NCBI GenBank assembly: GCA_020053375.1
Contig: JAGVNG010000008.1
Location: 1,587 to 65,586 of the forward strand
DNA length: 64,000 nt
Source of the DNA: Nanobdellota archaeon
GTDB taxonomy: Archaea > Nanobdellota > Nanobdellia > Pacearchaeales > GW2011-AR1
Direction of reading: 5' to 3'
The translations under genes were made by a program, and so were the position numbers. The notes beneath the pieces were generated by a model. The model was not told the DNA's origin. It saw nothing but the letters and a program-made list of their open reading frames with translations, and did not search any database. Shown here piece after piece: positions 1-64,000 of this stretch. Numbering within the stretch: the first letter of the stretch is position 1; the number at the start of each line of letters is the position of its first letter.

Positions 1-90
1 TCAGGATTGTAGAGGGCTCTGACCCTTTCATCCAGCTTCAAGCTCTTCTAGCAAGCTTTGTCATGGCTGGGTTGGGGAAGTAGGTGAAAA

Positions 91-498
91 ATGGCAAGAA
101 ATAATACAATTAAAATAAAAAACAGTGATTTGTTTAAAAGAATATTCTTTAAGGATACGCATGATTCAGACGAAAGAGAGTTTATCAAAAAAGCTTTAAA
201 GAGCTTGGAAGAAACAGTTGAATTAAATGTTAATGCGAGAGATAAGCATTTAAGATTGTTTGTGGAAGCCAAAAGAAACGGATTATTCCGGGGGGAACCT
301 CAGTATCATTTATTAATATACCCTGAAGAAGGAAAAAAAATAATTGGTTTCTCCCTGTCGGGAAAATTAGAATATGTTTGTCAAGTAGAATTATTATCTG
401 ATACTCTAAGTCCGCTAACATTCATGTATGATTACAGAAGAAAGAGATACACCTGTGAAATTATGCTGCACAATCCGCACGATAAAAGGAAAAGATAA
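91..498 (+). CDS. hypothetical protein, ends 3 nt before the rfcL start (likely co-transcribed)
   Basis: 135-aa ORF in the track; no recognisable motifs; tight spacing to the downstream RFC gene. Confidence 0.35.
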   Translation: MARNNTIKIKNSDLFKRIFFKDTHDSDEREFIKKALKSLEETVELNVNARDKHLRLFVEAKRNGLFRGEPQYHLLIYPEEGKKIIGFSLSGKLEYVCQVELLSDTLSPLTFMYDYRRKRYTCEIMLHNPHDKRKR

Positions 499-500
499 AA

Positions 501-1673
501 ATGTCATGGGTAGAAAAATACAGACCAAGAAAATTTGTTGAAATAAGAGGGCAGAACCTTGCAGTTGAAAAAGTCCAGAATTTTATAAGAAATTTCAAGT
601 TCGGCAGGAAAGCTATTATTCTATATGGTCCTCCTGGAACAGGAAAGACAACAATTGCTCATGTGACTGCAAATGAATCAGGGGCGGAGATATTTGAGTT
701 GAATGCTTCTGACTTGAGAGACGCCACAAAAATGCAAGAAGTCTTAAGGCCCGCTCTTGAGCAAAAATCATTGGTAAGCAAATGGAAAATAATTTTGATA
801 GATGAAGTTGATGGGATATCAGCTTTAGACAGAGGCGGACTGAGTGAATTATTATACTTAATTGAAAAAGCCCAGTATCCAATAATAATAACCGCAAATG
901 ACATATGGGACAAGAAATTTTCTCCACTGAGGTCAAAATCAGAGCTGGTTCAGCTAAAGGAAATAGAATACGGGATGATAAAGGAAATTCTCATAGACAT
1001 ATTGAGAAAGGAAAGAAAATTCGTTGACATAAGCATACTCACAAACATTTCCCTAAAAGCGAGGGGGGATATAAGAGCTGCAATAAATGACCTGCAAACA
1101 ATTGCTTATGGAGATGGCAAGGGAGAAGTTCAAATAGAAGAAAGAAACAAGGAAGTTGATATCTTTCATGCATTGAGATCTGTTTTCAAGGAAAATCCTA
1201 AAAACGAAATGATGACTCTCTTTGACTCGGTTAATATGTCTCTTGATGAAATAATGCTTTGGATAGAGGAAAATATTCCTGCAGAATACCAGAAAGAGGA
1301 ATTGATGAAAGCGTATGATGCATTAAGCAGAGCGGATGTTTTCAAGGGAAGAATATACAAGCAGCAATACTGGAGATTTTTGATATACCAGAATATTTTC
1401 CTGAGCTATGCAGTCTCAGCCGCAAAAAGAGAGAAAAAAGCGGGTTTCACTTCTTATAAAAAGCCAACGAGAATATTGAAGATGTGGATGAACAACCAGA
1501 AAAATGCGATGAAAAAGACAATCGCACAGAAGTATTCAAATCTAACACACATAGGGGAAAAGAGAGCGATGAGGGATTTCCCAATCATAAAGAATATAAT
1601 CCGAAATCCCGACACAATAAAAGAATTAAGATTGAATGATGAAGAGGTTGCTTATCTGGAAAAGGAGAATTAA
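501..1673 (+). CDS. rfcL: replication factor C large subunit
   Basis: N-terminus MSWVEKYRPRKFVEIRGQ..., Walker [16 protein letters not shown] Walker B; typical archaeal RfcL length. Confidence 0.85.
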   Translation: MSWVEKYRPRKFVEIRGQNLAVEKVQNFIRNFKFGRKAIILYGPPGTGKTTIAHVTANESGAEIFELNASDLRDATKMQEVLRPALEQKSLVSKWKIILIDEVDGISALDRGGLSELLYLIEKAQYPIIITANDIWDKKFSPLRSKSELVQLKEIEYGMIKEILIDILRKERKFVDISILTNISLKARGDIRAAINDLQTIAYGDGKGEVQIEERNKEVDIFHALRSVFKENPKNEMMTLFDSVNMSLDEIMLWIEENIPAEYQKEELMKAYDALSRADVFKGRIYKQQYWRFLIYQNIFLSYAVSAAKREKKAGFTSYKKPTRILKMWMNNQKNAMKKTIAQKYSNLTHIGEKRAMRDFPIIKNIIRNPDTIKELRLNDEEVAYLEKEN

Positions 1674-1675
1674 GA

Positions 1676-2194
1676 ATGTCACATATAAATATTGAAATAA
1701 AAGCGAAATGTTCTAACCATGATAAAATAAGATGGATACTTAAGTCAAATAACGCAGATTATAAAGGAATTGATCACCAGATTGATACTTATTTTAATGT
1801 AACAAAGGGAAGATTAAAATTAAGAAAAGGAAATATAGAAAACAGCCTGATTTGGTATAGTAGAAGAGATACAAAAGGTCCAAAACAATCAAATATTCTT
1901 TTAAATGAAAATCCAACAACTTCAATTGAAAAAATTCTTAGAAGCGCCCTAAATACAACAATTATAGTTGATAAAATAAGAGAAATCTATTTTATTGAAA
2001 ATGTCAAATTCCATCTTGATAAAGTAGAAGGATTGGGGGATTTTGTGGAAATAGAGGCTATAGATTTAAATGAAAAAATTGGAAGAGAAAAATTATGTGG
2101 GCAATGCAGTCATTATGTAAATCTTTTTGAAACAAAAAAGGAAGATTTTATTGCAGGATCATATAGTGATTTACTGAAAGAATTTCTTGTTTAA
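1676..2194 (+). CDS. CYTH-domain protein (CyaB-like class IV adenylate cyclase / triphosphate tunnel metalloenzyme)
   Basis: EIEIKAK (ExExK), DTYF, GRLKLRKG, GDFVEIEA motifs characteristic of the CYTH/CyaB fold. Confidence 0.7.
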   Translation: MSHINIEIKAKCSNHDKIRWILKSNNADYKGIDHQIDTYFNVTKGRLKLRKGNIENSLIWYSRRDTKGPKQSNILLNENPTTSIEKILRSALNTTIIVDKIREIYFIENVKFHLDKVEGLGDFVEIEAIDLNEKIGREKLCGQCSHYVNLFETKKEDFIAGSYSDLLKEFLV

Positions 2195-2197
2195 ACC

Positions 2198-3253
2198 TTA
2201 GGCTGAACCCAAAGCAGCCTGTATTGATGCCCAGTCAGGAGAGACTTTTAAACCATTCACATAGATTGTTGGGGTTCCCGTTGCTGCACTACTTGCCTGA
2301 CTTGATACCGTCTGCGCATCTGAAAGTGTTTTATCATTATCAAGACAACTGTTAAACTTATTCTTATCCAAGCCTGAAATCTTTGCTGCAATTATCTTAA
2401 GCTTGTCCTTCGAATATTTTCCGTTGTTTTCCTTGCTGTCGTGTGCTGTAAATATTGCATCGTGCATTTCCCAGAATTTGACTTGCTCATTTGCGCACAA
2501 TCCTGCTTCTGCGGCATAAACCGATTCTTCTCCAAGGAAACTCATTGATACATAAACAAATTTAATTTTTCCTTCTTTTGCCATCTTTTGAACTTTCTGG
2601 GCGGAACCGATTAAATCTCCATACTGACTTTGATATTGCGCGTCAGAAACCCAAGTAGGCAGTCCAGAAGCCATAGCGCAGAAAGGACACTGGAAGTCCG
2701 AAAATTCTACGACGACATTTGTTGCGTCATCAGGTCCAAGACTTGGATACAAAGAAGGATTAGAAGTAAAAGTAGATAAGTCGGAAGGTCCTGAGTTGGA
2801 ACTTCCAGAACCAGTACCCGAAGAATCTCCATTGATTGAGCTCAACTGTCCTATTAATTTCCCGTCCTTTGTTATATAAAATGGAATATCTGTACCCTGA
2901 TACAATACATTCACCTGATAAACTCCGCTAACTTCCTTAACAGAACCTATGTTTATGTCAGTTGCGCCCTGTTCCTGTAAAGCATTCAACAAAAGATTTC
3001 CAGCTTCACTTGAGGATATAGCATTTCCTGTAAAGGAAAAATTACCAAGATTTCCTGCAATCAATACAACCACCAGAATAGCTAAAACAAAGGTGGAAAG
3101 AATCCATGGATTTTTCCTCAACTTTTCAGTTGTGTCCGTCCCTTTTGATTGTGTATGACCAATCTCCTCTTCCATCAAGGGGTTAAATAAAAACACTTTA
3201 AAAATATTGTGATAGATTAATAATCTATTTGATAAACATTCTAAACCAAACAA
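2198..3253 (-). CDS. membrane-anchored DsbA/thioredoxin-fold thiol:disulfide oxidoreductase
   Basis: N-terminal TM helix, Ser/Gly/Thr-rich linker, FSDFQCPFCA CxxC motif in a thioredoxin-like context. Confidence 0.6.
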   Translation of the reverse strand: MFGLECLSNRLLIYHNIFKVFLFNPLMEEEIGHTQSKGTDTTEKLRKNPWILSTFVLAILVVVLIAGNLGNFSFTGNAISSSEAGNLLLNALQEQGATDINIGSVKEVSGVYQVNVLYQGTDIPFYITKDGKLIGQLSSINGDSSGTGSGSSNSGPSDLSTFTSNPSLYPSLGPDDATNVVVEFSDFQCPFCAMASGLPTWVSDAQYQSQYGDLIGSAQKVQKMAKEGKIKFVYVSMSFLGEESVYAAEAGLCANEQVKFWEMHDAIFTAHDSKENNGKYSKDKLKIIAAKISGLDKNKFNSCLDNDKTLSDAQTVSSQASSAATGTPTIYVNGLKVSPDWASIQAALGSA

Positions 3254-3367
3254 TTAAAAATCTCTCTGGCTTTTTCTTATAATGTTTATTATTAAGAGGG
3301 AGTTGGTTATAAAAAAAATAGGATTTTTATCTGAACCATTCGGAGGCAAAGAAAAGGTTCAGTTCGG

Positions 3368-5824
3368 ATGCTGGAATTGCTTGCCCGCAGGAGGTTTTCA
3401 ATGGCTTACGACGTAATCATAGGGAGAAATGAGGCTGACAAAAAGAATTTTGGGAACAGGGGGCTGATATACATTGGAAAGGGATATGTAAGAATGGGAC
3501 AATATACTTCCCTGAGCAACAGGATCCTCATGGACATTGCAAGAAGCCATGTAGTTCTTGTGGCAGGAAAGAGAGGTTGTCTTGAAGGAGAAACGCTAAT
3601 TTTTACTGATAAAGGTTACAAGAAAATAAAAGATTTTGATAAAAAAAATGACAAAGTTTTATCATTCAATAAAGAAAAAAAAGAATTTGAATGGGAAAAT
3701 GCTGAATTGTTAGAATATCCAATAAAAGATGAAAAATTACTTCAAATAGAATTAAAAGATGGAAGGATAATTAATCTGACAAAAGAACATCCTTTAATGT
3801 CTTCTTATGGGAAATATGTTTATTATAGAAGGGCTTGTGATTTAAAAGTGAATGAAAAAATTGTTTTGCCCACATATTTACCAGAGGTAGAAGATGAGAG
3901 GGAAAGTTTGCAAATTGCAAGGCTTTTGGGTTATATATTAGCAGATGGAAACATTTTTATTCAAAAAGGAAAATTCAAAGACGGAAGAGGAAAATGGTAT
4001 AATGGGACAAAAGCAAGAATAAGGATAAATAATGATTGTGATGAGGTCCTATCACAAGCTAAGGAGGATTTTGAAAAAGAGTTTGGCATAATTGCAAAAA
4101 GAAAAAAAAGAAAAGATTGTAATTGTGAAATTGTGGAAACAAAACATCAAAAAATAGTAAACAAATTTTTAGAATTAGGAATTCCATCGGGAAATAAATC
4201 AGCAATTATAAGAATTCCAAAAATAGTTTTTGAGAGTTCAAATAAATTTAAAGCGAATTTTATATCTGCATTATTTGATTGTGATGGATATATTAATTCA
4301 TCGGGGAGATATATAGATTATTCCTCAAAATCAAAGAAATTTTTGGAAGATTTACAAGTATTATTAACTCACTTTAAGATAGAATCTGTTATAAGAGTAA
4401 AAAATGCTAAATGTAATGAAAAAATATTTGAGAATTATAGATTATTTATTACAGATAATAATTCTGTAGAAAATTTTAAAGAAATAGGTTTTACAAGCAG
4501 ATTCAAGCAAGAGCGGTTAGATAAGCATAAGTCAAATAAAACAAAAAGAAGAAAAACCCATTATATTAAAGAATCTCTTGTCTGTGTTAAAATTAGTTCT
4601 ATTAAGGAATTAAAGGGCATAGATAAAGTATATGATTTATCTGTGGATAAAAATCACTCATTTATAGCCAATGGGATTATATCTCATAATTCAGGAAAAT
4701 CATATACTCTTGGAGTAATCGCAGAGGAACTTTCAAATCTTCCAAAAGAAGCAAGCCAGAATATAGCATCGCTTATATTTGACACGATGGGAATATACTG
4801 GACAACAAAATACAAGAACGAAAAAGACAAGGGGCTTCTCCAAGAATGGGGATTGAAATCAAAAAACCTTAATGTAAAAATTTTTGTTCCATTTGGGCAT
4901 TTTGACAGGTATCTTGAAAAAGGGATTCCTGTTGATGAAAGGCTTGCCTTGGATATAAATGAACTGAATGCGGAGGATTGGATAATTACCTTTGGTTTGG
5001 ATATAGTAAGTCCAGTTGCAGTAATAATAGAAAGGGCAATAACAAAGCTGAAAAAAGGTAAAGATTATGATATAGATGAGCTGGTTTCGGAGATAGACAA
5101 GGATGAAAAAACTCCGAGGGAAACAAAAAATGCAGCAATAGGATTGTTTGAGGCTGCAAAAACATGGGGAATATTTGCGGGAAAAGACGAGGAGCCAACC
5201 CAAGTCAAGGATTTGGTATACGCTGGCGGAACCGTTGTTCTTGATTTAAGCGTTTATAATTCAATAGGAGCATTCAATGTAAGGGCTCTTGCAATAAGCC
5301 TGATATCCCGTAAGATATTCAACTCAAGAATGGACCAAAGGAAAGATGAAGAGGTTGAGTCCGTGGCAAGAGGGTTGGATTATTCATCAAAAATTGAAAA
5401 AAAGGAAAATCCATTGGTTTGGATGTTTATAGATGAGGCGCATGAATTCTTGCCTCTTGGCTCAAAGACAATTGCAACGGATGCGCTTGTCCAGCTGTTG
5501 AGGGAAGGAAGACAGCCCGGTATTTCATTGGTTCTTGCAACTCAGCAGCCAGGACAGATTCACAGAGATGTTATGACACAGTCAGACATAGTAATAGCAC
5601 ACAGAGTAACTTCCGAGCCGGATGTTCAGGCATTAAATTATATAATGCAAAGTTATTTAATAGAAAATGTCAAAAAGTATATGGACGACCTTCCAACATT
5701 AAAGGGCTCAGCGATTCTCCTTGACGACAATTCAGAGAGAATATATTCAATAAGAATGCGCCCAAGATTTACATGGCATGGTGGAGAAGCGCCTACGGCA
5801 ATAAGCGAGGAGAAGAAATTATAA
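3368..5824 (+). CDS. HerA/FtsK-like (DUF87-type) P-loop ATPase interrupted by an intein; probable true start at 3401 (MAYDV)
   Basis: Exteins join to VLVAGKRG|SGKSYTLGVIAEE (Walker A), FIDEAHEF (Walker B), LVLATQQPGQIHRDVMTQSDIVIAHRVTS; GGAGG Shine-Dalgarno-like 8 nt before the ATG at 3401; the ORF-track N-terminal extension is the conserved leader. Confidence 0.7.
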   Translation: MLELLARRRFSMAYDVIIGRNEADKKNFGNRGLIYIGKGYVRMGQYTSLSNRILMDIARSHVVLVAGKRGCLEGETLIFTDKGYKKIKDFDKKNDKVLSFNKEKKEFEWENAELLEYPIKDEKLLQIELKDGRIINLTKEHPLMSSYGKYVYYRRACDLKVNEKIVLPTYLPEVEDERESLQIARLLGYILADGNIFIQKGKFKDGRGKWYNGTKARIRINNDCDEVLSQAKEDFEKEFGIIAKRKKRKDCNCEIVETKHQKIVNKFLELGIPSGNKSAIIRIPKIVFESSNKFKANFISALFDCDGYINSSGRYIDYSSKSKKFLEDLQVLLTHFKIESVIRVKNAKCNEKIFENYRLFITDNNSVENFKEIGFTSRFKQERLDKHKSNKTKRRKTHYIKESLVCVKISSIKELKGIDKVYDLSVDKNHSFIANGIISHNSGKSYTLGVIAEELSNLPKEASQNIASLIFDTMGIYWTTKYKNEKDKGLLQEWGLKSKNLNVKIFVPFGHFDRYLEKGIPVDERLALDINELNAEDWIITFGLDIVSPVAVIIERAITKLKKGKDYDIDELVSEIDKDEKTPRETKNAAIGLFEAAKTWGIFAGKDEEPTQVKDLVYAGGTVVLDLSVYNSIGAFNVRALAISLISRKIFNSRMDQRKDEEVESVARGLDYSSKIEKKENPLVWMFIDEAHEFLPLGSKTIATDALVQLLREGRQPGISLVLATQQPGQIHRDVMTQSDIVIAHRVTSEPDVQALNYIMQSYLIENVKKYMDDLPTLKGSAILLDDNSERIYSIRMRPRFTWHGGEAPTAISEEKKL
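3578..4690 (+). mobile_element. intein (371 aa) with LAGLIDADG homing endonuclease domain, inserted in the Walker A motif of the host ATPase
   Basis: Starts with Cys (CLEGETLIF...), ends ...GIISHN followed by Ser; two LAGLIDADG motifs (LLGYILADGNIF, ISALFDCDGYI); removal restores GKRGSGKS. Confidence 0.8.
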
Positions 5825-5825
5825 A

Positions 5826-6224
5826 ATGGGTAAAAGAGAAAAGATTCCTAGTTGGATTGAAGAACACCTTCAATCAGAGGGAAAAACAATCAAAAGGCTA
5901 TTTAATGATATTGACTTGGTAAACCCAAATGTTCGCGAAGCTATTGAAAAAGACCCAACACTTACAGAAGAACAAAAGAAATATTTATTAAAAACAGGTT
6001 CTCTTCCTAATCAAGAAAATTACAAAGAAGATTATAATAAAAATACTAAATATAATTCCGTTACTTTCTCTATTTTCATCCTCGTTGGCATCATGCTAAT
6101 ATTCAGTTCACTAAACACCACAGGGTTTGCCGTTGCTAACATGACAGAAGCAACTCCAGGATTAAGTGGTTTAATATTAACAATCGCAGGATTGGTCGGA
6201 CTTTTTCTAACTTTAAAAAAATAA
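5826..6224 (+). CDS. small membrane protein (two C-terminal TM helices), likely in an operon with the upstream ATPase
   Basis: Starts 2 nt after the ATPase stop; hydrophobic C-terminal half. Confidence 0.4.
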   Translation: MGKREKIPSWIEEHLQSEGKTIKRLFNDIDLVNPNVREAIEKDPTLTEEQKKYLLKTGSLPNQENYKEDYNKNTKYNSVTFSIFILVGIMLIFSSLNTTGFAVANMTEATPGLSGLILTIAGLVGLFLTLKK

Positions 6225-6229
6225 TTATA

Positions 6230-6243
6230 GGACTTTAAAGTCC
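6230..6243. terminator. perfect 14-nt palindrome GGACTTTAAAGTCC between convergent genes
   Basis: Lies between the stop of the + gene (6224) and the stop of the - gene (6270). Confidence 0.4.
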
Positions 6244-6269
6244 CCTTTATCCTTATCTTATGGAGAGCG

Positions 6270-6863
6270 CTAAGCATATATCTCAATTATCTTGGCATTA
6301 ACTTTATAGATTTTTATTAATTTTAAAATTTCATCCTTATTTTCAACTGGAACCATGATGCTGCTTTTTCCTAATTTTTTCCCGCCAAGCCTTTCAATCA
6401 GTCCCTTATAGTGCTTTTTGTTTGCTTTAAATCCGTAAATTTTATTTAAAAATGCTCCTCTGTTTTTTCCAACCTTGTCCCAAAAGGCTACAATGTGCTT
6501 TTTTCCGCTGATGCCGGAAGGAACATATTTACCGTATAAAACAATTCCCGTGCTTTCAATGCTTTTTTTCAGGTTTATCCACTTGTCCAATTTGCCAATT
6601 ATCAAATTTATTTTATTATCTATCCCTTTCGATTTAAAAAGCAAGGATTCTCTGCTTTTATAAAAATTTTTAAGCACTTTTTCAATTTCATTTTTTATCT
6701 TTTTGCTCTCTTTTTTAATCCCAACAAAAATATCAACATCGCTTCCTTTTGTTGCTTCATCTTTTGCTGCTGAACCGAATAATATAATTTTTTCAATGCT
6801 TTCTTTTTCTTTCAGGTTGGCAAGAAGATATGATGAAAAATAACTTGCATAAGCTTTAATCAT
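6270..6863 (-). CDS. minimal nucleotidyltransferase (MNT) domain protein, antitoxin-like partner of the upstream HEPN gene
   Basis: LFGSAAKDEATKGSDVDIFV (GS...DxD nucleotidyltransferase motif); overlaps the HEPN ORF by 8 nt. Confidence 0.7.
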   Translation of the reverse strand: MIKAYASYFSSYLLANLKEKESIEKIILFGSAAKDEATKGSDVDIFVGIKKESKKIKNEIEKVLKNFYKSRESLLFKSKGIDNKINLIIGKLDKWINLKKSIESTGIVLYGKYVPSGISGKKHIVAFWDKVGKNRGAFLNKIYGFKANKKHYKGLIERLGGKKLGKSSIMVPVENKDEILKLIKIYKVNAKIIEIYA

Positions 6864-7266
6864 TTTCTAATTCCTTCTTTAAATCAAGAAATAAATTTAT
6901 TCTTTCATTCAAAGCATCTTCTGAAACCTTCTTTCCATAAACAAGCTCATTTCTTTCGCTCTCAATTTTGAATGCTGCATCTAAAATTTTATCAATATTT
7001 TCTATGCTATCTATTTGTGAGGTTATTTGGCTTGAAATAAGTTTTTTGGCATTATCTCTTTTCTTTTTTAGCCAAAGATGGTTTATTTTGGCTCCTGGTT
7101 TTAAGACATTTAATTTATTCAAATAAAATTCAAGAAGATTAATCATGCCGAAAGACAATGAAAATGCCAATCTTCTTTGATGCGCAGTTATCCCCCTGGA
7201 ATCTTTTAACGAACTCTCAATTTCATCCATTACTTCATCAAATATCTCCTTATATTTTTCTTTCAT
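6856..7266 (-). CDS. HEPN domain protein (toxin-like partner of MNT)
   Basis: RGITAHQRR matches the HEPN Rx4-6H motif; helical small protein; classic HEPN-MNT gene pair. Confidence 0.55.
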   Translation of the reverse strand: MKEKYKEIFDEVMDEIESSLKDSRGITAHQRRLAFSLSFGMINLLEFYLNKLNVLKPGAKINHLWLKKKRDNAKKLISSQITSQIDSIENIDKILDAAFKIESERNELVYGKKVSEDALNERINLFLDLKKELEND

Positions 7267-7366
7267 TTAAGACACCTACCAAAAACAATTAAGACACTTG
7301 TCTTTATAAATCTTTCCTCTAAATTTAAGACACTTGTCTTATATTCATTAAGACATTTGACTTAAT
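7267..7366. promoter_or_regulatory. three copies plus a half-site of the palindromic motif TTAAGACAyTTGwCTTA upstream of the HEPN-MNT operon (putative operator)
   Basis: ttaagacacttgtcttta (7289), ttaagacacttgtcttat (7325), ttaagacatttgactta (7349), half-site ttaagacacc (7267); AAGACA..TGTCTT inverted repeat. Confidence 0.45.
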
Positions 7367-7384
7367 AACCAAAACCACAAAACT

Positions 7385-8197
7385 CTAAACAACCTTAAAA
7401 TCCACTCTAATTCTTATCTTATGTGGAGCAATTTCCCCAGCGGTCTTTGTCCTTAATATTTTTATTTTCTTTTTTGCTGTCGCAGCTTCTTTTTGTATTT
7501 TATCTGTAATAATCTTTTTTTCTTCATCCCCGCAAAAATCATAATAAAACACAATTGTTCCTTTTTTGCTCAATGAAAATGCCTCTTTCAAAAAGGAATC
7601 CTTAAGCCGTGGACGGGGCATGACAATATAATCAAAATTGGAGGGAACTTTTTCATTGTTAATCTTTAATCCTCTTTTAACTTTAGTCGCAACATTCTGA
7701 ATATTGCCATTTAACATTATCACTTTATTTTTAACCTTGTTCAATCCAATATTCAATTCAGCATATTCATTCGCTTCCCTATTAATTTCATTTGAATCAA
7801 CTCTTTTTGCTTTTGAATTCTTCGCAATAACAATAGAGTAAGGCCCAACACCTGCAAACATAACCAAAACTTCACTTTCTTTTTTTATCATTGAGGCAAT
7901 CTCCTTTCTCTCATTGCTCAATCTTGGAGAAAAGTAAGTCTTATCAATATTAAACCTGAACGCGCATCCATTTTCATGATAAAGAACTTCTTTTGTCTTC
8001 TCTCCGGCAACATATTTTGTTTCCTGTTTTCTCAATCTGCCTTTAAATTTACCTGTCTTTTCAAGAACAGTTTTTATTGTTTTGTTTTCACTCATTATCC
8101 TTCTGGCAAACTTCTTCTTTGCAATTGCAGAGGCTTTTCTGTCAAATTTAACCAAAGCAATGTTTCCAAGAATATCATATGCTCTTGTGCTTTTCAT
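7385..8197 (-). CDS. Trm5/TYW2-family SAM-dependent tRNA methyltransferase
   Basis: MFAGVGPYSIVIAK motif (Trm5/Taw2 signature DMFAGVGPFS-like). Confidence 0.65.
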   Translation of the reverse strand: MKSTRAYDILGNIALVKFDRKASAIAKKKFARRIMSENKTIKTVLEKTGKFKGRLRKQETKYVAGEKTKEVLYHENGCAFRFNIDKTYFSPRLSNERKEIASMIKKESEVLVMFAGVGPYSIVIAKNSKAKRVDSNEINREANEYAELNIGLNKVKNKVIMLNGNIQNVATKVKRGLKINNEKVPSNFDYIVMPRPRLKDSFLKEAFSLSKKGTIVFYYDFCGDEEKKIITDKIQKEAATAKKKIKILRTKTAGEIAPHKIRIRVDFKVV

Positions 8198-8228
8198 GAA
8201 ACATAGAAAGAGAGAATGTTATTAAAAG

Positions 8229-8690
8229 TTATCGAAGTTTGGATATTTTCTTTTGTAATCCATCAATCTTTCCAGGTATTGCTCTTGCCGCTTTTACAGC
8301 AGAAGTAATATCTGCCATCAATTTTTTTCCTGTATAAGAACTAAAAGTGTCCCTGCCTAACTGATAAGCCATGGATGCATCAAAAGGAAGGTTTGCAAAA
8401 TTCTCATATTTTCCTCCAGCAATGGACATCAAGTCGGATGCAGTTGCAATTCCATACCATCCAAAACCTGCAGCCTTTGACAGTCCTGTGAACCAATGAT
8501 TTTTAATTTTGTCCGACACCTCACCAAGAACATCAAGAGCTCCAAAAATTGCAGCCCCATAAGGATTTGCTATATTTGGGTTGATTGAAATCTTTGAGTG
8601 ACTTCCCAAGAACTTAACCAAACTAGGAAAGAGGAAGTTTCCTCCATAAATCATTATCTTTTTTCCATTATCATTGCTTGTTTTTGCCAT
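8229..8690 (-). CDS. hypothetical protein
   Basis: 153-aa ORF; plausible promoter context upstream; no recognised motif. Confidence 0.35.
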   Translation of the reverse strand: MAKTSNDNGKKIMIYGGNFLFPSLVKFLGSHSKISINPNIANPYGAAIFGALDVLGEVSDKIKNHWFTGLSKAAGFGWYGIATASDLMSIAGGKYENFANLPFDASMAYQLGRDTFSSYTGKKLMADITSAVKAARAIPGKIDGLQKKISKLR

Positions 8691-8810
8691 GAAAGGACAT
8701 TCTGCCTATTATATTTAAATCTTTCTATTATGTAACTACTAAAAAATTACTATATTTAAGAGAAGCATGAAATAAGATAACTTTTTAAGAACAATTGCAT
8801 TAAATTTAAT

Positions 8811-9587
8811 ATGAAAAAAGAGATTGCAATATTCTCATTGTCCATTCTTCTGCTCCCCCTAATAAACGCAGCATTCACAGTCTCTGAAGTATTCTCATAC
8901 ATTGATGCTCAGTCAATTTTCATCATGGTTGCTTTCGGTGTTCTTGGTTTGATGCTTAGTGTAATCTTAAATAGATTTCCTGCTTTTCGAGGAACCCCTG
9001 CCGGAATAATAAGCCTTTTGCTATCTTTAGGAATGACTTATGGAATAAACAAATGGGTTGCAGTTAATGATTTGCTTCCAAGCATTGGAATTTCGGGAGA
9101 TATTCTGGCCTATCTCCCGATGGCATTATTAGTCATATTTGTAATTTCCCTTTTTGTTTTCAAGTGGAAGGCTTTTCTTATATCCGGATTAGTTTTAATC
9201 ATGATAACACTCTTCACGGACTTGGTATATGAAAAAACCATCGTTCTTACAATTGGAATTGTCTTTATGATAATTGGTTTGATATGGGGAATAAGAAACA
9301 GGACAAAAAAACCTCTTCCGCTTCCAACAACTCCGCAAGGACAAGCAGTCTATCAGCAAAAGCAAAGAAACCTATATGATTTGAAACAAAAATATATGGC
9401 TTATCTGTTTGCATATAATAAAAGAGGACTGGCAAAGCACGAGAGAAAAAGAATTATTCAGGCGATGGATATAATTATTGATTATGCAAGAAGAGTGGGA
9501 GTTTCAAAAAGCGATTTCTTGTCAAACAAAATCGGAGGCTCAAATGCAAAAGCCCCCGGAGATTTAAGACCTCCTTTTGATGGTTAA
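8811..9587 (+). CDS. polytopic membrane protein
   Basis: Several hydrophobic segments; basic C-terminal tail. Confidence 0.45.
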   Translation: MKKEIAIFSLSILLLPLINAAFTVSEVFSYIDAQSIFIMVAFGVLGLMLSVILNRFPAFRGTPAGIISLLLSLGMTYGINKWVAVNDLLPSIGISGDILAYLPMALLVIFVISLFVFKWKAFLISGLVLIMITLFTDLVYEKTIVLTIGIVFMIIGLIWGIRNRTKKPLPLPTTPQGQAVYQQKQRNLYDLKQKYMAYLFAYNKRGLAKHERKRIIQAMDIIIDYARRVGVSKSDFLSNKIGGSNAKAPGDLRPPFDG

Positions 9588-10624
9588 AACCATTTGCCAA
9601 GGTTTTTTTGTTTCATCTTTTCCTTGATGTCCCGAAGTCTTTCAAGCTGTTTTTCAACTCTTTCACTTGAAAAATCATGGTCTTTTACCAGAATTTTTTT
9701 TATTTTTTCCTCATCTATATTACTAAACTTTATTTCAAAGTCCTTGACTCTTGGCTTGTGGAATAATTCAAATATTTCCTTCCAGTCAAACCTGTCCTCT
9801 TCTGGAAGGCTCATCATTTGCTCCTCAACAGCCTTGAATATCAAAACAGGCTGCTTGTGCATCTTAACTAACTGCAATGCCCTTTTCTGTCCTATTCCGG
9901 GAATTCCCCTGGGATTATAATCGCTGCCGACCAGAATTCCCAAACATATGAGTTGGTCAAGATTTATCTCAAGCAAATTCAAGACTCTGGTAAGTTCTAT
10001 GACTTCTGGTTTTACTTCCACATAGCCTGAGAAGGTTTTTCTTCTTCTTGCCAGTGTCAGGTTCCTTATAAGATTAGGAGCCCCAAACAAAAGGCTGTCA
10101 TAATCCTGACTTACACTTCCTGAAATTTCTTTTTTTATTCTTGAAAGATAAGCTGCCTCAGCCTCACCTTCTCCAGGAGCCTGAATAACTCCGATTCCCA
10201 TTGCTTCCAATAGTTCCTTGCTCTCTTCAATCATCTCTTCATTCAACCTGATTAACTGACTACCATATCTTCTCATTCCCTCTGTATCTTCCATATCTCT
10301 TGACACAGCATATTTTTCCTTTGCAACGTCCCTGCTAGCTTCCCTTTTCTTATGGGTTTTATACTTCAATTCAGGAGGTTCTCCGTCAAAAACATAAACA
10401 AGCTTTATTCCGTCTTCCAAGAGAGATATGTTTCTGTAAAATATTCCTGAAAGATGGCTTGTTACTCTTTTTTGATTATCCATTAAAGGGGTTCCATCCG
10501 CCTGCCTTACTGAAGAAAGAAACTGGTAAAGAGCGTTAAAAGCGTCAACACACAGGATTTTCCCTCTTAAATCAGAGATTTCAAGTTCTTTTCGAGGTAT
10601 TATTTCACGTATATTTAGTCCCAT
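9584..10624 (-). CDS. fen: flap endonuclease 1
   Basis: MGLNIREIIP...ILCVDAFNALYQFL N-terminal XPG-N; GIGVIQAPGEGEAEAAYL; C-terminal PIP-like LGKWF. Confidence 0.9.
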   Translation of the reverse strand: MGLNIREIIPRKELEISDLRGKILCVDAFNALYQFLSSVRQADGTPLMDNQKRVTSHLSGIFYRNISLLEDGIKLVYVFDGEPPELKYKTHKKREASRDVAKEKYAVSRDMEDTEGMRRYGSQLIRLNEEMIEESKELLEAMGIGVIQAPGEGEAEAAYLSRIKKEISGSVSQDYDSLLFGAPNLIRNLTLARRRKTFSGYVEVKPEVIELTRVLNLLEINLDQLICLGILVGSDYNPRGIPGIGQKRALQLVKMHKQPVLIFKAVEEQMMSLPEEDRFDWKEIFELFHKPRVKDFEIKFSNIDEEKIKKILVKDHDFSSERVEKQLERLRDIKEKMKQKNLGKWF

Positions 10625-10679
10625 TTTGCTTTAATTAACAAGGGAGAATTTCTATTTATATTTGCTCCTTTTGTTTGGT

Positions 10680-11129
10680 TTACTCGAGGATTATGTTCGG
10701 ATGCTCCGCAGGCTCGGTTGGAAGGTGATATTTAAACAATAAGGCTCTGGCGTAACTAACTACAAAATTTCTTGCCTTTGATAGAGGAACCTGTTTTCCC
10801 TTCACATAAAGATGCTTATATCCGTGCTCTCTCATCACATTTTCAATAAGAATTCCAGAGTGGCTCAATGGCGTTCTCTGTGATGAAACGACCTTGCAGA
10901 TGGCTTTTGCAGCCTTCATCTCATCTACAGAATCATCCAAATTTTTATGATATCTATGTCTTCTAAACGCTTTAACCAAATCTTCTACAGATTTCCCCTC
11001 TTCATTGGCTCTTTGCGAAATAGCATTTGCTAAATAATGGCCGAAACCAGTAGTATCATTTCCCCCATGATCAATATAATCATTATATTCTTTCATTAAT
11101 TCATCATCATTCCAATTATATTTACCCAT
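10680..11129 (-). CDS. hypothetical protein
   Basis: 149-aa ORF, no recognised motif. Confidence 0.35.
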   Translation of the reverse strand: MGKYNWNDDELMKEYNDYIDHGGNDTTGFGHYLANAISQRANEEGKSVEDLVKAFRRHRYHKNLDDSVDEMKAAKAICKVVSSQRTPLSHSGILIENVMREHGYKHLYVKGKQVPLSKARNFVVSYARALLFKYHLPTEPAEHPNIILE

Positions 11130-11220
11130 ACTGTAGTTACTATTTAGGAGTATATAAATTTAATGGTGGATATCAGATTTAAAGTGCTAAATTTTAAGAA
11201 GGTTAAATCTCTTTAATTCT

Positions 11221-13686
11221 ATGCACACAACTTTTATTCCTATAGACTATGGCTACTTTGATTTTGAGGGCAGAAATTATATTAAGATAACAGGAAGAGA
11301 TGAAAAAGGAAAAAGATTATGCGTCATTGATTCATGTCCAATATATTTCTGGGCTATCTTAAAAGCGGGCGTCAGCGAGAAGGAAATTGAAAAACTCAGG
11401 GGAAAGATTGAGAAGATACAGCTGGATGCAAACGGACGAAAAACCAAAGTGGAGAAAGTAGAAATTCATAACAAGAATTTTTTGGGAAAACCTGTAAAAG
11501 CACTGAAGATATTCGCAACAAATTACAAGGATATGCACGAAGTAGCAGACAAGCTCGGCATTCCTGAAATAGAAAAAAGAAGGGGATATGACCTTGGCCT
11601 TATAACACACTACATAATTGAAAAGAAACTTGTGCCTCTAAACTGGTATGAAATAGAGGGTGAAGTTTTGAACAATAGCAGGGAATTTGGGGGAATTGAT
11701 TCAGCCTTGGATGTTGCCGTGTGCATCAAGCTCAAGTCGGCAAAAGAAATAGAAAACAAAACATTTGTGCCAAGAGTTTTGGCATTTGATATAGAAACTG
11801 ATGAGTTCCAGATTGGAAAAGGAGAAATTCTCATGGTTTCGCTTGTCTCCGACAATTTCAAGAAAGTTATAACCTCAAAGCAAATCAATGCAAAAGAAAA
11901 AGGCTTTGAGTTCGTGGAATACGTCAAAGATGAAGAAGAACTTTTGGAAAAGTTTGTCGCATACGTAAAAAAGCTCGCACCTGATTTTCTTGTTGGTTAT
12001 TTTAGCGATGGATTTGACATGCCTTACATAAAAGCAAGGGCAGAGTTTCATAAGATGAAGCTACCACTTGGACTTGATGGAAGTCAACCAGTTTTTCATA
12101 GAGGATCTATGACTACATGCAGAATAGATGGAATTGTGCACATTGATTTGCTAAAATTCGTAGACACTGCCTATTCACAGTATATGCAATCTGAAACCAT
12201 GTCGCTTAACGACGTGTCAAAAGAATTCTTGAATGATACAAAAAGCAATTTCGAATTTAAGTCCTCCACAAAAATGTCTGATGAAGACTGGAAAGATTAT
12301 TTTATCTACAACTTGCAGGACTCTGACTTAACTTACAGGCTTTTCTTCAAGTTCTGGCCAGACATAAGGGAATTTTCCCGTGTTCTTCAAGAGCCCTCAT
12401 TTGAAATTTCAAGAAATGGCATGTCAAAAAATGTTGAATCATTTATAATTCACAATCTCGATAGATTCAATGAAATTCCTGAAAAGCGACCGACACATGA
12501 TGAAATAGGAGAAAGAAGAACAAGAGAAAAATATGAGGGAGCTTTTGTTTTCCAGCCAATCCCGGGACTCTATGAGAATCTTGCTATCTTTGATTTCACA
12601 AGCTTTTGGCCAAGTATAATAGCTACCTTCAATCTATCCAAATCAACAATTCTTGAAAAAAAAGAGAAGAATTCTTTAGAAGTCGATATAGGAAAAAGCA
12701 AGATTTTCTTCAATAAATCTCCTGGCTTTTTCCCTGAAATGCTTAAGGAAATAATTCTTCTAAGGAAAAAATACAAGCAAGAGCTAAAAATTAAGGAAGA
12801 TGCAATCACAAAGGCAAGAAGCAATGCATTCAAACTTTTAGCAAATGCAAGCTATGGTTATCAGGGATTCTTTGGGGCAAGATATTACTGTCCAGAAGCT
12901 TCCGCCGCAACGACTGGGTTAAGCAGGGATTTCATAAAAGATATAATAAATAAGATAGACAAAGCAGGTTATAGGACAATATATTCAGACACAGACAGCA
13001 TAGCATTTCTTCTTGACAAAAAAACCGAGGCAGAAACCACTGCCTTCTTAAAAGAACTGAACAAAAAGCTTCCTGGAATAATGGAGCTTGAGCTGGAGGG
13101 TTTTTTCAAGAGAGGCATATGGGTAACAAAAAGAGCAGGGGACATAGGGGCAAAAAAGAAGTATGCATTAGTAAGCAAGGACAACAAGCTGAAAATTCGT
13201 GGCTTTGAAACAGTCAGGAGAGACTGGTGTCGGCTTGCAAGAGAAACCCAAAACAAAGTGTTAAGAATGATTCTGGAAGACGGCAATGAAAAGAAAGCCC
13301 TCATATATATCAAAGAAATAATAAAGAAAATAAGAGAGAGAAAAATAGACAGAAAGGAAATCCTTATCAGGACTCAACTAAAAAAACAGATTTCAGAATA
13401 CAAAAATATTTCTCCGCATGTAATCGCAGCGAAGAAAATGCAGGAGCAGAAGATACCAATAGATGAAGGGGCATTAATAGAATATTTCATTGCGGAAACC
13501 AGAGAGAAAAAGAAGCTGGTAAGAGAAAAAGTAAAGTTAGTTCATGAAAAGGGAGAATATGATATAAAGTATTATCTTGAAAAGCAGCTTCTTCCTGCTG
13601 TTGAAAATATTATGCAGGTATTTAATGTAGACATCAGGCAGATAATAGAAAACAAGAAGCAAGATAAATTAAGTAAATGGATATAA
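11221..13686 (+). CDS. polB: family B DNA polymerase (intein-free)
   Basis: Exo I FDIETDE, YSDTDS polymerase motif C, KKKYA motif, 821 aa. Confidence 0.9.
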   Translation: MHTTFIPIDYGYFDFEGRNYIKITGRDEKGKRLCVIDSCPIYFWAILKAGVSEKEIEKLRGKIEKIQLDANGRKTKVEKVEIHNKNFLGKPVKALKIFATNYKDMHEVADKLGIPEIEKRRGYDLGLITHYIIEKKLVPLNWYEIEGEVLNNSREFGGIDSALDVAVCIKLKSAKEIENKTFVPRVLAFDIETDEFQIGKGEILMVSLVSDNFKKVITSKQINAKEKGFEFVEYVKDEEELLEKFVAYVKKLAPDFLVGYFSDGFDMPYIKARAEFHKMKLPLGLDGSQPVFHRGSMTTCRIDGIVHIDLLKFVDTAYSQYMQSETMSLNDVSKEFLNDTKSNFEFKSSTKMSDEDWKDYFIYNLQDSDLTYRLFFKFWPDIREFSRVLQEPSFEISRNGMSKNVESFIIHNLDRFNEIPEKRPTHDEIGERRTREKYEGAFVFQPIPGLYENLAIFDFTSFWPSIIATFNLSKSTILEKKEKNSLEVDIGKSKIFFNKSPGFFPEMLKEIILLRKKYKQELKIKEDAITKARSNAFKLLANASYGYQGFFGARYYCPEASAATTGLSRDFIKDIINKIDKAGYRTIYSDTDSIAFLLDKKTEAETTAFLKELNKKLPGIMELELEGFFKRGIWVTKRAGDIGAKKKYALVSKDNKLKIRGFETVRRDWCRLARETQNKVLRMILEDGNEKKALIYIKEIIKKIRERKIDRKEILIRTQLKKQISEYKNISPHVIAAKKMQEQKIPIDEGALIEYFIAETREKKKLVREKVKLVHEKGEYDIKYYLEKQLLPAVENIMQVFNVDIRQIIENKKQDKLSKWI

Positions 13687-13790
13687 AAATAGGCATAATT
13701 TATCTTTCATTGATTCGCCTATGCTTAGTCAAACCAAAGCAGACAAGTTTAGGGGATTTTTAGATGCCAAATAATGATTGCACAACTGGA

Positions 13791-13949
13791 GGCATAAAAG
13801 CACCAATAAGAACTAAAATAAATCCGATTACATTTTTCAACAAGAAACCTTTGCTATCAACTCTAAGAAAAGGCTGAAGAAATACAATCACTCCAATTCC
13901 CATTACAATAAAATCCATAATTAAATTAAAGAAATCCTATTAATAAAGA
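13791..13949 (-). CDS. small hydrophobic peptide (52 aa, MDFIVMGIGVIVFLQPF...), below the ORF-track threshold
   Basis: Manual translation of the minus strand; a second, disrupted paralogous start (MDYILTVLGLLLVGWGAF-stop) lies at about 14110-14045. Confidence 0.25.
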
Positions 13950-14218
13950 TTTCCGTTTATTTTAGAAGCCCAATCCAAAGAGAGGAGACGTTAAAGCACC
14001 AAAGCCCCCTAAAGCTGCTCCAATTATAAACTTCAACCAAAAACCTCTTTATGTATGAATTGTAAAGGCACCCCATCCCACTAATAATAATCCAAGAACT
14101 GTTAAAATATAATCCATTTTTATTAACTGGCTTAATAGGATATACTTAATAAATATTTCTGTTTTCTGGCATTAAGCCTTGAGAAAAAGCTTAAAAGGCA
14201 TGTAAATCAAGAAAAAAC

Positions 14219-14563
14219 ATGGAAAAAATTGTATATTTTGTAATGACAGGGGTAGTGGAACATCCTGAGAGATTCCAAGAATTTTTTGAGGAATATATTC
14301 ATTCTTCTATCAGATTGCTTCCAAATACCCCCAGAGCAGCTGTTTTAAATGCAAGCATAAAAAGTCTGGCAAGATTATGTTATTGGGCAGATACAGAGAG
14401 AGATATAAAATCACGGGAAGAACTGACAAGCCGTCCAGAATTTAAAGAATACCTTGTAAATCAGGAGTTATATGGGCCTGCCACAATCATTCTTTCAAGA
14501 TACTTAGGATGCGAGGGGGAAAATATGTACATAAGAATATTTCATCCCCAAGCATTAAATTAA
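14219..14563 (+). CDS. hypothetical protein
   Basis: 114-aa ORF. Confidence 0.3.
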   Translation: MEKIVYFVMTGVVEHPERFQEFFEEYIHSSIRLLPNTPRAAVLNASIKSLARLCYWADTERDIKSREELTSRPEFKEYLVNQELYGPATIILSRYLGCEGENMYIRIFHPQALN

Positions 14564-14620
14564 GTTTTATTTAATCCAAAAACTCTTAAAAGTCTCCTTC
14601 TATTAAAACATTAAATTAAA

Positions 14621-15688
14621 ATGAAAACTCCAGAACTAAAGCCCCTTCTCGCGGAAAGACTGAAATTATTAATGCCAGACAAAGAAGACTTTAATTCCTT
14701 CCTTGAAATACTAAAGAAGCCAACCCAAAATTCAATCCGTTGCAACACTTTAAAAATCAGTCCTGAAGAACTCAAAGAAAGGCTGGAAAAAAAAGGCTGG
14801 AAAATCTCTCAGCCTTTCATAGAATATAAAGAAATTATGATAGTAGATGGAAAAATTGCTAATGAAAAAATAACTGATTCTCACATTAACAATAAGCATC
14901 AATCTGCGAGCGCTGTGCCTGGAGCTTCAGCCAAGGATAGCGAGAATAAACTACAGGATTTAGCGCCAGGCGAGCTCGGTCGTTCTCTCGAGCATCTTCT
15001 CGGATATTATTATGTCCAGGAAATTGCAAGTATGCTTCCTGTTCTTGCACTCAAGCCAAAGCCAGGAGAAACTATTCTTGATTTATGCGCTGCGCCTGGG
15101 AGCAAAACAACACAGATAGCCAGCAAAATGAAAAACTCCGGCACTCTGATTGCAAATGACGTGAATCTTGGAAGAATAAGAATTCTTGTAACTAATCTTG
15201 AGCGTTGCGGGATATCAAATACAATTGTTACAAGAAATCAGGGATTTATGCTATGCAAAAAGCTGAAATCCCAAGGATTTCAGTTTGATAAAATTCTTCT
15301 TGATGCGCCGTGTTCAGGAGAAGGCACATTAAGAAGCAATAAAGCTACTTACGAAATGTGGAATATTCAGTCAGTAAAAAATCTTTCAAATATACAAAAA
15401 GCCCTTATCGCTTCTGCAATTGATTTATTGAAAAAAGACGGTGAGCTTGTTTATAGCACATGCACTCATTCGCCCGAAGAAAATGAGGAAGTTTTGGATT
15501 TTGTTTTGAATAAATTTAAAGGAATTGTTAATGTGGAAAAAATAAACCTGCCGGTTAAATGCAGGGTTGGATTAACAAAGTGGAATGCGGAGCAATATAA
15601 TAAAGATGTTGAAAAAGCCTGCAGAATTTACCCTCAAGACAACGACACAGAGGGATTCTTTGTTGCTAAGTTAAGGAGGATAAAATAA
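14621..15688 (+). CDS. NOL1/NOP2/Sun-family RNA cytosine-C5 methyltransferase carrying a GC-rich in-frame insertion
   Basis: DLCAAPGSKTTQIA (SAM-binding), DAPCSGEGT and TCT motifs; roughly 50-aa low-complexity insert (KIANEK...SASAVPGASAK...) around nt 14849-15000. Confidence 0.8.
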   Translation: MKTPELKPLLAERLKLLMPDKEDFNSFLEILKKPTQNSIRCNTLKISPEELKERLEKKGWKISQPFIEYKEIMIVDGKIANEKITDSHINNKHQSASAVPGASAKDSENKLQDLAPGELGRSLEHLLGYYYVQEIASMLPVLALKPKPGETILDLCAAPGSKTTQIASKMKNSGTLIANDVNLGRIRILVTNLERCGISNTIVTRNQGFMLCKKLKSQGFQFDKILLDAPCSGEGTLRSNKATYEMWNIQSVKNLSNIQKALIASAIDLLKKDGELVYSTCTHSPEENEEVLDFVLNKFKGIVNVEKINLPVKCRVGLTKWNAEQYNKDVEKACRIYPQDNDTEGFFVAKLRRIK

Positions 15689-15693
15689 ATACC

Positions 15694-15990
15694 TTAAGCA
15701 GCAATTTTCTTCTTGCTCATAATAACTTCATCAAAAAGTTCAATCATTTTCTTGACAAAGGGATTTTTCACATTAAGTCTGAATAACTTTGCATTTCCTA
15801 TCTGTCTTGTTGGAACAATAACTCCTGCCATCACCAAATCATCAAAAACCCTAAACAAAGTTGTTCTTCCAATCTCAGCCCCTTCCGCAATATCACTTAT
15901 GCTATAATCCAATTCTCTCCCTTCTATAAGAAATTCTAAAACTCTTATTTTTGGAGTGTCTCCCAAAGCTTGTCTAAACAAGGTTTCCAT
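15694..15990 (-). CDS. winged-helix transcriptional regulator
   Basis: ISDIAEGAEIGRTTLFRVFDDLVMAGVI helix-turn-helix followed by a wing. Confidence 0.5.
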   Translation of the reverse strand: METLFRQALGDTPKIRVLEFLIEGRELDYSISDIAEGAEIGRTTLFRVFDDLVMAGVIVPTRQIGNAKLFRLNVKNPFVKKMIELFDEVIMSKKKIAA

Positions 15991-16089
15991 CTGCTAATCA
16001 AAAAACACATCTTTATAAATGTTCCTTTTTTGAAACATTACTGTTCCATTTAAATCCAAAATGCTTTAATAGTTATCTAAATTAATCTT

Positions 16090-16365
16090 GTGATGGATTT
16101 GCAGGCTGCAATAATGAAGAGATTTCTAAGAAAATTAGTAAACTTAAATATTTGGGGCGGAAGACATACCGAGATAAAGAATCTGCAAAAAGCCCTGCCA
16201 GATCATTTAAGAGGAACAAAAGAACACAAAAAAGCAATAAAAGAATTAATAAATCTTGGATTTTTGAATGTAAAACCATCAACGGGAGAATTGCATGTTT
16301 CTCTTAATTCCCATAAACAAAAAGAAATTTTTGAATTTTTACAGGAAAAAGATGATGAGATTTAA
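16090..16365 (+). CDS. hypothetical protein
   Basis: 91-aa ORF. Confidence 0.3.
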   Translation: MMDLQAAIMKRFLRKLVNLNIWGGRHTEIKNLQKALPDHLRGTKEHKKAIKELINLGFLNVKPSTGELHVSLNSHKQKEIFEFLQEKDDEI

Positions 16366-16374
16366 CAGTTAAAA

Positions 16375-16839
16375 ATGGAATACATAAAGATACTAACAGA
16401 ACACGAAAAGAAGAAAATTGAACAAAAACTCAATGAGCAATTTGGAATAAAGGGAATCCCAGGAAAAATTGTGATGAGAGGAGCTGAAAGACTTTCAGTC
16501 TTCACAGGCAATGCCGATGAAAAGGAAATAAGAAAGATAGAGGAAATTGCGCCAATAGAAAAAGCCGGGGTTTATTTTGCAAAACTCATAAATGAAGACA
16601 TCAAATTGACAATAGAAGGAACGCAGATACTCCAAGAGCAGATAAAAAAAGGCATTTTCGAAATAAATGACGGGCAGGCAGAAGAGTGGATGATGGGAAG
16701 GGAGTTAAACATAAAGACAGGACTAAGAGGATTTGTTGTTATGAAAAACCGAAGTGACTTGTTGGGATGCGGGAAAGCCTCTGAAAACAAGATAACTAAT
16801 TTCATTCCAAAATCAAGAAGATTGAAAAATAGAGGATAA
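16375..16839 (+). CDS. possible PUA-domain (Nip7-like) RNA-binding protein
   Basis: C-terminal GLRGFVVMKNRSDLLGCGKA resembles a PUA beta-barrel; weak. Confidence 0.3.
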   Translation: MEYIKILTEHEKKKIEQKLNEQFGIKGIPGKIVMRGAERLSVFTGNADEKEIRKIEEIAPIEKAGVYFAKLINEDIKLTIEGTQILQEQIKKGIFEINDGQAEEWMMGRELNIKTGLRGFVVMKNRSDLLGCGKASENKITNFIPKSRRLKNRG

Positions 16840-16985
16840 ATCACTCGCTGACGCTCGCTTATGACGATAATGTAATTCACGGAAATATTATTGTTAATAT
16901 AAAAACTTGCTGATAAATTTATTATGGTTATTCTCATCCACAAAACATTAAAACCCATTATTCTCTATAATTATATACAAATAAA

Positions 16986-17198
16986 ATGCCAAAGAAAACA
17001 AAAACCAAAGAAATAAAACTCCCAATGGAATTCAATCCTGGAACAGAAAAATATGAACCAAGGTTGCCTGTAAGAAAAACAAAGGAGAATGTTAAAAAAA
17101 GAATTGATAATAAATTTGATTTAATTATAATAATAATCTTAATAATTTTTGGGCTATCACTTTTTGTATATTCTCTAATATCATTACTTTCAAATTAA
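16986..17198 (+). CDS. small protein with C-terminal TM anchor
   Basis: 70-aa ORF, Lys-rich N-terminus, hydrophobic C-terminus. Confidence 0.3.
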   Translation: MPKKTKTKEIKLPMEFNPGTEKYEPRLPVRKTKENVKKRIDNKFDLIIIIILIIFGLSLFVYSLISLLSN

Positions 17199-17199
17199 A

Positions 17200-18087
17200 A
17201 TGGAACCGACAGACAAGGAAAAAATCCTGAAAGCAGGCAAAATCGCAAGCGAAACAAAGAAATACGCGAAAGCGATTGCAAAAAAAGGTGTGCCTTTGCT
17301 TGAAATAGCTGAAAAGATTGAGGCTAAAATCGAGGAACTCGGAGGAAAACCCGCATTTCCTGTAAACCTAAGCATAAACGATATTGCAGCTCATTACACT
17401 CCCGCGCATGATGACAAGACTCTTGCGAATGGATTGTTGAAAGTAGACTTAGGAGTTCACGTGGATGGATGGATTGCAGACACTGCCTTTTCATTGGACC
17501 TTGAAAACAATGAGGAGAACAAAAGGCTTATTTTGTCTTCTGAAAGCGCACTACAAATTGCATCAAAAACAATAAAGTTCGGGATAAAAAACAACGAGAT
17601 AGGCAAAAGAGTTGAAGAAGCAATAAGCTCTGGTGAAATCTCTCCAATAATAAACCTAAGCGGGCATGGCATTGACAAATATGAACTTCATTCAGGAATA
17701 ACAATTCCAAACATAGACAACGGGCAGGAAATTCCATTAAAAGAAGGTTTGTATGCAATAGAACCATTCACAACAAACGGTGCAGGCAAGGTTTATGATG
17801 GAAAAGATTCTGGAATTTATGAAATGGTGTCGGAAAGAAATATCAGAAGCCAAGGGGCAAGGGAAGTTCTGGACTTCATAATAAAAGAATATAGCACTCT
17901 TCCATTCTGTTCCAGATGGCTGCATAAAAAGCTTGGAGCAAAATCCCTATTAGTATTGAAGCAGCTCGAGGCAAATGGAAATCTTCATCAGTTTGCATTG
18001 CTTATGGAAGCCGGGCATGGAAAGGTTGCGCAAGCAGAAAATACATTCTTGGTAACAAACAAAGAAGTTATCGTGACTAGTGAGTAA
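17200..18087 (+). CDS. map: methionine aminopeptidase, type 2
   Basis: Archaeal MetAP2-like sequence (AAHYTP, VDLGVHVDGWIAD, HSGHGI-like) including pita-bread fold metal ligands. Confidence 0.85.
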   Translation: MEPTDKEKILKAGKIASETKKYAKAIAKKGVPLLEIAEKIEAKIEELGGKPAFPVNLSINDIAAHYTPAHDDKTLANGLLKVDLGVHVDGWIADTAFSLDLENNEENKRLILSSESALQIASKTIKFGIKNNEIGKRVEEAISSGEISPIINLSGHGIDKYELHSGITIPNIDNGQEIPLKEGLYAIEPFTTNGAGKVYDGKDSGIYEMVSERNIRSQGAREVLDFIIKEYSTLPFCSRWLHKKLGAKSLLVLKQLEANGNLHQFALLMEAGHGKVAQAENTFLVTNKEVIVTSE

Positions 18088-18095
18088 GTTTTGAT

Positions 18096-18695
18096 TTATC
18101 TGGGAATAAGTTCATAATATAATTTTTTGTCAGTTATCTCATTTAGAAGTATATAAGTTTGCCGAGCTTCATTTACCATCTTTTCTAAAAAAATTTTATA
18201 TTCTGGAGACACACCTCTTCTATCTGCATTTTTTAATTGATTTTCAAATGCAGGCAATTCTCTGCTGACTGTCTCCCTAAAATATTTTTCTGAATTTGAA
18301 GAAATTAAACCTTTTACGCCATTCAACCAAAGCATAAAAGAATTCCTGTTCCATTGTTTTATATGAAATTCCTCGTGATCCATTATACAGCTTAGTAAAT
18401 CTTCATATTTTTTATGACATTCATAAGTGAAAGATTTTGGATAAACTAATATTTTTCTTTTTTTAAATGGAGAAAATTGTCTGAATCTGCTAACTTGAGG
18501 CATTTCAGCATAATTATCAGTTGGAAGAAAAATTCCGTGAAAGGGAGTTCCTTCTGCATAAATAATTCTTGAAATTAAAGTTCCATTTAAAGGAATGCTA
18601 TTTAAAAAATCCTGTCTGAATTTAATATCTTTATTTCTTACCACTTCATGAAATTTTTGTTCAAGTTTCTTTTCGTCTATCATTTTATTCAACAA
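18096..18695 (-). CDS. hypothetical protein with HExxH motif (possible metallopeptidase-like)
   Basis: MDHEEFHIKQW. Confidence 0.3.
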   Translation of the reverse strand: MLNKMIDEKKLEQKFHEVVRNKDIKFRQDFLNSIPLNGTLISRIIYAEGTPFHGIFLPTDNYAEMPQVSRFRQFSPFKKRKILVYPKSFTYECHKKYEDLLSCIMDHEEFHIKQWNRNSFMLWLNGVKGLISSNSEKYFRETVSRELPAFENQLKNADRRGVSPEYKIFLEKMVNEARQTYILLNEITDKKLYYELIPR

Positions 18696-18930
18696 CCTTC
18701 CCGTTTAATTTTTCGGTTAAAGTCTTGTAAGATAAAGTCATTCTCGAACCGGTTTTGCAACCCATGCAATCATACAATTGAATCTCGGGAAGAGGACCAA
18801 AACCTGGCTGTGTGTAAGCATATGCGTAGACTGTGTCTTTTTTGCATCTTTCACAATATGCAAATATCTTTGCCGCAATTCCTTTTGCCTTTGCTTCCTC
18901 TACCCTTTGTTCAATAGTTTTGTCTGGCAT
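18685..18930 (-). CDS. small zinc-ribbon protein (paralog A)
   Basis: CERCKK...VYAYAY...CMGCK: two CxxC pairs. Confidence 0.4.
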   Translation of the reverse strand: MPDKTIEQRVEEAKAKGIAAKIFAYCERCKKDTVYAYAYTQPGFGPLPEIQLYDCMGCKTGSRMTLSYKTLTEKLNGKVVE

Positions 18931-18931
18931 T

Positions 18932-19156
18932 TTATTTAATAACCTCCTCGCTAAATTGCTGCATCAAAGTCTGATAAGCCTGTGAATTTTTGCATGCAGA
19001 GCAATTATACATTGGTTCGTTTTCTCCAAGAAAATCAGGCTGGTCAAAAGCGTATACAAAAACCCTCCCTCCCTTGCATACTCCGCAATACGCAGATAAA
19101 TTTTTAGGAGTTTCTGGAGCATTCCCATCTTGTGTTTTATTTTCGAGGGTTGTCAT
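18932..19156 (-). CDS. small zinc-ribbon protein (paralog B, in tandem with A)
   Basis: CGVCKG...VYAFDQP...CSACK: same architecture as the upstream paralog. Confidence 0.4.
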   Translation of the reverse strand: MTTLENKTQDGNAPETPKNLSAYCGVCKGGRVFVYAFDQPDFLGENEPMYNCSACKNSQAYQTLMQQFSEEVIK

Positions 19157-19482
19157 TTTAATTGCGTTCCCTCATCCAGAGTTTTTAATTTTTTAATTTT
19201 AACAAAGGCAGGTGGAAACCAATTTTTATCCTCTTCATAACCCCAAGAGTTTTTTGGAAGTAATTCGTTATGACGCAAAGCAATTCCATCAGTAGTATCC
19301 CATCCTTGTTTTAGCCAAAAATCAATTTCAGATTCCTCTTTATCTTCATAAGCTTTTATCCTATATTCCATTATTTCCTTAGAGGTTAAAGGAGTTAATC
19401 CTTCTGAAATTAAGAAAGGCATTAAATTTGTATAGGTGTTACTAAGCTTCCAATAATCTTGAATTAATTTTGTTTTTCCCAT
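19153..19482 (-). CDS. hypothetical protein
   Basis: 109-aa ORF. Confidence 0.3.
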   Translation of the reverse strand: MGKTKLIQDYWKLSNTYTNLMPFLISEGLTPLTSKEIMEYRIKAYEDKEESEIDFWLKQGWDTTDGIALRHNELLPKNSWGYEEDKNWFPPAFVKIKKLKTLDEGTQLK

Positions 19483-19574
19483 CCCCTTCCCTATCCCCCC
19501 CCATTTATAAATCTTACTATATTGTAACTACTATATAGTTATACAATTATGCAATAAAACCTCACAGTTCAGAA

Positions 19575-21902
19575 TTAACCCAAATAGCTATTACCCATAG
19601 GAATTGACGCCGTTGCTGACTTCAAAAAGTTCTCTTCAACTTTTTTATAAACTTCCAGCACACTCTTGTTTACGCTTGGCTTGACCTTTTTAAGAGCATC
19701 CTCAAAATGAACACGCGTAACCATTTTGGAACTCATAGACTCTCGAAGTGCAATAAGAGCTGCCTCTCTCGCCAGCGCCTCCAAATCAGCTCCCGTATAT
19801 CCTTCTATCTTTTTTGCAATTTCACCAAGCATCTTCTCCCTTTCCTTTTCATCATATAATTTCTTCCCGTCTCCCAATGGCATGTTCTTGGTATGTATCT
19901 TAAGAATCATCATTACTCCTTCCTTCTCTGGCGCATTCACAAGAAGAATCTTATCAAATCTTCCTGGCCGAAGAATAGCAGGATCAAGTATGTCAGGCCT
20001 GTTTGTGGCAGCAATAACCAGAATGTCCTTCAAATCAGTTATTCCATCCATTTCCGCAAGCAACTGATTTAGAACTCTTTCAGTAACCTTAGTTCCCATC
20101 TCCATTCCTCTTTTTCCTGCAAGCGCGTCTATTTCATCAAAGAATATAACACATGGAGCAACTTGCCTAGCCCTCTCGAAAATCTTTCTTACTCCTTCCT
20201 CTGACTTTCCAACCCACATGCTCAAGAGGGAAGGTCCCTTGACTTGTATGAAATTAGCTTCTGACTCTTTTGCAACAGCCTTTGCAAGCAGTGTTTTCCC
20301 TGTTCCAGGAGGCCCGTATAATAAGATTCCTCTTGAGGGCCTTATTCCCATTCTCTCGAAGCTGTCTTTGTATTTCAAAGGCCATTCAACAGCTTCTCGA
20401 AGCTCTTCCTTGACCGTGTCCAACCCTCCAACATCCGCCCATGAAACATTTGGAGTTTCAACAAAAATCTCCCTCATTGCGGAAGGCCTTACAACCTTTA
20501 GCGCGTCCAAAAAGTCCTGATGATGAATAACTAATTTTTCCAAGAACTTAGGAGATATCTGTTCGTCTCCTTCTATTTTCATATCTGGAAGAAGTTTTCT
20601 AAGAACATTAATTGCGGCTTCTTTTGCAAGCGCTTCCAAATCAGCTCCAACAAATCCGTGTGTGATGGAAGCCAATTCCTCAAGCTTGACATCTCTTGTC
20701 AAAGGCATTCCTCTAGTATGAATCTTTAGTATGTTCAATCGTCCTTCCTTATCCGGCACATTTATTTCTATTTCCCTATCAAATCTTCCAGGTCTTCTTA
20801 ATGCAGGATCAATTGCATTTATTCTGTTTGTTGCCCCTATGACTATTACTTTTCCTCTTGATTTCAATCCGTCCATCAGTGTTAAAATCTGGGAAACAAC
20901 TCTTCTCTCAACTTCTCCTGTTACTTCTTCTCTCTTTGGAGCTATGGCATCAAGCTCGTCAATAAATATAATTGCGGGCGCTGTTTTTTCAGCTTCTTCG
21001 AATATGTCCCTAATTTTTTTCTCGCTTTCTCCGTAGAATTTTGACATTATCTCAGGACCATTTAACAAGATAAAGTTTGCATCTGTTTCATTGGCAACAG
21101 CCTTTGCCAACAGTGTTTTCCCTGTTCCAGGAGGGCCATGCAATAAAACTCCCTTTGGAGGCTCTATGCCAAGCCTTTCAAAAATTTCTGGCCTTTTCAA
21201 TGGTATCTCAACCATTTCCCTTACTTTTTTTATTTCATCGCTTAACCCCCCAATATCCTCATAGGTTATCTCGGGAATTTTTTCATCGCTTATTTCAACT
21301 GCTTTGGAGTTCAAAACCAAATCAGTGTTTTCAGTGATTATAACTGGCTGGCTGGGAGTGGAATTTACCACGACAAACTTTATCTGCGTGATTCCGCCAA
21401 AGTGCCCCATATTCATTCCTTCAAAGATGTCACCAAGATTTCCGAAAATATCATTCAAATCCCCAAATTCTTCTGAAATCAAATCCCTTCTTCTCTGCAC
21501 TCCTCCCAACACCACAACATCTCCCTTCATTACGGCTCTTCCCAAAAGTCCTCTTCTAAGGCTTTCAGGATCTGCCTGAACCATTATTCCTTTTTGTGCG
21601 GGCGCTATTGTAACCTTCTTAGCTTCCTTAACTTCCGCCTTCGTAATAGTTACTGTTTCCCCTATAGCTGCTTTCGCGTTTCTCCTCAATATTCCGTCTA
21701 TTCGTATTATTCTCTCGCCGACATCTGCGGGATATGCTCTGTCTGCAATCGCAACAGTTTCTCTGTTTCCTTTTATGATTATTATATCTCCTCTTCTTAT
21801 ATCAAGATCCTTCATCGTTTCAGCATCTATTCTAGCAATTCCCTTGTATGCATCATCCTGCAATGCTTCCACAACCTTTAGCTGAACCTGTTTATTGGTC
21901 AT
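19575..21902 (-). CDS. cdc48: CDC48/VCP-like AAA+ ATPase (tandem D1/D2 AAA domains)
   Basis: Two GPPGTGKT Walker A motifs, two DExD Walker B motifs, N-terminal double-psi barrel-like region, 775 aa. Confidence 0.9.
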
Positions 21903-22278
21903 TTTTCTTTTTTATCTCCACATTTCTGTTTCTCTCAACTAGATTATTAAAATTAAGTGAGAGTGTTCCCGCCTCTTCAAAGCACAATCTTACCATGTCA
22001 TCCATTATTTTTTCCTGTTCTCTCATGAATAAGACTATCTCTCTTGGTATGGATACAGCATAACTGTTTCCCACAAGCCTCATCTTAACTCTGAAATCTT
22101 TGTTCTTTAGATTTATAAATTTGTTGTACTCTTCCTCATCTACAGGATGAATAATCTTGTCCTTGCATTTTGGGCATGCCATTGCCCTTAGAATAAATCC
22201 ATTCTTCGCTATGTTCAGCTTTTCCATTTTTGTCTCACATTTATTGCAAAGTATGGTGCTGTCAAATAAGTCTGTCAT
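21892..22278 (-). CDS. zinc-ribbon plus AbrB/SpoVT-like (swapped-hairpin) domain protein
   Basis: CNKC...CPKC ribbon; VKMRLVGNSYAVSIPREIV matches the archaeal AbrB/VapB-type pattern. Confidence 0.4.
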   Translation of the reverse strand: MTDLFDSTILCNKCETKMEKLNIAKNGFILRAMACPKCKDKIIHPVDEEEYNKFINLKNKDFRVKMRLVGNSYAVSIPREIVLFMREQEKIMDDMVRLCFEEAGTLSLNFNNLVERNRNVEIKKKNDQ

Positions 22279-22279
22279 T

Positions 22280-22528
22280 TTAGTTGATTGAAAATTTGCC
22301 TAGGAATTTATAGTTTGGACTTGAATCAACTTGTTTTTTTGGCACTTTACCTTCATAATGTTTTGAAGGCTCTTCCAATATCTCTTTGCTATAATCTCCA
22401 ATGTGACTTCCCCCTTGGGAAAATCTCATAGCCATTTCATACATTCTTGAAAATGTTTGAACAGAATAATTTCTTTGTTCCGATACTTCTCCGTATTTTC
22501 TTTCCTGAACATTTGATCTGTAATCCAT
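22280..22528 (-). CDS. hypothetical protein
   Basis: 82-aa ORF. Confidence 0.3.
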   Translation of the reverse strand: MDYRSNVQERKYGEVSEQRNYSVQTFSRMYEMAMRFSQGGSHIGDYSKEILEEPSKHYEGKVPKKQVDSSPNYKFLGKFSIN

Positions 22529-22539
22529 TTTTTATTTTT

Positions 22540-22690
22540 TTAGTTTAAGCGAAGTAGGTTAGCCGTATCGTGAGATACGGCCGGGTTGAAAGAGGTTAAC
22601 TCGTTTCCCTCATAACGAACGTCGTTGCGGCGTCATTCGGGGGAAAGAGGTTGAATAGGTATATACCTCTCGTATACACCACAAATATAC
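22540..22690. ncRNA. GC-rich putative structured RNA of unknown class
   Basis: About 55% GC island in ~30% GC DNA; hairpins GCCGTATC-GTGA-GATACGGC and AGAGGT...ACCTCT; internal repeat GAAAGAGGTT; no ORF. Confidence 0.3.
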
Positions 22691-22762
22691 ACTTTATAAA
22701 TATTTCTATGTTTTAGGCTTTGCATAAAAATTAATTTCACGTAAAGAAATAATAACTAAAAA

Positions 22763-22948
22763 TTATTCCTCATCCAGTTTGCTGATTATTTGATTTATGT
22801 TTTTTGTAACCTGTCCCATCACTTCTGACTCGTCGGCGTGAGGATGCTCTTCCTTGTATTTCATAGCATAAGAGGCTCCTGCAACAATCGCCATCTTCAG
22901 CATTTCTTTTTTAACCATTTTCTTCAGTCTCCTAAAAAATATTAACAA
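22763..22948 (-). CDS. small hypothetical protein
   Basis: 61-aa ORF, likely real start at the internal Met (MVKKEMLK). Confidence 0.25.
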   Translation of the reverse strand: MLIFFRRLKKMVKKEMLKMAIVAGASYAMKYKEEHPHADESEVMGQVTKNINQIISKLDEE

Positions 22949-23043
22949 TCAGGGTTTAAAATAATTTATATACACAAATAAACCTTTCAAAAAGGTTTCC
23001 AAAAGATAGTACATTTTAAAAACATTAGGCAAGTAATTCCTCA

Positions 23044-23682
23044 ATGGGCATCCAAAAAGAGGAGAAGAGCCTGAAAAGAATATGGAAAAAGTTTTGGTTT
23101 CTTTTATGGAAGGATGACAGTATAAAAGGATGGATATTTTCTGTTATTTTTCTGTTCGTATTTATAAAACTCATTTTCTTTCCTGTTCTCAATCTTGTAA
23201 CTGGAAGCTCTCTGCCTCTGGCAATTGTAGAATCATGCAGCATGTATCATAAAGGAGATGTGGTTTCTAACTTTAGTTTATGGTGGACAAGGCACGAGAA
23301 CAAATATGCACAGTATATAATAAATGACTTAGATTTCAAAGCATTCCCATTAAAAAAAGGGTTCAATAAGGGAGACATACTTTTAATTGTAGGAACGAAA
23401 CCGGAAAAACTGAAGGTAGGAGATATTATTGTTTTTGATGCAGAACAAAGAAACCCAATAATACATAGGATAATAAACATAAGCATTGAGGATGGCAAAT
23501 CTTTCTTTTCAACGATGGGAGATAATAATAACGGCCAGTTGAGCATTGAAAAAAAGATAAGCTCTGACCAGATTATTGGAAAAGCAGGATTCAGATTAGC
23601 TCCCCTTCTCGGATGGGTAAAACTGATATTTTACGATGGGAGCAACCCTCCTTCAGAGAGGGGATTGTGCAATGAAAATTAA
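23044..23682 (+). CDS. signal peptidase I (archaeal Sec11/S26B type)
   Basis: N-terminal TM helix, SCSMYHKGD (catalytic Ser box-like), GDIIVF...IIHRI boxes. Confidence 0.65.
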   Translation: MGIQKEEKSLKRIWKKFWFLLWKDDSIKGWIFSVIFLFVFIKLIFFPVLNLVTGSSLPLAIVESCSMYHKGDVVSNFSLWWTRHENKYAQYIINDLDFKAFPLKKGFNKGDILLIVGTKPEKLKVGDIIVFDAEQRNPIIHRIINISIEDGKSFFSTMGDNNNGQLSIEKKISSDQIIGKAGFRLAPLLGWVKLIFYDGSNPPSERGLCNEN

Positions 23683-23745
23683 AGCCTGAAAATCATTCAA
23701 AAAGGAAACTATTTAAACACGCAGTCCATAAAACCTAAATTAAAA

Positions 23746-24051
23746 ATGGAACAATCAGATTATGAAAGGTATGTAATTCAAGTATTAGAAAATCCAAATT
23801 ATCCCTGGAGAACTGTCACCGGAATAAGCAGTGAACTAAACATACCAGAAAAATTAGTTGGGAAAATATTAGGAAGTAAAAGTTTAGAAAAAAAATTAAT
23901 AAAATATCAAAAAATAGAGGGTGCAGAAATTTTATATACTACTGTAAAACATTACCGAGAAAAACAATCATTTAGAAATAGGATATTAATAAATATAAGT
24001 AGGGGGTTAACAACTGTTTTAGAAGGAATAAAAAATCTTTCAGCAGAATAA
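23746..24051 (+). CDS. hypothetical protein
   Basis: 101-aa ORF. Confidence 0.3.
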   Translation: MEQSDYERYVIQVLENPNYPWRTVTGISSELNIPEKLVGKILGSKSLEKKLIKYQKIEGAEILYTTVKHYREKQSFRNRILINISRGLTTVLEGIKNLSAE

Positions 24052-24063
24052 AAAATAAACAAA

Positions 24064-24372
24064 ATGGAATTTTGTCCAAGATGCGGAGCAGTATTAATAA
24101 AAAAAAAGAAAAATTCTGGCTGCGCGAGATGCAATTATTCATCAAAGGAAAAAATCAAGCTAACTACCTCTGAAAAAACTCCAACAAAAACAGGAGTTGT
24201 GGTTATCTCCTCAAAAGACACGGAAACCCTTCCAGTAGTTGAAGAAAAATGCAGGGTATGTGGAAACGACAAGTCATATTTCTGGACAGTTCAGACGCGT
24301 GCAGGAGATGAAGCAGAAACCAAGTTCTTCAAATGCACAAAATGTAGTAACACCTGGCGGCAGTACAGGTAA
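24064..24372 (+). CDS. tfs: transcription factor S / RNA polymerase subunit M
   Basis: N-terminal FCPRCGAVL ribbon; C-terminal CRVCGNDKSYFWTVQTRAGDEAETKFFKCTKCSNTW TFIIS-type ribbon with acidic hairpin. Confidence 0.75.
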   Translation: MEFCPRCGAVLIKKKKNSGCARCNYSSKEKIKLTTSEKTPTKTGVVVISSKDTETLPVVEEKCRVCGNDKSYFWTVQTRAGDEAETKFFKCTKCSNTWRQYR

Positions 24373-24803
24373 ACCTGGAGACAATACAGGCAATTGATAG
24401 TTTCCAGAACAATAATCAATATAAAGCTAATATTTCTGAAAAATAAATGTCAAGGGATGACAAGGAAACAAGCAAAAGGTTAACAAACCCCTACATTGAA
24501 ATCAGTAGGGATATTAATGGAACAAGTCGGAGTATTGGAATTAACTCTTCCACATTCTCACTCTGTCTTGAACACATGATTCCTGCATTTAGGGATAATG
24601 GACCTATATTTCCAGAAACGGAATTGGGAAGTGAGGTCTATTCAATTTATGGAGTTGTTGGAAGAACAATTCCTGGCTTCGGTTCTCTAAATATAGGAGA
24701 ATCTCCAATTTCAAGAACTTTAATGGGTTATTTAGCAGGCAAGATATTAAGAAAAGACCTTCCAAAAGTGCACAGGCTTTTTAATCCTTCAACATAAAAT
24801 TAA

Positions 24804-25136
24804 TCAGCTCGTTTTTCTTCCTATTCTTTCACTGTGTCCGCACTTGCCGCACTTCAGCAAAATCAAATTATCTTCATCTGAATAGAATATTCCCATGTCA
24901 ATTATTTGCGCCTTGTCATAGCCACATTTTGGACATTTATTTAGATATGTAGCCATAGGATTTCCCTCTTTTGCTACTCCCCTTCCTACTTTTTTCTTTG
25001 GCTCAAGGTTTTCTCTTGTCTTTAATACTTTGAGTTCTTTTGAAAACCCGCATTTGCCGCACTCCCCGTAAAACTTTTCCCCTTCTCTTTTTGGAATAAG
25101 CATATTCCCGCATTTTGGACAGAACTTCAATGCCAT
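24804..25136 (-). CDS. second TFS/RpoM-like paralog
   Basis: FCPKCGNML N-ribbon; CPKCGYDKAQIIDMG...SDEDNLILLKCGKCGHSE C-ribbon. Confidence 0.65.
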   Translation of the reverse strand: MALKFCPKCGNMLIPKREGEKFYGECGKCGFSKELKVLKTRENLEPKKKVGRGVAKEGNPMATYLNKCPKCGYDKAQIIDMGIFYSDEDNLILLKCGKCGHSERIGRKTS

Positions 25137-25200
25137 GAAAAAGGATAATAAATAGCCCTTTAATTAATTTTTTAAACACAGGAAATCATTAATTAGCTGA

Positions 25201-25749
25201 ATGGAATACAAAAAAAAGCAGGGGGTTTTGGAAGAGGTTTCAGAAGTGAGATTTGCAATAGACCAATATGATGATATCTTCTCTGATTTTGATCCTAGAC
25301 CCGATTCGGTAAGGGGTTTTTCAGAGGACTTTCTGTCTGAAGCAGAAAGAGCAGTTATGTCAAAAAATTCAGAAAAAATAAATTTCGTAATCATGATTGA
25401 GAAAGAAAAGAGAAATTTAAAGGAAGAAACAATCGTGAAAAACAGGCTGAAGAAATATTTCGAGAAATATTACGAGATTATGAAAAAGAAAAAAGCTGGT
25501 ATAATTAAAAAAGGTGTTTATTTCATTTTATCTGGAATAATTCTAATGTTCGCCGCAACTTTTTTGTTATTTAATTTCAAACAGGAAAGTCTCTTTACAA
25601 GCTTCTTTACCATTCTTCTAGAACCAGGTGGATGGTTTTTGTTCTGGAAAGGGCTTGAACTTGTACTCTTTGAAGCAAAGGAAGAAACTCCAGATTTGCA
25701 GTTTTATGAAAGAATGGTCAATTCAAATATAAAGTTTGATTCTGCCTGA
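25201..25749 (+). CDS. membrane protein
   Basis: Two adjacent hydrophobic helices in the C-terminal half. Confidence 0.4.
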   Translation: MEYKKKQGVLEEVSEVRFAIDQYDDIFSDFDPRPDSVRGFSEDFLSEAERAVMSKNSEKINFVIMIEKEKRNLKEETIVKNRLKKYFEKYYEIMKKKKAGIIKKGVYFILSGIILMFAATFLLFNFKQESLFTSFFTILLEPGGWFLFWKGLELVLFEAKEETPDLQFYERMVNSNIKFDSA

Positions 25750-25750
25750 T

Positions 25751-25785
25751 AAATGGCCCCGATGACCTTGGGACTAAAGCGTTAC
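25751..25785. repeat. copy 1 of the tRNA-Lys 3'-end core repeat (ATGGCCCCGATG plus a conserved tail)
   Basis: aaatggccccgatgaccttgggactaaagcgttac; the core is identical to tRNA nt 26896-26907. Confidence 0.7.
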
Positions 25786-25792
25786 TTTTTAA

Positions 25793-26083
25793 TCATAAAT
25801 CGTATCTTTTCTTATAGATTTTATCATGATGATCAAAATCAACAAAGAGGATAAAATTTCTGGATATATCAACTTTAAAAACAAGAACAAAACTAGAGTC
25901 TATATGAACTGCTTTAAATTCTTTTAAATCGTGTCTTAAATTCTTATAATGCTGGATAGATGCAGAATCAGAACTAATTATCTGCTTTATTTTTTTATTT
26001 ATAATCTCAGATTTTTTTTTGTCTTTTTTTGCTAATTTCACTATTATTAACTTAAGTTCATCTGTAATAGTAAAATCAAACAT
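25793..26083 (-). CDS. RelE/ParE-family toxin
   Basis: FKAVHIDSSFVLVFKVDISRNFILFVDFDHHDKIYK matches the RelE/ParE C-terminal core. Confidence 0.55.
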   Translation of the reverse strand: MFDFTITDELKLIIVKLAKKDKKKSEIINKKIKQIISSDSASIQHYKNLRHDLKEFKAVHIDSSFVLVFKVDISRNFILFVDFDHHDKIYKKRYDL

Positions 26084-26347
26084 TTAAGCTCCAGATAGTT
26101 TGTCAAGTTCTTGTAAACTCACCTTTTTATAGCCATGTTTCTTAAAATGATTCTTGGACACAGCAATAATTTTTTTTACATATTCCTCTGTTGCCTCTCT
26201 TTCAAGAATATCATGTCCATAAAGTTCAATAAATTTATTCAGCGCCTCTGATTTATCTTTCAACCCATATTTTAATTTTATCATACCCAAAACCCTGTTT
26301 GCATAGTCATTTAATTCAACTCTTGCTGAAATAGTTTCGTTTGTCAT
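26084..26347 (-). CDS. antitoxin (ribbon-helix-helix-like), immediately upstream of the RelE gene
   Basis: ISARVELNDYANRVLGMIKLKYGL...; gene ends where the toxin starts. Confidence 0.5.
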   Translation of the reverse strand: MTNETISARVELNDYANRVLGMIKLKYGLKDKSEALNKFIELYGHDILEREATEEYVKKIIAVSKNHFKKHGYKKVSLQELDKLSGA

Positions 26348-26422
26348 GTGATTTTATGTGTATTTGGTGTGCATTTGAGATGCATCAGGGGTATTTAAGC
26401 TTTTCTTAAATCAAAAGTGCTA

Positions 26423-26456
26423 AATGGCCCCGATGATCTTTAATATAAAGTGATAC
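26423..26456. repeat. copy 2 of the tRNA-Lys 3'-end core repeat
   Basis: aaatggccccgatgatctttaatataaagtgatac. Confidence 0.7.
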
Positions 26457-26468
26457 GGTTGTGAAAAA

Positions 26469-26843
26469 TCAATTCCCGCAAGCAATGCATTCTATTTCAA
26501 TTAATGCCCCTAAAGGCAATTCCTTAACTGCTAAAGCAACTCTTGTGGGGTAGTCTTTTTTGAAGTATTTTTGATAAATTTCATTCATTTTTGAATAATT
26601 TTTCATATCTGTAAGATAAACTCTTACCTTAACTATATTGTTTAAATTCCACCCAATTTCATTAAGAATAGTACTTATTTTTCCCAAAGCATGAAGAGTT
26701 TGGTTTTCTATTCCTTCTGCCAGTTTTCCTGTTCTGGCGTCAATTCCTACCTGTCCAGAAATTTCTAGAGTATATTTATCATCATAAAGGATAGCATCTG
26801 ATATTGGTAAGGAACCTTTATTTTCAATAAACTTTTTTACCAT
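26469..26843 (-). CDS. ridA: RidA/YjgF-family protein
   Basis: VRVYLTDMKNYSKMNEIYQKYF...PTRVALAVKELPLGALIEIECIA typical RidA core. Confidence 0.75.
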   Translation of the reverse strand: MVKKFIENKGSLPISDAILYDDKYTLEISGQVGIDARTGKLAEGIENQTLHALGKISTILNEIGWNLNNIVKVRVYLTDMKNYSKMNEIYQKYFKKDYPTRVALAVKELPLGALIEIECIACGN

Positions 26844-26896
26844 TATTAATTATAGAATAAGACCTATTTATTATTTATGGTATCAAAAAGTTTGGA

Positions 26897-27014
26897 TGGC
26901 CCCGATGGGATTTGAACCCACGACACCTGGATATCTCCTCGTTTGTACAAAGAGGTACAGAACCTAAGTCCTGCGATAAGAGTCCAGTGCTCTACCAGAC
27001 TGAGCTACGGAGCC
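26897..27014 (-). tRNA. tRNA-Lys(CTT) with a 44-nt intron at the canonical 37/38 position
   Basis: GGCTCCG-TA-GCTC-AGTCTGGTA-GAGC-A-CTGGA-CTCTTA[intron]A-TCCAG-GTGTC-GTGGG-TTCAAAT-CCCAT-CGGGGCC-A; acceptor and T stems pair (one G.U each). Confidence 0.75.
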
Positions 27015-27056
27015 TTGTTACTTGGAACGGCCAAGCTCATCTGGTGCTTTAGCCTT

Positions 27057-27078
27057 TACCAGACTGAGCTACGGAGCC
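27057..27078 (-). repeat. perfect 22-nt direct repeat of the tRNA-Lys 5' end (acceptor and D-arm)
   Basis: taccagactgagctacggagcc occurs at 26993-27014 (in the tRNA) and again at 27057-27078. Confidence 0.8.
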
Positions 27079-27184
27079 GTATCTCAGTAAATGTAACTGT
27101 ATTTAAAAGATTATTCTAAAAAGGACTTAAAAAAGTTATCCCCTATGCTTTCATTACTTTCAGGCGAATGAATGAACAAATCTA

Positions 27185-27433
27185 TTAAGATTTGTGCTTA
27201 AAGAATTCAACAGCCCTAAATCTTTTCATAACCTCGGGATAATTTCCCTCTGCTAGTGTTTTTGTCTTTGTTTCATTTAACAGCCTGAAATGATATTTGC
27301 TGACAGAACCCTTAACCTTGTCCTTCCCAGGATATTTCTTCCATCTCTTTTCTTTCCTCAGTTTGTATTGCAATACCATTTTGCCTCTTTTAGTAAACAA
27401 TTTTCCGAGATAATAAAAAGATAATAAAACCAA
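27185..27433 (-). CDS. small basic hypothetical protein
   Basis: Lys/Arg-rich 60-80-aa ORF; start ambiguous (overlaps the upstream ORF). Confidence 0.3.
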   Translation of the reverse strand: MVLLSFYYLGKLFTKRGKMVLQYKLRKEKRWKKYPGKDKVKGSVSKYHFRLLNETKTKTLAEGNYPEVMKRFRAVEFFKHKS

Positions 27434-27704
27434 TTATAATTAAAAATGACGAGATTAACGAAATTATTACAAAGCCCTTTTTTTCATATTCGCTTAGGAA
27501 TATTATAGAAACTATAATATTAAAAATTGCTAAAAGAGGTAAGAAATAAATAAGAAGAACAGTGAGATTTTCACCTAAAGAAATATCAATTATTCCAATT
27601 AACATAATTAAAAATATTAAAAGCAAAATAACCATTAACCAAAAAGAGAATCTTATTGAATACCAAACAAATCCTTTTTTATCTACCTCTTCATTAATCA
27701 TCAT
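27390..27704 (-). CDS. small membrane protein
   Basis: Three hydrophobic helices. Confidence 0.3.
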   Translation of the reverse strand: MMINEEVDKKGFVWYSIRFSFWLMVILLLIFLIMLIGIIDISLGENLTVLLIYFLPLLAIFNIIVSIIFLSEYEKKGFVIISLISSFLIIIGFIIFLLSRKIVY

Positions 27705-27800
27705 ATAATATATTCAAGAATATATTTAAATTTTACTGAATGCTAATTCAAGCCTTCTTCAAATCCAAGGCCATTCGGGGCGAGAGTAAAATTTCCTGTT

Positions 27801-28067
27801 TTATCTAATCAAAGTCTGTATATTATCAATGGCATCTGCGACATTTCTGCCTTTCTTGGTCAGTCTGATCAATTTTATTCGCCCCTTTTTCTCAAACTCA
27901 ACCAGACCCAATTCTTCAAGCGTCTGCAGAATCTTTACTGCATGGCTATATGTGCAGTCTACTTCCTTAGCCAGAATACTCCCATACCTTATTCTAACAT
28001 TCTTTTTCAAAGACACCAGCATTAGAGCCGGCTTTCTCCTGAAAAAGATATCAAAGTTGTCTTTCAT
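27801..28067 (-). CDS. winged-helix DNA-binding protein
   Basis: YSHAVKILQTLEELGLVEFEKKGRIKLIRLTKKG: HTH plus wing. Confidence 0.5.
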   Translation of the reverse strand: MKDNFDIFFRRKPALMLVSLKKNVRIRYGSILAKEVDCTYSHAVKILQTLEELGLVEFEKKGRIKLIRLTKKGRNVADAIDNIQTLIR

Positions 28068-28134
28068 TGTAGGTGATTGTATATATCCTTTTAATATGGA
28101 TATCTTAATGTATATATCCAGAAAATATCTTCCT

Positions 28135-28227
28135 TTTAAATCTTTTGGAAGATAGTTCCTAAAAAGTTTATTGAGACTTTATCGATTTAAATCTTTTGGA
28201 AGATAGTTCCTAAAAAGTTTATTGAGA
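28135..28227. repeat. two perfect 42-nt tandem copies (period 51 nt) in the divergent promoter region
   Basis: tttaaatcttttggaagatagttcctaaaaagtttattgaga at 28135-28176 and 28186-28227. Confidence 0.85.
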
Positions 28228-28276
28228 ATTTTTTGCTTGTCAGAATATTTATTAATAGACGTATCTATAAAATTTT

Positions 28277-28906
28277 GTGAAAGAAAAAATACCAACCAGA
28301 AAAACAAAGATATTGGCGATCGGAGACATACACGGTGACACCGGGCTTGTCAAAAAGCTTGCCGAAAAGGCGCAAAAAGAAAATGTTGATATTGTGATAC
28401 TTGCAGGAGACTTAACTTTTGCAGAAATGTCAGTCAAAGATCTTATAGGGCCTTTTGCTAAGGCAAAAAAAGATGTTTTGCTTATTCCGGGAAATCATGA
28501 ATCAGCTTCCACAATAAACTTCCTTGCAGAAATGTACAAGCCATATGCAAAAAATCTTCATGGATATTCATTCAAAAGAGGAAACCTCGGAATCTTTGGT
28601 TCAGGAGGAACGGACATAGGAATTCATTGGATGCCTGATGCGGAAATCTTCAATCTTTTGCAAAAAGGGCATAATGAAATAAAAGATATGCACAAAAAGA
28701 TAATGATTACACATATGCACCCCCTCGGAAGCAAAGCAGAAGAATTTGGATTTAAGGGCTCAAAAGCAATAACAAAGGCAGTGTATAAATTCAAGCCAGA
28801 TGTGCTAATAACCTCGCATATACATGAAGCTTCAGGGCTTGAGGAAAACTTTGGGAAGACAAGAGTGATAAATGTAAGCAGAAAAGAAAAGGTGTTTGAG
28901 ATATAA
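28277..28906 (+). CDS. calcineurin-like metallophosphoesterase
   Basis: ILAIGDIHGD, ILAGDLT, GNHE motifs. Confidence 0.75.
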   Translation: MKEKIPTRKTKILAIGDIHGDTGLVKKLAEKAQKENVDIVILAGDLTFAEMSVKDLIGPFAKAKKDVLLIPGNHESASTINFLAEMYKPYAKNLHGYSFKRGNLGIFGSGGTDIGIHWMPDAEIFNLLQKGHNEIKDMHKKIMITHMHPLGSKAEEFGFKGSKAITKAVYKFKPDVLITSHIHEASGLEENFGKTRVINVSRKEKVFEI

Positions 28907-28908
28907 AT

Positions 28909-29169
28909 TTAATCTCCTTCGTTTTCCTCAGAAGCACTACCAATATTATGAGGTTTTGTATCTCTAATTCTTATTCTAAGAAGTTCTCCTGCCAGTTTTG
29001 AATCCTCTTTAGGCAATTTTTCATTGGACAAAGAATCTAAGGCTTTGCAAAAAACCATATAACGACTAAAAGAATCCCTTGAATGAAAAGCCTTCAATTC
29101 AATTTTCCCTATATAATCACATAATTTAGATGAATATTCTACTCCCATACAAAACATAATTTTAACCAA
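28909..29169 (-). CDS. hypothetical protein
   Basis: 86-aa ORF. Confidence 0.3.
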   Translation of the reverse strand: MVKIMFCMGVEYSSKLCDYIGKIELKAFHSRDSFSRYMVFCKALDSLSNEKLPKEDSKLAGELLRIRIRDTKPHNIGSASEENEGD

Positions 29170-29248
29170 TATAAAAGATTATGTTTTGTTTAATGGTTAT
29201 AATCAAGATAATATAAATACTTTTAAATGAAAAGATGTACACATCTTT

Positions 29249-29614
29249 ATGAATACGGCAAGAATTAACCGAAAGATAACAAGATTAAACAGGCAATTAG
29301 GGGATTCTGGTGTTCCTGTTCCAAGAGATGGGCTTCCCGCATCATATTATGTTAGGAAAAACCGAGAAAAATTAAGAGAGAGATTAAAAGAAAGTTCATT
29401 AGAACAGGATGCAAAAAAATTTGCATTATGGGCAATGGGAAAAAAAGGGGAAGCTCCCTTTAATCCATTTACAGATACTAAAAGAATTCATGAAATAGTG
29501 CAATACCTAAATAATCATAATTATATCCACACCATAGGTCAAACCCCTAAAGAATTAATAGCCCATGGATATCATCTTACCCCTGAGGGTAAGAAATGGG
29601 CTTATGAAAAGTAA
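29249..29614 (+). CDS. hypothetical protein
   Basis: 121-aa ORF. Confidence 0.3.
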   Translation: MNTARINRKITRLNRQLGDSGVPVPRDGLPASYYVRKNREKLRERLKESSLEQDAKKFALWAMGKKGEAPFNPFTDTKRIHEIVQYLNNHNYIHTIGQTPKELIAHGYHLTPEGKKWAYEK

Positions 29615-29680
29615 TCCTCAATAATTCTCCCTTACAAAACCTATAAAAGCCTGGGGATATCCTTATTTCTAAATTATAAA

Positions 29681-32176
29681 ATGCTCAGAAAAAGAAAGAT
29701 AAAGCCAAAAGAGCAAAAAGCCGCAGAGGAATTCTTTCCAGTTGATGCAGAGGATATTAAAAGAACAACTGAAAAAATAGTTAGAGAGATTCCCTCTTCA
29801 AACATTTTGGGAGCTGTAACAAAAATAATAAAAACAGAAGAAAAACAGGTTGAAAAAGCGATAAAATCGTTGACCAAGCCGAGGAGCCGTGTAAAAAGGC
29901 CAAAAAAGATAACCGAAGAAAAGAAGGAATATTCCCCTTCTAAAATAATCCTAAAACAAGGAGGCTATGAGATGATAATAACCGAGAAGCCTCAAGCAGC
30001 CTTGAAGATTGCAAATGCCTTAGGAAAGGCGTTAGGAAAAGATGTAAGGGGGGTTCCATATTACGAAGTGAACAGGCAAGGAAAAAAAATAATTGTTGCG
30101 TGTGCGGTTGGCCATCTTTTTACACTCAGACAAAACAATCCCAGTCAAAAATTGCCTGTGTTTGACATAAGTTGGGTTCCAAATTATCTTGCTCTAAAAA
30201 AAGACTTTACAAAAAGGTACTATGATACTTTGATGAAACTTGCAAAAGACGCAGGAAGCATAACAATAGCAACAGACTATGATATTGAAGGAGAGGTGAT
30301 AGGATTAAATGTAATGAGGTTTATCTGCAACCAGAAAGACGCAAACAGGATGAAATTCTCAACCCTCACAGATAAGGAATTAGATGAGGCTTACATTTCC
30401 AAGGCAAACAGCCTCAATTGGGGACAGGCAATTGCAGGAGAGACAAGACATTATCTTGACTGGTTTTACGGAATAAATCTCAGCAGAGCGTTAATGAATG
30501 CGATAAAGCTCACGGGAAAATTCAAAATAATGTCTATAGGAAGAGTTCAGGGGCCTGCCTTAAATCTTATTGTTAAAAAGGAAAGAGAAATTGAAGCATT
30601 CAAACCGCAGACATATTGGCAAGCTTTCATAACCCTCGCAAAACCCGCAGTTGAATTAAAATACGTGAAGGATATATTCGACAAGGCAGAACTATCAAAA
30701 TTTGATAATATCATAGGAAAAAAAGCAACGGTGACAACAACGAAATCACAGCAAGTTATTCCTCCAAATCCTCCATTTAATCTCACAAACTTGCAGACAG
30801 AAGCATATGCTCTTCATGGAATAACTCCCTCAGCAGCCCTGAGAGCCGCACAGTCATTATACCTCGCAGGGTTAATATCATATCCAAGAACATCAAGCCA
30901 AAAGCTTCCTGATTCAATAGATTATACAACAATATTAAAGAAACTTGCGAGGCAATACAACACCGAATCATTAATCAAAAGGAGCGCTCCTGTAGAAGGA
31001 AAGAAAACAGACCCTGCCCATCCCTCAATATATCCAACTGGAAACACACAAAATCTTGATGGAGACGAGGCAAAGGTATACAATCTTATTGCAAGAAGAT
31101 TTATTTCATTGTTCTGCGGAGATGCTGTTGTTGATAATAAAAATATAAAGGCAGAGGTTAATATTGAAGGAAAAATTGCTAATGATAAAACTAATAAATT
31201 AAGAGGTAAAATTGGCGATAAAGATTCAGCTATTAACAGTAATATCAATAATAATACAAATAAGCGAGCCGCTGTGTCTGGAGCTTCAGCCAAGAAAGGC
31301 GAGCGAGATAATATTCTCATCTTCTCAGCAAGAGGCAGCGCTATTGCAGACAAAGGATGGATGGAAGTTTATCCTACAAAAATTATTGAAAAGACTCTGC
31401 CCGATGCAAACGGAGAAATAAAAATAGGAAAATCGCGAGCAGAGGAAAAAGAAACCCAGCCGCCGCATAGATATTCACCTGCTTCCATACTCTCTGAATT
31501 GGAAAAAAGAAATTTGGGAACAAAAGCCACACGAGCAGCAATCCTTGAGACATTATATGACCGTGGCTATGTTAAGGAAAAAAGCATTGAGGCAACTCCA
31601 CTTGGAATCTCGCTGATATCAACTCTTGAAAGGCATTCACCAATTATAATAAATGAAGAATTGACAAGAAGCTTTGAGAAAGACATGGACCAGATTCTTC
31701 AATCAAAGAAAGACTTGAATGTAAAGGAAGAAAAAGTCAAGGAAAAGGCTAAGCAAGCCATAACGGAAATAACAACGCAATTTGAAAAAGAAGGAAGCAA
31801 AATAGGGGAGGAACTTATGGAGGCGCAGGAAGAGGAAAGGCAGAATCAAAGAGAAAAAAATAAAATAATGCTTTGCCCTGTTTGCAATAAGGGAAGTCTT
31901 GCAATAACATACTCAAAAAAGAACAGAAAGTTTTTCATCGCCTGCAATGCATATCCTGACTGCAAAACAACTTATTCCTTGCCTCCTTTCGGAACAGTCA
32001 AAAAATTAGAGCCTGAAAAGCTCTGTGAGAAATGCAATTATCCTATGCTAATGTCTCTGCAAAAGGGAAAGAAGCCATGGATATTCTGCTTCAACAGAGA
32101 GTGTCCCACAAATCAGGAGAGGTTGAAGAAGTATAGGGAGAAGAAAGAACAGGAGAACAAAAATGCAAATAGTTAA
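29681..32176 (+). CDS. topA: type IA DNA topoisomerase with C-terminal zinc ribbons and a GC-rich in-frame insertion
   Basis: Toprim (MIITEKPQAALKIANALG, ATDYDIEGEVIG), active-site region GLISYPRTSS, C-terminal CPVC...C / C..C ribbons; low-complexity insert KIANDK...RAAVSGASAKK at about nt 31169-31310. Confidence 0.85.
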   Translation: MLRKRKIKPKEQKAAEEFFPVDAEDIKRTTEKIVREIPSSNILGAVTKIIKTEEKQVEKAIKSLTKPRSRVKRPKKITEEKKEYSPSKIILKQGGYEMIITEKPQAALKIANALGKALGKDVRGVPYYEVNRQGKKIIVACAVGHLFTLRQNNPSQKLPVFDISWVPNYLALKKDFTKRYYDTLMKLAKDAGSITIATDYDIEGEVIGLNVMRFICNQKDANRMKFSTLTDKELDEAYISKANSLNWGQAIAGETRHYLDWFYGINLSRALMNAIKLTGKFKIMSIGRVQGPALNLIVKKEREIEAFKPQTYWQAFITLAKPAVELKYVKDIFDKAELSKFDNIIGKKATVTTTKSQQVIPPNPPFNLTNLQTEAYALHGITPSAALRAAQSLYLAGLISYPRTSSQKLPDSIDYTTILKKLARQYNTESLIKRSAPVEGKKTDPAHPSIYPTGNTQNLDGDEAKVYNLIARRFISLFCGDAVVDNKNIKAEVNIEGKIANDKTNKLRGKIGDKDSAINSNINNNTNKRAAVSGASAKKGERDNILIFSARGSAIADKGWMEVYPTKIIEKTLPDANGEIKIGKSRAEEKETQPPHRYSPASILSELEKRNLGTKATRAAILETLYDRGYVKEKSIEATPLGISLISTLERHSPIIINEELTRSFEKDMDQILQSKKDLNVKEEKVKEKAKQAITEITTQFEKEGSKIGEELMEAQEEERQNQREKNKIMLCPVCNKGSLAITYSKKNRKFFIACNAYPDCKTTYSLPPFGTVKKLEPEKLCEKCNYPMLMSLQKGKKPWIFCFNRECPTNQERLKKYREKKEQENKNANS

Positions 32177-32300
32177 AAATTAAGGATTCTTTAGTCCCCA
32201 TGGAGACCATCAAAGTTAGGATTATATCTGGAGAAGAATATAAACAAAGATTAGCAGATTATCATAAAAATAATCCCTAAAGCCAATCCCCCAAGCTTCT

Positions 32301-33554
32301 TTATTGGCTAAGCCTCTCATTTATTTTCTTTAAATTAAATAAGATTATCTTTTGCAAATTTGAAAGAAGTTTTGCATCTTCCCTGACTCTAGCTGCTTTG
32401 GTGTAGCCAAGATATTCATCCAATAATCCAAAAGGGATATCTAAAATAGGAACATTCTTTGACTGGAGTAAGTGAAAGGTAACTAATCTTGTGGTCCTGC
32501 TGTTTCCATCCTCAAATGGGTGAATATGCTGAAATTCATTATGAAAATAAACTGCGAAATTCAATATCTCTTTAAGAGACACTTTTTCTTTTTTAATGAA
32601 CTCGTTGTATTTTTTAATTAATTCCTCAAGTTCTCTTTCAATATTTTTAGCCTTTGTAATCTTAAAATTAGGATTTCCTGAAATATGGACTTTAATCTTT
32701 CTTATTTTCCCTGCAATATTAAGGTTATGTTGCATTGCCAAAAAATGATAATCTAAAATAGTTTGTAAGGTTAAAGGATTCTTATCGCGGCTATCTTTTA
32801 ACATTTGTAAAAGAGCCTTTTGATAATTTTTTACTTCATCTATATCTTCACTTTTCAGATTAGCGGGAATTATCTTATCTTTTAATATTCTTTTTGTTTC
32901 ATTGAGAGTTATAGGATTTCCTTCTAAAGCCAAACTATGATGAATAAAAGAAACCTCAAATTCACTGATAATCTGTTGATATCTGGCTTCATTTTCTCTT
33001 TTTAGCCTTCTAAACTTAGTGAGCTCTTTCTCAATATCTTCTAGGTAATTTGTTATATCCTCTGTAATAACTTTATGCCTGTATCCAAAGTAAAATAGGA
33101 GATTATTTAATAAAATATTATAAAAAACTTTAACTTTTAGGGGTTTTTCTGAAATTATAAGAAGCAATCCATTTTTGTATAAAATATCAATATATTTTCT
33201 AAAAGTAACTGAATGCAAATTAACATCGCGGGGGGTTATCTCTTTTTTCTGTAAAGCTCTGCTAACAAATTGAGCAAGCCCAGGATTTAATAGTTCATTA
33301 TAATTTATATCATTTCGCAAACAATGATAAATTATTTCATAAAGAAGATTTGAATTTTCTGTCTTTTTTGCCTGAAATCCGTAGCTAGTTTTTGCCAATA
33401 GCCCTTCTTGCATTAATTCTGTAAGAAGGCGATGAATATTGTCATATTCCCTTTCATTCTTCTTGAATTTTTTAGCCACTTCAATGGGTTTTATAGCATG
33501 TCTGTTTGTGTAAACAGCTTCAAACACATCATATTTAGTTACCATAAAATGCAT
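32301..33554 (-). CDS. Fic-family protein with C-terminal winged-helix-like region
   Basis: HPFEDGNSRTTR approximates the Fic motif HPFx[DE]GNGRxxR (second Gly replaced by Ser). Confidence 0.55.
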   Translation of the reverse strand: MHFMVTKYDVFEAVYTNRHAIKPIEVAKKFKKNEREYDNIHRLLTELMQEGLLAKTSYGFQAKKTENSNLLYEIIYHCLRNDINYNELLNPGLAQFVSRALQKKEITPRDVNLHSVTFRKYIDILYKNGLLLIISEKPLKVKVFYNILLNNLLFYFGYRHKVITEDITNYLEDIEKELTKFRRLKRENEARYQQIISEFEVSFIHHSLALEGNPITLNETKRILKDKIIPANLKSEDIDEVKNYQKALLQMLKDSRDKNPLTLQTILDYHFLAMQHNLNIAGKIRKIKVHISGNPNFKITKAKNIERELEELIKKYNEFIKKEKVSLKEILNFAVYFHNEFQHIHPFEDGNSRTTRLVTFHLLQSKNVPILDIPFGLLDEYLGYTKAARVREDAKLLSNLQKIILFNLKKINERLSQ

Positions 33555-33639
33555 AATCTTTTGATATTTAAAAATCTTTCTATTTTACACCATTTATCGG
33601 GAAAAATCCTATAAATAGTGAATTATAGAACAATAATTC

Positions 33640-34854
33640 TCACAGCCAATCCCCCAAACTTCTCTGAGTCCTTACTTGTTCGAGAAGTTTGCTGCTTTTA
33701 AGAAAGGGAGAATTATCAAATCCAAACTTAATCATTCCTATTTTTGTTGAGCTTTCAAGAAGCTCTTCCAGCTTTGTGAAGTCAAGCTTCTTGTTTGCGA
33801 GCGCTTTTCTAACAGATTCGCGCACTACCCACACACCCAGAGCAGCCCAATAACTTGGCGTTTCTATTCTGATTGCCAGCACTCCTGCCTGCTTGTTTAT
33901 TTTGTTTAGGTATTCCAATATAGGAAGCCTCGACGCATAATATCCCCCTGCAGTTGCATATGCATATTCTTTTCTTCCTGAATACGGCTCAAAATCAGTT
34001 GATGCCCTTATCCTATTGGAGGGATTCCATGAACTTCCAGGGAGATAAAGCTCAAATAATTCATAGCTCCACGTGCTTGGAAACAATAGGATAATGTAAT
34101 GATTTCCAAGAAAGCTCCCATAGAATAATTCATAATTTTCAATCCACTTGTTTTTCTTTACTTTTTCAAGCAGTTGCTTTCCAAGGGTGTCGTCTGTTGC
34201 GGTTATGCTCCATCTAGTAGGAACGAGTTTTCTATTTTTCTTTAGTCCAAGAACTCCTATGCTCAATATCTTGCTCAACACATATTCATCAAAATTATTC
34301 TTGCGTAAAACTCTGAAAGCATCTGTTGCCTTCATATCATCATTCATAACCTTGTCAAGTTTTCTGTCTATTTTTACATTAGAGACTATCTTTGCAGATT
34401 TCATGCCTGCCCTCATTCCATGCGGCGTCAGAATCTGGTCCTTTTCCCTTCCAATGCTGACTTTATTTTTAAGCTCAATCTCAACATCAACAGGCTTTGA
34501 CGCGGTTGCTATCTCTTGGGCAATCTGCACAAATTTGCTGCTGTGCCTAACGTCTGTAACATTTGATTGAAATCTGGAGTTCAGAAGACTATCTCTTAAT
34601 TTAACAACATCGTTTATCTGAAAGTTTTTATCCGCCCAGTATTTTGGCTGGTCATAAACCCACGCATCCTCATCCCTCTGCAAAGGACTTAAGATACCCA
34701 CATTTACAAGGGGGTAATGAAGCTTTGAGCCGACAAAAACGCTTGGGGGAGAGCTTCCATCTAAATGGGAAATGCTATCAAAACTTTTATATTTAAAATT
34801 AAGTTCGGATATTTTCTTTATTATCTCAAATTTTATGTCTTTTTCCTGTTCCAT
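33640..34854 (-). CDS. possible Nre-family DNA-repair protein with C-terminal PIP box
   Basis: About 400 aa, C-terminal QRSLGDWL fits the PCNA-interacting Qxx[LIM]xx[FWY][FWYL] motif; family assignment tentative. Confidence 0.35.
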   Translation of the reverse strand: MEQEKDIKFEIIKKISELNFKYKSFDSISHLDGSSPPSVFVGSKLHYPLVNVGILSPLQRDEDAWVYDQPKYWADKNFQINDVVKLRDSLLNSRFQSNVTDVRHSSKFVQIAQEIATASKPVDVEIELKNKVSIGREKDQILTPHGMRAGMKSAKIVSNVKIDRKLDKVMNDDMKATDAFRVLRKNNFDEYVLSKILSIGVLGLKKNRKLVPTRWSITATDDTLGKQLLEKVKKNKWIENYELFYGSFLGNHYIILLFPSTWSYELFELYLPGSSWNPSNRIRASTDFEPYSGRKEYAYATAGGYYASRLPILEYLNKINKQAGVLAIRIETPSYWAALGVWVVRESVRKALANKKLDFTKLEELLESSTKIGMIKFGFDNSPFLKSSKLLEQVRTQRSLGDWL

Positions 34855-34984
34855 CTTAACTAATCAGAATAAACTTGTTTAAAATCTTTAAGAACTACCA
34901 AGAAGTTGCTAATCTGATAATACCTCTAACAAATCTATGCCAAAAATGATTTATTAATTAACTATTTTTCCAATATAATCTCTG

Positions 34985-35725
34985 TTATATCCATCCTCTC
35001 CTAAAAACACCCTCATTTCTTATCTCAAAATTCATTTCCTTTACAGGCAGGCTTCTATGCTTCAATAATACTGCCTTTTTTTTGCTTCCTTCTGTCTTCA
35101 ATTCTATGATGCATTTGCACCAGTATTTCATCAAATCCCCTCCCACGAGGCTTATTCTTTTTTCAACCCCTTTTTCAAATTCTTCTTTTGACAAAAAATC
35201 AGAATAAACCTGATTGGTGATTATGATTGGAATATTGTATTTTCTTGATATCTCTGACAGGATCTTCATCTGGTTTGCAATATCCCTATTGACATCCCTT
35301 ATTTTTTCATCATTTTTTAGCTTGATTGCGTCCCCCAATTCAAGCCGGTAATGCATTGCCATCCCATCAACTACTATCATCTCAATCTTTTCTTTTTTTA
35401 TAATTTCAGGCAGCTTCTGAAAATGCTTTTTCTGCTCTTCAAAGTCAGTCGGTTCTATAAGCAGGATGTTTCCAAGCACTTCTTCATAGCTGTCCCCTGC
35501 CATCTGTTTTACTCTTTCAGAAGAAAAACCGCCCTCAGTGTCAATGTAAAGCACCTTATTCCTCTTTTTCGCCTGGCTGCACACCGCAAGTATGCATAGG
35601 TTGGTTTTCCCGCTTCCAGGCGGACCTGCTATCATTGTTATTACGCCCTTTTCATAGCCTCCATAAAGCCATTTGTTGAAATCAAAGCTTCCTGTAGAAA
35701 TTTTTCCTGCCTGCGGGACATCCAT
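34985..35725 (-). CDS. radB: RadB-type RecA/RadA paralog
   Basis: MIAGPPGSGKTNLC Walker A, IVVDGMAMHYR, 246 aa with no N-terminal HhH domain. Confidence 0.7.
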   Translation of the reverse strand: MDVPQAGKISTGSFDFNKWLYGGYEKGVITMIAGPPGSGKTNLCILAVCSQAKKRNKVLYIDTEGGFSSERVKQMAGDSYEEVLGNILLIEPTDFEEQKKHFQKLPEIIKKEKIEMIVVDGMAMHYRLELGDAIKLKNDEKIRDVNRDIANQMKILSEISRKYNIPIIITNQVYSDFLSKEEFEKGVEKRISLVGGDLMKYWCKCIIELKTEGSKKKAVLLKHRSLPVKEMNFEIRNEGVFRRGWI

Positions 35726-35766
35726 GCTGAAAAGAATCAGGGAGGATTAATAAGAATTATTGTGAT

Positions 35767-36003
35767 TTAAGCCGATTTAAGAGGCTTGAATTTAGCTATT
35801 GACAAGCCCTCTTTTTTGGCAAGCTCCTCAAGGGAAATTGAATTAACTCCTATTGTTTTTGCCATCTGCCCATGAATCATTCTGCCTTTTAATTTTTGAA
35901 CAACCAAATAATAAGTGGAACCATTGGATTCATTATATTTAATAACCCCTCCGCCCCCTTTTGCATACTTTCTTAGTTCCGATAATAATTCTTCACGATT
36001 CAT
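35767..36003 (-). CDS. hypothetical protein
   Basis: 78-aa ORF. Confidence 0.3.
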   Translation of the reverse strand: MNREELLSELRKYAKGGGGVIKYNESNGSTYYLVVQKLKGRMIHGQMAKTIGVNSISLEELAKKEGLSIAKFKPLKSA

Positions 36004-36056
36004 TAAAAATGGTGCTATTTTGTGTTTAAAAACAAATCTGTATCAGAAAATATCTT

Positions 36057-36320
36057 TTATTTCAGCTTCTTAAAATTAGCCTCTATTTTGTCAAGCTCTT
36101 TTGTAAGATGGGATATAGCTTCAGCGATTGCTTTTTTTGCCGTTTTCCCTTTTGTCTTAACAATAAGAATAGGATTTTCGCTTGCGTGCCCTCTCTTCCA
36201 TGCAGCAAGTGTGACTGCAGTGTCCTTATTGAGATATACTCTCAATATTTCGGCCATGGTCAAATTGTCAAATTCTATTTCAACTTCTTCCTTAGTGTCT
36301 TTAAGAATATTTAACTCCAT
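36057..36320 (-). CDS. rpoL: DNA-directed RNA polymerase subunit L (Rpo11)
   Basis: MELNILKDTKEEVEIEFDNLTMAEILRVYLNKD...ILIVKTKG resembles the Rpo11/RpoL dimerisation fold. Confidence 0.65.
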   Translation of the reverse strand: MELNILKDTKEEVEIEFDNLTMAEILRVYLNKDTAVTLAAWKRGHASENPILIVKTKGKTAKKAIAEAISHLTKELDKIEANFKKLK

Positions 36321-36389
36321 GCATGAAAATCACAATTTCAGTTTATAAAACTTTCCGACAGAAAGTTTTGCTTAAAAAAACCGCGGTTT

Positions 36390-37100
36390 TTACTTCTTAA
36401 AAATCAACTTTCTGATTTCCTCTTCAGATAAATCCTTGTCGGCTTTTTTCTTCACTTCTTTTAAATCAAAAATTGTCAGCTCGTCTGGATTCTTTTTGCC
36501 TAGGTCAAGAAAGGGTGTAGGAACAAAATCATGAACAGAATTCTTGGTATTTTCCATGGTCATCTTTGAAGTTTCTTTTAATAGATTAATCTCTAGATAG
36601 CCTTGAATTTTGTTGAGAAGGTAATTATTCTCTGGCAGGATTCCTTCCTCCGCCATCTTTATCGCAGCCTCTGCCTCCCCTATTGCATCCGCCATCTGCT
36701 TCTGCGTGACATGCTTTGATCTTCTCGCTCTCATTATTATCCAATGAAAGTTATCTACTAAATCGGGTCTTGGCTTTGCTTCCTGCTTAATTTTTTCAGC
36801 ATAGTTTTTGTCAACCATTGCCCTAAGGCTTTTCTCCTGCCTGATCAGATAGTCGCTCTTTTCAACTTTTCGTTCATTTAAATTCTTTAGTCCAGACATT
36901 CTTGAAAGCCTCTCATAAGTTGTTGGCTTTCTCTCTATTTCCTTTAGCTGAAATGCAGTTGGCCTTCTTAATATGGGAAAATCCGAGAAAGCAGAACAGC
37001 CTTCGCATATCTTAACCAATCCTTCTTTTGTTATTGCGTCAAACAGTTGGGCATTTTTATCAGAAATCCCGCACTTAAAACATTCAGCCATAACAGTCAA
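36390..37100 (-). CDS. zinc-ribbon plus XRE-type HTH protein (MBF1-like)
   Basis: N-terminal CFKC...CEGC ribbon; HTH VTQKQMADAIGEAEAAIKMAE. Confidence 0.5.
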   Translation of the reverse strand: MTVMAECFKCGISDKNAQLFDAITKEGLVKICEGCSAFSDFPILRRPTAFQLKEIERKPTTYERLSRMSGLKNLNERKVEKSDYLIRQEKSLRAMVDKNYAEKIKQEAKPRPDLVDNFHWIIMRARRSKHVTQKQMADAIGEAEAAIKMAEEGILPENNYLLNKIQGYLEINLLKETSKMTMENTKNSVHDFVPTPFLDLGKKNPDELTIFDLKEVKKKADKDLSEEEIRKLIFKK

Positions 37101-37144
37101 AAGAAAGAAACCCTTTTTTAAGATTTCTGTGATGAAAACATCAG

Positions 37145-37801
37145 TTACCTGAGATATTTTTCTATGTCTGTTGCAGAAGTCAGATTATAAAGAACATCTT
37201 TATCATTGATTATGACAGCAGGATATCTATCAATCTTAAACCCAGCCAAGAGTGATTTTAATGATATAATATTGTTGTTTACTGCAATAGGTATGAGCAC
37301 TATTTTTTCCCCGCTTTTCTGCTTCAAGTCAAATAAGATTCTGGACCATACTATCTGCTGTGCTTTTTCTGTTAAGTCATTGGTATTATAATTGTAAAGA
37401 TAAATAACCTCATTAAAATCGCTTCCGCATTTCTCTCTAGTCTTCATCACATTTATCCAAAGAATTGTTCTCAGCAGATCATATCTCTTATGTGCTGCGT
37501 TAATGCTGTCCGTTATTTTGCCTGAATCCTCGTACTTTTCAAGTATCTGTGCTTCGTTATATATCTTATCGGCAAACTGAATGTCATAATTAATTGATTC
37601 ATTACAACTGACATTCTTCAAGTCAGAAATCCTATTCAAAGCTATAGAGTCCATTAGTGATATTTCAGAAAGCGCATAATATTCATTTATAGTATTCAGC
37701 CTGCTGCTTTCAAAGGAAACCCCAATCATAAGACCAATTATGAATACAACCATCGCCAGTAAAAATGCCTCTAAAAAAGCTCTTTTTGGATTGTCAAACA
37801 T
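37145..37801 (-). CDS. membrane-anchored hypothetical protein
   Basis: N-terminal TM helix; 218 aa. Confidence 0.35.
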   Translation of the reverse strand: MFDNPKRAFLEAFLLAMVVFIIGLMIGVSFESSRLNTINEYYALSEISLMDSIALNRISDLKNVSCNESINYDIQFADKIYNEAQILEKYEDSGKITDSINAAHKRYDLLRTILWINVMKTREKCGSDFNEVIYLYNYNTNDLTEKAQQIVWSRILFDLKQKSGEKIVLIPIAVNNNIISLKSLLAGFKIDRYPAVIINDKDVLYNLTSATDIEKYLR

Positions 37802-37811
37802 TTTCTTTTAT

Positions 37812-39041
37812 TTACCAGGAATATCCGCCTTTTAAATAATTATACACAGAGACTATCAATATTATTGGATAAACTGAAAGATAGAAGATTGTATAGCCTG
37901 CCAGCGTCAAAATTCCCTCATTTCTATGGTCTTTTTCTTTGAGGAAAGAAATAACAAATATTGTAAAAGAAAGCCCCAGAATAAAGAGAAATATTCCGTA
38001 GAATGACAAAATGCTGGGGGTAAGATTTATTTCCCTAAGAGTAAGAATGGCTGTCTGCGCTTCTACAGAATAGACTGTGGAAAGATAATTGACAAATATT
38101 CTTCTTCCAAAATTATATAGTTGTATTGCAAGCCCTATGCCCCCTATAATCCACGAAGAAATAAAAAATGGCAATATGAAACTTCCGAGTGAGCCCTTTT
38201 TCATAAAAAGATGCCTGTATTTTTTTATGGTTTGTATTCCGCCGATGTTCCACCTTATTCTTTGTCGGTACCACTGCCTCAGTGTGTCAGGAATAACGGT
38301 AAGAACCTTCGATGTCATAGACATCTCCACCTTATATCCTCTTGAAACAAGGTTCCATGTAATCTCAATATCTTCCGTGACATTTTTCTCATCAAAACCG
38401 CCTATCTCAATAAATATTTTTTTTCTGTAAATTGCCAACGGCCCAGGAGTCACATATATTGCTTCCAGAAACCCCAAAAGTTTTCTCGTAAATGCTATGA
38501 CTTTATATTCCAAAGATTGAAGCCTTTCTATTGTCTTTTTTCTGTTCTTGGCAATTATTAAGGCAGTTACGCCTGCAACTTTTTCGTTATTAAAAAATCC
38601 CATGGCTTTTGATATTGCATCCGTGTCAGGGAAGGAGTCGGCATCCGTAAATCCTATCATCTCTGATTTTGCAAATTTTGCCCCGAAGTTTTTTGCATTA
38701 GCTGCCCTTCCTGTATTCTGGGGAGTCTGCAATGCAACAACATTAGAATATCTCGCCGCAAGCCGCTTTATTATCTTATATGAGCCGTCTGTGCTGCAAT
38801 CATCAACAACATAAATCCTATTCAACCCAGAATAGTCAGATGCCATTAAAGCTTTAACAGTTGCCTCGATCGTATCCTCCTCGTTGTAACATGGAACAAC
38901 CATATCCAGTGAATAAATTTTCTTTGTCTTTGGGCAGTATAGCATATCCTTCTTATTTTGCAGGTATACGATTGTGAAAAGAAAAAGAAAAAATAATGCA
39001 ATAAATGCATATGCAAGATAAACTATAGTCAGAGCATCCAT
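37812..39041 (-). CDS. family 2 glycosyltransferase with multiple TM helices (processive synthase-like)
   Basis: VVPCYNEEDTI, VDDCSTDGS, DADS-like motifs and a QxxRW-like RQRIRW. Confidence 0.8.
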   Translation of the reverse strand: MDALTIVYLAYAFIALFFLFLFTIVYLQNKKDMLYCPKTKKIYSLDMVVPCYNEEDTIEATVKALMASDYSGLNRIYVVDDCSTDGSYKIIKRLAARYSNVVALQTPQNTGRAANAKNFGAKFAKSEMIGFTDADSFPDTDAISKAMGFFNNEKVAGVTALIIAKNRKKTIERLQSLEYKVIAFTRKLLGFLEAIYVTPGPLAIYRKKIFIEIGGFDEKNVTEDIEITWNLVSRGYKVEMSMTSKVLTVIPDTLRQWYRQRIRWNIGGIQTIKKYRHLFMKKGSLGSFILPFFISSWIIGGIGLAIQLYNFGRRIFVNYLSTVYSVEAQTAILTLREINLTPSILSFYGIFLFILGLSFTIFVISFLKEKDHRNEGILTLAGYTIFYLSVYPIILIVSVYNYLKGGYSW

Positions 39042-39042
39042 T

Positions 39043-39654
39043 TTATGTTCCCTCTGCTTTGGCCGCGCCTGGACGAAGTTTCTCCTCTATCTTGACCACG
39101 CTTGGGCGAGATTTCTCCTCTTCAGCTTTATTCCCTATTTCCTGCAATGAACTTCCCTCGCTAACGCTAAAATAATCATAAAAGTCATCGCTTAGAGTCA
39201 ATTCACTGGTGTGCCCTGCCTTCTTTTTTTTAATCAAGTTCAGCTCTGCAAATCTTTTAATGTGGTCATATGCCTTGTTTCCTCTTATCTTTATTATTAC
39301 AGACTGCTTGATTGGCTGCTTGAATGCTATTATCGCGAGTGTTTCCTGTTCTGCCTTTGAAAATTCGCTGCTTCCAGTGGCAAGCTTGTTTACTATGCTG
39401 GAATATTCTCTCTTGACATCCATCTTCCACATTTCGTTCTTTTCAATTATTTCAAGCGCAGAATTATCTTTTTCATACTTTTCTTGGAGCTTTTCTATGA
39501 AAGTTTTTATTATAACAGGGTTTAAATCAGAAAGGGAGACAAGCTCCTGCATATTGAGAAACCTTCCCGAAACAAAAAAAACGGCTTCCAGCCTTTTCAT
39601 ATCCTCTTTTTCTCTTGCGCCATCCACCTCATCAAGTGTCCTGCTCGTAACCAT
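39043..39654 (-). CDS. scpB: segregation and condensation protein B
   Basis: LEAVFFVSGRFLNMQEL... (ScpB EAxLFxSxEPL signature), tandem winged helices. Confidence 0.7.
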   Translation of the reverse strand: MVTSRTLDEVDGAREKEDMKRLEAVFFVSGRFLNMQELVSLSDLNPVIIKTFIEKLQEKYEKDNSALEIIEKNEMWKMDVKREYSSIVNKLATGSSEFSKAEQETLAIIAFKQPIKQSVIIKIRGNKAYDHIKRFAELNLIKKKKAGHTSELTLSDDFYDYFSVSEGSSLQEIGNKAEEEKSRPSVVKIEEKLRPGAAKAEGT

Positions 39655-39685
39655 TAATATGAAAAATCCTTAGGATTTATAAGTA

Positions 39686-40246
39686 TTGTTAAATAATAAA
39701 AATAAAAGGGTATTAAATTTATATCCCTCATTTATAATGATAAAGAAAAAATTATTGATTATTTTGTTAGTTATCGTCTCTCTAATATTTCTTCTGTTTA
39801 TCATAAGATTAATCAGCCCAAAAGAAATAGACGATGTAACGCCAGGGATATTCTGCGAAACAAAATATCTGGAAAAGAGCGATATCTTATGGGTAATTCC
39901 TGATTTCGACAACACTGCGATTTCAGAAAACGCATCATGGTGTAAGCACATATTAAGCCTGAATAAGACTCTTGGAATGCATGGTATCATGCACGCATAT
40001 GATGAATTCCTTGTTGACAGAAACAATGAATATCTTTACAGGGGAATAAAAATATTTGAAGATTGTTTTGGCTTCAGACCAGAAATGTTCAAGCCGCCCC
40101 AGCTGAAGATATCCGATAGCAACACGAAGCTGATAGAAGGCAATAATCTTAAATTAAAAATGAATTTTAATCAGTTAGTGCATAAGGTTTATCACTGCAA
40201 TGATGAACCTGAATTTGTTAAAAATAAGGTTATTGATTGGGTTTAA
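39686..40246 (+). CDS. hypothetical protein with N-terminal TM helix
   Basis: 186-aa ORF. Confidence 0.35.
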   Translation: MLNNKNKRVLNLYPSFIMIKKKLLIILLVIVSLIFLLFIIRLISPKEIDDVTPGIFCETKYLEKSDILWVIPDFDNTAISENASWCKHILSLNKTLGMHGIMHAYDEFLVDRNNEYLYRGIKIFEDCFGFRPEMFKPPQLKISDSNTKLIEGNNLKLKMNFNQLVHKVYHCNDEPEFVKNKVIDWV

Positions 40247-41739
40247 ATCCTAAACCTCAATATCGCGCCTATGCCAGAAAGCTTTGCAAACTGGTCTCCT
40301 TCTGTCGTGTCCGTCGAAACAATCTCAAAATTGGCAGATGTGCTTTCAGCCAGTTTCTTGAATTCCTTCATCTTCTTCTTGTCATAACTCTTGGAGATTA
40401 TGATGGTATCCACCGCACCATATCCCACTGCTTTTCTTATTTCATCCTCATTATAGATTGACATTTCTCCCCTATTTCCGAGCCTTTCAAAGAATTTTTC
40501 AAGAAGTTTTTTCTCTTTTACTATTTCCTGACTGGCGAGTATATCCTGCGATCTTTCAACTAATTCCTTCAGTCCCGATTCATCTGAATCGCCTATGTCT
40601 TTTCTGCCTATTATTTTTTCCCTTAACTTTGTGACGAGATATTCCCCGTCAATAAACTCGTCTTTTGTTGGAATAGGTCCTCCTATAAGTATGCCTTTCA
40701 GCTTAGGCATTTCAAAAAAAACCTTTTTCATTTCATCTGCTATCCGTTTGTAAAATTCTTTTGTGAGCCCCTCGGTTATTCTGTGGAATCTCTGGCTTGA
40801 ATTATGGACAACAAAACCATTGGCGATAAAATTTCCTTGCTCGGTTTCTATGTCAATGAGATTAAAATCACCGCTTCGTTCCTTGATATTAATAATCTTT
40901 AATTCTAAAATAGCATGATTATTTGAACAAATTAAAATATCTCCTACTTTCAAATTTCGCGCAATAACTTCTTCAATATTAAGTTTATTTTTTTTAAAGA
41001 ATGTATGGTCAAAAGAGCATATAATTGATTCTTCATCCTCAACAATAATCTCTAAAACTTTATCTTTAATATTTTCCCATTTATTTTTTATTCTGGTAAA
41101 AACTATTTTATTAGATTCAAAGTTTAAGCCTCTTATTTTATCATTTATTTTTAAATCAATTATATCTTTATTTTTATTATTTAAACTAACCCGGCTATCA
41201 GGACTCAAGCATTGTCCACCTGCCCTCACCTTGCTGGGAACCCCTGATGTCATCTTTTGGATTACTTCTATTCTTTTTCCCTCCAGCAATCCTATTGTGG
41301 CTTCCTTCCTGTCCATCACAAGAAGTCCAAAAACCTCTTTTACTGCGAGCATTTCCCGTAGCGGGTCAAGTATGAATTCCTTGTCACACCTGTACATCCT
41401 AACTTTAAGGGGTGTTGGGGGCTCAATTGCCCATATCTGCAAGTCTTCCTGGCTTTCTGTCTTGGAAACATTTCCGCAAAATATTGCAAACCCTGTTTCA
41501 GGAGTTTTTTTGTAGTCTTTCAAAAACCTTGTAATCTTGTCAAGGGCATTTGTGACATCTTTTCTTGTTGAAGTTGATTTTATGTTCTTGGCCGTTGATT
41601 TTTCCGCTTCAAGCTGGTCTGCAACAGTGTAGATGTTCTGCCCCTCGGGGATATACACCGTGATAAGTTCTGTTGCCCTTGCCCTGTGTTCGCCAAGCTC
41701 TTCCACCAGCTCCTCAAGTTCTTCTTTATTTATTTTCAT
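40243..41739 (-). CDS. prf1: peptide chain release factor aRF1 interrupted by a mini-intein directly after the GGQ motif
   Basis: Exteins join to ...SKVRAGGQ|SSQRFHRITEGL... (eRF1 GGQ loop); N-terminal domain with NIKS-like NIKSTSTRKD. Confidence 0.8.
   Translation of the reverse strand: MKINKEELEELVEELGEHRARATELITVYIPEGQNIYTVADQLEAEKSTAKNIKSTSTRKDVTNALDKITRFLKDYKKTPETGFAIFCGNVSKTESQEDLQIWAIEPPTPLKVRMYRCDKEFILDPLREMLAVKEVFGLLVMDRKEATIGLLEGKRIEVIQKMTSGVPSKVRAGGQCLSPDSRVSLNNKNKDIIDLKINDKIRGLNFESNKIVFTRIKNKWENIKDKVLEIIVEDEESIICSFDHTFFKKNKLNIEEVIARNLKVGDILICSNNHAILELKIINIKERSGDFNLIDIETEQGNFIANGFVVHNSSQRFHRITEGLTKEFYKRIADEMKKVFFEMPKLKGILIGGPIPTKDEFIDGEYLVTKLREKIIGRKDIGDSDESGLKELVERSQDILASQEIVKEKKLLEKFFERLGNRGEMSIYNEDEIRKAVGYGAVDTIIISKSYDKKKMKEFKKLAESTSANFEIVSTDTTEGDQFAKLSGIGAILRFRI
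40801..41211 (-). mobile_element. mini-intein (137 aa, no endonuclease domain) inserted after GGQ of aRF1
   Basis: Begins with Cys (CLSPDSRVSL), ends ...NGFVVHN followed by Ser; excision restores the canonical GGQSSQRF. Confidence 0.7.
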
Positions 41740-41797
41740 AAAATAAATTATACGAAATTTTTAATTTCAGTTTTGTATATTTTGGCATTTTCTTTAG

Positions 41798-44191
41798 TTA
41801 ATCAACAAATTCAACTTTGAATTCTTTTCCTTCTTTAATTTCCTTTGCATTTGTGACATTTTTTAGGTCTTGATGAAATTCTTTTAATGAATTATAAGTT
41901 TTTTTATCCAAAGTTAATACTACAGGAAAATTCAGTGGCTTTTTATCCTCTGTTTTCTTGCTTCTAACTTTAGAAATCAAATCCGTAAAAACAAAAAATC
42001 TATTAGCCCATCCCAATTCTCTCCAATTTCCTTCCGCTAACTCTTGTTTTTTATTATATTCTGGCCATTTAGAAATATGGATGCTCTTATCTTTTTCATT
42101 TTTTCTGTAATATTTTTGATAAAGCTCCTCTGTTATAAAAGGCATTATCGGGGCAATTAATTTTAGGATTGTTAATAAGGATTGATAGAGGGTATAAAAT
42201 GCGGATTCTTTTTCCTGCTTGCTTCCATTGTAGACTCTCCACTTAGCTATTTCAAGGTAATTATCACAAAAAAATTTCCAAAATAATTCATCTATATTAG
42301 ATTTAGCCTTTGAGTAATCATATCCCTCAAAACGAGAGGTAGCGGTAAATACACAATTATTAACTATCTTTAAAAATAATTCATCAATCTTCTCCATCTT
42401 CTTCGGCTTCTTGGGCTTGTAGTCCTTGAGGTTCATGAAAACAAAATTTGAGGCATTTTTCAGTTTTGTAATGAACTTCTTTCCAGCTAGAACATCCTCT
42501 TCCCTGTAATCCATGTTTTCGCCAAGCTTTGAGCCAGACGCCCAGAATCTTAAAGCATCTGCCCCATATTTGTCCATTACATCATTTGGATTGATAACAT
42601 TTCCCTTTGATTTGGACATCTTTTCTCCATGCAGTGTCACAAACCCAGATATCATTATATTATTCCATGGAAGCTTTTTTTCATGCAGGTAAGACTTGAC
42701 AATAGTGTAAAATGTCCACGTTCTTATTATTTCATGCGCCTGAGCCCTTAGAGAATGGGGAATTTTTATCTTTTTGCTTCCAACCAATGATGATATTATT
42801 TGAGGCGTAAGTGAGGAAGTCGCCCACGTGTCAAGAACTTTTGTTTCTCCTACAGCCTCGGCTTTGCAGACAGGGCAGGTTATTTTGATGTTCGTTGGGT
42901 CAATAGGAAGCTCTCTTTCATCAGGAAGAATAATTTCCCCACAGCTTTTGCATTCCCAGACTGGAATTGGAATCCCGAAATACCTGTCCCTTGAAATTGT
43001 CCAGTCCCAATCCAGTCCATTAACCCAGCTTTCATATCTTTTTCTCATGTATTCTGGATACCACTTTATTTTTTTCCCGAGTGAAATCCATTCTTTTTTC
43101 TTGTCAAGAATTTTTATGAACCATTGCTCGGTTGGAAGAAATTCTATCTCTGTCCCGCACTTATCATGAACATTCAACGCATGAACTATCGGTTCCTCTT
43201 TCACAATAAGGTTTTTTGTTCTCAGCTCATCAATTATCTTCTTCCTCGCATCCTTTATTTTCATTCCTTTGCAGATTCCGCTGTTAAGAGTTCCGTCATA
43301 ATTGAAAATTATCTTTGGTACCAAATTGTGCCTTCTAATAGCCTCCGCATCATACTTGTCTCCATAAGAACAAACCATCATTGCTCCTGTTCCCTTTTTC
43401 ATATCTGCAGACTCATCCGCTATAATAGGAACCTCCCAGCCAAATAATGGAACCTTGGCTTTAACTTGGCCAAGCTTGGACGAGTTTCCCTTTCCCTTTG
43501 TCCATTGGTATCTCTTGTCTTTTGGATTCACAAATATGGCAACACATGCAGAAAGCAATTCAGGCCTTGTCGTTGAAACTGGCAAGTCTGTTCCGCCCGC
43601 AGAAAACTTAAGTGTCAAAAACAGGCTTTTCTCCTCCTTGTCCTCAAGCTCTGCCTGCGCAATTGCAGTCTGACATTCAACACACCATATTGTCGGAAAG
43701 TCTTTCTTGTATATCAAACCTTTTTTGTATAAATCAATGAATGATTTCTGCGAGATTTTCCTGCTGTTCTTGTCTATTGTCGAATAAAACATGTCATAAT
43801 CCGCGCTTATTCCTAAGTTTTTCCATTGCTGAACAAAATCAGGAGTTATCTTCCTTAGAGTCCAAAGACACTGATCAATAAATTCTCCTCGTGGCATATT
43901 TCTGCTTTTTATGCTATTTAGCTTCTCAACCAATCTTTCTGTCGGCAAGCCGTTATCGTCTGTGCCAAATGGATAAAAAACATTTTCCCCCATCATTCTT
44001 CTGAATCTTGCTATGAAATCCTGCTGTGAATAAGAAAAGGCATGGCCGACATGCATGTCCCCAGAAACAGTTGGAGGAGGGGTATCTATGCCATAAACTT
44101 TACCCTTCTTTTTCGGATCAAATTTGTAAATCTTTTCCTTTGCCCAGTAATCAAGTATTTCTTTCTCGTAATTTCTTATTTCCCCGTCCAT
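41798..44191 (-). CDS. valS: valyl-tRNA synthetase (compact)
   Basis: DTPPPTVSGDMHVGHAF (HIGH region in a ValRS-like PPPxxTG context), KMSKSKGN. Confidence 0.7.
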   Translation of the reverse strand: MDGEIRNYEKEILDYWAKEKIYKFDPKKKGKVYGIDTPPPTVSGDMHVGHAFSYSQQDFIARFRRMMGENVFYPFGTDDNGLPTERLVEKLNSIKSRNMPRGEFIDQCLWTLRKITPDFVQQWKNLGISADYDMFYSTIDKNSRKISQKSFIDLYKKGLIYKKDFPTIWCVECQTAIAQAELEDKEEKSLFLTLKFSAGGTDLPVSTTRPELLSACVAIFVNPKDKRYQWTKGKGNSSKLGQVKAKVPLFGWEVPIIADESADMKKGTGAMMVCSYGDKYDAEAIRRHNLVPKIIFNYDGTLNSGICKGMKIKDARKKIIDELRTKNLIVKEEPIVHALNVHDKCGTEIEFLPTEQWFIKILDKKKEWISLGKKIKWYPEYMRKRYESWVNGLDWDWTISRDRYFGIPIPVWECKSCGEIILPDERELPIDPTNIKITCPVCKAEAVGETKVLDTWATSSLTPQIISSLVGSKKIKIPHSLRAQAHEIIRTWTFYTIVKSYLHEKKLPWNNIMISGFVTLHGEKMSKSKGNVINPNDVMDKYGADALRFWASGSKLGENMDYREEDVLAGKKFITKLKNASNFVFMNLKDYKPKKPKKMEKIDELFLKIVNNCVFTATSRFEGYDYSKAKSNIDELFWKFFCDNYLEIAKWRVYNGSKQEKESAFYTLYQSLLTILKLIAPIMPFITEELYQKYYRKNEKDKSIHISKWPEYNKKQELAEGNWRELGWANRFFVFTDLISKVRSKKTEDKKPLNFPVVLTLDKKTYNSLKEFHQDLKNVTNAKEIKEGKEFKVEFVD

Positions 44192-44297
44192 GAGATTTTG
44201 AATACAACAACTTTTAAAAACTATTTGGATTTAGCTAAAAGTATGAATATCCTATTCACGGATGCTGGAATTGTGAAAAACCCGCAGGAGGTTTTCA

Positions 44298-44456
44298 ATG
44301 GCAGATAATCCAATAAGCCTTCCCGGAGGATACGGGGGCTTGACAAGATTCAGCGAAGAATATGAAAGCAGGTTCAATCTAAAGCCAGAACACATAATTG
44401 TAATGGTGGTTCTTATAATCCTATTCAGAGTTTCTCTCACATTTATCTATGGATAA
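44298..44456 (+). CDS. secG: preprotein translocase subunit Sec61beta (52 aa, below the ORF-track threshold)
   Basis: MADNPISLPGGYGGLTRFSEEYESRFNLKPEHIIVMVVLIILF: conserved GL-R-[YF]-x-E-E and KPEHVI followed by a TM helix; GGAGG SD 8 nt upstream. Confidence 0.55.
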   Translation: MADNPISLPGGYGGLTRFSEEYESRFNLKPEHIIVMVVLIILFRVSLTFIYG

Positions 44457-44477
44457 ACTTTAATCTATTTAACTAAA

Positions 44478-44807
44478 ATGTTTAACCTTGACCCAAAAAA
44501 AATGCAGTCTGTCATGAAACAAATGGGAATTTCCCAGCAGGATATCCCTGCGCTGAAAGTCATAATCGAAAAACAGGATGGTGGAAAGATAATAGTAAAT
44601 AATCCTTCTGTTGCAAAGATTTCGATGCAAGGTCAGGAATCTTTTCAAATTTCTGGAGATATTTCTGAAGAAGCTGAAAAAGAGGGATTTTCTGAAAAAG
44701 ACATCAAAACAATTATTGAAAAAACAGGGTGCTCTGAGAAAGAGGCAAAAAAGGCTATTGAAAAAACAGGGGATTTGGCTGAATCAATAATGCTTCTGAG
44801 CAAATAA
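44478..44807 (+). CDS. nac: nascent polypeptide-associated complex alpha subunit
   Basis: NAC domain (KKMQSVMKQMGI...KIIVNNPSV) plus C-terminal UBA (KDIKTIIEKTGCSEKEAKKAIEKTGDLAESIMLL). Confidence 0.8.
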   Translation: MFNLDPKKMQSVMKQMGISQQDIPALKVIIEKQDGGKIIVNNPSVAKISMQGQESFQISGDISEEAEKEGFSEKDIKTIIEKTGCSEKEAKKAIEKTGDLAESIMLLSK

Positions 44808-44911
44808 TTCATTTTCTCATTTAAAACTAACTACTCTTAAAGTGCAAAAAGATATAAAAAGGTCATTTCCTTGGGATATTATGCTTCTAAAAACACGGGA
44901 TTACTATAGAA

Positions 44912-45352
44912 ATGGAAGAGATAATACAAGAAAAAATAAGCGCGGATCACCTGTTATATGTGAGTTTAAAATACACTAAGACATGTGATGTAATTGTTAA
45001 TCTTATTCTGAGATGGAGAAAAATGATTGAAAAGAGCATAAGCGAGATATCAAAACACGCCAAAAAAAAGAAAAAGATATCCTCAATTCCTGATAATCCA
45101 AAAGGGCAGATAGAACTCATAAGGAAACTGATGAAAAAAGACCAGAACTTCATTGATGTAATTGACATGTATGAAATGTTCAGGAAAATAGAAGAATTAA
45201 GGAAGGAGAGAATAGGAGAATTCAGAAAAAACGTTACTTTGAAGGTAATTTACAAGGGAGAGGAGATAAGCATAAATCTGGAAAAACTTAAGATATACGC
45301 CGAGAAATTAGAAAAATTCATAACCTCTACTAAGCAATTTCTTCTGTCATAG
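44912..45352 (+). CDS. hypothetical protein
   Basis: 146-aa ORF. Confidence 0.35.
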   Translation: MEEIIQEKISADHLLYVSLKYTKTCDVIVNLILRWRKMIEKSISEISKHAKKKKKISSIPDNPKGQIELIRKLMKKDQNFIDVIDMYEMFRKIEELRKERIGEFRKNVTLKVIYKGEEISINLEKLKIYAEKLEKFITSTKQFLLS

Positions 45353-45415
45353 GCCCTTGCTTGGGCGCATGGTTCTCTACAATAAGATTTAAAAAATAGT
45401 TTACTCTAAAATTAT

Positions 45416-46207
45416 ATGCATAAAATAATTGTTATAACTTCTGGAAAAGGGGGGGTTGGAAAAACAACCACCGCGATAAATCTGGGCGCGGCAATAAATC
45501 AGTTCGGGGGGGATGTTGTAGTCATTGATGCAAATCTTTCCACGCCCAACGTGGGAGTTCATCTTAATTCTCCAGAAGCGCCTGTAAATCTAAATCACGT
45601 TTTGTCCGACAAGGCAGAGGTTTTTGAGGCAGTATATGAGCACGAGTCTGGACTAAAAATAATTCCTTCTTCACTTTCCATAAAAGAGCTAAAGAAGATA
45701 AGACCGGAAAAAATGAAAGACTATAGAAAAGATTTCAGGAAAATTGCTGATTACATAATAATGGACAGTTCAGCAGGATTGGGAACAGAGGCTCTTTCTG
45801 TCATAGATGTCGCTGATGAAATAATAATAGTAAGCAATCCTGAAATGCCTGCCATAACAGATGCTCTTAAAACAATAAGGATTGCAGAACAGATGCGGAA
45901 GCCAATAATAGGAGTTATAATAACAAGGGTAAGAAAAAATGACGCAGAATTGCAGCCAGACGTTGTCAGGGACATGCTGGAAGTGCCCATATTGGGAATG
46001 GTTCCAGAAGATTCAACCATACAGGAAGCTCTGTCTATGAAAAATGCAGTGGTTCATACTCATCCAAAAAGCGCATCCGCTCGCGCATACAAGGAAATAG
46101 CTGCTAGAATAATGGGCGTGAAATATGATTCTGAAAAAGATACGGAAAACATTCTGGAAAAAATCCTACGGAAATTCAAAATAACAAAATGGGAAAAAAA
46201 GCGATAA
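45416..46207 (+). CDS. minD: MinD/ParA-family P-loop ATPase
   Basis: ITSGKGGVGKTTTAINLG deviant Walker A. Confidence 0.8.
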   Translation: MHKIIVITSGKGGVGKTTTAINLGAAINQFGGDVVVIDANLSTPNVGVHLNSPEAPVNLNHVLSDKAEVFEAVYEHESGLKIIPSSLSIKELKKIRPEKMKDYRKDFRKIADYIIMDSSAGLGTEALSVIDVADEIIIVSNPEMPAITDALKTIRIAEQMRKPIIGVIITRVRKNDAELQPDVVRDMLEVPILGMVPEDSTIQEALSMKNAVVHTHPKSASARAYKEIAARIMGVKYDSEKDTENILEKILRKFKITKWEKKR

Positions 46208-47022
46208 ATAGTTTTATTCCAAAGAAATTATTGTTCTTATTTATTATTTTTATTCTCGCCGCAAATGCAAGCGCGCAGGAGCTTCCAAATTTTCAGGACA
46301 AGCATGTCAATGACTTTGCGCATGTGTTCAGCGATAATGAATCACAGCAGTTAAAAACAATTCTGATTGAGCTTGAGCAAAACACAACAGCAGAGGTGGT
46401 TGTTGTGACTGTCAATACTACTTTCCCATTAACTCCTGCACAATATCGAACAGAACTATTCAATTATTGGAAAATAGGAAAAGCAGACAAGGATAACGGA
46501 CTGCTGATATTGTATTCCCGGAGCGAAAATAGGATTGAGGTGGAGACAGGTTATGGTTTGGAGGGAATTCTGCCTGATTCCAAATTAGGAAGAATGCTTG
46601 ATGATTATTATGTGCCGCAGCGTGATAATGGAAATGTTACACAAGGCATCCTCTCGTTTACACAAGAAGTTTCTAAAGTTATCAAAAATAACTCAGCAGA
46701 AATATTATCTCCCTCTAAAAATAACAATTACATTGCAGATTTATTCCCTTATATTATTTTCATTCTAATTTTTATTGCAATGTCTCTTATGTCCAGAAGA
46801 AAAAATAAAAAATGCGCAAAAGACGGCTTGATAATGAAATATATTGGCATGGCTGGAGGCTATTCCATTTACAAATGCGCAAATGGACATATTATCAAAG
46901 AGAAGGGTAGCAGAAACATGAGTGGAGCACTTATCGGCGCAGGAATGAGTGGAGGAGGTGGAGGTTTCGGTGGCGGAGGCTTTGGCGGGGGCATGAGCGG
47001 CGGCGGAGGAGCAGGAAGATAG
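46189..47022 (+). CDS. TPM-domain (YgcG/TLP18.3-like) protein with C-terminal TM and Gly-rich tail
   Basis: HVNDFAHVFSDNE...GLLILYSRSENRIEVETGYGLEGILPD. Confidence 0.65.
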   Translation: MGKKAINSFIPKKLLFLFIIFILAANASAQELPNFQDKHVNDFAHVFSDNESQQLKTILIELEQNTTAEVVVVTVNTTFPLTPAQYRTELFNYWKIGKADKDNGLLILYSRSENRIEVETGYGLEGILPDSKLGRMLDDYYVPQRDNGNVTQGILSFTQEVSKVIKNNSAEILSPSKNNNYIADLFPYIIFILIFIAMSLMSRRKNKKCAKDGLIMKYIGMAGGYSIYKCANGHIIKEKGSRNMSGALIGAGMSGGGGGFGGGGFGGGMSGGGGAGR

Positions 47023-47052
47023 TTTTTTAAACAATAAATATATTTTATTAAG

Positions 47053-47646
47053 ATGAAAACAGATAATTTCTTCAAGAGAAACAAAACATGGATTATTATT
47101 CTGGCAGTTGTTTTAATCTTATTGTTTTATTTTGTTGGAAGATATAATGCTTTCATCACCTTGGACCAGAATGTCAATGGAAAATGGTCAGAAGTTGAAA
47201 ATCAATACCAGAGGCAAGCGGACTTGGTTCCTAATCTTGTCTCAGTAGTATCAAGCTCTGTAAGCGTTGAAACTAATTTTGTCAAGGAAGTTATTGCAGC
47301 CAGAACAGCATGGTCAAGCGCTTCAAGCCAGTTCCAAAAAGATGTTGCAGGAGTCCAGATGAACAATGGAGTTTCTGCGCTGGTAAGCGCTGTTGCAGAG
47401 AATTATCCCGTATTGCAAGCAAACAAGCAATATGTTGCACTGACTGATGAACTGGCAGGAACACAAAACAGGATTGCAACTGCGCGTGGAAGATATATTG
47501 AAAGCATACAGTCTTACAACGTCGCAATCAAGAGATTCCCTTCGAGCCTGCTTGCAGGCATTTACGGATTTGGGGGAAAGGATTATTATCAGGCAGAGCT
47601 TGATTCCATGGAAACCCCTGATCTTGGAACAGGACAGCTTCCTTAG
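47053..47646 (+). CDS. lemA: LemA-family protein
   Basis: N-terminal TM helix, QRQADLVPNLV; typical LemA-TPM gene pair. Confidence 0.7.
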   Translation: MKTDNFFKRNKTWIIILAVVLILLFYFVGRYNAFITLDQNVNGKWSEVENQYQRQADLVPNLVSVVSSSVSVETNFVKEVIAARTAWSSASSQFQKDVAGVQMNNGVSALVSAVAENYPVLQANKQYVALTDELAGTQNRIATARGRYIESIQSYNVAIKRFPSSLLAGIYGFGGKDYYQAELDSMETPDLGTGQLP

Positions 47647-47780
47647 AGATTTCTCGAAAGTTAGCGCCAAACAATAAAACACAATAAGTTAATATAAAAA
47701 CTTCATTATAAAAATTATATATAAATGAATATTAGCATTTAATAAAATCTATAAATCATCTTTTCTTTAATATAGATAAA

Positions 47781-48125
47781 ATGACAGAAGGCATAATTTC
47801 TTTCTCAGATTGGCAAAACCTTGATTTGAGGGTTGGAAAAATCATCAAGGTCGAGGACATAGAAGGCGCTGACAAATTATACAATCTTTCAATAGATTTG
47901 GGAAAAGAGCTGGGAAAAAGGACGCTTGTCGCAGGAATAAAACCCTATTACAAACCCTCAGAACTAAAAAACAAGTTATGTATAGTTTTCTCAAACCTTC
48001 AGCCAAGAACACTTAAAGGAATAGAAAGCCAGGGAATGCTTTTGGCAGCGGTATCAAAAGATGAAAAAGAAGTCAGGCTTCTCTGTCCTGATGCGGAAGT
48101 GGAATTGGGAAGCAAAGTTAGGTAG
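47781..48125 (+). CDS. tRNA-binding protein (Trbp111/CsaA-type OB fold)
   Basis: LDLRVGKIIKVEDIEGADKLYNLSIDLGKE...SQGMLLAA. Confidence 0.75.
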   Translation: MTEGIISFSDWQNLDLRVGKIIKVEDIEGADKLYNLSIDLGKELGKRTLVAGIKPYYKPSELKNKLCIVFSNLQPRTLKGIESQGMLLAAVSKDEKEVRLLCPDAEVELGSKVR

Positions 48126-48208
48126 ATTAGGCGAATTCTATTAAAAATCGATAAATTTATAAATAAACCAAACTTATATATATTCATAAGTCAAGTTAAT
48201 CTTAAAAA

Positions 48209-48850
48209 ATGGAAATTCCACTAAACTTGAAACTGAAGAAAAAATCTCAGAAAGAGATAGCGTATGCTCAAGATATTTTAATAGGGGAACTTTATAATTT
48301 TTTTCCAAATGCTGTAATTCACGGAGGAACAGCGATATGGCGTTGTTATAATGGAAATAGATTCTCTGAGGATATTGATGTTTATATGCCTAGAGAAATG
48401 AATAAAATAGATAATTTTTTTAAGAATTTGAAAAAAAAGGGTTTTAGAATAATTAAAAGAAGGATAAAAGAAAATTCCCTTTATTCAGAAATTATGATTA
48501 ACAACTCATCGGTAAGATTTGAAGCAACCTTTCAGGTTAAAAAACCCTCTTTAAAAAAGTATGAAACATCAGAAAGTTTTTTCATTAATGTATTCACCTT
48601 ATCTGTGAAAGAATTGATTATGGAAAAAGTCAATGCCTATTTAAACAGGAGAAAAATACGGGATTTGTATGATATTTTCTTTTTATTAAACCATGCTGAG
48701 AGAGAGAGAGATGTAAAAGACTATTTAAATAGGCTGGTTAAAAATTTCGAGAAACCCGTAGATGAGGGGAATTTGGCAACTATTATTATTTCTGGAGCTG
48801 TTCCTGATTCTAAACAGCTTCTGGAGGCTATAAAGGGATGGGTAAAATAA
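48209..48850 (+). CDS. AbiEii/AbiGii-family nucleotidyltransferase toxin
   Basis: HGGTAIWRCYNGNRFSEDIDVYMP (GGTAL...R.SEDiD signature of DUF1814/AbiEii). Confidence 0.65.
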   Translation: MEIPLNLKLKKKSQKEIAYAQDILIGELYNFFPNAVIHGGTAIWRCYNGNRFSEDIDVYMPREMNKIDNFFKNLKKKGFRIIKRRIKENSLYSEIMINNSSVRFEATFQVKKPSLKKYETSESFFINVFTLSVKELIMEKVNAYLNRRKIRDLYDIFFLLNHAERERDVKDYLNRLVKNFEKPVDEGNLATIIISGAVPDSKQLLEAIKGWVK

Positions 48851-49425
48851 AGTATATTAACAAAATAAGAAAATTTTTCAAAGAAAGCCCCGTAGTCAGC
48901 ATAACCTCTCTAAAAAAATTCATTGGAAAAAAAAATAATGATTATATATATTTAATTATTAACAACTTGCTCAAAAAAGTGGAAATAAAAAGGATAACAA
49001 AGGGCTATTACACCATTCACGAAGACCCTTCTCTGGCTGTCTTTTGTTTTAAACCATCTTATTTGGGATTGCAGGATGCATTAAGTTTTCATGAGCTTTG
49101 GGAGCAGGAAACAAATCCTATCATAATTACTTCAAGAAAAGTAAGAAGGGGGATAAGAAAAATATTTTTGCATAATATAATTTTAAAAAATATAAATAGT
49201 AAATATGTATTTGGCTTTAACTATGAAAAACAGGGAGATTTTTATTTTCCATACTCTGACATGGAAAAGACTTTCATTGACATGATTTATTTTAAACAGT
49301 ATTTAGACAAAGAAACAAAAGAAAACATTGTCAAAAAACTTGACAGGAAAAAATTGAATTCTTACCTAAAAGCCTATCCAAAGATATTCAGAAGAAGGGT
49401 ATTGAATTTGCTGAAATCAAAGTAA
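48838..49425 (+). CDS. possible AbiEi-like winged-helix partner
   Basis: IKRITKGYYTIHEDP resembles the AbiEi N-terminal wHTH; overlaps the upstream gene by 13 nt. Confidence 0.35.
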   Translation: MGKIKYINKIRKFFKESPVVSITSLKKFIGKKNNDYIYLIINNLLKKVEIKRITKGYYTIHEDPSLAVFCFKPSYLGLQDALSFHELWEQETNPIIITSRKVRRGIRKIFLHNIILKNINSKYVFGFNYEKQGDFYFPYSDMEKTFIDMIYFKQYLDKETKENIVKKLDRKKLNSYLKAYPKIFRRRVLNLLKSK

Positions 49426-49490
49426 ATTTCTTATAAATATGCTTGAAATATGTTTTTATGAAATGGAAATTATATCTAGCTTTAATTCTC

Positions 49491-49538
49491 TTCTTTGCCC
49501 CGATAAAAGACATAGAACTGGGAAGCGAGGTTAGATAA
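49491..49538. repeat. intergenic repeat family B, copy 1
   Basis: ttctttgccccgataaaagacatagaactgggaagcgaggttagataa. Confidence 0.8.
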
Positions 49539-49600
49539 TGATATTTCTGCCTGTGTGTCTACATAGAAAGTTTTATAAATAATGTAGACGTACATTTTTC

Positions 49601-50062
49601 ATGGCATACACTGAAATAAAAGCACGAAACAGAAATAAGTATTTTTATAGAGTTGTCTCAGTAAGACAAGGAAACAAGATTAACAAAAAAAGAATATATT
49701 TAGGAGTTAATTTGAATAAGCAAGTCTTGTCAAATAAAGAATCAGAAGCCGACAAATCCCTTTCAGATGAAAAAATCAAAAAGAATATAGAAAAAATAAA
49801 GCCAAAAATAATTGAAATCCTGAAAAAATATAAGATTAAGAGGGCTAGTTTATTTGGAAGTTACGTAAGAGGGAAACAAAAAAAAGGAAGTGATATTGAT
49901 ATTTTGATTCAGCCAGCAGAAAATATGAGTATATTAGATCTTTCTGGATTAAAAATTGAATTGGAAAAGGATTTGAGTAAAAAAGTGGACTTAATTAGTT
50001 ATAAATATATTCATCCTTATTTAAAAGATAGAATTCTAGAAAGCGAGGTAAAAATATTATGA
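49601..50062 (+). CDS. minimal nucleotidyltransferase (MntA-like antitoxin)
   Basis: LFGSYVRGKQKKGSDIDILI. Confidence 0.7.
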   Translation: MAYTEIKARNRNKYFYRVVSVRQGNKINKKRIYLGVNLNKQVLSNKESEADKSLSDEKIKKNIEKIKPKIIEILKKYKIKRASLFGSYVRGKQKKGSDIDILIQPAENMSILDLSGLKIELEKDLSKKVDLISYKYIHPYLKDRILESEVKIL

Positions 50063-50406
50063 AAAGGGATATAAACTTGTTTCTTTATGACATAATTGAG
50101 GCAATTAATGATATCTTGGAGTCTGTTAAAAGCCTCTCAAAAGAAGAGTTTTTAGACAACAAAGATGTTAAAGATGCTAATATAAGAAGATTGGAAATTA
50201 TAGGAGAAGCTGTGAAGAACATACCAATTTCTTTTAGAGAAAAATATCCAGATACCCCTTGGAACAAAATCGCTGGAACGAGAGATATAATAACGCATGG
50301 GTATTTTATAATTGACCTGGATGCTGTCTGGAAAGTTATTAAAAAAGACTTGCCAAAACTAAAAAAACAAATAAAAAAGATAAAGGGTGAATTGGCTTTA
50401 AAATAG
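50059..50406 (+). CDS. HepT-like HEPN toxin (DUF86)
   Basis: RDIITHGYF (Rx4HxY HEPN motif); 4-nt overlap with the upstream MNT gene. Confidence 0.65.
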   Translation: MKRDINLFLYDIIEAINDILESVKSLSKEEFLDNKDVKDANIRRLEIIGEAVKNIPISFREKYPDTPWNKIAGTRDIITHGYFIIDLDAVWKVIKKDLPKLKKQIKKIKGELALK

Positions 50407-50421
50407 AATTTTATTGCTTTC

Positions 50422-50468
50422 TTCTCTGCCCCGATGAAGGCATAGAATTGGGAAGCAGGGTGAGATAA
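50422..50468. repeat. intergenic repeat family B, copy 2
   Basis: ttctctgccccgatgaaggcatagaattgggaagcagggtgagataa. Confidence 0.8.
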
Positions 50469-50529
50469 TTTTCTTACCATATAAGAAAATTAACTTAAAT
50501 TAGGGTTTTTTCTTACCAAATAGGAAAAT

Positions 50530-50964
50530 TTATAATTTAATTAGCTCTTCAAATTTTCTTTTTATTTCCGGTAAAACTTTTTCAGCAAATTTTATAGATT
50601 CCCTACATTTTTCAACAGATATTTTTTCTGCCTGATAAACTGATTTATTTCTGAGAATTCTATAATTATCCAGAATATTAATCTTCTCTTCAGATAAATA
50701 TCTGTTCTTTATCAAGAAAGCAATTAAAGCCTCATGCGATAATGGCTTATATTTTGATAATTGCATTAGCGCCTGAGAAGATTCCCTGATAACTTCATAA
50801 GCATCCTCAAAAATTAAGGGAGCGTTATCTTCTTTAATCTGTTCTTTGAGTATTCTATTTAATCTAACTTCTGCTTTTTCTAATAATGATTTAGCCAAGC
50901 TAACATTCAGGACGGTTTTTTCAACTTGCCTTTCCTTTTCATAATATTCAAATGGTTTTATCAT
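50530..50964 (-). CDS. HEPN-like helical protein, partner of the upstream MNT gene
   Basis: Helical 144-aa protein, 4-nt overlap with the MNT ORF; HEPN motif not clear-cut. Confidence 0.4.
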   Translation of the reverse strand: MIKPFEYYEKERQVEKTVLNVSLAKSLLEKAEVRLNRILKEQIKEDNAPLIFEDAYEVIRESSQALMQLSKYKPLSHEALIAFLIKNRYLSEEKINILDNYRILRNKSVYQAEKISVEKCRESIKFAEKVLPEIKRKFEELIKL

Positions 50965-51488
50965 TTTATTAGTTCAATATAACCCTCAAGCACAATGCCA
51001 TTAGCTAGAGAATTTTTAAACTCTTTTTTCATGTTATCAATATCTGAATTTATTATATTTATTTTTCTATTTAATCTTTTTTCAAAATTAGTCAAGTCTG
51101 GCAGATTTTTTTTATTTGACAAAATACACAAGTCAATATCGCTCTTTTCTGTATCTGATCCTTTTGAATAGCTTCCAAATAAAATTATGGCTTGCGGTTC
51201 CTCGTAAAAGCCTCTCAGATAATTTATCAGCCCGCTTTCGTATAATGAATAAAAATTATACAATCTTTTGATTAAATAAAATCTATTGGCAAAATTTGGC
51301 TTTACTTCTTCTGTAACCTTTTCTTTCTTAGAAATTAATAAACCCTCTTTCTTTAATTTTTTAATAATCTTGATTATGCCAGGAGGAGATAATCCCGTTA
51401 TTCTTGAAAGTTCCCTTATATGAAAGCTCTTGTTGGGATTTTTAAAAAATATCTCAATCACTTTTAGATTGTTATCTTTAGTTATCAT
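50961..51488 (-). CDS. nucleotidyltransferase with N-terminal winged-helix domain
   Basis: IILFGSYSKGSDTEKSDIDLCIL; N-terminal ELSRITGLSPPGIIKIIKKLKKEGLL. Confidence 0.65.
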   Translation of the reverse strand: MITKDNNLKVIEIFFKNPNKSFHIRELSRITGLSPPGIIKIIKKLKKEGLLISKKEKVTEEVKPNFANRFYLIKRLYNFYSLYESGLINYLRGFYEEPQAIILFGSYSKGSDTEKSDIDLCILSNKKNLPDLTNFEKRLNRKINIINSDIDNMKKEFKNSLANGIVLEGYIELIK

Positions 51489-51526
51489 ATGTAAACTATA
51501 AATGACGGCTGATATTTAAAGTTTAC

Positions 51527-51573
51527 GGTTCCCTTCTTCAGCCAGACAAGGACATAGAATTGGGAAGCAAAGT
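51527..51573. repeat. intergenic repeat family B, copy 3 (diverged 5' part)
   Basis: ttcttcagccagacaaggacatagaattgggaagcaaagtaagataa. Confidence 0.75.
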
Positions 51574-51658
51574 AAGATAAAAAATATATCTCTATATTCT
51601 CCCAAAATAAACCGTCATCCTAACTAATCCCCTAAAAATTAAAATCTTGGCTGCTTGC

Positions 51659-52420
51659 TTAAACAATAGCTTCCCATCCAGTACAATAAGTGTAAGAATA
51701 GAAATACTCATCAGCAACACCCGCATCACATTGTGCTTTAGTCCAGTATTTGCATGAACCCAATCCTGAAGATTTAGGACTATCTTGAACATAACCTACC
51801 TGAGTAATTCCCACATTTGCATGAGGTCCGCCACCACAAGTTGCAGCAGGATAAGCAGGATTAATTGCACCTGATTGACATTCGGGGTTAGGTACTGCAT
51901 CTGTATTCCAAGCACAATATTTGATAGTACGAGCAGTATAGACCCATGCATCAAGCACTATATTTGTTGAAAGTGGATTAATATAAGCATAATCAGTAAC
52001 CCCTGTATTCACAGGCTTAAGAGATAAAGAACTGGTTATTGTTGTGCCAGGTGCCAAAGCCTCACAAATCCAAGCACTTCCTGTCCATTTCAAGAAAGTT
52101 CCAGAAGCACACGAGCTAGGCTGTTGTATACCACTAGAAGTCGTCACATCCGCACAACTCCAATAACCATATGGTTCATTTCCCCCTTCGTAATTCCATT
52201 GCAAAAACTGACCCCCAGCACATCCACTAGGAGGTGCAATCTGATTTGCAACCCCATCTAAAGTATGTCCTGGATTTGGAGTAACCCCCGGTCGCACGGA
52301 ATAGAGAGCATAAACACCCGTAGCTAATAATATTACCGCAAAGACAGCAATTATTGTATAAGAAAGCCTATTTGAGATATTAAACCTCTTAGAATTTTTT
52401 AACCCCTTTTTTCTTACCAT
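51659..52420 (-). CDS. Cys/Gly/Thr-rich secreted or surface protein, compositionally atypical (higher GC)
   Basis: N-terminal TM/signal anchor, about 14 Cys, low Lys content, unlike neighbouring genes. Confidence 0.45.
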   Translation of the reverse strand: MVRKKGLKNSKRFNISNRLSYTIIAVFAVILLATGVYALYSVRPGVTPNPGHTLDGVANQIAPPSGCAGGQFLQWNYEGGNEPYGYWSCADVTTSSGIQQPSSCASGTFLKWTGSAWICEALAPGTTITSSLSLKPVNTGVTDYAYINPLSTNIVLDAWVYTARTIKYCAWNTDAVPNPECQSGAINPAYPAATCGGGPHANVGITQVGYVQDSPKSSGLGSCKYWTKAQCDAGVADEYFYSYTYCTGWEAIV

Positions 52421-52505
52421 CTTTGTTACGATTAGTTAGAATTTAGTATTTAAATATCTTTTGATGATAAAGGATAATAATAGAGGAGAAAGGAGGTTAT
52501 CTTTA

Positions 52506-53954
52506 TTATTCACTCGCAATCTTTCTAAACAGTATTTCAGACTTCTTAATTTTTCCAACTTTCAGCGGTTTTTTAATGTTCTCAATCTTTATCTCAAAAC
52601 CAAAGATTTTTGCAATTTTCTCGCTAGTTGAGGGAATAAAAGGCCATAACAGAATTGCAATTGCCTTTATGCTGTCCGCGAGTTCATAGAGAACTTTTTT
52701 GTTGTGTGTCTCCCATGGCTTTTTATTCTGAACATATTCATTGCATGCGTCTATAAAAGCAAAGATTTCATTCAATACCTTGTCAAACTCATAATTTTCA
52801 AGCAGTTTCTCTATCTTCTTCAGATCAAGTTTTTTTAACAGCTTATTTTCGCATTTTTCCAGACCATATTTTTCGGCGAGAGCTGAAACCCTTGAGACCA
52901 AATTTCCCAGCTTGTCAGCAAGCTCATTATTGTATCTATCAACAAGAACCTTCTCTGAAAAGTCGCCGTCTTCTCCGAAAGGGATGTGTCTAAGCAAAAA
53001 GTATCTTAGAGAGTCTGAAGAATATTTTTTAGATAATTCTAAGGGATTTATAGTAATCCCCCTGGCTTTGCTTAATTTTTCACCTTCCAAATTGATGAAA
53101 CCATGAACGACAACTTTTGGAAGGTCTAGGTTAAGGGCTCTTAAAATAGAAAACCAAAGAACTGTGTGGTGCCAAACGATATCCGAACCTATAAAATGTG
53201 TTGCTGGCCAAAAATCTTTGAATTTTTGGTTTGGATAATCTACTGTAGTTAAGTAATTATTAAGCGCCTCAAACCAAACAAATTCTGTTAAACTCTTATC
53301 AAAAGGAAGAGGAATCCCCCATCTAACATTTTTTCTGCTTATATTCAAATCCCTTAATGGTTCCTTTAATCTATTAAGAATTTCTTTTCTCTTTTTTTCT
53401 GGCCAAATAGAGCCGGGATTTTTCTTTATGTAATTAATAAGAAAATTTCTGTATTTACTAAGCTTAAAGAAATAACCTTCTTCTTTAACTTGCTCTACGG
53501 GTTTTTTATGTATAGAGCAGTTTCCGTCAATCAAGTCTTTCTCAGTATAATAAGTTTCACAATCTACGCAGTAAAGACCTTCATAAAATCCCTTATAGAT
53601 TTCACCCCTATTATACAATTCATTGAGAATATTTTGTGCAACTTTTTTGTGCCTCTGTTCTATGGTCATGATAAAATCATCATAAGAAATATTAAGAGCT
53701 TTAGATAATTCTTTAAATTGCTCGGAAATCTCTTTAACAAATTCTAAAGGATTTTTGCCTGCTTTCTCAGCAGCTCTTTGAATTTTGAGACCATGACAGT
53801 CGGTTCCTGTGCTAAAATGAACCTTGAAACCCTTTAGTCTTTTCCATCTAGCTAAAACATCTGTGCAAATTTTTTCATATGCATGCCCTAAATGAAAAGT
53901 TGACGAAGGGTAATCTATAGCGGTGCTTACCTGGAAATTTTTATCTGTTGTCAT
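52506..53954 (-). CDS. metG: methionyl-tRNA synthetase (short form)
   Basis: PSSTFHLGHAYEKICTDVLARWKRLKG (HIGH region, MetRS-like), CxxC knuckle CVDC, KLSKAR (KMSKS-like). Confidence 0.8.
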   Translation of the reverse strand: MTTDKNFQVSTAIDYPSSTFHLGHAYEKICTDVLARWKRLKGFKVHFSTGTDCHGLKIQRAAEKAGKNPLEFVKEISEQFKELSKALNISYDDFIMTIEQRHKKVAQNILNELYNRGEIYKGFYEGLYCVDCETYYTEKDLIDGNCSIHKKPVEQVKEEGYFFKLSKYRNFLINYIKKNPGSIWPEKKRKEILNRLKEPLRDLNISRKNVRWGIPLPFDKSLTEFVWFEALNNYLTTVDYPNQKFKDFWPATHFIGSDIVWHHTVLWFSILRALNLDLPKVVVHGFINLEGEKLSKARGITINPLELSKKYSSDSLRYFLLRHIPFGEDGDFSEKVLVDRYNNELADKLGNLVSRVSALAEKYGLEKCENKLLKKLDLKKIEKLLENYEFDKVLNEIFAFIDACNEYVQNKKPWETHNKKVLYELADSIKAIAILLWPFIPSTSEKIAKIFGFEIKIENIKKPLKVGKIKKSEILFRKIASE

Positions 53955-54912
53955 ATTTTATGTTCCTATTAATAATATTCTTTTCAGCCTTTTTTAAAGC
54001 TTTTATTTTATTTTTATGTTTAATATATTGTCTCAAAAGATTAAATAACTTTAATAAAGAATCTTTTCTATTGACGCGTATTTGAAAATAGTTTTGGCTA
54101 TGTCCATAGCCTTCTGGGCTAAAATATTTACTAGTATCCGATTCATACGGCCCATTACAAACAATGCCTAATTTATTCAAATTATTGCAGATAAATGATA
54201 AGATATTTTTATTATAATTTCCTATTTGAAAAACTGCTTGTTTATTATAAATACCTATATTCCCTTCAGCATCTGTAAAGCCTGCAAGAAAGGATAAGAA
54301 TAATTTTTCATTTTTTTCTATCCAAGGGGGAATTTCCTTGCTTAATAAGAAAATAAAGGACTCATTAAGGGCAACCCATATATTTATTTTTTTGTTTCTT
54401 GCTGTTTTAATTTTAACTTTTCCATATTCTTTAAATAAGCTCTTTATTAACTCTATTTGTTCTTTTATTGTGCTTCCGCTTGCAACAGTAATTGTTTTGC
54501 TATTTGGCCAAATTTTTCTTACTCCTAAATCACCTATTCTAAATCCTATTAAATATGCTTTTTCTATTAAATTACTAGAAAAGTCCTTTCTTTTATTAAC
54601 TATATTGGAAGTAGCTAAATCTCTTGTTCCAATCCCATATTCTTTTAATTTTCTATGAACCGTGCCTCTACTAAACCCATACCTTTTTTCTATTTTCCAC
54701 GTAGACAGCTTTTTATTTAAATAATACTCAATAAGTTTATTTTTTTGGGGCACATTAGAATTAAGTTCGTAAGGAGTTCTTCTTTTAATATTAAATCTAA
54801 CTAGCCTTTTCCAAACAGTTGCCTGACAACAATTTAATTTTTGAGCAATTTGATAAGTATTAAGTTTTTGGTTTGTATATAATTCGTTCAACTGAGAAGA
54901 AGAAATCTTCAC
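53941..54912 (-). CDS. free-standing LAGLIDADG homing endonuclease with N-terminal tandem HTH domains
   Basis: LIGFRIGDLGV and LAGFTDAEGNIG LAGLIDADG motifs; N-terminal TYQIAQKLNCCQATVWKRL and STWKIEKRYGFSRGTVHRKL HTHs; overlaps the metG start by 14 nt. Confidence 0.65.
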   Translation of the reverse strand: MKISSSQLNELYTNQKLNTYQIAQKLNCCQATVWKRLVRFNIKRRTPYELNSNVPQKNKLIEYYLNKKLSTWKIEKRYGFSRGTVHRKLKEYGIGTRDLATSNIVNKRKDFSSNLIEKAYLIGFRIGDLGVRKIWPNSKTITVASGSTIKEQIELIKSLFKEYGKVKIKTARNKKINIWVALNESFIFLLSKEIPPWIEKNEKLFLSFLAGFTDAEGNIGIYNKQAVFQIGNYNKNILSFICNNLNKLGIVCNGPYESDTSKYFSPEGYGHSQNYFQIRVNRKDSLLKLFNLLRQYIKHKNKIKALKKAEKNIINRNIKYDNR

Positions 54913-55098
54913 CTCTATACTCGTTAAATAATTAAATGAAGCAACTATATAAATTATGGCACTACTTTGTAAGTAGTAATAAATCTATTACCACTATTAT
55001 AACGTAAAATTTCTTTGTCATGACCATAATTAATCCCCAATATATTTAAACATAACTGATGACATAAACCTTTTAAAGAACAGCTAATTGATATCAAA

Positions 55099-55770
55099 AT
55101 GTTCGGCAAAAAAATCTGCCAAAGGTGCAAAGAGAAAGTCAGCAACAAATACAGCTTTTGCCCTCATTGCGGAAATCTATTTGGAAAAAAGAAAGAAGAT
55201 GGCTATGGCATGCTTGGGATAGATGATGAAATGGAGCTGCAACAGAATCCCTTTGAAGTCCTTTTAGGAGGAATGGGAAGCAGTGTATTAAACAAAATGT
55301 TTGGGGGCGCGGTAAAGATGCTTGAAAAAGAACTGGAAAAGGAATTCAAGAACCAGAATCAAAATCAGAATATGCCTCAAAGAACTAATTTTGAGATAAT
55401 AATCAATGGAAAGAGAATCAATCCCGAGAACATAAAATTCACGCAGAGGATAATTGAGCCTGAAAACAAGCCGAAGAAGAAGGCAACTCCAAAGATGTCA
55501 ACGGAGAGCCTGAAGAAGATATCCAAGCTTCCGAAAAAAGAACCTTCAACAAACATAAGAAGGCTGGCTAACAAGATTATATACGAGCTGGACATCCCAG
55601 GAGTCAAGTCAATGGAGGATATCTCAATAACTAGGCTTGAGAACAGCATAGAAGTCAAGGCGGTGGCGGAGAGCAAAGCCTACTCAAAGATTATACCGAT
55701 AAATCTCCCAATAACAAATTACGAGCTTTCAGACGGCAAACTGATTCTTGAATTGGATGCAAAGAACTAA
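55099..55770 (+). CDS. zinc-ribbon protein with C-terminal Hsp20/alpha-crystallin-like domain
   Basis: CQRCK...CPHCG ribbon; YELDIPGVKSMEDISITRLENSIEVKAV resembles the ACD beta-sandwich. Confidence 0.45.
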   Translation: MFGKKICQRCKEKVSNKYSFCPHCGNLFGKKKEDGYGMLGIDDEMELQQNPFEVLLGGMGSSVLNKMFGGAVKMLEKELEKEFKNQNQNQNMPQRTNFEIIINGKRINPENIKFTQRIIEPENKPKKKATPKMSTESLKKISKLPKKEPSTNIRRLANKIIYELDIPGVKSMEDISITRLENSIEVKAVAESKAYSKIIPINLPITNYELSDGKLILELDAKN

Positions 55771-55825
55771 AAGTTGATATTTTTCTCGGGATAATCTTTA
55801 TAAACAATAGGAGCATTAATCTGAT

Positions 55826-56491
55826 ATGCAGATTCCTTCTAACATATCTACAGAACTGGCAGAAGAAGTAGGTTGGCACATTGGTGATGGAAGCATGAAT
55901 TTTTATAAAAACAGAGGAAAACTAAAAGGTCTCTATCAATTAAGGGGTCATATTGAAGATGATAAAGAGCATTATGAAAAAAGAATTAGACCTCTATTTG
56001 AAAAATTATTTGGTGTCAAATTGAGTATAAGAGACATGCCTTCTACAAGAGTTGTTGGATTTCAAATATGGAACAATGATTTAATCAACTTCAAGAAAAA
56101 TCTTGGACTTCCATTAGGATATAAATATAAAGTAGAAATTCCAACTGCATTCTTATTAAAGGGTAGTTTAAAAAGAGCCGTCATTAAAGGAATTTTTGAT
56201 ACAGATGGGGGAATTTATCTGCAAAGAAAAAATAATAAATTATATCCCCGGATATACATAACCACTATTTCCCTTGTATTATCTGAACAATTATTAAGAA
56301 TATTTGATGAATTCAGTCTTCGTGCTACAAGATATTCTCAATTATATAATAAAAAATTTAATAGAAAAAGGAGTTATATTGTAACAATTAGGGGAGTAGA
56401 TATGTTCCATAAATTTATGAAAGAGATTTCACCAAAAAATCCAAAGCATATTAAGAAATATCTGGATTTTCTCAACTCGCAAAACCTATAA
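55826..56491 (+). CDS. free-standing single-chain LAGLIDADG homing endonuclease
   Basis: EVGWHIGDGSMN and IKGIFDTDGGIY LAGLIDADG motifs. Confidence 0.65.
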   Translation: MQIPSNISTELAEEVGWHIGDGSMNFYKNRGKLKGLYQLRGHIEDDKEHYEKRIRPLFEKLFGVKLSIRDMPSTRVVGFQIWNNDLINFKKNLGLPLGYKYKVEIPTAFLLKGSLKRAVIKGIFDTDGGIYLQRKNNKLYPRIYITTISLVLSEQLLRIFDEFSLRATRYSQLYNKKFNRKRSYIVTIRGVDMFHKFMKEISPKNPKHIKKYLDFLNSQNL

Positions 56492-56517
56492 ATAGGTAAA
56501 TTTCTCTAAATACTGAT

Positions 56518-56628
56518 GAGCCTGTAGTTCAGCCTGGTTAGAACGTCGCTCTGATATAATGCTCAAAGAAGCAGTTCCAAGAGAATTTAGAAAGGCGAAG
56601 GTCCACAGTTCAAATCTGTGCAGGCTCA
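56518..56628 (+). tRNA. tRNA-Ile(GAT) with a ~36-nt intron at the canonical position
   Basis: GAGCCTG-TA-GTTC-AGCCTGGTTA-GAAC-G-TCGCT-CTGATA[intron]A-GGCGA-AGGTC-CACAG-TTCAAAT-CTGTG-CAGGCTC-A. Confidence 0.7.
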
Positions 56629-56667
56629 TTTTTGAGAATTGTATTAAAAGATATAAATCATTAAAAT

Positions 56668-57093
56668 TTATATTTCTCCAAATAGAGAATATTCTAAAGA
56701 TTCCAGAGGCATATTTTTCCTAATTATCTGAAAACATTTTTCTTTTTTTTGACGAGCTCTCTCTCTCGTAATTTTGTATTTTTCTCCTATATCTTCTAAA
56801 GAATGAGATCTCTTATAAGGAGGAAGCCCAAAATACATCTTCATTATATCTTTTCCCCCTGCTGACAAACAATTTAAGCTGGTGTCCACAATTCCATTTA
56901 ATTCTTCTATTCTAAGTATATCAATTTTAGACCTAATATTTTTTGCTTTATTGTTCTCGTGGTTGGAACCGAGTAAAGCATATTCTAAAAATTTTATGAG
57001 GGGGCGATATTCATTTAATGCCCCTTGCACTTCCCAGTAAGTCAACTTGCCTTTTTGCTCAGTTCTTATATCTGCTTCCATTTTATTTGCCAT
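56668..57093 (-). CDS. small protein with sigma-70 region-4-like HTH
   Basis: HSLEDIGEKYKITRERARQKKEKCFQIIRK closely resembles the region 4.2 HTH consensus. Confidence 0.4.
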   Translation of the reverse strand: MANKMEADIRTEQKGKLTYWEVQGALNEYRPLIKFLEYALLGSNHENNKAKNIRSKIDILRIEELNGIVDTSLNCLSAGGKDIMKMYFGLPPYKRSHSLEDIGEKYKITRERARQKKEKCFQIIRKNMPLESLEYSLFGEI

Positions 57094-57178
57094 ATCTAAT
57101 TCAATTAAACGGTTGGTTTATAAATTTTGGGGGTTGTTATTGTATAATTATCGAATTTGCTACTATCTCCCGCCTAAT

Positions 57179-57706
57179 CTACGCCTGCGTTCCCATTGGT
57201 CTCCTCTTCCCCCTCCCACTAAACCTATGCCCTGGATTTCTGGACCAGTATTCGTAAATGTCTCCTCTGCCTCCTCTTCCGCTAAATCTATGTAAAGCCC
57301 TCGCGTCCCTTCCGAAATAATTACAAGATACGCTAGTATTATTATTAGATGGAAGGAATTTATTAGTATTTTTATCTAAATCTATCTTTAACTTATCTAA
57401 ATCCATTGACTTCTCTTGACAGGAATATAGAATAGTTTTAGATGAAATCCATCTTCCATGTATATTGTAATAGATTGCAAAATCAGTATTGTGATTATAA
57501 GTATTTCCTTTATATTTTCCTTCTCCTGACTCAACCGAATTTCTATAAGCTTTTTCTGCCTCAAATACTAAATTTTCAATTTGTGGTGATGCCTCTTTTT
57601 TTTGCAATTCTTCTAATAACTCTTGAAACTTGATAACAAAATTTAAATCTACTCCGTCTCTTGAAATCGTATCATTCCATTTTTTTATCAATTTTTCTAA
57701 TTCCAT
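57179..57706 (-). CDS. hypothetical protein with C-terminal RGG-like repeats
   Basis: HRFSGRGGRG...HRFSGRGKRRP repeated. Confidence 0.35.
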   Translation of the reverse strand: MELEKLIKKWNDTISRDGVDLNFVIKFQELLEELQKKEASPQIENLVFEAEKAYRNSVESGEGKYKGNTYNHNTDFAIYYNIHGRWISSKTILYSCQEKSMDLDKLKIDLDKNTNKFLPSNNNTSVSCNYFGRDARALHRFSGRGGRGDIYEYWSRNPGHRFSGRGKRRPMGTQA

Positions 57707-57806
57707 TTTTTATCTTAATTCAAGTTTAGATTGTTTTTCAAACAATGAATAACTATAAATATCTTATGTCCAAAAAGAAACATTTTTAAGGCAAAATATA
57801 CATATA

Positions 57807-58391
57807 TTGGACATGTCTATAGCAAAACAGGTTTTTGAGTGGTTAGAAAATTATCCCTATTTAAAATGGGGGTTAAAAAATGATTTTGTCAATTTTTCTT
57901 CTGTGGCAAGAAAAATACAGAAAGAATTGAATATAAAAAATTTTGATGCCATCTTAGTAGCGATAAGAAGATACCAAGAAAACTTAAGATTAATAGAAAA
58001 CACCAAGATAAAAGAAATAATTAAAGAGTGTAGTCTAGAAATAAGAACAAAAATTAATGTTTACGTTACAAAAAATATGGATTTTGATGTATTAAAGAAT
58101 ATTGGAAAATTTAATTTGGTGTCTGGTAAAGAGTGGTATGTGTTGATAACAGATAAAAAATTAAAATTAAATACTATTAAATATGAAGAAGAGGTGGTTG
58201 AGGTTTCTATAAAGAGTAATAAAGAAATAGAAAATTGCCCGGGATTTGCAGCCTTTATTTATTCATCTCTTGCAGAAGCAGGAATCAATATTATAGAAAC
58301 ATATAGTATGTGGACAGAGACAATACTTATCTTAAACAAAAAGGATTTGGCTAATACTATTTATTGTTTAGAAAAAATAGGAATAAAATAA
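57807..58391 (+). CDS. ACT-domain protein
   Basis: C-terminal NCPGFAAFIYSSLAEAGINIIETYSMWTETILIL is a typical ACT beta-alpha-beta-beta-alpha-beta segment. Confidence 0.4.
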   Translation: MDMSIAKQVFEWLENYPYLKWGLKNDFVNFSSVARKIQKELNIKNFDAILVAIRRYQENLRLIENTKIKEIIKECSLEIRTKINVYVTKNMDFDVLKNIGKFNLVSGKEWYVLITDKKLKLNTIKYEEEVVEVSIKSNKEIENCPGFAAFIYSSLAEAGINIIETYSMWTETILILNKKDLANTIYCLEKIGIK

Positions 58392-58462
58392 ATCTATATT
58401 TAGAGCAAGCGTCTAAAATCTAAAACCCTAACCTTTAAAAATAAACTTTTTCTTGATAAATA

Positions 58463-59074
58463 ATGGCAAAGAAAAGCGAGGCAAAACCTGCAGCGCAAAA
58501 ACCCGCGGAGTCCCAAAAAGGTTTTTATCATTTTATAAGAGAAGCCTGGAAAAAACCAGACATGAAAGTCCTTCGAGAAAGAATGACTGAATGGAGAAAG
58601 GATGAAGCATTCAAGAGAGTTGACAAACCCTTGAGGCTTGACAGGGCACGAAGTCTTGGCTATAAGGCAAAAAAGGGATTTGTGGTTGTAAGAGTGAGAA
58701 TCTTGAGGGGCGGACACAAAAGGCACAGGCCAAATAAAAAGAGAAGAAGCAAGAGACTGCATGGAAGAAAAAATCTTAGCATGAACTACAAGGAAATTGC
58801 GGAGCAGAGGGTTGCAAGAAAATATCCAAACCTGGAAGTATTAAATTCATATCAGGTGGGAAAAGACGGAGTCCATTATTTCTTCGAGGTAATTCTTGTG
58901 AACCCAGAGGCTCCTGAGATAAAAAGCGATAAGACAATCAATTGGGTAGCAAGGCCTGAAAACAGAAATAGGGTAATGAGAGGACTTACCTCTGCAGGAA
59001 AGAAAGCCCGAGGATTGCGAGATAATTCTCCAACAAATAAGTCAAGACCTTCAAAGTCAGTTGGAAGCATATAA
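58463..59074 (+). CDS. rpl15e: 50S ribosomal protein L15e
   Basis: GFYHFIREAWKKP...LGYKAKKGFVVVRVRILRGG...VHYFFEVILVNPE. Confidence 0.85.
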   Translation: MAKKSEAKPAAQKPAESQKGFYHFIREAWKKPDMKVLRERMTEWRKDEAFKRVDKPLRLDRARSLGYKAKKGFVVVRVRILRGGHKRHRPNKKRRSKRLHGRKNLSMNYKEIAEQRVARKYPNLEVLNSYQVGKDGVHYFFEVILVNPEAPEIKSDKTINWVARPENRNRVMRGLTSAGKKARGLRDNSPTNKSRPSKSVGSI

Positions 59075-59119
59075 GATACATCACAATAATTTTTATAAGG
59101 TGAAAAGTCGTTTTAAAAA

Positions 59120-59539
59120 ATGGAAAATTTACATGAGACTATTAATTCTATTGAGAGTCTTTTAGACAGAAATAATCCTAAATATATTAATATTCATCCT
59201 AATTTAAAATTAAGATTTGTGAAAAGAAAATTGGAGTTAATGGTTAATGAGTTGGTAAAAAGATTGGGAGGAAAAGAAGTTTTAGACATAATTTGGCCTG
59301 AAGGAGGGATATGTAATGCTTATATAAATAAAGAGGGAGCTATATATTATATAGAATCCGATTGTGAAGGTTCTTGGGAGGGACTGACAGATTTAAGAAA
59401 ATATTTTGATGATAAAATAAGGTTATTTAGTGAAGCGCATTCTCTTTATAAAACGCTTCTTCAGAATGCGATATATGATATTTCAGAAGGTTTGTTAAAA
59501 TTTAAAGAAGACAGAAGTTTAGAAAAGATAGCAACCTAA
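59120..59539 (+). CDS. hypothetical protein
   Basis: 139-aa ORF. Confidence 0.3.
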   Translation: MENLHETINSIESLLDRNNPKYINIHPNLKLRFVKRKLELMVNELVKRLGGKEVLDIIWPEGGICNAYINKEGAIYYIESDCEGSWEGLTDLRKYFDDKIRLFSEAHSLYKTLLQNAIYDISEGLLKFKEDRSLEKIAT

Positions 59540-59580
59540 CCTTCACAACTTTTTTAAAACCCTTAGTCCATTAACTTTTT

Positions 59581-60192
59581 ATGACATTCACTCTTCCTCT
59601 TTTGAATTATGCATACAATTCTCTTGAGCCTTACATAGATGCGCAGACAATGAAGATTCACCACACAAAGCATCATCAGGCATATATCGACAAATTAAAT
59701 GCAACCTTGGAAAAATATCCAAAACTCCAAAAAGAGTCTGCAGAGGATTTGTTAAAAAACCTAAACTCTATTGATGAAGATGTGAGAATCGCGGTGAGAA
59801 ATCACGGAGGAGGACATGTCAATCATTCCTTCTTTTGGAAAATTCTCAAGGTAGAAGTTGAACCAACAGGAGAAGTTATAAAAGCTATCAATAAAAAGTT
59901 CGGAAATTTCAACAGCTTCAAGGAAAAATTCAGGGATGCATGTCTTACACTTTTCGGAAGTGGATGGGTATGGCTTGCTGTAAACAAGAAGAAGGATTTG
60001 GAAATAATCAAATCTCCAAACCAGGACAATCCTTTATCCGACGGAAAAACTCCTGTGCTGGGAATTGACTTGTGGGAACATGCTTATTATCTTAAGTACC
60101 AGAATAAAAGAGCAGATTATGTCGAAGCATTTTTTAATGTGATAGATTGGGAAAAAGTAAATGAGAATTATGTTAATTCTTCTGGGGCTTAA
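59581..60192 (+). CDS. sod: Fe/Mn superoxide dismutase
   Basis: [28 protein letters not shown]..., DLWEHAYY. Confidence 0.9.
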   Translation: [203 protein letters not shown]

Positions 60193-60231
60193 GTTTTAAA
60201 AGTTCTGTTGGCTTAATAGAATAATATAAAA

Positions 60232-61959
60232 ATGAAGTATTCAAAGCTCTGTGAGTTATACGACAATATTTCAGGAACACCAAAGCGTCTTGAAAAGACA
60301 GACATACTTGCGAAATTCCTGAAAGAGCTTGCGGATTCGGACAAGGAAGCATTATATCTTCTTCTGGGAGAAATTTATGCCGATTATGATGAAAAGAGAA
60401 TTGGCATAAGCAATCAGCTAGTGATTAAGGCAATTGCAAAATCAACAGGGACTCCCAATGAAAAAGTGGTTCATGAATGGAAGGTAATCGGGGACCTTGG
60501 AAAAGTTGCTGAAAAACTTGTTTCTAAGAAAAAGCAATCAACTCTTTCATCGCATTCCGAAGTTACTGTCCAAAAGGTTCTTGAGAATTTGAGAAAACTG
60601 CCTGACTTAGAAGGTAAGGGAACAGTGGAAAAGAAAATCTCTCTGATAACCGAACTCCTGTCGTCTGCCTCGCCAAAAGAGGCATTGTACATAATTAGAA
60701 CACTTCTTTCTGACTTGAGAATAGGAATAAAGGAAAGCACCATCAGAGACGCGCTCGCGAAAGCATTTTTCAAGGAAAGTAAAAAAGACGCAATAAGAGA
60801 AATACAGGATGCCATAGACAAATCAAATGACATAGTTGAAGTTTTTGAGATGACTAAAAAAGGAAAGCTAAAGGACTTAAAGAAAGTGCACCTTGAAATT
60901 GGGAAACCCATCAAAGTCATGCTTGCCCAAAAAGCAAAAAACATCAAAGAAGCTTTTGAGGCTGTTGGAAAGCCATGCGCAATTGAATACAAGTATGACG
61001 GATTCAGAATGCTGATTCACAAGAAGGGCAATGAGGTAATCCTATTCACCAGAAGACTGGAAAATGTAACAAAGCAGTTTCCAGAGGTTATTGATTATGT
61101 AAAAAAATATGCCCGGGGAGATTCATTTATTCTTGATTCAGAGGCAGTTGGCTTTAACAGGCAAACAAAACAATACACTTCTTTCCAGAACATAAGCCAG
61201 AGAATAAGAAGAAAATATGATATAGAAAAACTGCAAGACGAGCTTCCAGTAGAGGTAAATGTTTTTGACATTCTTTATTATAATGGTGAGGCTCTTCTTG
61301 ACAAGCCTTTTAAGGAAAGAACAGAATTAATTAGGAAGATAGTGAAAAGTTCTCCTTACAAAATAATTCATGCAAAGCAGATAATAACCTCTGATGAAAA
61401 AAAAGCTAATGAGTTCTACAAGCAGGCATTAAAAGATAACCAAGAGGGAGTTATGTTCAAGAATCTCACTGCTATTTACCAGCCAGGAAAAAGAGTTGGA
61501 CATATGCTTAAAATAAAACCCGAAGGCAGAGACTTGGATTTGGTTATTACAGGAGCAGAATATGGAACAGGAAAGCGTTCAGGATGGTTTTCAAGTTTCA
61601 TCTTGTCATGCAAGGATGAAAAAACAGGAAAATATCTTGAGATAGGAAAAATGGGAACAGGGGTGAAGGAAAAATCCACAGCGCAGTCTGGGATAGGAAT
61701 ATCATTTAATGAACTTACTGAAAAACTCAAGCCATTAATCACAAAAGAGTCTGGAAAGACGGTTGAAATAAAACCAAAAATAGTTGTTGCAATAACATAT
61801 CAGGAAATCCAGCCTTCTCCAAATTACAATTCAGGCTTTGCATTGAGATTCCCCCGGTTCACTGCATTGCGTCCAGATAAAAGTCCTAGTGACGCCAATA
61901 CATTAGATAACGTCAAGAAGGATTTTGGAAGGCAGAAAAGAAACTGGCGATATGGCTAA
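60232..61959 (+). CDS. lig: ATP-dependent DNA ligase
   Basis: KYDGFRM (KxDG adenylation motif), EGVMFK, DLVITGAEYG. Confidence 0.85.
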   Translation: MKYSKLCELYDNISGTPKRLEKTDILAKFLKELADSDKEALYLLLGEIYADYDEKRIGISNQLVIKAIAKSTGTPNEKVVHEWKVIGDLGKVAEKLVSKKKQSTLSSHSEVTVQKVLENLRKLPDLEGKGTVEKKISLITELLSSASPKEALYIIRTLLSDLRIGIKESTIRDALAKAFFKESKKDAIREIQDAIDKSNDIVEVFEMTKKGKLKDLKKVHLEIGKPIKVMLAQKAKNIKEAFEAVGKPCAIEYKYDGFRMLIHKKGNEVILFTRRLENVTKQFPEVIDYVKKYARGDSFILDSEAVGFNRQTKQYTSFQNISQRIRRKYDIEKLQDELPVEVNVFDILYYNGEALLDKPFKERTELIRKIVKSSPYKIIHAKQIITSDEKKANEFYKQALKDNQEGVMFKNLTAIYQPGKRVGHMLKIKPEGRDLDLVITGAEYGTGKRSGWFSSFILSCKDEKTGKYLEIGKMGTGVKEKSTAQSGIGISFNELTEKLKPLITKESGKTVEIKPKIVVAITYQEIQPSPNYNSGFALRFPRFTALRPDKSPSDANTLDNVKKDFGRQKRNWRYG

Positions 61960-62485
61960 TATTAAACCTGTCAAAATAATCCACAAAGGTTCCATCTTCG
62001 TCTAATATATTTCCTTTATGTTTGATAACCCCTTCAAAATAACGCTTATCTTTGAGCCATCCATACATTAATTCGTCTCCAGCATTCTTCGGAACAAGGG
62101 GTACGTCTCTTTCATCAATCCATAAAGGTGTTCCTTCATTGCCTTCCCCCTTTAGTTCGCCACTATAATTTTTGGCACTAAAAACATATACCAAAAAATC
62201 CGTAGGATTTTTCCAATTGGGAAAAATTCTTTCTTTATTGTCAAATAAAATAACTCCTCTTAGTTTAGGCTTAATCAAAATCAAACCTGTTTCCTCATTT
62301 GTTTCTCTTATTGCCGATTCCAATCTTCCATCAAGGTTATCCAAACCTTTTTCGTTACTATCTAATTTTCCACCAGGCAAGGCATACAACCCTGAATTAG
62401 GGTCATTTTCCCTTACTTTCTTTTTCATCATCAAAACTTTGTCTTCAGCAGAGAGGTAGGAAATTGTTGCATATTTCATTTCCAC
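61913..62485 (-). CDS. NUDIX hydrolase
   Basis: GGKLDSNEKGLDNLDGRLESAIRETNEETGL (Nudix box GX5EX7REUXEEXGU). Confidence 0.75.
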   Translation of the reverse strand: MEMKYATISYLSAEDKVLMMKKKVRENDPNSGLYALPGGKLDSNEKGLDNLDGRLESAIRETNEETGLILIKPKLRGVILFDNKERIFPNWKNPTDFLVYVFSAKNYSGELKGEGNEGTPLWIDERDVPLVPKNAGDELMYGWLKDKRYFEGVIKHKGNILDEDGTFVDYFDRFNISHIASFFSAFQNPS

Positions 62486-62500
62486 AAATAAAAACAGGGC

Positions 62501-63520
62501 TTAATAAAAATTTGTATACTTCTGTTCAACTTTTTTCCTTAATTTAAAAGCATTAGCCCACTTTGCATAAGCGTTCCATCCTTGGAGGATTTCCGCCATT
62601 TTACTGCCTGATATTTTTCCTCGATTAAATTTTCCCATTTTTCTTTCAATATTTTTTATATTCTTTTTTCTTAATAATTTATAATAATAGAAATTCCTGA
62701 AACCGACAAAATCAATTCCTCTTGATAATAAGATAATTCTTGACTTATCTGGGTGAAGTTCCAGTTTTAATTTTTCTTCTAAGAATTGACTTATTCGTTC
62801 TTTCAAATTTTCTAATTGTTCTTTTGAATTGTGCAAAATAACAAAATCATCAACATATCTTATGTAATGCTTAGCTTTAAGCAAGTGTTTGACAAAATAG
62901 TCAAGTTCATTAAGATAAACATTTGCAAAAAATTGGGATGTTAAATTCCCTAAGGGCATTCCCTTTCCAGAGGGATTGTCTGAAACATTATTATTCAAAA
63001 TTCTTTTAATAAGCCAGATTACTCCTTCATCTTTTATCCTTCTTTTTATTATATTAAGAAGGATTTTATGATTAACTTCCTGAAAATAATGCTTTATGTC
63101 TGCTTTAAGGCAATATCCAGAAGAAGCATGGTTTTTGGTAACTTTTCTTCTAAATCTTTCAAATCGCTTCAAAGCAAATAAATTTCCTCTGCCTTTTCTG
63201 TTTGCGCATGAATCATAGATGAATGTCCTATCAAAAATAGGCTCAATAACCCTTACCAATGCATGATGAACAACCCTATCTTTAAAATTAGATTTTGAGA
63301 TTTTTCTCGTTTTTGGGTCTCTCAAAATGAATGTTATCAGAGATTTTGGTTTATAATAAAAGTATTTCAGTTCATAGTGCAGTGCTTTTAAATTATCCCT
63401 CAAATTTTTTTCAAATTCAATGACGTAATCTTTTTTTGTTTTGCTCTTTCTTGCCTTTTGCCATGCAAGAATTAAATTTCTCATTGAATAAATTTTAGGA
63501 TAAAGATTATCAGTTTCCAT
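62501..63520 (-). CDS. diversity-generating retroelement (DGR) reverse transcriptase
   Basis: RT motifs: RKISKSNFKDRVVHHAL (1/2), CLKADIKHYF (3), GMPLGNLTSQFFANVYLNELD (4; LGNLTSQ is the DGR-type [ILV]GxxxSQ rather than QGxxxSP), YIRYVDDFVIL (5, YxDD), LELHPDKSRII (6/7), IDFVGF; compact 339 aa; TR immediately upstream. Confidence 0.85.
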   Translation of the reverse strand: METDNLYPKIYSMRNLILAWQKARKSKTKKDYVIEFEKNLRDNLKALHYELKYFYYKPKSLITFILRDPKTRKISKSNFKDRVVHHALVRVIEPIFDRTFIYDSCANRKGRGNLFALKRFERFRRKVTKNHASSGYCLKADIKHYFQEVNHKILLNIIKRRIKDEGVIWLIKRILNNNVSDNPSGKGMPLGNLTSQFFANVYLNELDYFVKHLLKAKHYIRYVDDFVILHNSKEQLENLKERISQFLEEKLKLELHPDKSRIILLSRGIDFVGFRNFYYYKLLRKKNIKNIERKMGKFNRGKISGSKMAEILQGWNAYAKWANAFKLRKKVEQKYTNFY

Positions 63521-63550
63521 ATTAGCATCAAAGTCCTGAAAATATGGGCT

Positions 63551-63676
63551 ATTCCGAGGTCAGAATTCCTGTTGGAAGGATTCCTGTTGCAGTTGAGGTT
63601 AGCCCTGTCAGAATTGGCATTGAACCTGGCAACTTTTAGCCAATTTACCAATTCAAAAACTTTAAAAGTTTTCACC
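63551..63676 (-). repeat. DGR template repeat (TR). Only 63551-63627 can be aligned inside the window; the upstream boundary is inferred
   Basis: 63554-63627 aligns to VR 63927-64000 with 14 mismatches, all at TR adenines on the minus strand; the in-frame translation is Asn(AAC/AAT)-rich (FNANSDRANLNCNRNPSNRN). Confidence 0.8.
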
Positions 63677-63698
63677 GAATCTGTCCGCGGACAGATTC
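63677..63698. promoter_or_regulatory. perfect 22-nt palindrome GAATCTGTCCGCGGACAGATTC between the target-gene stop and the TR
   Basis: Self-complementary over its full length; sits at the likely 5' boundary of the TR transcript. Confidence 0.4.
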
Positions 63699-63892
63699 TG
63701 TATTTTATGACTTAAAATAAATCTAAATAATGTTCTAGTAAATTGACGTGTAGTCCATATTTATCTCTCTTGCTTCAGCATTTTTCAATTGCTCATTTTA
63801 AAAGATGCTTAAAAGACACTTTCAGGACAAACCATCAAATGAATGGATGTTTAAAAATTTTGTGTTTGTTCTTATAAATGTTTCCAGCGAGC

Positions 63893-64000
63893 CTATCCTC
63901 GCTTACCCTCCATAACGCCAAAAACCCCGAGGCCAGAATCCCAGTCGGAAGGATCCCTGCTGCAGTCGAGGCCAGCCCTGCCAGAACAGGCATCGAACCC
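63893..64000 (-). CDS. 3' end of the DGR target gene (truncated by the window edge) containing the variable repeat (VR 63924-64000)
   Basis: Minus-strand frame reads ...GFDACSGRAGLDCSRDPSDWDSGLGVFGVMEGKRG-stop (TAG at 63893-63895), codon-for-codon parallel to the TR with N->D/C/G/S substitutions. Confidence 0.75.
   Translation of the reverse strand, partial: GFDACSGRAGLDCSRDPSDWDSGLGVFGVMEGKRG

Follow-up and report, generated by a model that had tools for sequence, protein, structure and literature searches.

Tail copies of a tRNA-binding domain gene separate three cassettes

The repeats that lie between small gene pairs in this 64-kb stretch of archaeal DNA (64,000 nucleotides; hereafter the window) are displaced, in-frame copies of the last ~15 codons (14–16) and the stop codon of a tRNA_bind gene, and the 3' end of that gene is best read as an attachment site. 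The gene itself (47781–48125, plus strand) encodes a 114-aa stand-alone tRNA-binding domain protein resembling Trbp111 and the C-terminal domain of methionyl-tRNA synthetase (MetRS). Its match to Pfam tRNA_bind (PF01588, E = 1.4e-27) spans residues 16–112 of 114, so the gene is intact. Three relics of its tail follow on the plus strand: c1 at 49489–49538 (FFAPIKDIELGSEVR and stop; profile E = 1.2e-9), whose decay shows in a 1-nt indel against c2; c2 at 50419–50468 (LLCPDEGIELGSRVR and stop; E = 8.2e-13); and c3 at 51532–51580 (LLQPDKDIELGSKVR and stop; E = 3.9e-13), the distal end of the array. A fourth copy, c0 (48078–48125, plus strand; ..LLCPDAEVELGSKVR and stop), is the gene's own functional 3' end and is attL-like; it was recognised from repeat families D1/D2, its in-frame translation and the profile (E = 7.5e-10). 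Read in the gene's frame, c0–c3 give ..P-D-x-x-I-E-L-G-S-x-V-R-stop, with the general form ..P(D)xx(I/V)ELGSxVR-stop, and the resemblance among the copies stops at the aligned stop codon.

An earlier reading of the stretch from its letters alone (the sequence-only reading) had noticed three same-strand repeats at cassette boundaries. This observation stands: a 27-nt degenerate core pattern matched 3 times in the window, with 0.00 matches expected (100 shuffles), and the relics lie 12–63 nt from the flanking genes. The copies exist at the positions then reported, but for the third copy the start (51527) is off by ~6 nt and the end (51573) loses the last 7 nt. Identity had been put at ~80%; ungapped, it is 67–75% over 48 nt and 82–85% within a 33-nt core. 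The first two copies were said to begin alike, and c2 does have TGCCCCGATGA, but c1 has TGCCCCGATAA. The repeats had also been taken as generic intergenic repeats that bracket two cassettes, with an AbiEii/AbiEi module merely adjacent. Instead they are coding-tail copies, and once c0 is counted as the fourth, the array consists of three cassettes, AbiEii/AbiEi, MNT/HepT and HEPN/HTH-MNT, the first of which is the AbiE module. Within the window the motif is confined to the array; elsewhere it occurs only downstream of the orthologous gene, where it flanks cassettes in other genomes. The outcome that the sequence-only reading had named as a refutation did not arise.

Over 7 genomes, differences between tail and relic fall at codon positions 1, 2 and 3 in the numbers 39/31/79 (p = 1.6e-6), and 48 of the 102 differing codons are synonymous. 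We treat this bias as supportive and dropped it as proof that the relics were once functional, because a pair of one constrained and one neutral copy can also give this split. Nor did we rely on c2 and c3 being nearer to the tails of relatives than to the window's own tail, which amounts to few-nt differences over 45 nt.

The first cassette (48209–49425, plus strand) comprises an AbiEii toxin gene (48209–48850) and an AbiEi antitoxin gene (48838–49425), identified by Pfam (AbiEii, E = 5.5e-17) and PADLOC (AbiEii, E = 1.4e-21; AbiEi, E = 2.8e-18). Its conserved putative promoter region, GATAAATTTATAAATAAAC, begins ~15–20 nt past the stop codon of the tRNA_bind gene, and homologues of the cassette occur in L087, L089 and L163 (L numbers denote related loci). 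The second cassette (49601–50406, plus strand) pairs an MNT nucleotidyltransferase antitoxin (49601–50062) with a HepT RNase toxin (50059–50406), as judged by Pfam (Polbeta, E = 9.4e-17; NTP_transf_2, E = 3.2e-14; HepT-like, E = 5.6e-28); its homologues are in L083 (73/69% identity) and L089 (68/64%). Upstream of it, a putative promoter/operator region (49553–49600, plus strand) is conserved with the L083 and L089 cassettes and has a TATA-like TTTATAAATA (49572–49581) between the inverted repeat arms GTCTACAT (49557–49564) and ATGTAGAC (49582–49589). Conservation with L083 and L089 does not extend to the 13–30 nt that separate this region from the stop codon.

The third cassette (50530–51488, minus strand) encodes a HEPN-like toxin (50530–50964) and an HTH-MNT antitoxin (50961–51488), recognised by Pfam (HTH_24, Polbeta, NTP_transf_2) and PADLOC (PDC-M05B, E = 3e-8; PDC-M05A, E = 1e-18), and is 73–84% identical to cassettes in L087, L163, L165 and L166. 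The putative promoter region of this pair (51489–51531, minus strand; ATGTAAACTATAAATGACGGCTGATATTTAAAGTTTACGGTTCC on the plus strand) forms the conserved right edge of the cassette and adjoins c3, and it is kept in every context of the family, including the relic-free sites L161, L203 and L209. At the other end, two short palindromes, TTTTCTTACCATATAAGAAAA and TTTTCTTACCAAATAGGAAAA (50466–50530; direct repeat D12), lie between c2 and the HEPN stop codon. They fold as single-stranded DNA at −9.5 kcal/mol (z = −2.68), are missing from the L087 copy of the cassette in an alignment, and are probably a terminator for the minus-strand pair. The gene pairs are predicted to be toxin-antitoxin (TA) modules of type II/IV, given their recognised domains and the 4-nt overlap of the two genes in both MNT/HepT and HEPN-like/HTH-MNT.

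Past the array lies backbone (51659–53954, minus strand), with genes for a Cys-rich surface protein (51659–52420) and MetRS (52506–53954). Pfam identifies the MetRS, and synteny with L081 places both genes outside the mobile array. The sequence-only reading had called the surface-protein gene GC-atypical and counted it in a defence island; at 38–41% GC it resembles the backbone (33–41%), and it is the cassette block that is low (27–30%). The MetRS is a catalytic core without the C-terminal tRNA-binding domain, and the target gene would be the tRNA-binding domain partner of this split enzyme.

Occupancy, order and orientation in related genomes

The same layout was found downstream of the orthologous gene in seven other DPANN genomes (L001, L083, L087, L089, L163, L165 and L166). 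Orthologues of the tRNA_bind gene are present in 160 loci; a look-up of the window's own protein by exact sequence gave no record. A profile of 159 gene tails detected extra same-strand downstream copies only in the window, L001, L083, L087 and L089, and a search from the cassette side added L163, L165 and L166. Extra tail matches in L037, L131 and L132 are not relics: they fall on the C-terminal end of another small tRNA_bind gene, a paralogue that is itself complete. One unit occupies the site in L001, L083, L165 and L166, and at least three do so in the window, L087, L089 and L163, while the site is empty in L081, L002, L004 and L095. The closest relative, L081, has its surface-protein gene 48 nt past the tRNA_bind stop codon, with no cassette in between and with MetRS coming next. 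Island content, which the sequence-only reading had proposed to compare, thus does differ among related genomes, with 0, 1, 3 or at least 4 cassettes per site.

The order of the cassettes also varies. It is AbiE / MNT-HepT / HEPN-MNT in the window, HEPN-MNT / MNT265 / AbiE in L087 and AbiE / MNT265 / HEPN-MNT in L163, the last two being exact reversals of each other; this contradicts a derivation of all arrays from one ancestral order by deletion. Orientation relative to the gene is constant for each family: HEPN-MNT is antiparallel in 5/5 cases, AbiE parallel in 4/4 and MNT-HepT parallel in 3/3. Divergence is uneven, with 81/84% identity between the window and L087 for HEPN/HTH-MNT, 55/66% for AbiEii/AbiEi and 54–69% for host proteins. 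These comparisons show that each cassette is a separate unit with a history of its own and a fixed polarity. Because the HEPN/HTH-MNT cassette is also found at other, relic-free sites (L161, L203 and L209), a cassette need not include a tail copy. Variable occupancy, permuted order, fixed orientation and unequal divergence support the earlier view of gene cassettes bounded by recombination sites; membership among integrons with attC sites, which that view had suggested, is not supported, for the reasons given below.

Junctions and mosaic tails

Homology among cassettes begins at a family-specific putative promoter, 15–25 nt past the stop codon, and each family retains its own junction and its own family-specific relic. 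The junction of cassette and relic is common to genomes (ACGGTTCC followed directly by CTTCTTC in the window, L163 and L165), and in L087 and L089 the relic that follows AbiE reads P-E, which sets it apart from the remaining copies of the same genome. The relics also track the host lineage (ELGS, EEGS or ALGS). In L001, tail and relic are identical over 56 nt and then show 7 differences in the last 16–17 nt, and in L083 they are identical over 34 nt before a diverged end; such near-identity points to recent events. The left boundary of the repeat is variable, at −40 to −72 nt, and the right limit is sharp at the stop codon in all copies. In L089, the first relic is preceded by a remnant of a HEPN-MNT promoter and start codon. 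We also considered a long target-site duplication, which fits the host-like relics but fails on their family-specific features and on the L001 mosaic.

A second array at tRNA-Lys

A smaller array with the same logic as the tRNA_bind site lies at an intron-containing tRNA-Lys(CTT) gene (array 25747–27014, minus strand; tRNA 26897–27014, Rfam tRNA 58.2 bits), as seen from repeats D1/D2 and the open reading frames. Copies of the tRNA 3' end at 26418–26436 and 25747–25765 bound a RidA-like gene (26469–26843) and a RelE/antitoxin pair (25793–26347), and their identity to the tRNA extends over only ~12 nt (CATCGGGGCCAT). The tRNA and the RelE pair recur in L214–L216, with relics in L214 and L215. 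The sequence-only reading had pointed to a 10-mer common to these repeats and those of the main array, and it is indeed present (25756–25765 and 26427–26436). We rejected it as a common recombinase core, since its conservation does not extend to c0, to c3 or to other genomes, and since it has the opposite orientation relative to the array. The sharing is probably coincidental.

Searches for a recombinase and for a free element

We found no recombinase in the 64-kb window (from a reading of the ORF list and Pfam searches of ten unassigned ORFs), nor in ~20 cassettes (from Pfam annotations around cassette homologues), nor at the tRNA_bind site of 160 related loci, including those with extra DNA there (L015, L104, L157, L140, L018, L008 and L033). 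None of these 160 loci had a full-length element at the tRNA_bind site, and nothing free, circular or attP-bearing turned up. A tail-like site was absent from viral contigs: the 27-nt tail pattern gave 0 matches, and a 17-mer gave 35, none of which extended past the seed or was accompanied by a tRNA_bind gene. Relatives of the HTH-MNT protein were likewise not found in viral contigs.

A model of cassette accretion and its alternatives

That the repeats derive from the gene tail and that the site is variably occupied in relatives is seen directly in the comparisons above. As to how the array arose, we think it probable that TA mini-cassettes lacking an integrase accrete directionally, in Campbell fashion, at a gene-3'-end att site, with the recombinase acting in trans. 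Each cassette would bring a promoter of its own, a TA pair and a tail copy. The tail copy of an incoming cassette would recombine with a resident one, with units being added one after another; the essential C-terminal strand of the tRNA-binding fold would stay intact, and a tail copy would be left on the far side of the cassette. Campbell-type insertion would put every boundary copy in the orientation of the gene, whatever the strand of the cassette genes. We infer a site-specific reaction; with no recombinase in the array itself, the enzyme would act in trans, from elsewhere in the genome or from a helper element. The relic length of 40–72 nt is compatible with that of archaeal att sites, 8–69 bp (PMC6563490). 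The low GC of the cassette block and the parallel array at tRNA-Lys lend further support.

Several observations count against this explanation. The searches gave neither a recombinase nor a free form, the HEPN/HTH-MNT cassette also sits at relic-free sites, and the codon-position bias has the second possible source named above. The relics are also more host-like than expected if a cassette-borne site recombined in a strictly conservative, site-specific way, so that concerted evolution or variable crossover points must be invoked. Gene conversion between tail and relics could keep the relics host-like, and the TA content may stabilise the array against deletion. It is tempting to go further and to see here a previously undescribed cassette platform of Pacearchaeota and Woesearchaeota, integron-like in its working and distinct in its construction. 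Its fixed site would be a housekeeping gene's coding 3' end and, in parallel, tRNA-Lys; TA cassettes would carry a coding-competent tail as their recombination site; and their directional insertion, excision and re-ordering would fall to a recombinase encoded elsewhere, either a dedicated one or one of the host, such as an XerA-like enzyme. We regard this extended version as possible and rather doubtful.

The same layout could also be reached by decay, if each cassette is the remains of a larger virus or plasmid that used its own integrase to enter the gene's 3' end and was then reduced, as in a CIME, to a TA pair and att sites; the array would record successive, independent events of this kind. 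The cassettes do have only TA genes, without integration or transfer genes, between tail copies; archaeal elements are known that lost their integrase once integrated or that integrated in tandem (PMC8371274); and the promoter and start-codon remnant before the first L089 relic points to decay and replacement inside arrays. Independent decay would not, however, yield the identical minimal unit, edges and relic junction that recur across genomes and positions, and the spacers between relics and cassette genes are just 12–83 nt. No integrase fragment or other element gene was present in ~20 cassettes from 8 genomes, and the searches for full-length elements at the 160 loci and for viral relatives gave none. 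We consider decay an unlikely origin. Recombinase-independent homologous recombination by the host would draw on circles or linear fragments, acquired from relatives, that bear a cassette with a tail copy, and would let unequal exchange and gene conversion among the 40–70-nt copies reshuffle and homogenise the array. It would explain why the relics match the host tail in lineage-specific residues, the mosaic copies of L001 and L083 and the varying left boundary, and it agrees with the lack of a recombinase in the sequences searched. Yet the window copies, at 54–75% identity over 48 nt, are a poor substrate, the ~12 nt of identity in the tRNA-Lys array is too short for efficient homologous recombination, and the strict polarity of the families and the sharp limit at the stop codon look site-specific. 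We judge this route distinctly unlikely.

The integron logic raised by the sequence-only reading would make the array a CALIN, its repeats being attC sites that an IntI with its gene elsewhere would recombine in folded, single-stranded form. CALINs are known from Archaea, including Nanoarchaeota (PMC9668308), and same-orientation sites that separate TA-rich cassettes would suit one, as would the match of GTTRRRY in c0 and c1. But the sites are in-frame copies of a neighbouring gene's coding tail: the R' in c0 and c1 comes from Val-Arg codons, R' is missing in c2 and c3, and R'' (RYYYAAC) is absent from all four copies. The check for conserved secondary structure that had been suggested gave 0 pairs with RNAalifold on 22 copies and a candidate helix at shuffle level (70.1% paired against 69.9% in shuffles, no covariation), and the single-stranded DNA folds are unstable (z from +0.44 to −2.16). 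Moreover, the cassettes have their own putative promoters, one family is antiparallel, and there is no IntI or attI near the array or among the scanned unassigned ORFs of the window. A CALIN is therefore very improbable. Copies that sit in short intergenic spacers by gene ends might suggest a regulatory motif shared by the cassettes, be it a promoter, a terminator or part of a UTR, or else a repeat due to chance or low complexity, but we give that idea next to no credence. Zero chance matches are expected, profile E-values run from 1e-9 to 1e-13, reading frame and aligned stop codon are preserved, and the motif is found only downstream of the orthologous gene. The sequence-only reading had already argued against a simple promoter, and we agree: the orientation of the copies ignores the strand of their neighbours, and each cassette has a different putative promoter region.

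Significance and comparison with known systems

The tRNA_bind and tRNA-Lys sites represent at least two dedicated DPANN hotspots where defence and addiction modules are gathered, passed between lineages and re-ordered, without a travelling recombinase gene. DPANN archaea have tiny genomes (~1 Mb), and to our knowledge their mobile elements are almost unknown. If a site-specific recombinase does act in trans, this would be a compact cassette-capture system whose ~50-nt site spares the host gene; gene-tail relics would then be a searchable signature, and the system might serve as an integration tool for genetically intractable organisms. For annotation, a short pseudo-C-terminus repeated downstream of a gene can be read as the boundary of an inserted cassette.

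Among small mobile modules, the pdif/dif modules of Acinetobacter plasmids and the IMEX elements are small, often TA-bearing, and moved by host Xer recombinases; pdif sites are 28-bp XerC/XerD sites of alternating orientation, unrelated to gene ends. The sites of the array differ in being direct gene-tail copies without dif-like inverted arms.

A closer parallel is the tandem accretion of integrated elements and cis-mobilizable elements (CIMEs) at a target gene's 3' end, as in the ICESt1/ICESt3-related elements at fda in Streptococcus thermophilus (PMC5704250). In both cases, units that lack an integrase join on at an att copy already in place, and they leave the target gene intact. Unlike the fda CIMEs, the array units are only 0.9–1.4 kb and hold just a putative promoter and a TA pair, with no trace of a larger element and no conjugation or integration genes found; the same minimal units recur, re-ordered, among genomes; and the host is a DPANN archaeon with a tRNA-binding-domain gene as target.

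Elements integrated near the 3' ends of protein genes, and sites used repeatedly in tandem, are documented in archaea (PMC6563490), as are integrase loss (PMC8371274) and integrons and CALINs (PMC9668308), so the sequence-only reading overstated the case in calling such a layout unusual in an archaeon. The array shares with archaeal integrated elements the gene-3'-end target, the range of att lengths (8–69 bp against 40–72 nt here), the tandem re-use and the supply of a stop codon and C-terminus by the inserted DNA. Those elements measure kb to tens of kb and usually bring their own integrase or casposase, whereas the units here have none and carry one TA pair each.

Integrons and CALINs (PMC9668308) resemble the array in their fixed insertion point, small cassettes, sites of constant orientation, independent cassette histories and many TA cassettes, and in both systems cassettes could be moved in trans. 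The array differs in having no IntI or attI, no attC hairpin or R''/R' cores, cassettes with their own putative promoters and the 3' end of a housekeeping gene as platform. On the best reading, the array is not an integron and represents a variant of att-site accretion at a gene's 3' end.

Displaced copies of a gene tail

Around two HEPN/MNT cassettes, the sequence-only reading had described three ~47-nt repeats on one strand. These repeats hold up: a 27-nt degenerate core pattern matches exactly there and nowhere else (0.00 matches expected, 100 shuffles), and a profile from related copies finds them on the plus strand at ~49489-49538 (c1, E=1.2e-9), 50419-50468 (c2, E=8.2e-13) and 51532-51580 (c3, E=3.9e-13). 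The third had been placed about 6 nt off at its start, with an end that drops the copy's last 7 nt. The reported identity of ~80% is right for the 33-nt core (82-85%) and too high for the ungapped alignment over 48 nt (67-75%). A weaker fourth member that had been overlooked, c0, was picked up by a repeat finder at 48064-48125, and it is the true 3' end of ORF 47781-48125. Its 114-aa product is a tRNA-binding domain protein that stands alone (Pfam tRNA_bind, E=1.4e-27, domain to residue 112/114).

In the frame of this gene, c0 translates as LLCPDAEVELGSKVR, c1 as FFAPIKDIELGSEVR, c2 as LLCPDEGIELGSRVR and c3 as LLQPDKDIELGSKVR, each closed by a stop codon that is aligned across all four; past it, no sequence similarity among the copies was seen. 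Compared with c2, c1 carries a 1-nt indel. Because the copies read in frame, share an aligned stop and accompany an intact tRNA_bind gene whose own 3' end is c0, the repeats are copies of a coding gene's tail, of which c1 to c3 are displaced relics. A weak tail-like match, AGAAACGGAATTGGGAAGTGAGGT, at 24614-24637 (profile E=0.35) lies inside ORF 24447-24797, where it encodes ..PETELGSEV.., and is probably coincidental.

The four copies bound three cassettes, not two. The AbiEii/AbiEi pair (48209-49425; PADLOC E=1.4e-21 and 2.8e-18) is the first, followed by MNT/HepT (49601-50406; Pfam Polbeta E=9.4e-17, HepT-like E=5.6e-28) and, on the minus strand, HEPN-like/HTH-MNT (50530-51488; PADLOC PDC-M05B E=3e-8, PDC-M05A E=1e-18). 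From stop to stop the units measure 1413, 930 and 1112 nt, with 12-83 nt between copies and cassette genes. The Cys-rich surface-protein gene had been called GC-atypical; it falls within the 33-41% GC of the backbone on either side, and the low-GC part is the cassette block (27-30%). The minus strand carries, distant from the array, another MNT/HEPN-like pair (6270-6863 and 6856-7266), and a Fic/DOC-domain protein is encoded at 32301-33554 (Pfam Fic E=1.6e-13), so toxin-antitoxin-type genes are frequent in this 64-kb window.

Occupied and empty sites in relatives

Using the tRNA_bind protein as query, we collected 160 loci, mainly from Pacearchaeota, Woesearchaeota and Nanoarchaeota MAGs, and searched all of them with a nucleotide profile built from the final 60 nt of the gene in 159 orthologues. 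Extra tail copies 3' of the gene, always on its strand, occur in only a few loci beyond the window: L001 holds one HTH-MNT/HEPN cassette, L083 one MNT/HepT cassette, L087 the series HEPN/HTH-MNT, MNT265 (a 265-aa MNT with a 106-aa ORF) and AbiEii/AbiEi, and L089 the series MNT/HepT, Fic, AbiEii/AbiEi and HEPN plus MNT. Extra matches in L037, L131 and L132 were rejected as relics, because they belong to the C-terminal end of another tRNA_bind paralogue that is itself complete. At these loci (2337-3503, 9998-10601 and 879-1472, respectively) the tRNA_bind gene has an altered C-terminus (..IEFKND, then stop), and downstream of it comes a shorter tRNA_bind-like ORF of 81-84 aa with the canonical ending PEKDIE(V/A/P)GSKIR and a stop; a 190-aa ORF separates the two in L037.

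All array-bearing loci share one synteny, in which MinD and tRNA_bind read toward the array and the MetRS core, with or without the surface-protein gene, reads toward it from the other side. Four relatives with this synteny have an empty site. In the closest, L081 (82% protein identity), the surface-protein gene starts 48 nt past the tRNA_bind stop codon, and in L002, L004 and L095 MetRS lies 6-72 nt from tRNA_bind. Compared across relatives, the site is empty or variably filled, with permuted cassette order.

MetRS is split here: the 482-aa catalytic core (52506-53954) has no C-terminal tRNA-binding domain, and a gene of its own at 47781-48125 supplies that domain. Most related DPANN genomes have MetRS adjacent to, directly upstream of and co-directional with tRNA_bind; in the array-bearing clade the two are convergent, with the cassette site in between. 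HTH/LAGLIDADG-like ORFs (53941-54912 and 55826-56491, the latter LAGLIDADG_3 E=1.3e-8) flank the MetRS region. A homologue (83%) adjoins MetRS in L165 too, which makes it a conserved neighbour and not a homing endonuclease that inserted recently.

A search starting from the cassettes gave 819 homologues of the HTH-MNT protein (E<=1e-10). In 3/4 long-contig contexts of close homologues, the pair sits directly 3' of tRNA_bind with a displaced tail copy beyond: L165 has the gene tail IIQPEGDMALGSRVR and relic LLQPEGNVALGSKVR, L166 the gene tail FLLQPDDNIELGSKIR and relic FLLQPDDDIELGSKVR (all ending in a stop), and L163 a long array of at least four relic-bounded units. Together with the window and the target-gene-side loci, this gives eight independent genomes with the array layout. 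The HEPN/HTH-MNT cassette, with its conserved 5' edge (AACCGTAAACTTTAAATATCAG…ATG), also occurs at three relic-free sites: in L161 (3683-5874) beside a restriction-modification cluster (Vsr, R-HinP1I, DNA methylase), in L203 beside a small Cas4-domain ORF and another MNT pair, and in L209 directly upstream of, and overlapping, MetRS. Cassette homology in L161 ends precisely where relic c3 starts in the window.

Evidence for individual, directional movement

Cassette order is exactly reversed between L087 (HEPN-MNT, MNT265, AbiE) and L163 (AbiE, MNT265, HEPN-MNT), whose MNT265 pairs share 65% and 64% identity. Each family nevertheless has one fixed orientation with respect to the gene: HEPN-MNT is antiparallel (5/5), AbiE parallel (4/4) and MNT-HepT parallel (3/3). 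Neither inversion nor deletion yields permuted order with the polarity of every family kept. Divergence also differs by cassette. HEPN/HTH-MNT is 81/84% identical between the window and L087 and 79/80% between the window and L163; for AbiEii/AbiEi the values are 55/66% and 73/82%, and host MinD, tRNA_bind and MetRS range from 52-82%.

Homology begins at a family-specific promoter region, 15-25 nt past the preceding stop codon, and the downstream relic carries family-specific features across genomes. The relic 3' of AbiE has TCTCCAGCCAGAA (P-E) in L087 and L089, differing from the other copies in those genomes, and the junction 3' of HEPN-MNT (ACGGTTCC followed by CTTCTTC) is common to the window, L163 and L165. 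Taken together, these comparisons are evidence that cassettes move one by one and directionally. Tail and relic are identical over 56 nt in L001 and 34 nt in L083, which points to recent events. At 8572-8620 in L089, the relic after MNT/HepT is preceded by what is left of a HEPN/HTH-MNT promoter with its start codon (AGTTATCACATG...TTTAAAGTTTACGGTT), indicating loss or replacement of one cassette within this array.

Mechanism and alternatives

The sequence-only reading had likened the layout to cassettes bounded by recombination sites, with attC-like logic, or to miniature mobile elements. Order, polarity and divergence favor mobile cassettes; the copies fail the attC structure and core tests. 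Single-strand folds of the copies (z from +0.44 to -2.16) show no attC-like structure, RNAalifold on 22 copies predicts no pair, and the sole recurring hairpin is 70.1% paired versus 69.9% in shuffles and 72.1% with its partner slid one column, so the proposed check on secondary structure reveals no conserved attC-like fold. The integron core GTTRRRY occurs only in c0 and c1, via Val-Arg codons, and RYYYAAC is absent from the copies. A promoter or UTR motif was likewise rejected, as every cassette brings a distinct promoter of its own and the copies all point the way the target gene does, regardless of cassette-gene strand.

In its anatomy the array matches a Campbell-type product. An incoming unit with a tail copy, circular or linear, would recombine with the resident tail; the target gene would stay intact, its C-terminal strand supplied in frame by the incoming copy, and a tail copy would be left on the far side of the insert. 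Repeated insertion would build an array. Where tails and relics differ, the changes are spread over codon positions 1/2/3 as 39/31/79 (p=1.6e-6), and 48/102 differing codons are synonymous. This bias fits copies that have served as coding tails, and is only supportive because a constrained copy paired with a neutral one would give a similar picture. Relics carry host-lineage residues (ELGS, EEGS or ALGS) and their differences from tails are mosaic, which complicates a simple conservative site-specific model; both would be explained by gene conversion between tail and relics, or else by crossovers at varying points.

Neither the window (part of the ORFs searched by Pfam), nor any cassette, nor the corresponding site of related loci yielded a recombinase, and a viral contig collection contained no attP-like copy and no cassette relative; we therefore infer that a recombinase acts in trans. 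Host homologous recombination remains a rival as the driver of insertion, against which the low identity of the copies and their strict polarity are the main argument. The cassettes might instead be decayed larger integrase-bearing elements, a rival against which the main argument is that no remnants at all are seen and that minimal units recur in identical form.

A second site at tRNA-Lys

An intron-containing tRNA-Lys(CTT) on the minus strand (26897-27014) was detected by Rfam and missed by ARAGORN. Copies of its 3' end lie 3' of the tRNA at 26418-26436 and 25747-25765; they delimit a gene for a RidA-like protein (26469-26843) and a RelE/antitoxin pair (25793-26347). The region 25747-27014 is a second array with the same logic as the tRNA_bind site. 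In three DPANN genomes (L214-L216) the RelE pair (75-87% identity) lies just downstream of tRNA-Lys, with a relic after the cassette in L215 and between tRNA and cassette in L214.

The 10-mer said to link the two repeat families, GCCCCGATGA, is real and shared by the tRNA-Lys relics and c2, but its orientation relative to the array is opposite and it is not conserved in c0, c3 or other genomes' tails; the sharing is probably coincidental. Just upstream of the tRNA (27020-27080), a 25-nt, 96% duplicate of its 5' part (27054-27078 vs 26990-27014) may represent a 5' fragment of a tRNA, or belong to a further tRNA that is split or went unrecognised. Elsewhere, a minus-strand reverse transcriptase ORF (62501-63520; Pfam RVT_1 E=1.6e-26) lies beside a minus-strand Rfam RT-16 RNA match (63631-63779; 62.2 bits, gathering score 50), a predicted RT-associated non-coding RNA pair in a DPANN genome.

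Comparison with known systems

Archaeal elements can occupy 3'-distal parts of protein genes (14/68 in Thaumarchaeota); their att sites span 8-69 bp, and sites are used again in tandem (PMC6563490). Loss of the integrase gene after integration is documented (PMC8371274), and CIMEs and accretion have been defined in bacteria (PMC5704250). For Archaea, Nanoarchaeota included, there are reports of integrons and CALINs with many toxin-antitoxin cassettes (PMC9668308). Our literature searches found no account of such arrays in DPANN archaea. The arrays share att-relic anatomy with archaeal 3'-end integrated elements and cassette logic with integrons and CALINs, yet they fail the defining structural tests of integrons. 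Their particular features are a unit that is a single toxin-antitoxin pair, a target that is a tRNA-binding-domain gene, and recurrence with re-ordering in at least eight DPANN genomes with no recombinase in cis.

Follow-up and report, generated by a model that had tools for sequence, protein, structure and literature searches.

Diversity-generating retroelements (DGRs) are cassettes in which an error-prone reverse transcriptase (RT) rewrites the tip of a lectin-like binding protein. At the edge of the window (the whole stretch of 64,000 nucleotides of archaeal DNA analyzed here), an RT gene stands beside a repeat that has a near-identical copy further upstream, and this arrangement raises the question of whether the cassette is such an element and how its template repeat (TR) is presented to the RT. 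Our main reading is that the locus constitutes an Avd-less DGR of a DPANN-archaeal lineage residing in an archaeal chromosome, and we assign to it, jointly with the mechanism and the RNA model described below, a probability of roughly 0.88. The DGR identity of the cassette was confirmed as genuine and all features described in the initial annotation were found where it had placed them (Table 1). The novelty of the element had been overrated there. Since its lineage was reported in Nanoarchaeota/DPANN in 2015-2017 (PMC4372165) and has also been discussed later on (PMC5758913, PMC8144416), the element itself is ordinary, and one more DPANN DGR of a lineage known for that long changes nothing on its own. 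What is new is the conserved RNA fold that surrounds the template and does not seem to have been described so far.

Table 1. Coordinates of the cassette features (numbering of the window)
Feature	Position	Strand	Basis or remark
Target (variable protein) gene, 3' end with the final 35 codons and stop TAG	63893..64000	-	Translation; gene runs beyond the window
Variable repeat (VR), truncated at the window edge	63924..64000	-	TR comparison; IMH GGGGT at 63924..63928
Inverted repeat AGCGAG-GATAGG-CTCGCT, spanning the target stop codon	63886..63903	-	DNA fold, relatives
RT-16 RNA (Rfam RF03019)	63631..63779	-	62.2 bits in cmscan (gathering 50) over model positions 1-158 of 158
RT-16 S1 CUGA	63775..63778	-	
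RT-16 S2 AAAUAUGGACU	63752..63762	-	
RT-16 invariant linker ACACG	63747..63751	-	
RT-16 P2 5' strand	63738..63747	-	
RT-16 palindromic inner hairpin	63677..63698	-	
RT-16 P2 3' strand	63639..63648	-	
TR	63551..63630	-	VR homology visible over 63551..63627; 5' limit inferred from relatives
Post-TR strand S2'-S1', AGCCCAUAUUU + UCAG	63536..63550	-	3' strand of the long-range helix with the 5' part of RT-16
DGR RT gene, 339 aa, LGNLTSQ and YVDD	62501..63520	-	ORF listing, Pfam RVT_1, PDB match

For the repeat pair, we compared the TR (63627..63551) with the VR (64000..63924). The start-to-start spacing is 373 nt and 30 nt separate the TR end from the ATG of the RT, which reproduces both distances given in the initial annotation. 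The differences are strictly adenine-specific: over the visible 77 nt, all 16 mismatches fall on TR adenines (14 A>G, 2 A>T), of which there are 24, and for a 76-nt repeat the hypergeometric probability that all 15 mismatches hit an A is 1.7e-10. Two of the 16 differences, both A>G, are a fixed pair and not a product of mutagenesis; they distinguish IMH* (GGAAT, 63555..63551) in the TR from IMH (GGGGT, 63928..63924) in the VR, a pair that is present in nearly all relatives and fits the motif of PMC4372165. When we quantified the differences in 51 relatives, 706 of 1358 adenines had changed versus 16 of 2964 non-A positions. The TR encodes (A)RFNANSDRANLNCNRNPSNRNSDLGI and contains eight AAY codons, and every substitution affects codon positions 1-2. 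The A-masked TR pattern matches exactly two copies in the window (0 expected from shuffles) and gave no match in genome and metagenome contig collections. Because the TRs of relatives are about 80-100 nt long and start 1-12 nt past P2 of the RT-16 RNA, the window probably ends only about 3 nt short of the complete VR.

The sequence between target and TR, initially annotated as a spacer, is not empty but a conserved structured RNA, Rfam RT-16. The match extends over the full model length above the gathering score (E 3.5e-7 for the whole window). In all 16 related loci tested, RT-16 adjoins the TR, and its 3' end lies within about 4 nt of the TR start in 17 of 17 loci. All 10 base pairs of P2 are present in the window, the inner hairpin is intact, and P2 covaries (9.69 bp vs 7.32 in permuted data). 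Most of P1 (model positions ~1-40) is deleted or unpaired here and local S1:S2 pairing yields only -3.8 kcal/mol. A single-sequence MFE fold of 63790..63490 was uninformative on conserved structure. These data give the orphan Rfam motif RT-16 a biological context: in a DPANN DGR lineage, it flanks the TR on the 5' side.

On the other side of the TR, we obtained no indication of a local fold. RNAalifold gave no consensus pairs for the post-TR segment, which alone averages -2.6 kcal/mol and is no more stable than shuffled sequences (mean z -0.14); a local structure was therefore dropped and long-range pairing with RT-16 is favored. Unrestricted RNAduplex runs (170 nt upstream vs 110 nt downstream) gave over-extended duplexes and short anchored segments were used instead. 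Here, pairing in the 10-bp S2:S2' helix amounted to 83.8% over 39 loci as compared with 65.0 +/- 1.6% in shuffles (0/500), and its covariation was 0.625 versus 0.292 (0/500), controls from which the phylogenetic signal is not fully removed. Slid registers are 23-52% paired, and in nine of the ten pairs both sides change. Cognate duplexes reach -22.5 kcal/mol and non-cognate ones -14.0 kcal/mol (0/10000 permutations). S1:S1' covaries as well, and G.U combinations outnumber A.C (48 vs 18). The window itself shows pairing at 10 of the 11 S2:S2' positions and a C/A mismatch at the remaining one, and four more pairs with S1 follow. The start of the helix falls precisely on the base that follows IMH* in one strand and on the base preceding the invariant ACACG in the other. 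Searching the helix for a bulge-helix-bulge, as needed for processing by the archaeal splicing endonuclease, we saw no pair of 3-nt bulges. Taken together, the comparison of these loci shows a TR that is predicted to be presented as a loop between two helices, even without Avd or a 3' spacer.

The same covariation might arise if RT-16 and the post-TR segment each formed a local hairpin of its own with an identical stem sequence, for instance as two sites for one protein, or if they regulated translation as a switch, with YAGGAY, a conserved Shine-Dalgarno-like motif 10-17 nt upstream of the RT start codon, being covered by the upstream strand; neither would be an RT scaffold. Rfam indeed models P1 as a local hairpin, a stem sequence shared by P1 and the post-TR segment would produce cognate complementarity automatically, and the conserved YAGGAY is located close to the RT ATG. 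However, the post-TR segment folds no better than its shuffles, local hairpins lose to the long-range pairing in 38 of 39 loci (-4.1 vs -18.6 kcal/mol in the window), and four loci (the window, L009, L078 and L081) retain parts of the long-range pairing without any local alternative. Masking of a ribosome-binding site does not need a helix register fixed at IMH* and ACACG, and such a switch is compatible with a scaffold role and need not exclude it. We consider a non-scaffold origin of the covariation unlikely, though less so than the other rival readings below.

A less probable scenario, to which we give little credence, is that the cassette is a decayed or silent remnant and that mutagenic homing has ended in this organism. 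The structural elements offer some grounds for it. The inverted repeat behind the VR is a candidate homing hairpin or cruciform (6-bp stem, 6-nt loop, 20 nt past IMH), but at -7.4 kcal/mol and z -1.7 it barely beats shuffles, and its atypical loop departs from the GC stem with GAA triloop, followed by an A-run, that relatives carry at the equivalent site (compare PMC4372165). The local P1 stem of RT-16 is largely lost, and the S2:S2' duplex with its mismatch ranks only 10th best of 38 in energy relative to non-cognate partners. Against decay, the RT ORF is uninterrupted and retains every catalytic motif, including YVDD, and the RT-16 core, P2 and the long-range pairing are all present. Moreover, none of the 53 non-A positions differs between TR and VR while 14 of the 22 variable adenines do, and these data therefore suggest recent homing rather than drift.

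The RT itself matches Pfam RVT_1 (1.6e-26), and its motif LGNLTSQ (residues 190-196), which is invariant in 34 relatives, conforms to the DGR motif 4 [ILV]GxxxSQ as initially annotated. Its closest PDB match is 8ub7_A, the Brt of BPP-1 (E 7.9e-44, residues 5-335), and group II and retron-type RTs in the PDB reach only about 1e-23, so that it groups with DGR RTs and not with those of retrons or group II introns. A protein (P0001) encoded on a 65,685-nt contig is 100% identical, and the RT of L081 (Nanoarchaeota SCGC AAA011-G17) shares 54% identity. It is hardly conceivable that we are dealing with the RT of a retron, a group II intron or a defence system next to a repeat pair produced by chance or by some unrelated duplication: P0001 and relatives carry source labels such as 'retron-type reverse transcriptase' or 'reverse transcriptase/maturase' and the top NCBIfam model is group_II_RT_mat, but the scores stay far under the cut-offs (TIGR04416 group_II_RT_mat, 161 bits vs 300; retron_St85_RT, 63.8 vs 235), Brt leads by 20 orders of magnitude, an Rfam scan detected no group II intron or retron RNA family in the window, the RNA beside the RT consists of RT-16 and a subsequent TR that has a cognate VR, and the A-only mismatch pattern recurs in 51 relatives.

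As to the target, the initial annotation had placed it on a minus-strand ORF. An open frame does run from 64000 to 63893 and the gene continues past the window, but the listed 52-aa ATG ORF (63993..63835) is in the wrong frame and was rejected. The target frame, which is rich in AAY codons, reads GFDACSGRAGLDCSRDPSDWDSGLGVFGVMEGKRG* with the TAG at 63895..63893, and the VR encodes about 27 C-terminal residues of a small target protein. The visible C-terminus carries the near-invariant F, L, C, P and LGV of a 65-member target-family alignment. Relatives that share the TR subtype have a target family in which the VR is C-terminal and lies in a predicted C-type-lectin fold. Because only 35 target residues are visible, we infer this fold for the target in the window from these relatives. 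Pfam and PDB sequence searches with the targets of L001, L003 and L081 gave no match, and a padded 40-aa query built from the visible C-terminus retrieved no homologue. On structural grounds, this Pfam-less family can now be called a putative C-type-lectin-fold variable protein, and the assignment supports the expectation of Roux et al. (2021) that unrecognized archaeal targets are variants of this fold.

The order target(VR)-spacer-TR-RT without an avd-like ORF in the spacer, as proposed initially, was borne out and is the rule in this RT clade. Avd is encoded in most but not all DGRs and is absent from Architecture A. The spacer contains no ORF of at least 40 aa except a spurious 64-aa ORF overlapping the TR, and an avd on its opposite strand was rejected, as only ORFs of 44 and 47 aa are found there. 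No Avd-like protein was detected among the window neighbors (NUDIX, ligase, SOD), no PF05635 in six related gene tables, and no avd within 5-6 kb in relatives. An avd gene could be located past the target gene, where the source contig continues for roughly 1 kb. Its absence is not disqualifying since 29% of DGRs lack accessory genes.

From these data, the following mechanism can be proposed. A single minus-strand transcript would carry RT-16, the TR and probably the RT ORF. The TR of about 80 nt would form the loop between helix P2, ending about 8 nt 5' of the TR, and S2:S2', beginning at the base after GGAAU. The RT would bind this RNA scaffold without Avd, start cDNA synthesis at IMH*, the priming site by analogy, and misincorporate opposite the 22 variable adenines, which lie in eight AAY, four AGG and two GAC codons; by our arithmetic, about 3e12 peptides would be possible. 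Synthesis would stop at P2 (by analogy the termination site), and the cDNA would replace the VR, with the direction set by IMH versus IMH* and by the post-VR inverted repeat. In this way, the ligand-binding face of a protein with lectin fold would be diversified continually, and the protein presumably serves for attachment to hosts or other cells.

More tentatively, the scaffold may be a circular permutation of the Bordetella one. By analogy, S2 would correspond to Sp 47-56, ACACG with A63751 to the segment providing the priming 2'-OH (Sp A56), and the P2 5' strand, as one half of the stop duplex, to Sp 59-70, all of them moved upstream of the TR into RT-16, and the RT alone would prime at IMH* and stop about 8 nt before P2. 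We regard this extension as possible but rather doubtful. If it were true, RT-16-TR-RT (~1.3 kb) would be the smallest self-contained DGR engine known. The long-range helix provides a testable model of how cDNA synthesis may be primed and stopped in accessory-free DGRs, and so compact an RT and RNA unit could interest builders of DGR-based tools for targeted mutagenesis.

Among known systems, Architecture A1 (TR-RT core; Wu et al. 2018, PMC5758913) shares the order target-TR-RT on one strand and the lack of avd, HRDC, MSL and CH1. In the CPR/DPANN set of these authors, 90% are of architecture B3, in which an avd on the reverse strand separates TR and RT (PMC5758913), an arrangement that is impossible in the present clade because relatives have only 15-40 nt at this site. 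RT-16 was originally reported without a function, as an orphan motif 'near RT genes' (RF03019; Weinberg et al. 2017, PMC5737381), and only RT-10 was tied to a DGR (PMC5737381). Its CUACACG linker, P2, the AAGUCAUAAAAUACAG loop, the inner hairpin and GGUGAA are all present in the window, whereas P1 is degenerate; clade-wide, the P1 strands pair with the post-TR segment.

The DGR of BPP-1 (mtd-avd-TR-Sp-brt) has a homologous RT (full-length match), adenine-specific TR-to-VR differences and the asymmetry between IMH and IMH* in common with the window, where the inverted repeat behind the BPP-1 VR has a candidate counterpart, and its VR likewise lies at the C-terminus of a C-type-lectin-fold protein, the fold being predicted from relatives in our case. 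In BPP-1, sequences on either side of the TR pair into RNA helices that border it (10.1101/2023.10.23.563531), and the window is predicted to share this feature. In contrast to BPP-1, the window lacks Avd, and with its TR ending so close to the RT ATG there is no 140-nt Sp. The structured RNA (~150 nt) is located 5' of the TR as RT-16 and not 3' of it as Rfam RT-10, and pairing beside the TR 3' end involves a strand from about 200 nt upstream rather than from downstream. TaqVP (5vf4), AvpA (5ioo), Mtd (1yu0) and TvpA (2y3c) are solved DGR variable proteins among the closest known systems.

The DGRs of Nanoarchaeota/DPANN (PMC4372165; 'archaeal clade 5' of Roux et al. 2021, PMC8144416), such as L081, belong to the same RT clade. 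The window differs from L081 in three respects: its post-VR repeat carries a loop of 6 nt where the clade has a GRA triloop, its TR is colinear with the VR whereas that of L081 has an 18-nt insert absent from its VR, and its local P1 stem is degenerate. TR-internal inserts also occur in the relatives L019, L053, L056 and L071. Both share the TR subtype VARFNANSDRANLNCNRNP..., the IMH GGGGT / IMH* GGAAT pair and an RT-16 RNA adjoining the TR, and the small targets of L081 and its DPANN relatives, which have no Pfam or TM domain (cf. PMC8144416), end in a tail ...GRAGLDC..P.D....LGVF that is similar in the window.

The initial annotation had interpreted the end of the window as a diversity-generating retroelement (DGR), and our analysis supports this interpretation. 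The locus is a real and probably active DGR of a described DPANN lineage. The lineage, the missing domains and the accessory-free architecture have already been published (PMC4372165, PMC5758913, PMC8144416). Beyond the literature searched are the placement of the RT-16 RNA as 5' flank of the template repeat (TR), a long-range helix enclosing both elements and the assignment of the target family to the C-type-lectin fold on structural grounds. The window itself is archaeal chromosome carrying PolB, CDC48, aRF1, ATP-dependent ligase and aaRS genes. Rfam identified two tRNA genes, the lengths of which allow introns, and ARAGORN returned zero tRNAs across the window. Inteins were found in two window genes.

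Features of the window, with coordinates
Feature	Position	Strand	Basis or remark
VR	64000..63924	-	repeat alignment with TR
Inverted repeat after VR	63903..63886		6-nt loop, modest stability
RT-16 RNA (RF03019)	63779..63631	-	Rfam 62.2 bits (gathering 50), full model length
TR	63627..63551	-	repeat alignment with VR
RT ORF	63520..62501	-	339 aa, intact; Pfam RVT_1 1.6e-26
tRNA gene	26897-27014	-	Rfam, 118 nt
tRNA gene	56518-56628	+	Rfam, 111 nt
HerA-like ATPase	3368-5824	+	intein splicing domain and LAGLIDADG endonuclease
Release factor aRF1	40243-41739	-	intein splicing domain between eRF1 domains 1 and 2

The minus-strand reverse transcriptase (RT) described initially by its LGNLTSQ motif was confirmed and also carries YVDD. 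Among solved structures, 8ub7_A is nearest (E 7.9e-44 over residues 5-335), and a check at 100% identity showed it to be Bordetella phage BPP-1 Brt. Group II and retron-type RTs followed at ~1e-23, and the enzyme scored far under the cut-offs of the NCBIfam group II, retron, Abi and DRT models. Thus, the RT is of the DGR type, as had been proposed. An identical protein (P0001) is located on a 65,685-nt contig (NCBI, JGI), and thousands of relatives share 65-75% identity, the named ones stemming from Nanoarchaeota, Pacearchaeota or Woesearchaeota MAGs. Among 80 RT loci from GTDB genomes all except one, a record titled 'bacterium', bore archaeal titles (a few 'uncultured Methanosarcinales'), and the named phyla were DPANN groups.

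Alignment of the two repeats noted earlier, one 30 nt ahead of the RT ATG and a near-identical copy upstream, defined TR and variable repeat (VR) with a start-to-start distance of 373 nt. They differ at 16 of 77 aligned nt, and all 16 mismatches hit TR adenines (14 A>G, 2 A>T); for the 76-nt core, the probability that all 15 mismatches sit on its 23 adenines is 1.7e-10. Scanning the 64 kb with the adenine-masked pattern gave no copy beyond this pair, and shuffled sequences gave none at all. For comparison, we used 51 related loci whose upstream sequence was long enough. Here, the VR lies upstream of the TR, which ends 15-40 nt ahead of the RT, in line with the target(VR)-spacer-TR-RT order of the initial annotation; the VR-to-TR spacing is typically 300-500 nt and a few VRs are 1-3 kb off. 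In these relatives, the VR differs at 706 of 1358 TR adenines versus 16 of 2964 other bases. The substitutions comprise 486 A>G (including two fixed IMH positions per locus), 196 A>T and 24 A>C, and the window (14:2:0) shares this bias. Either the RT misincorporates dC and dA far above dG opposite template A, or selection acts against A>C.

The IMH marker at the VR end (GGGGT) and its TR counterpart IMH* (GGAAT) are present in the window, and nearly all relatives carry GGGGT(R) and GGAAT(R) at these ends. In most relatives, the VR is additionally followed by a GC-rich hairpin with GAA loop and then by an A-run. The same ends, hairpin and A-run were given for nanoarchaeal DGRs by Paul et al. 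2015 (PMC4372165); the window shares their IMH pair, but its inverted repeat differs. In five relatives (L081:1650-1781, L056:3854-3991, L071, L053, L019), an 18-40 nt hairpin-forming insert with A-rich loop and CUCG...CGAG flanks separates the TR body from the last ~15 nt with IMH*. It is missing from the cognate VRs and from the window TR; either the RT skips the hairpin base or the insert serves a different purpose, for instance in priming.

All TR/VR substitutions fall on codon positions 1-2 of the AAY-rich frame, in which the TR reads RFNANSDRANLNCNRNPSNRNSDLGI and the VR GFDACSGRAGLDCSRDPSDWDSGLGVFGVMEGKRG, terminated by TAG (63895..63893). A listed 52-aa ATG ORF was rejected as target since its frame differs from this one. 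The TR peptide is of the same subtype as that of the related loci L007, L009, L056 and L081 (Nanoarchaeota SCGC AAA011-G17), whose targets comprise 231-287 aa and resemble the window fragment at their C-terminal ends. On structural grounds, the target family can be assigned to the C-type-lectin-fold variable proteins, and from this family-level assignment we infer the same fold for the window's own target. Between VR end and target stop codon, the window has only 29 nt. In many relatives (L003:5509-5743, L005, L010, L013, L065), the target ORF runs 100-210 nt beyond the VR through the hairpin region, and thus the VR is not always the extreme C-terminus.

Gene tables of six relatives (L001, L003, L004, L085, L086, L087) share the layout target, ~330-nt gap, RT. 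Their targets are Pfam-less and measure 222-285 aa where complete (that of L004 is cut by the contig end). The Avd accessory family had no match in these tables and the window spacer holds no usable ORF, in agreement with the avd-free spacer reported initially. The cassette neighbours are different, unrelated housekeeping genes in each of the six genomes (aaRS, MCM, TBP, eIF, ribosomal proteins, toxin-antitoxin pairs), which suggests that the compact two-gene unit of target and RT-16-TR-RT is mobile or exchanged as a whole.

RT-16 ends 4 nt from the visible TR in the window and within ~4 nt of the TR start in all 16 related loci tested. In L056 the VR is 2.9 kb away, yet RT-16 abuts the TR, indicating that the RNA belongs to the TR-RT unit. 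Its discoverers presented the series RT-1 to RT-19 simply as motifs found close to RT genes; RT-10 was tied to the Bordetella DGR, and membership of further motifs in DGRs was offered as speculation (Weinberg et al. 2017, PMC5737381). No assignment of RT-16 was found in the literature searched. Its helix P2 spans 10 bp and covaries (cognate mean 9.69 bp vs 7.32 ± 0.18 for permuted loci, 0/5000), and the distance from the end of the P2 3' strand to the first TR/VR-homologous base has a median of 8 nt (1-12 nt in 37/39 loci). The stretch TTTTAAAA (63798-63805, minus strand), ~20-27 nt upstream of the RT-16 strand S1, is a candidate archaeal TATA box from which RT-16, TR and RT could be transcribed. 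The evidence for it is weak at a genome GC content of ~30-35%.

The 15-20 nt directly after IMH* form one continuous strand (S2', S1') complementary to both strands (S2, S1) of the Rfam P1 hairpin, which lie upstream of the TR at a distance of 93-198 nt. The mean energy was -22.5 kcal/mol for cognate duplexes and -14.0 for non-cognate ones (0/10000 permutations). With the sequences aligned ungapped and GAAU and ACACG, both invariant, as anchors, the 10-bp S2:S2' helix was 83.8% paired (shuffles 65.0 ± 1.6%; slid registers 23-52%), with a covariation score of 0.625 vs 0.292 and both-sided changes in 9 of 10 pairs. Where the R of GAAUR pairs with the Y before ACACG, 24 loci have A-U and 14 have G-C. 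S1:S1', the second half, covaries independently (0/5000). G.U pairs outnumber A.C (48 vs 18), as expected if the RNA is transcribed in the RT sense. P1 is degenerate in the window, and long-range pairing there yields -18.6 vs -4.1 kcal/mol for local hairpins. A 6-bp complementarity outside the Rfam hit (AGCAUC/GAUGCU, 63804-63809 and 63524-63529, minus strand), its second strand just before the RT start codon, would lengthen this pairing. Handa et al. screened for upstream-downstream duplexes only 40 nt upstream of TRs and would have missed S2:S2'. Alternative origins of the complementarity are considered less likely. It could also serve to mask a Shine-Dalgarno-like YAGGAY ahead of the RT ATG, which is compatible with a scaffold role and not exclusive of it. 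Recognition of two similar hairpins by a single protein is less favoured, since the post-TR segment alone is a poor hairpin and long-range pairing is favoured over two local hairpins in 38/39 loci.

With the long-range helix as scaffold, the TR would form a loop closed 5' by P2 and 3' by S2:S2'. In the Bordetella RNP, two duplexes, template:primer and 'cPRT Stop', likewise flank a looped-out TR, the cDNA ends 4-8 nt ahead of the latter, and the 2'-OH of the adenosine ending the primer strand is the primer (10.1101/2023.10.23.563531). By analogy, S2 may act as primer strand and P2 as stop duplex. The priming nucleotide may be 63751, the invariant A of ACACG, for which the U of GGAAU is a possible pairing partner. 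Compared with Bordetella, the two-duplex design would then be circularly permuted, with a protein-free scaffold 5' of the TR and without Avd. We put this tentative model at a probability of roughly 0.3. The window DGR corresponds to the accessory-free 'Architecture A', which accounts for 29% of DGRs (Wu et al., PMC5758913).

Follow-up and report, generated by a model that had tools for sequence, protein, structure and literature searches.

The minus strand at the far end of the 64-kb stretch of archaeal DNA analysed here (the window, 64,000 nucleotides) very probably carries a chromosomal diversity-generating retroelement (DGR) of a DPANN archaeon belonging to the Woesearchaeota/Pacearchaeota/Nanoarchaeota group. 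Elements of this kind are known to use error-prone reverse transcription to alter the tip of a binding protein. Its target gene is followed by a copy of RT-16, an Rfam RNA motif, which directly precedes the template repeat (TR), and covarying helices that reach across the repeat suggest that RT-16 and TR belong to one folded RNA. Unless stated otherwise, the parts of the DGR described below lie on the minus strand and coordinates are those of the window.

The largest direct repeat found in a repeat search of the region is the TR/VR pair, in which the TR (63627..63552) aligns without gaps to the variable copy (VR, 64000..63925) over 76 nt, with 60 identities and 16 mismatches. All 16 mismatches affect adenines of the TR (14 A>G and 2 A>T), 8 of the 24 TR adenines are kept in the VR, and all 52 non-A positions (21 C, 15 G and 16 T) are unchanged. 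The chance that 16 mismatches would be confined to 24 adenines among 76 positions is P = 6.8e-11, and for the 74-nt core with 14 mismatches it is 7e-10. This core had been described in an earlier note on the DNA as containing 12 A->G and 2 A->T changes, all at TR adenines, and re-alignment with tabulation of the substitutions reproduced it exactly, the changes falling at TR adenines only and none at other bases. The same note took the RT-proximal copy as the TR and the distal copy as the VR, an assignment that holds, since a reverse transcriptase (RT) of the DGR clade adjoins the invariant copy and the differences are A-only. No further VR-like copy occurs elsewhere in the 64-kb window.

Two of the 16 changes have a different origin. 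The earlier note had located them correctly (63552-3 versus 63925-6) and had added them to the products of mutagenesis. In nearly every related locus the last bases are GGAAT for the TR and GGGGT for the VR, and the window agrees; because this GG/AA difference is fixed across the relatives, the last two 'A>G' changes represent the difference between IMH and IMH* and not mutagenesis. With the IMH difference set aside, the mutagenic footprint proper covers 14 of 22 adenines. The IMH-like 3' end of the VR, CTCGGGGT (63924..63931), has the GGGGT ending of nearly all relatives, and GAAT within the IMH*-like 3' end of the TR, CTCGGAAT (63551..63558), is invariant in a 22-locus alignment. An IMH TGGGGT and IMH* TGGAAT pair has been described for Nanoarchaeota DGRs (PMC4372165). 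At the other end of the repeat, homology is seen for 63552-63627, and the 5' limit of the TR (63552..63634) was estimated from relatives as lying at about 63634; in the related locus L001, whose TR is nearly identical to that of the window, the TR starts 4 nt inside the RT-16 tail. As the TR of relatives begins 0 to 4 nt past RT-16, which ends here at 63631, the visible part (63925..64000) would amount to about 76 nt of a VR of about 83 nt, so the VR is probably almost complete, with at most about 7 nt missing. Judged from the relatives' sequences, the worry that non-A differences might appear in the unseen part of the VR is largely removed.

Twenty nt past the IMH, and spanning the stop codon of the target gene, is an inverted repeat, AGCGAG-GATAGG-CTCGCT (63886..63903). 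Folded as DNA it has a 6-bp stem, a 6-nt loop of GATAGG and an energy of -5.7 kcal/mol, with a z-score of only -1.6, and it is possibly a weak counterpart of the hairpin flanking the VR. A GRA triloop, as described in Nanoarchaeota-type DGRs, was not found after the window VR, where the loop is of 6 nt instead, whereas GC stems with GAA loops are common at the post-VR site in relatives.

The VR supplies roughly the final 25 codons of the target (variable-protein) gene, the 3' end of which lies at 63893..64000, with a TAG stop codon at 63895-63893. The remainder of the gene is beyond the end of the window, so that 35 residues of the protein, GFDACSGRAGLDCSRDPSDWDSGLGVFGVMEGKRG, are visible. A DPANN protein family of roughly 270 aa has the C-terminal pattern VA.F.A.S..A.L.C...PS....LGVF, and the peptide conforms to it, also at the invariant F, A, C, G and V. 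When the TR is read in the frame of the target, 23 of its 24 adenines are at codon positions 1 or 2, and the frame has 8 AAY, 4 AGG and 2 GAC codons; no stop codon can arise by substitution at TR adenines, and about 3e12 peptides are reachable. The translations of TR and VR given in the earlier note are correct, but the TR 'protein' is a formal translation only, because the region lies within a structured non-coding RNA. Likewise, no family match was obtained for a 64-aa ORF (63481-63675) that spans the TR and the start of the RT gene; it overlaps the structured RNA and is probably not a gene. Searches of the target proteins of relatives against Pfam and PDB sequences returned nothing significant; the target of the AAA011-G17 type gave a marginal match to AvpA (E 0.5), and a model of the target's closest homologue has a C-type-lectin fold. 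The known variable proteins with that fold, TaqVP (5vf4), TvpA (2y3c), Mtd (1yu0) and AvpA (5ioo), have no detectable sequence similarity to the target here, the subfamily of which differs from the AvpA of Nanoarchaeota DGRs.

The RT gene (62501..63520) starts 31 nt downstream of the TR and encodes a DGR-type RT of 339 aa, with a Pfam RVT_1 match of E 1.6e-26. Its best PDB match is the Bordetella phage bRT (8ub7_A, E 7.9e-44, residues 5-335), the next RT class among the PDB matches being at 1e-23. The DGR signature LGNLTSQFFANVY aligns with IGSLTSQLFANVY of bRT and YVDD is intact, so that both LGNLTSQ and YVDD are present, fitting the DGR-clade motifs [LIV]GxxxSQ and YxDD. The protein is under the cut-off for all NCBIfam RT classes, including group II, retron and DRT: it scores 161 bits with TIGR04416, which has a cut-off of 300, and 64 with the retron model, which has a cut-off of 235. 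An Rfam scan of 61500-64000 yielded neither group II intron nor retron RNAs. The next gene after the RT, separated from it by about 15 nt, encodes a NUDIX hydrolase (61913-62485, minus strand). In L001 the slot between RT and DNA ligase (L001:4001-4548) is occupied by a DUF2283/PBECR2 (toxin-antitoxin-like) pair in place of NUDIX, and no gene downstream of the RT is conserved across the related loci.

Relatives of the RT were collected by a scan of one genome per species, which found 436, and the best 80 of these 436 were the loci analysed for TR/VR pairs. Almost all of these best 80 are labelled Woesearchaeota, Pacearchaeota, Nanoarchaeota or Nanoarchaeia, with one 'bacterium'. The highest RT identity among the species-representative genomes is 75%, and metagenome contigs contributed 572 more relatives at identities of no more than 71%. 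A second strain for comparison of the VR was absent from the RT-based metagenome scan, the exact 28-nt VR-flank pattern has no match in the metagenome contigs, and exact look-ups found no identical protein on record for either the RT or the neighbouring DNA ligase. The 80 loci were compared with themselves by BLAST, blind, with the criterion that at least 80% of mismatches be at A, and 67 of the 80 have A-type TR/VR pairs beside the RT. In the pooled 71 TR/VR pairs, 893 of 1749 A sites differ (51%), compared with 42 of 4162 non-A sites (1%). The substitutions at template adenines are G in 577 cases (65%), T in 280 (31%) and C in 36 (4%); A>C is thus nearly absent, and the G-rich spectrum of the window is typical. 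The skew could reflect a misincorporation preference of the enzyme, or selection. Many relatives have two or three VRs for one TR, and so several target genes (L016, L031, L006, L054, L060, L067, L073, L076 and L078).

One of the relatives, L018, is Nanoarchaeota archaeon SCGC AAA011-G17, the genome of the first-described archaeal cellular DGRs (PMC4372165), and the window RT is 67% identical to its copy. The abundance of DGRs in Pace- and Woesearchaeota has been reviewed (PMC6349945), and that review cites Paul et al. 2017 for DGRs of these two groups. The window element, although from a different species, shares with the DUSEL4 Nanoarchaeota DGRs (Paul et al. 2015, PMC4372165) the order target-VR, TR, RT, the IMH GGGGT and IMH* GGAAT, and the placement of the VR in the C-terminal tail of a small protein without a Pfam match. 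It differs in the hairpin after the VR, which has a 6-nt loop here and a GRA triloop there. The slot in which 'Avd-sized' ORFs were drawn in 2015 (PMC4372165) is filled in the window by the RT-16 RNA, and those ORFs (Fig. 3 legend of that paper) may be an artefact of the same kind as the 64-aa ORF.

The window match to RT-16 (Rfam RF03019) is at 63631..63779, between the target stop codon and the TR and 111 nt upstream of the RT start. It is full length (model positions 1-158) and scores 62.2 bits (E 1.4e-8), above the Rfam gathering score of 50 bits, and it lies beside an RT gene, as in the family definition. RT-16 belongs to a set of 19 'RT' motifs discovered in the vicinity of RT genes and was left without an assigned function (Weinberg et al. 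2017, PMC5737381), RT-10 being the sole 'RT' motif that was tied to a DGR in 2017 (PMC5737381), and our full-text literature search returned no later functional statement on RT-16. Among 29 scanned loci of relatives, 25 contain RT-16, with its end 0 to 4 nt before the TR, and a regular expression for its two conserved boxes matched ahead of the RT gene in 108 of 161 loci. The RT-16 core is closed by helix P2 (63639..63747), in which GTCAATTTAC (63747-63738) pairs with GTAAATTGGC (63648-63639), and it contains a hairpin with a perfect stem of 9 bp (63677-63698). Pairing in P2 reaches 95.8%, and 7 of its 10 pairs show compensatory changes. In one relative an RT-16/TR unit with two VRs is on the strand opposite to the RT and convergent with it (L011:7834-10096). 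Template RNA and RT thus do not have to share a transcript.

How does RT-16 relate to the repeat that it precedes? The Rfam structure has no long-range pairing, whereas in the window the 5' arm of RT-16 pairs beyond the 3' end of the model. RNAalifold, applied to an unfitted MAFFT alignment of 22 loci covering RT-16, the TR and the RT start, recovered the Rfam helix P2 together with a new long-range helix, S2:S3. S2, ATGGACTA (63751..63758), lies just 5' of the invariant CAC(G) box, and its partner S3, TAGCCCAT (63551-63544), comprises the 8 nt past GGAA of IMH*. S2:S3 is 96% paired, has compensatory changes in 6 of 8 pairs, and its values were reached in 0 of 500 shuffles. CCA in S2 goes with UGG in S3 in 8/8 loci, and CUA or UUA with UAG or UAA in 14/14, and pairing falls to 24-49% if the partners are slid against each other, so that the support for S2:S3 is on a par with that for the accepted helix P2. 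In 91 non-redundant loci, all 8 pairs of S2:S3 form in 61 and 7 of 8 in 24. In the window one position of S2:S3 is an A:C mismatch, and the helix is missing from the MFE fold.

A second, outer helix is formed by S1, GTCCTGAAAGTGT (63816..63828), and S4, ATATTTTCAGGAC (63545-63533), which are complementary over a run of 13 nt. S4 is the conserved 'UCAGGA' stretch right past S3, the two together occupying 63533..63551, directly past the TR. Cognate S1/S4 pairs score 21.2 and non-cognate pairs 15.4 (Mann-Whitney P 3.6e-30), and the window S1 ranks its own S4 best of 91 partners. S4 matches S1 as its reverse complement and not as a direct repeat, and in L007, L049 and L035 the match extends to the loop bases. 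These comparisons used scores of ungapped runs and full-length MFE folds in place of RNAduplex energies, which, for the 105-nt upstream and 113-nt downstream segments, were uninformative because of the AT-rich sequence, being about -27 kcal/mol for any pair. Of the MFE folds of the 91 full RNAs, 74 pair S4 with the upstream segment, 55 contain S2:S3, and 22 have the local pairing of S2 seen in the Rfam model. The window RNA (63830-63515) folds with -84.5 kcal/mol (z -4.6) and is closed by S1:S4 in both the MFE and the centroid structure. The long-range pairing competes with an accepted Rfam helix, the local P1 hairpin of S1 with S2; in the cmscan alignment of the window this hairpin is poorly formed, with several non-canonical pairs, and its strands pair better with the post-TR segments than with each other. 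Two other pairings were rejected: a local post-TR hairpin S3:S4, which occurs in only 2 of 91 MFE folds, and pairing of S3 with the RT-16 tail GGCUA, which is unchanged where S3 is UGG. A TATA-like box, TTTTTAAA (63850..63857), lies 29 nt upstream of S1, and of the TATA-like motifs in 73 loci, 41 start at -29 to -25 relative to S1, a sharp peak. It is the putative archaeal promoter of an RT-16/TR/RT transcript.

The arrangement of these helices recalls the DGR of Bordetella phage BPP-1 (mtd-avd-TR-Sp-brt; particle PDB 8ub7), in which the Spacer (Sp) follows the TR and pairs with the TR 3' end in a template:primer duplex that ends in the priming A56, and, two nt on, forms a 'stop' duplex with a segment upstream of the TR, so that the TR is looped out (bioRxiv 10.1101/2023.10.23.563531). 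The same study reported putative upstream and downstream duplexes in 207 DGRs, with only 40 nt upstream of the TR inspected. The RTs of the two systems are homologous over their full length, and both systems have the adenine-specific TR/VR pattern and an IMH/IMH* pair. In the window RNA, S2:S3 abuts the AA of GGAAT, and S2 ends in an invariant A (63751); an unpaired CAC of 3 nt joins S2 to P2, the other strand of which lies 9 nt ahead of the TR. The two strands of P2 enclose the structured core on the 5' side of the TR, and S1:S4 zips the free ends. As in BPP-1, the TR of the predicted archaeal RNA is looped out between two adjacent duplexes, one beside the first templated base and the other just upstream of the TR, with 2 to 3 unpaired nt parting the primer-side strand from the second duplex. 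Unlike in BPP-1, the structured RNA is upstream of the TR and not downstream, so that the connectivity of the chain is permuted, and the host DNA is an archaeal chromosome and not a phage. We infer by analogy that the archaeal structured RNA is a circularly permuted counterpart of the phage Spacer, placed upstream of the TR. BPP-1 also has avd, whereas no avd gene was found at the window locus, although a copy may sit elsewhere in the genome: Avd families are absent from the ORFs near the RT, none of the matches with E < 2e-4 for the 74 window ORFs of 85-190 aa is to Avd, and the surroundings of the RT in 161 related loci have no conserved accessory ORF. An avd gene is present in 74% of DGRs and absent from 26% (PMC5758913).

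From these features a mechanism can be proposed. The transcript would start at S1, about 25 nt downstream of the TATA box, and the S1:S4 and S2:S3 helices would close off the RT-16 core and the TR. By analogy with A56 of the Bordetella phage Sp, S2:S3 would be the template:primer duplex and the invariant A63751 the cis-priming nucleotide. The RT would copy the TR from the AA of GGAAT towards P2, misincorporating opposite adenines, and P2, immediately 5' of the TR, would act as the stop duplex if the analogy with the Bordetella phage RNP holds. The resulting cDNA would replace the VR up to the IMH, re-randomising 8 Asn, 4 Arg and 2 Asp codons to give about 3e12 variants, which would fall on the ligand-binding face of a protein with a putative C-type-lectin fold. 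In the most specific form of this proposal, RT-16 acts in cis as the scaffold for a class of archaeal DGRs that do without Avd, a permuted version of the phage RNA with 2'-OH priming at A63751 and a stop at P2. We offer it tentatively, as a possibility with somewhat less than an even chance of being right. In such an Avd-independent system the RT-16 core of about 110 nt would stand in for the phage Spacer, and perhaps for Avd, in binding the RT.

RT-16 might instead lie outside the RT machinery, as a leader or regulatory RNA or as an element of the target 3' UTR with a local S1:S2 fold, the post-TR segments merely mimicking its strands. The local P1 hairpin of the Rfam model and the upstream pairing of S2 in 22 of 91 MFE folds would fit such a role, as would the partial self-complementarity of S1/S2 and of S3/S4, which makes both conformations possible. 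Against it, S2:S3 covaries as strongly as P2, S4 matches the reverse complement of S1 down to the loop bases, long-range pairing is favoured in the MFE folds (74 and 55 of 91), and RT-16 abuts the TR even in L011, where the unit is inverted relative to the RT; we regard a role outside the machinery as rather unlikely. The element could also be decayed or dormant, its footprint left by past diversification after homing had ceased. The footprint does come from one VR state, and the weak post-VR hairpin and the mismatch in the window S2:S3 would be in keeping with decay. Yet the RT ORF is full length, with YVDD and LGNLTSQ intact and an end-to-end alignment to bRT, and the TR, IMH, IMH*, RT-16, S1:S4 and promoter box are all intact. 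The identity of the non-A positions (52/52) leaves no sign of drift since the last homing event, and decay is accordingly quite improbable in our estimation.

There is next to no room for the view that the repeats are an ordinary duplication that has diverged by point mutation beside an unrelated retron or group II intron RT. In its favour, transitions predominate (14 A>G), and by itself this might point to ordinary mutation bias. The changes are, however, one-way and on one base (P 6.8e-11), an excess of A>G is the norm among relatives (577 G, 280 T and 36 C), and 67 of 80 homologous loci repeat the pattern. The RT, moreover, is nearest to bRT and far under the group II and retron cut-offs, and 61500-64000 is free of the Rfam group II intron and retron RNAs. 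The reading of the locus as a DGR, which the earlier note had proposed, is instead supported by the RT clade, the A-only changes, the position of the VR at the 3' end of an ORF, the IMH/IMH* pair and hundreds of like loci.

The neighbours of the DGR in the window are archaeal and chromosomal, and include genes for ribosomal protein L15e, an ATP-dependent DNA ligase and an Fe/Mn superoxide dismutase; the ligase is in synteny with the window in L001. ARAGORN found no tRNA genes in the 64-kb window, and neither tRNA nor tmRNA attachment sites are present in it. Elsewhere in the window there is a free-standing ORF for a LAGLIDADG-type homing endonuclease (55826-56491, plus strand; Pfam LAGLIDADG_3, E 1.3e-8) and one for a 141-aa protein with a sigma-70 region 4 helix-turn-helix (56668-57093, minus strand; E 1.2e-7), which is unusual in an archaeal genome. 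Small ORFs of the window include nucleotidyltransferase/HepT-like pairs and two zinc-ribbon proteins of the TFIIS/RPB9 type. In 11 loci the target gene is immediately preceded, about 2.9 kb ahead of the RT, by a gene for a member of a protein family of roughly 590 aa without a Pfam match; the L001 member (L001:52-1815) has a DxSGS motif that is, by eye, reminiscent of a vWA MIDAS site.

The DGR itself is one more example of a kind known to be abundant in DPANN archaea. For RT-16, an orphan Rfam motif, the analysis provides a concrete job, that of the template-bearing RNA of DPANN DGRs, and as far as we have searched the literature, neither this role nor the covarying helices that close the RNA have been described. 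The covarying helices suggest that archaea have retained the two-duplex geometry seen by cryo-EM in the phage particle, with the chain order permuted and no Avd gene nearby. The system is compact, consisting of one 339-aa RT and one RNA of roughly 315 nt, and could be used to probe which parts of DGR reverse transcription are universal; it might also serve as a small tool for targeted mutagenesis.

Follow-up and report, generated by a model that had tools for sequence, protein, structure and literature searches.

The perfect 22-nt palindrome GAATCTGTCCGCGGACAGATTC, which lies at positions 63677–63698 in the spacer of a minus-strand DGR, is a stem-loop of a known but uncharacterised RNA family, RT-16. 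RT-16 is thereby assigned to DGRs, and the long-range helices, the promoter and the retron-like, Avd-free topology described below are new as well. All positions refer to the window, that is, the whole 64-kb stretch of DNA that was analysed. The spacer probably unites a homing hairpin, a promoter and a 5' RNA domain built around RT-16, and helices formed with the sequence beyond the template repeat (TR) bracket this repeat; for the different structures we infer roles in binding of the reverse transcriptase (RT), in priming and in stopping of synthesis. These findings tie RT-16 to the TR of DPANN DGRs, supply beyond the TR the pairing partners that had been missing, and provide a testable RNA architecture. 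Among the organisms richest in DGRs are the DPANN archaea, whose genomes are tiny. A cassette of target, TR and RT, with one protein and an RNA of about 300 nt, would also recommend itself as a minimal scaffold for targeted mutagenesis in vivo.

The DGR occupies the last 1.5 kb of the window, and all its parts are read on the minus strand. The RT (62501–63520; 339 amino acids) matches Pfam RVT_1; among solved structures its best match is the Bordetella phage bRT (PDB 8ub7, E 8e-44, with a full-length alignment), and the LGNLTSQ motif is visible in its translation; these features place it in the DGR clade. More than 8000 relatives of this RT exist, among them proteins of Nanoarchaeota, Pacearchaeota and Woesearchaeota. 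The TR (63552–63632) aligns over 76 nt with the variable repeat (VR; 63924–64000), which forms the 3' end of the target ORF. Fifteen of the 23 TR adenines are changed, and there is not a single mismatch at another base. The TR has in-frame AAY codons when read in the frame of the VR, and the target ORF ends at a TAG stop codon (63893–63895). Since the window end cuts the VR, and with it the target ORF, the 5' limit of the TR is approximate (about 63627–63632). A search of the window found no further VR of this TR. With an A-only TR/VR pair and an RT of the DGR clade, the region is indeed a DGR spacer, as had been predicted. The gap between TR and RT measures about 30 nt. Neighbouring genes in the window encode an eL15-like ribosomal protein, a superoxide dismutase-like protein, an ATP-dependent DNA ligase-like protein and a NUDIX protein; together with the relatives of the RT, they assign the window to a DPANN archaeon. 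For comparison, 80 related loci from DPANN genomes were collected, and 81 sequences were searched with a profile.

At their 3' ends the two repeats carry an IMH-like GGGGT (VR, 63924–63928) and an IMH*-like GGAAU (TR, 63551–63555), and the alignment displays the divergence after CCTCGG(AA/GG)T to which the original prediction had drawn attention. The unusually short IMH that it suspected is real: GGGGT against GGAAT corresponds to the TGGGGT/TGGAAT signature reported for Nanoarchaeota (Paul 2015, PMC4372165). Practically all related loci share, as a fixed difference, the AA of the TR end, GGAAU(A), and the GG of the VR end, GGGGU(A).

The hairpin AGCGAG/GAUAGG/CUCGCU (63886–63903) does hold the stop codon of the target in its loop. 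It folds at -9.8 kcal/mol (z -4.0), and one of 200 shuffled sequences is equally stable. It was thought to follow the VR immediately, but it starts 20 nt (63904–63923) after the end of the VR/TR homology at 63924. Hairpins after the VR promote DGR retrohoming (Guo 2011, PMC3240598; Paul 2015, PMC4372165), and in phages their consensus is a GC stem of 7–10 bp with a GRNA loop, located 4–34 bp after the VR (Guo 2011, PMC3240598). The spacing in the window lies within this range. In contrast, its stem has only 6 bp, four of them G-C, and its 6-nt loop GAUAGG is neither the GRNA tetraloop on a GC stem of 7–10 bp known from phages nor the GRA triloop of Nanoarchaeota; in BPP-1, enlarging the loop by 2 nt abolished function (Guo 2011, PMC3240598). 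The attribution of the hairpin to a class that promotes retrohoming holds for the family at large, as 86% of the relatives fold at -8 kcal/mol or lower in the 45 nt after the IMH, compared to 9% of random 45-mers. Forty-five of the 79 VR ends from relatives display a GAA loop, and about 10 relatives share the 3' arm GCUCGC(U), combined with variable loops. The hairpin of the window is best read as a divergent member of the DGR target-site hairpins, with uncertain activity.

The palindrome belongs to a larger element. A scan with Rfam returned a full-length match to RT-16 (RF03019) at 63631–63779, covering model positions 1–158 and scoring 62.2 bits, above the gathering threshold of 50, with an E-value of 3.5e-7 in the scan of the entire window; other Rfam families gave only sub-threshold chance matches near it. 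RT-16 is one of 19 "RT motifs" that adjoin RT genes; only RT-10 among them was linked to a DGR, and RT-16 was given no function (Weinberg et al. 2017, PMC5737381). In the later literature it appears in lists only. Among related loci, 19 of the 20 that were scanned carry the element above threshold, and a profile built from these matches detected it in 75 of 81 sequences. Rfam and nhmmer searches were preferred to simple regexes (CTACACG, CATAAAATA, GGTGAA), which picked up few loci. In all loci but one, the element lies upstream of the RT on the same strand and ends 110–140 nt before the RT start, and in relatives the A-mutated TR begins 0–10 nt after it. In the exceptional locus, L011, the module of RT-16, TR and downstream pairing segment (b', see below) is located downstream of the RT on the opposite strand, convergent with it, and retains a helix of 12 bp across the TR. 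Therefore, the module is autonomous and not merely a leader of the RT. The comparison with related DGR loci that the original prediction had proposed thus comes out in favour of conservation, both for RT-16 and for the hairpins after the IMH.

The core of the element is closed by helix P2, formed by the strands GUCAAUUUACU (63737–63747) and GGUAAAUUGGC (63639–63649); the latter ends some 7–12 nt before the TR start, a distance of 2–12 nt in relatives. Within P2 lie the palindromic stem-loop, designated P3, a highly conserved unpaired segment AAGUCAUAAAAUACA (63699–63713) with near-invariant alignment columns, and the hairpin P4, GAAAACUU-UUA-AAGUUUUU (63655–63673), which was identified by folding and at the position of which relatives have, on inspection by eye, a hairpin of variable sequence. 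The palindrome was found exactly where it had been reported; it does not mark the 5' edge of the TR, as was presumed, but lies about 45–50 nt upstream of the TR start. RNAalifold recovers both P2 and P3 from 20 short-form sequences (see below), in which 94.4% of the cells of the two helices are paired and 14 of the 20 pairs have double-sided changes. None of 500 shuffles was as good, a control that overstates independence because the sequences are related, and slid registers gave 26–54%. P2 by itself comprises 11 pairs, of which 6 have compensatory changes, with 94.9% of cells paired in 20 relatives. The pairing is specific to the RT-sense strand, as G·U is frequent and A·C rare. The folding of the 5' region of the TR-RT transcript, suggested as a check, reproduces the architecture in part: P3, P4 and a long-range helix a:a' are present in the minimum-free-energy and centroid folds of the window (z -5.0), but P2 is absent from the minimum-free-energy fold despite its support by covariation. 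These folds also contain a variable insert hairpin (63777–63809), corresponding to the distal part of Rfam P1, which differs in length and sequence among loci.

Upstream of this region, the window has an archaeal promoter-like sequence (63850–63866) with an A-rich BRE and the TATA box TTTTTAAA (63850–63857), recognised by its agreement with a consensus; the motif shared among the loci at this place is aaaaAAAAtTTTtAAA. In the window, 21 nt separate the end of the TATA box from helix a, and 22 of the 30 loci with a match have a spacing of 20–22 nt. Archaeal TATA boxes are centred near -26. With this norm, the spacing would place the transcription start at or next to helix a, and judging from the position of the BRE and TATA box the DGR RNA probably starts around 63828.

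Two long-range helices connect the 5' part of this RNA with a segment located after the TR, UAGCCCAUAUUUUCAGGAC (63533–63551), which ends 13 nt before the AUG of the RT. The 5' strand of helix a, GUCCUGAAAGUGU (63816–63828), at the presumed 5' end of the RNA, has its partner a' at 63533–63545, and the 5' strand of helix b, AUAUGGACUA (63751–63760), has its partner b' at 63542–63551. The insert hairpin is situated between the strands a and b. Strand b ends in an invariant A63751; next comes a CAC linker (63748–63750), of which C63750 and A63749 are invariant as well, A-C-A being found at this place in every aligned sequence. Helix b:b' thus joins ...GGNCUA, directly 5' of the linker, to UAGNCC..., which follows GGAA directly on the 3' side. 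These fixed motifs served as anchors of the helix, with complementarity ignored, and the regex anchors made 52 of 75 loci usable. In these 52 loci, positions 0–6 are canonical in 92–100% of cases, with exchanges such as UA (34) for CG (18), GC (26) for AU (20), GC (25) for AU (18) and GU (7), and UA (31) for AU (13). Over the first 10 positions, 88% of the pairs are canonical, compared to 71±1.5% for permuted pairs and 27–49% for slid registers. The helix of the window contains one A·C mismatch.

Helix a:a' consists of a run of 8–13 bp that involves the post-TR bases following b', the strand a being found 20–80 nt further upstream. Its partners vary by subfamily, as illustrated by GUCCUGA/UCAGGAC, CCUAGCCA/UGGCUAGG, GUCUUAGGG/CCCUAAGAC and GCCUCGACU/AGUCGAGGC. 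The register was taken as the longest ungapped complementary run; since it is chosen by complementarity, the percentage of paired positions is biased, and this bias is addressed by shuffle and permutation controls. Anchoring on the outermost RNAduplex pair was rejected, as the register was displaced by AU-rich pairing with the AUG region at the outer end. For both helices together, an ungapped alignment of 46 loci has 90.4% of its cells paired (58.2±1.2% when shuffled) and a covariation score of 0.89 (0.26 when shuffled); none of 500 shuffles was as good, a control that here too overstates independence among related sequences, and slid controls reached 22–46%. The native duplexes have an energy of -22.9 kcal/mol, against -15.2 kcal/mol for permuted pairs (p 9e-20), and every one of the 46 loci favours the long-range pairing over local folds, by about 12.7 kcal/mol.

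These helices compete in part with Rfam P1. Strand b overlaps the 3' strand of P1, and loci such as L020, L006 and L011 can form only one of the two pairings at a time. The cmscan alignment of the window shows most of P1 deleted or mispaired, and the P1 strands pair instead with the post-TR segment. Local pairing of a with b, evaluated in a crude register, amounts to 46.9% against 44.2% for shuffled sequences, which is not significant, and loci with a strong P1 may differ. Because b' and a' pair with b and a at the 5' end of the RNA, the TR is looped out between two helices: b:b' abuts its 3' end (GGAA) and P2 abuts its 5' end. In this purely computational analysis, covariation supports the helices a:a', b:b', P2 and P3 well, and their positions relative to the TR are established too.

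Could the structured region be only a 5'-UTR regulator of RT expression, in which a:a' sequesters a Shine-Dalgarno-like AGG(A) located 10–14 nt before the RT AUG, and RT-16, palindrome included, tunes translation or stability of the RT mRNA with no part in reverse transcription? In favour of this, the RNA runs on into the RT ORF without a break, and in most loci a' has a core of the type AGG, AGGA or AAGA and ends 8–14 nt before the RT start. Against this, the opposite-strand module of L011, downstream of its RT, still maintains its b:b' helix, the helices abut both TR boundaries precisely, and the sequence of a' varies widely and covaries with a. As a sole explanation we therefore consider it unlikely. 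A role as translational leader of the RT is compatible with the main explanation, the folded RNA that brackets the TR, and is possible as a second function.

The palindrome itself allows a choice between DNA and RNA. As RNA, GAATCTGTCCGCGGACAGATTC forms a stem of 9 bp with a CGCG loop at -14.5 kcal/mol (z -5.0), and none of 200 shuffled sequences is equally stable. At 22 nt it is the longest perfect palindrome of the window, but its length alone is marginal evidence, since palindromes of at least 22 nt occur in 7 of 100 first-order Markov shuffles. Eight of the 9 pairs of P3 have compensatory changes across 20 relatives, and G·U pairs are present, which argues for an RNA hairpin and not for a DNA site or a terminator. 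In the RT-16 model, the inner arm is the counterpart of the palindrome, which is flanked by the conserved AAGUCAUAAAAUACA and GGUGA. This inner arm exists in two forms. The short form, found in the window and 22 loci, has exactly 9 bp and a YNNG tetraloop, mostly UGCG; the long form, found in about 40 loci, has gA/AA and AGUA/GAA internal loops. The window, with its continuous 9-bp stem and tetraloop, has neither of these internal loops, and the AGUA/GAA module can therefore not be essential. The perfect dyad at the DNA level is incidental, as it follows from a fully paired stem with a self-complementary CGCG loop. Across relatives, the structure of P3 is conserved and not its sequence.

It is accordingly very unlikely that the palindrome acts as DNA, whether as operator of a dimeric regulator or as cruciform in retrohoming or replication, or that it is the terminator of the target gene. 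Such a role would find some justification in the perfect 22-bp dyad with its CCGCGG core and in its location between the target gene and the TR-RT unit. Yet the 20 relatives keep a stem of 9 bp with different sequences and G·U pairs, and most of their loops (UGCG, UACG, UUCG) are non-palindromic, which is not what is expected from a protein-binding DNA site, one of the functions initially envisaged. The exact 22-mer has one match among 241 million metagenome records, on an unrelated GC-rich contig, which is taken as chance. Termination, a second function that had been envisaged, is contradicted by the lack of a U-run after the stem on the minus strand, where GGUGAAAAC follows the palindrome, and by the position of the palindrome within the transcript, some 150 nt beyond the conserved TATA box. 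The third, a processing element of the TR-RT RNA, comes closest: an RNA element it is, though as part of the RT-16 domain of about 150 nt.

For the preferred reading, an RNA that folds around the TR, the following course of events can be proposed. Transcription from the BRE/TATA promoter would start near 63828 and yield an RNA with a cis-acting 5' domain, of which the RT-16 core comprises P2, the conserved single strand, P3 and P4 and ends a few nucleotides before the TR. RT-16 would recruit the RT, with P3 as putative RT-binding stem. Helix b:b' may then act as a duplex of the template:primer kind, allowing priming in cis at the 3' end of the TR from the invariant A, by analogy with retrons and with Sp A56 of BPP-1. 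P2 would halt synthesis at the 5' end of the TR, like the "cPRT Stop" duplex of BPP-1. Finally, the target-site hairpin, 20 nt after GGGGT, would promote homing of the cDNA into the VR. If priming occurs at A63751, the first bases to be copied are the two adenines for which every VR has a fixed GG, and the AA of GGAA must not be transferred to the VR. In BPP-1 the boundary of transfer lies 5–10 nt inside the initiation site, which fits with non-transfer of the first cDNA bases.

About 74% of DGRs have the accessory protein Avd, which is thus not an obligatory part. DGRs of "Architecture A" lack it, by a mechanism left unexplained, and it has been concluded that an Avd-independent mechanism must exist (Wu 2018, PMC5758913). 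About a quarter to a third of the DGRs are without Avd, and no Avd-independent mechanism has been described so far. In the 81 loci, there is no conserved accessory ORF near the RT, clustering of ORFs giving only the RT and several target families, and none of the 38 small ORFs of the window has an Avd-family Pfam match. Tentatively, and with more doubt than confidence, we suggest that in the Avd-less DGRs of DPANN archaea an RNA of retron topology might take the place of Avd, with the 2'-OH of A63751 as branch primer, P2 as stop and P3 as RT-binding stem. If true, this would link the priming of retrons and DGRs and explain mutagenic homing without Avd.

In comparison to known systems, the nearest is RT-16 itself. 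The window matches the full model, with P2, the single-stranded core and the P3 arm, and the element adjoins an RT gene. The arm of the window, however, is short, without the sarcin-ricin-like AGUA/GAA loop, and P1 is barely alignable. Neither the Rfam model nor the accompanying paper (PMC5737381) includes the TR or the post-TR partners.

The structural counterpart is the DGR RNA of BPP-1, which comprises the 3' end of avd, the TR and the Spacer (Rfam RT-10). Cryo-EM of this RNA (Handa et al., bioRxiv 10.1101/2023.10.23.563531) revealed a TR looped out between two adjacent duplexes. In the template:primer duplex, the primer strand ends in A56, the 2'-OH of which primes, followed by 2 linker nucleotides; the "cPRT Stop" duplex consists of the strand that follows the linker and of the sequence immediately before the TR. 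A UNCG stem-loop, a single-stranded "Thumb Ring" and an RT-binding stem are present as well, and the loop between template and primer holds the Avd-binding stem-loop (10.1101/2023.10.23.563531). The likeness to the window is considerable: in both RNAs two adjacent duplexes bracket the TR, the strand of the duplex at the 3' end of the TR ends in A and continues with 2–3 linker nucleotides, and the strand after the linker pairs upstream of the TR. Both have a stem-loop with a UNCG-type tetraloop, a long conserved single strand and an RT-binding stem, which for the window is a candidate role of P3, and the RTs are homologous over their full length. The connectivity, in contrast, is circularly permuted, since the structured domain of the window lies upstream of the TR, as a loop that closes P2. 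In the window, template and primer strands have open ends, and a:a' extends them at the place taken in BPP-1 by the Avd-binding loop. Furthermore, the window has neither an Avd gene nor an Avd-binding stem-loop, and about 30 nt separate TR and RT, against a spacer of 140 nt in BPP-1. No similarity of the window RNA to RT-10 was detected in sequence or with Rfam.

Retron ncRNAs have complementary ends, a 2'-OH branch primer and msr stem-loops (PMC8632793). The window shares with them the order of 5' arm, purine at the end of this arm, stem-loops, template, 3' arm and RT gene, and its arms pair as a:a' and b:b'. The differences are that the template is the TR of a DGR with a cognate VR, that the RT is of the DGR clade, that there is no long hairpin of the msd type, and that an invariant A stands at the helix end where retrons have a conserved branching G. 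That RT-16 is a retron-type msr/msd RNA making msDNA independently of diversification, as its retron-like order and complementary ends and the retron roles proposed for RT motifs (Weinberg 2017, PMC5737381) might suggest, is hardly credible, given that the template between the helices differs from the VR in the target ORF at A only, that the closest solved relative of the RT is the DGR bRT and not a retron RT, and that the candidate branch nucleotide is not G.

Finally, the DGRs of Nanoarchaeota (Paul et al. 2015, PMC4372165) resemble the window in having GGGGT/GGAAT, no recognisable Avd and an inverted repeat after the VR. A single-cell genome of the same kind (SCGC AAA011-G17) is the source of L018, one of the related loci.

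The strand a' of the helix that pairs the segment following the TR with a 5' segment of the RNA (63533-63541 in the window) contains the motif AGGA, 13 nt upstream of the RT AUG, and an AGG or AGA core is retained in this strand in the related loci. Therefore, as a possible additional role, helix a:a' could mask a ribosome-binding site. The RT is followed, likewise on the minus strand, by a NUDIX-domain gene (61913-62485) that starts 15 nt past the RT stop; in the related loci this gene is not a conserved neighbour of the RT.

In the hairpin that follows the VR, the 3' arm (GCUCGCU) is kept in sequence in about 10 loci, namely the window (63886-63891) and relatives, among them L001, L009, L037, L038, L044, L075 and L078, where it lies at the equivalent position. 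The 5' arm is variable, as is the length of the loop (4-12 nt), and several of these loci have an additional, separate GC hairpin directly 3' of the IMH. One TR can also match two or three VRs, which belong to separate target genes and lie as far as several kb away, as seen in 16 loci (L006, L012, L016, L029, L030, L031, L039, L043, L046, L054, L058, L067, L071, L073, L076 and L078); the fixed GG at the IMH is identical throughout.

Some copies of the structured RNA RT-16 occur in unusual settings. In L011, the RT-16/TR module (5036-5330, minus strand) and the RT run towards each other on opposite strands; the module lies downstream of the RT and overlaps the RT stop. This module has a TATA-like box of its own and a perfect 12-bp b:b' helix. 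No RT-16 is found upstream of the L011 RT, a tRNA gene being present there instead. A second, orphan copy in L030 (650-873), followed by neither a TR nor an RT, is probably the remnant of a decayed DGR.

In the metagenome collection, the 22-nt palindrome has a single exact match (L081, 300-321), which lies in an unrelated, GC-rich contig of 1.3 kb and is due to chance. The second-longest perfect palindrome of the window, AAAAACCGCGGTTTTT (36376-36391), sits between the convergent ORFs 36022-36348 (plus strand) and 36390-37100 (minus strand) and may be a bidirectional terminator.

Finally, two tRNA matches in the window, at 26897-27014 (minus strand) and 56518-56628 (plus strand), probably contain introns, since their spans of 118 and 111 nt far exceed that of a tRNA; tRNA introns are common in archaea.
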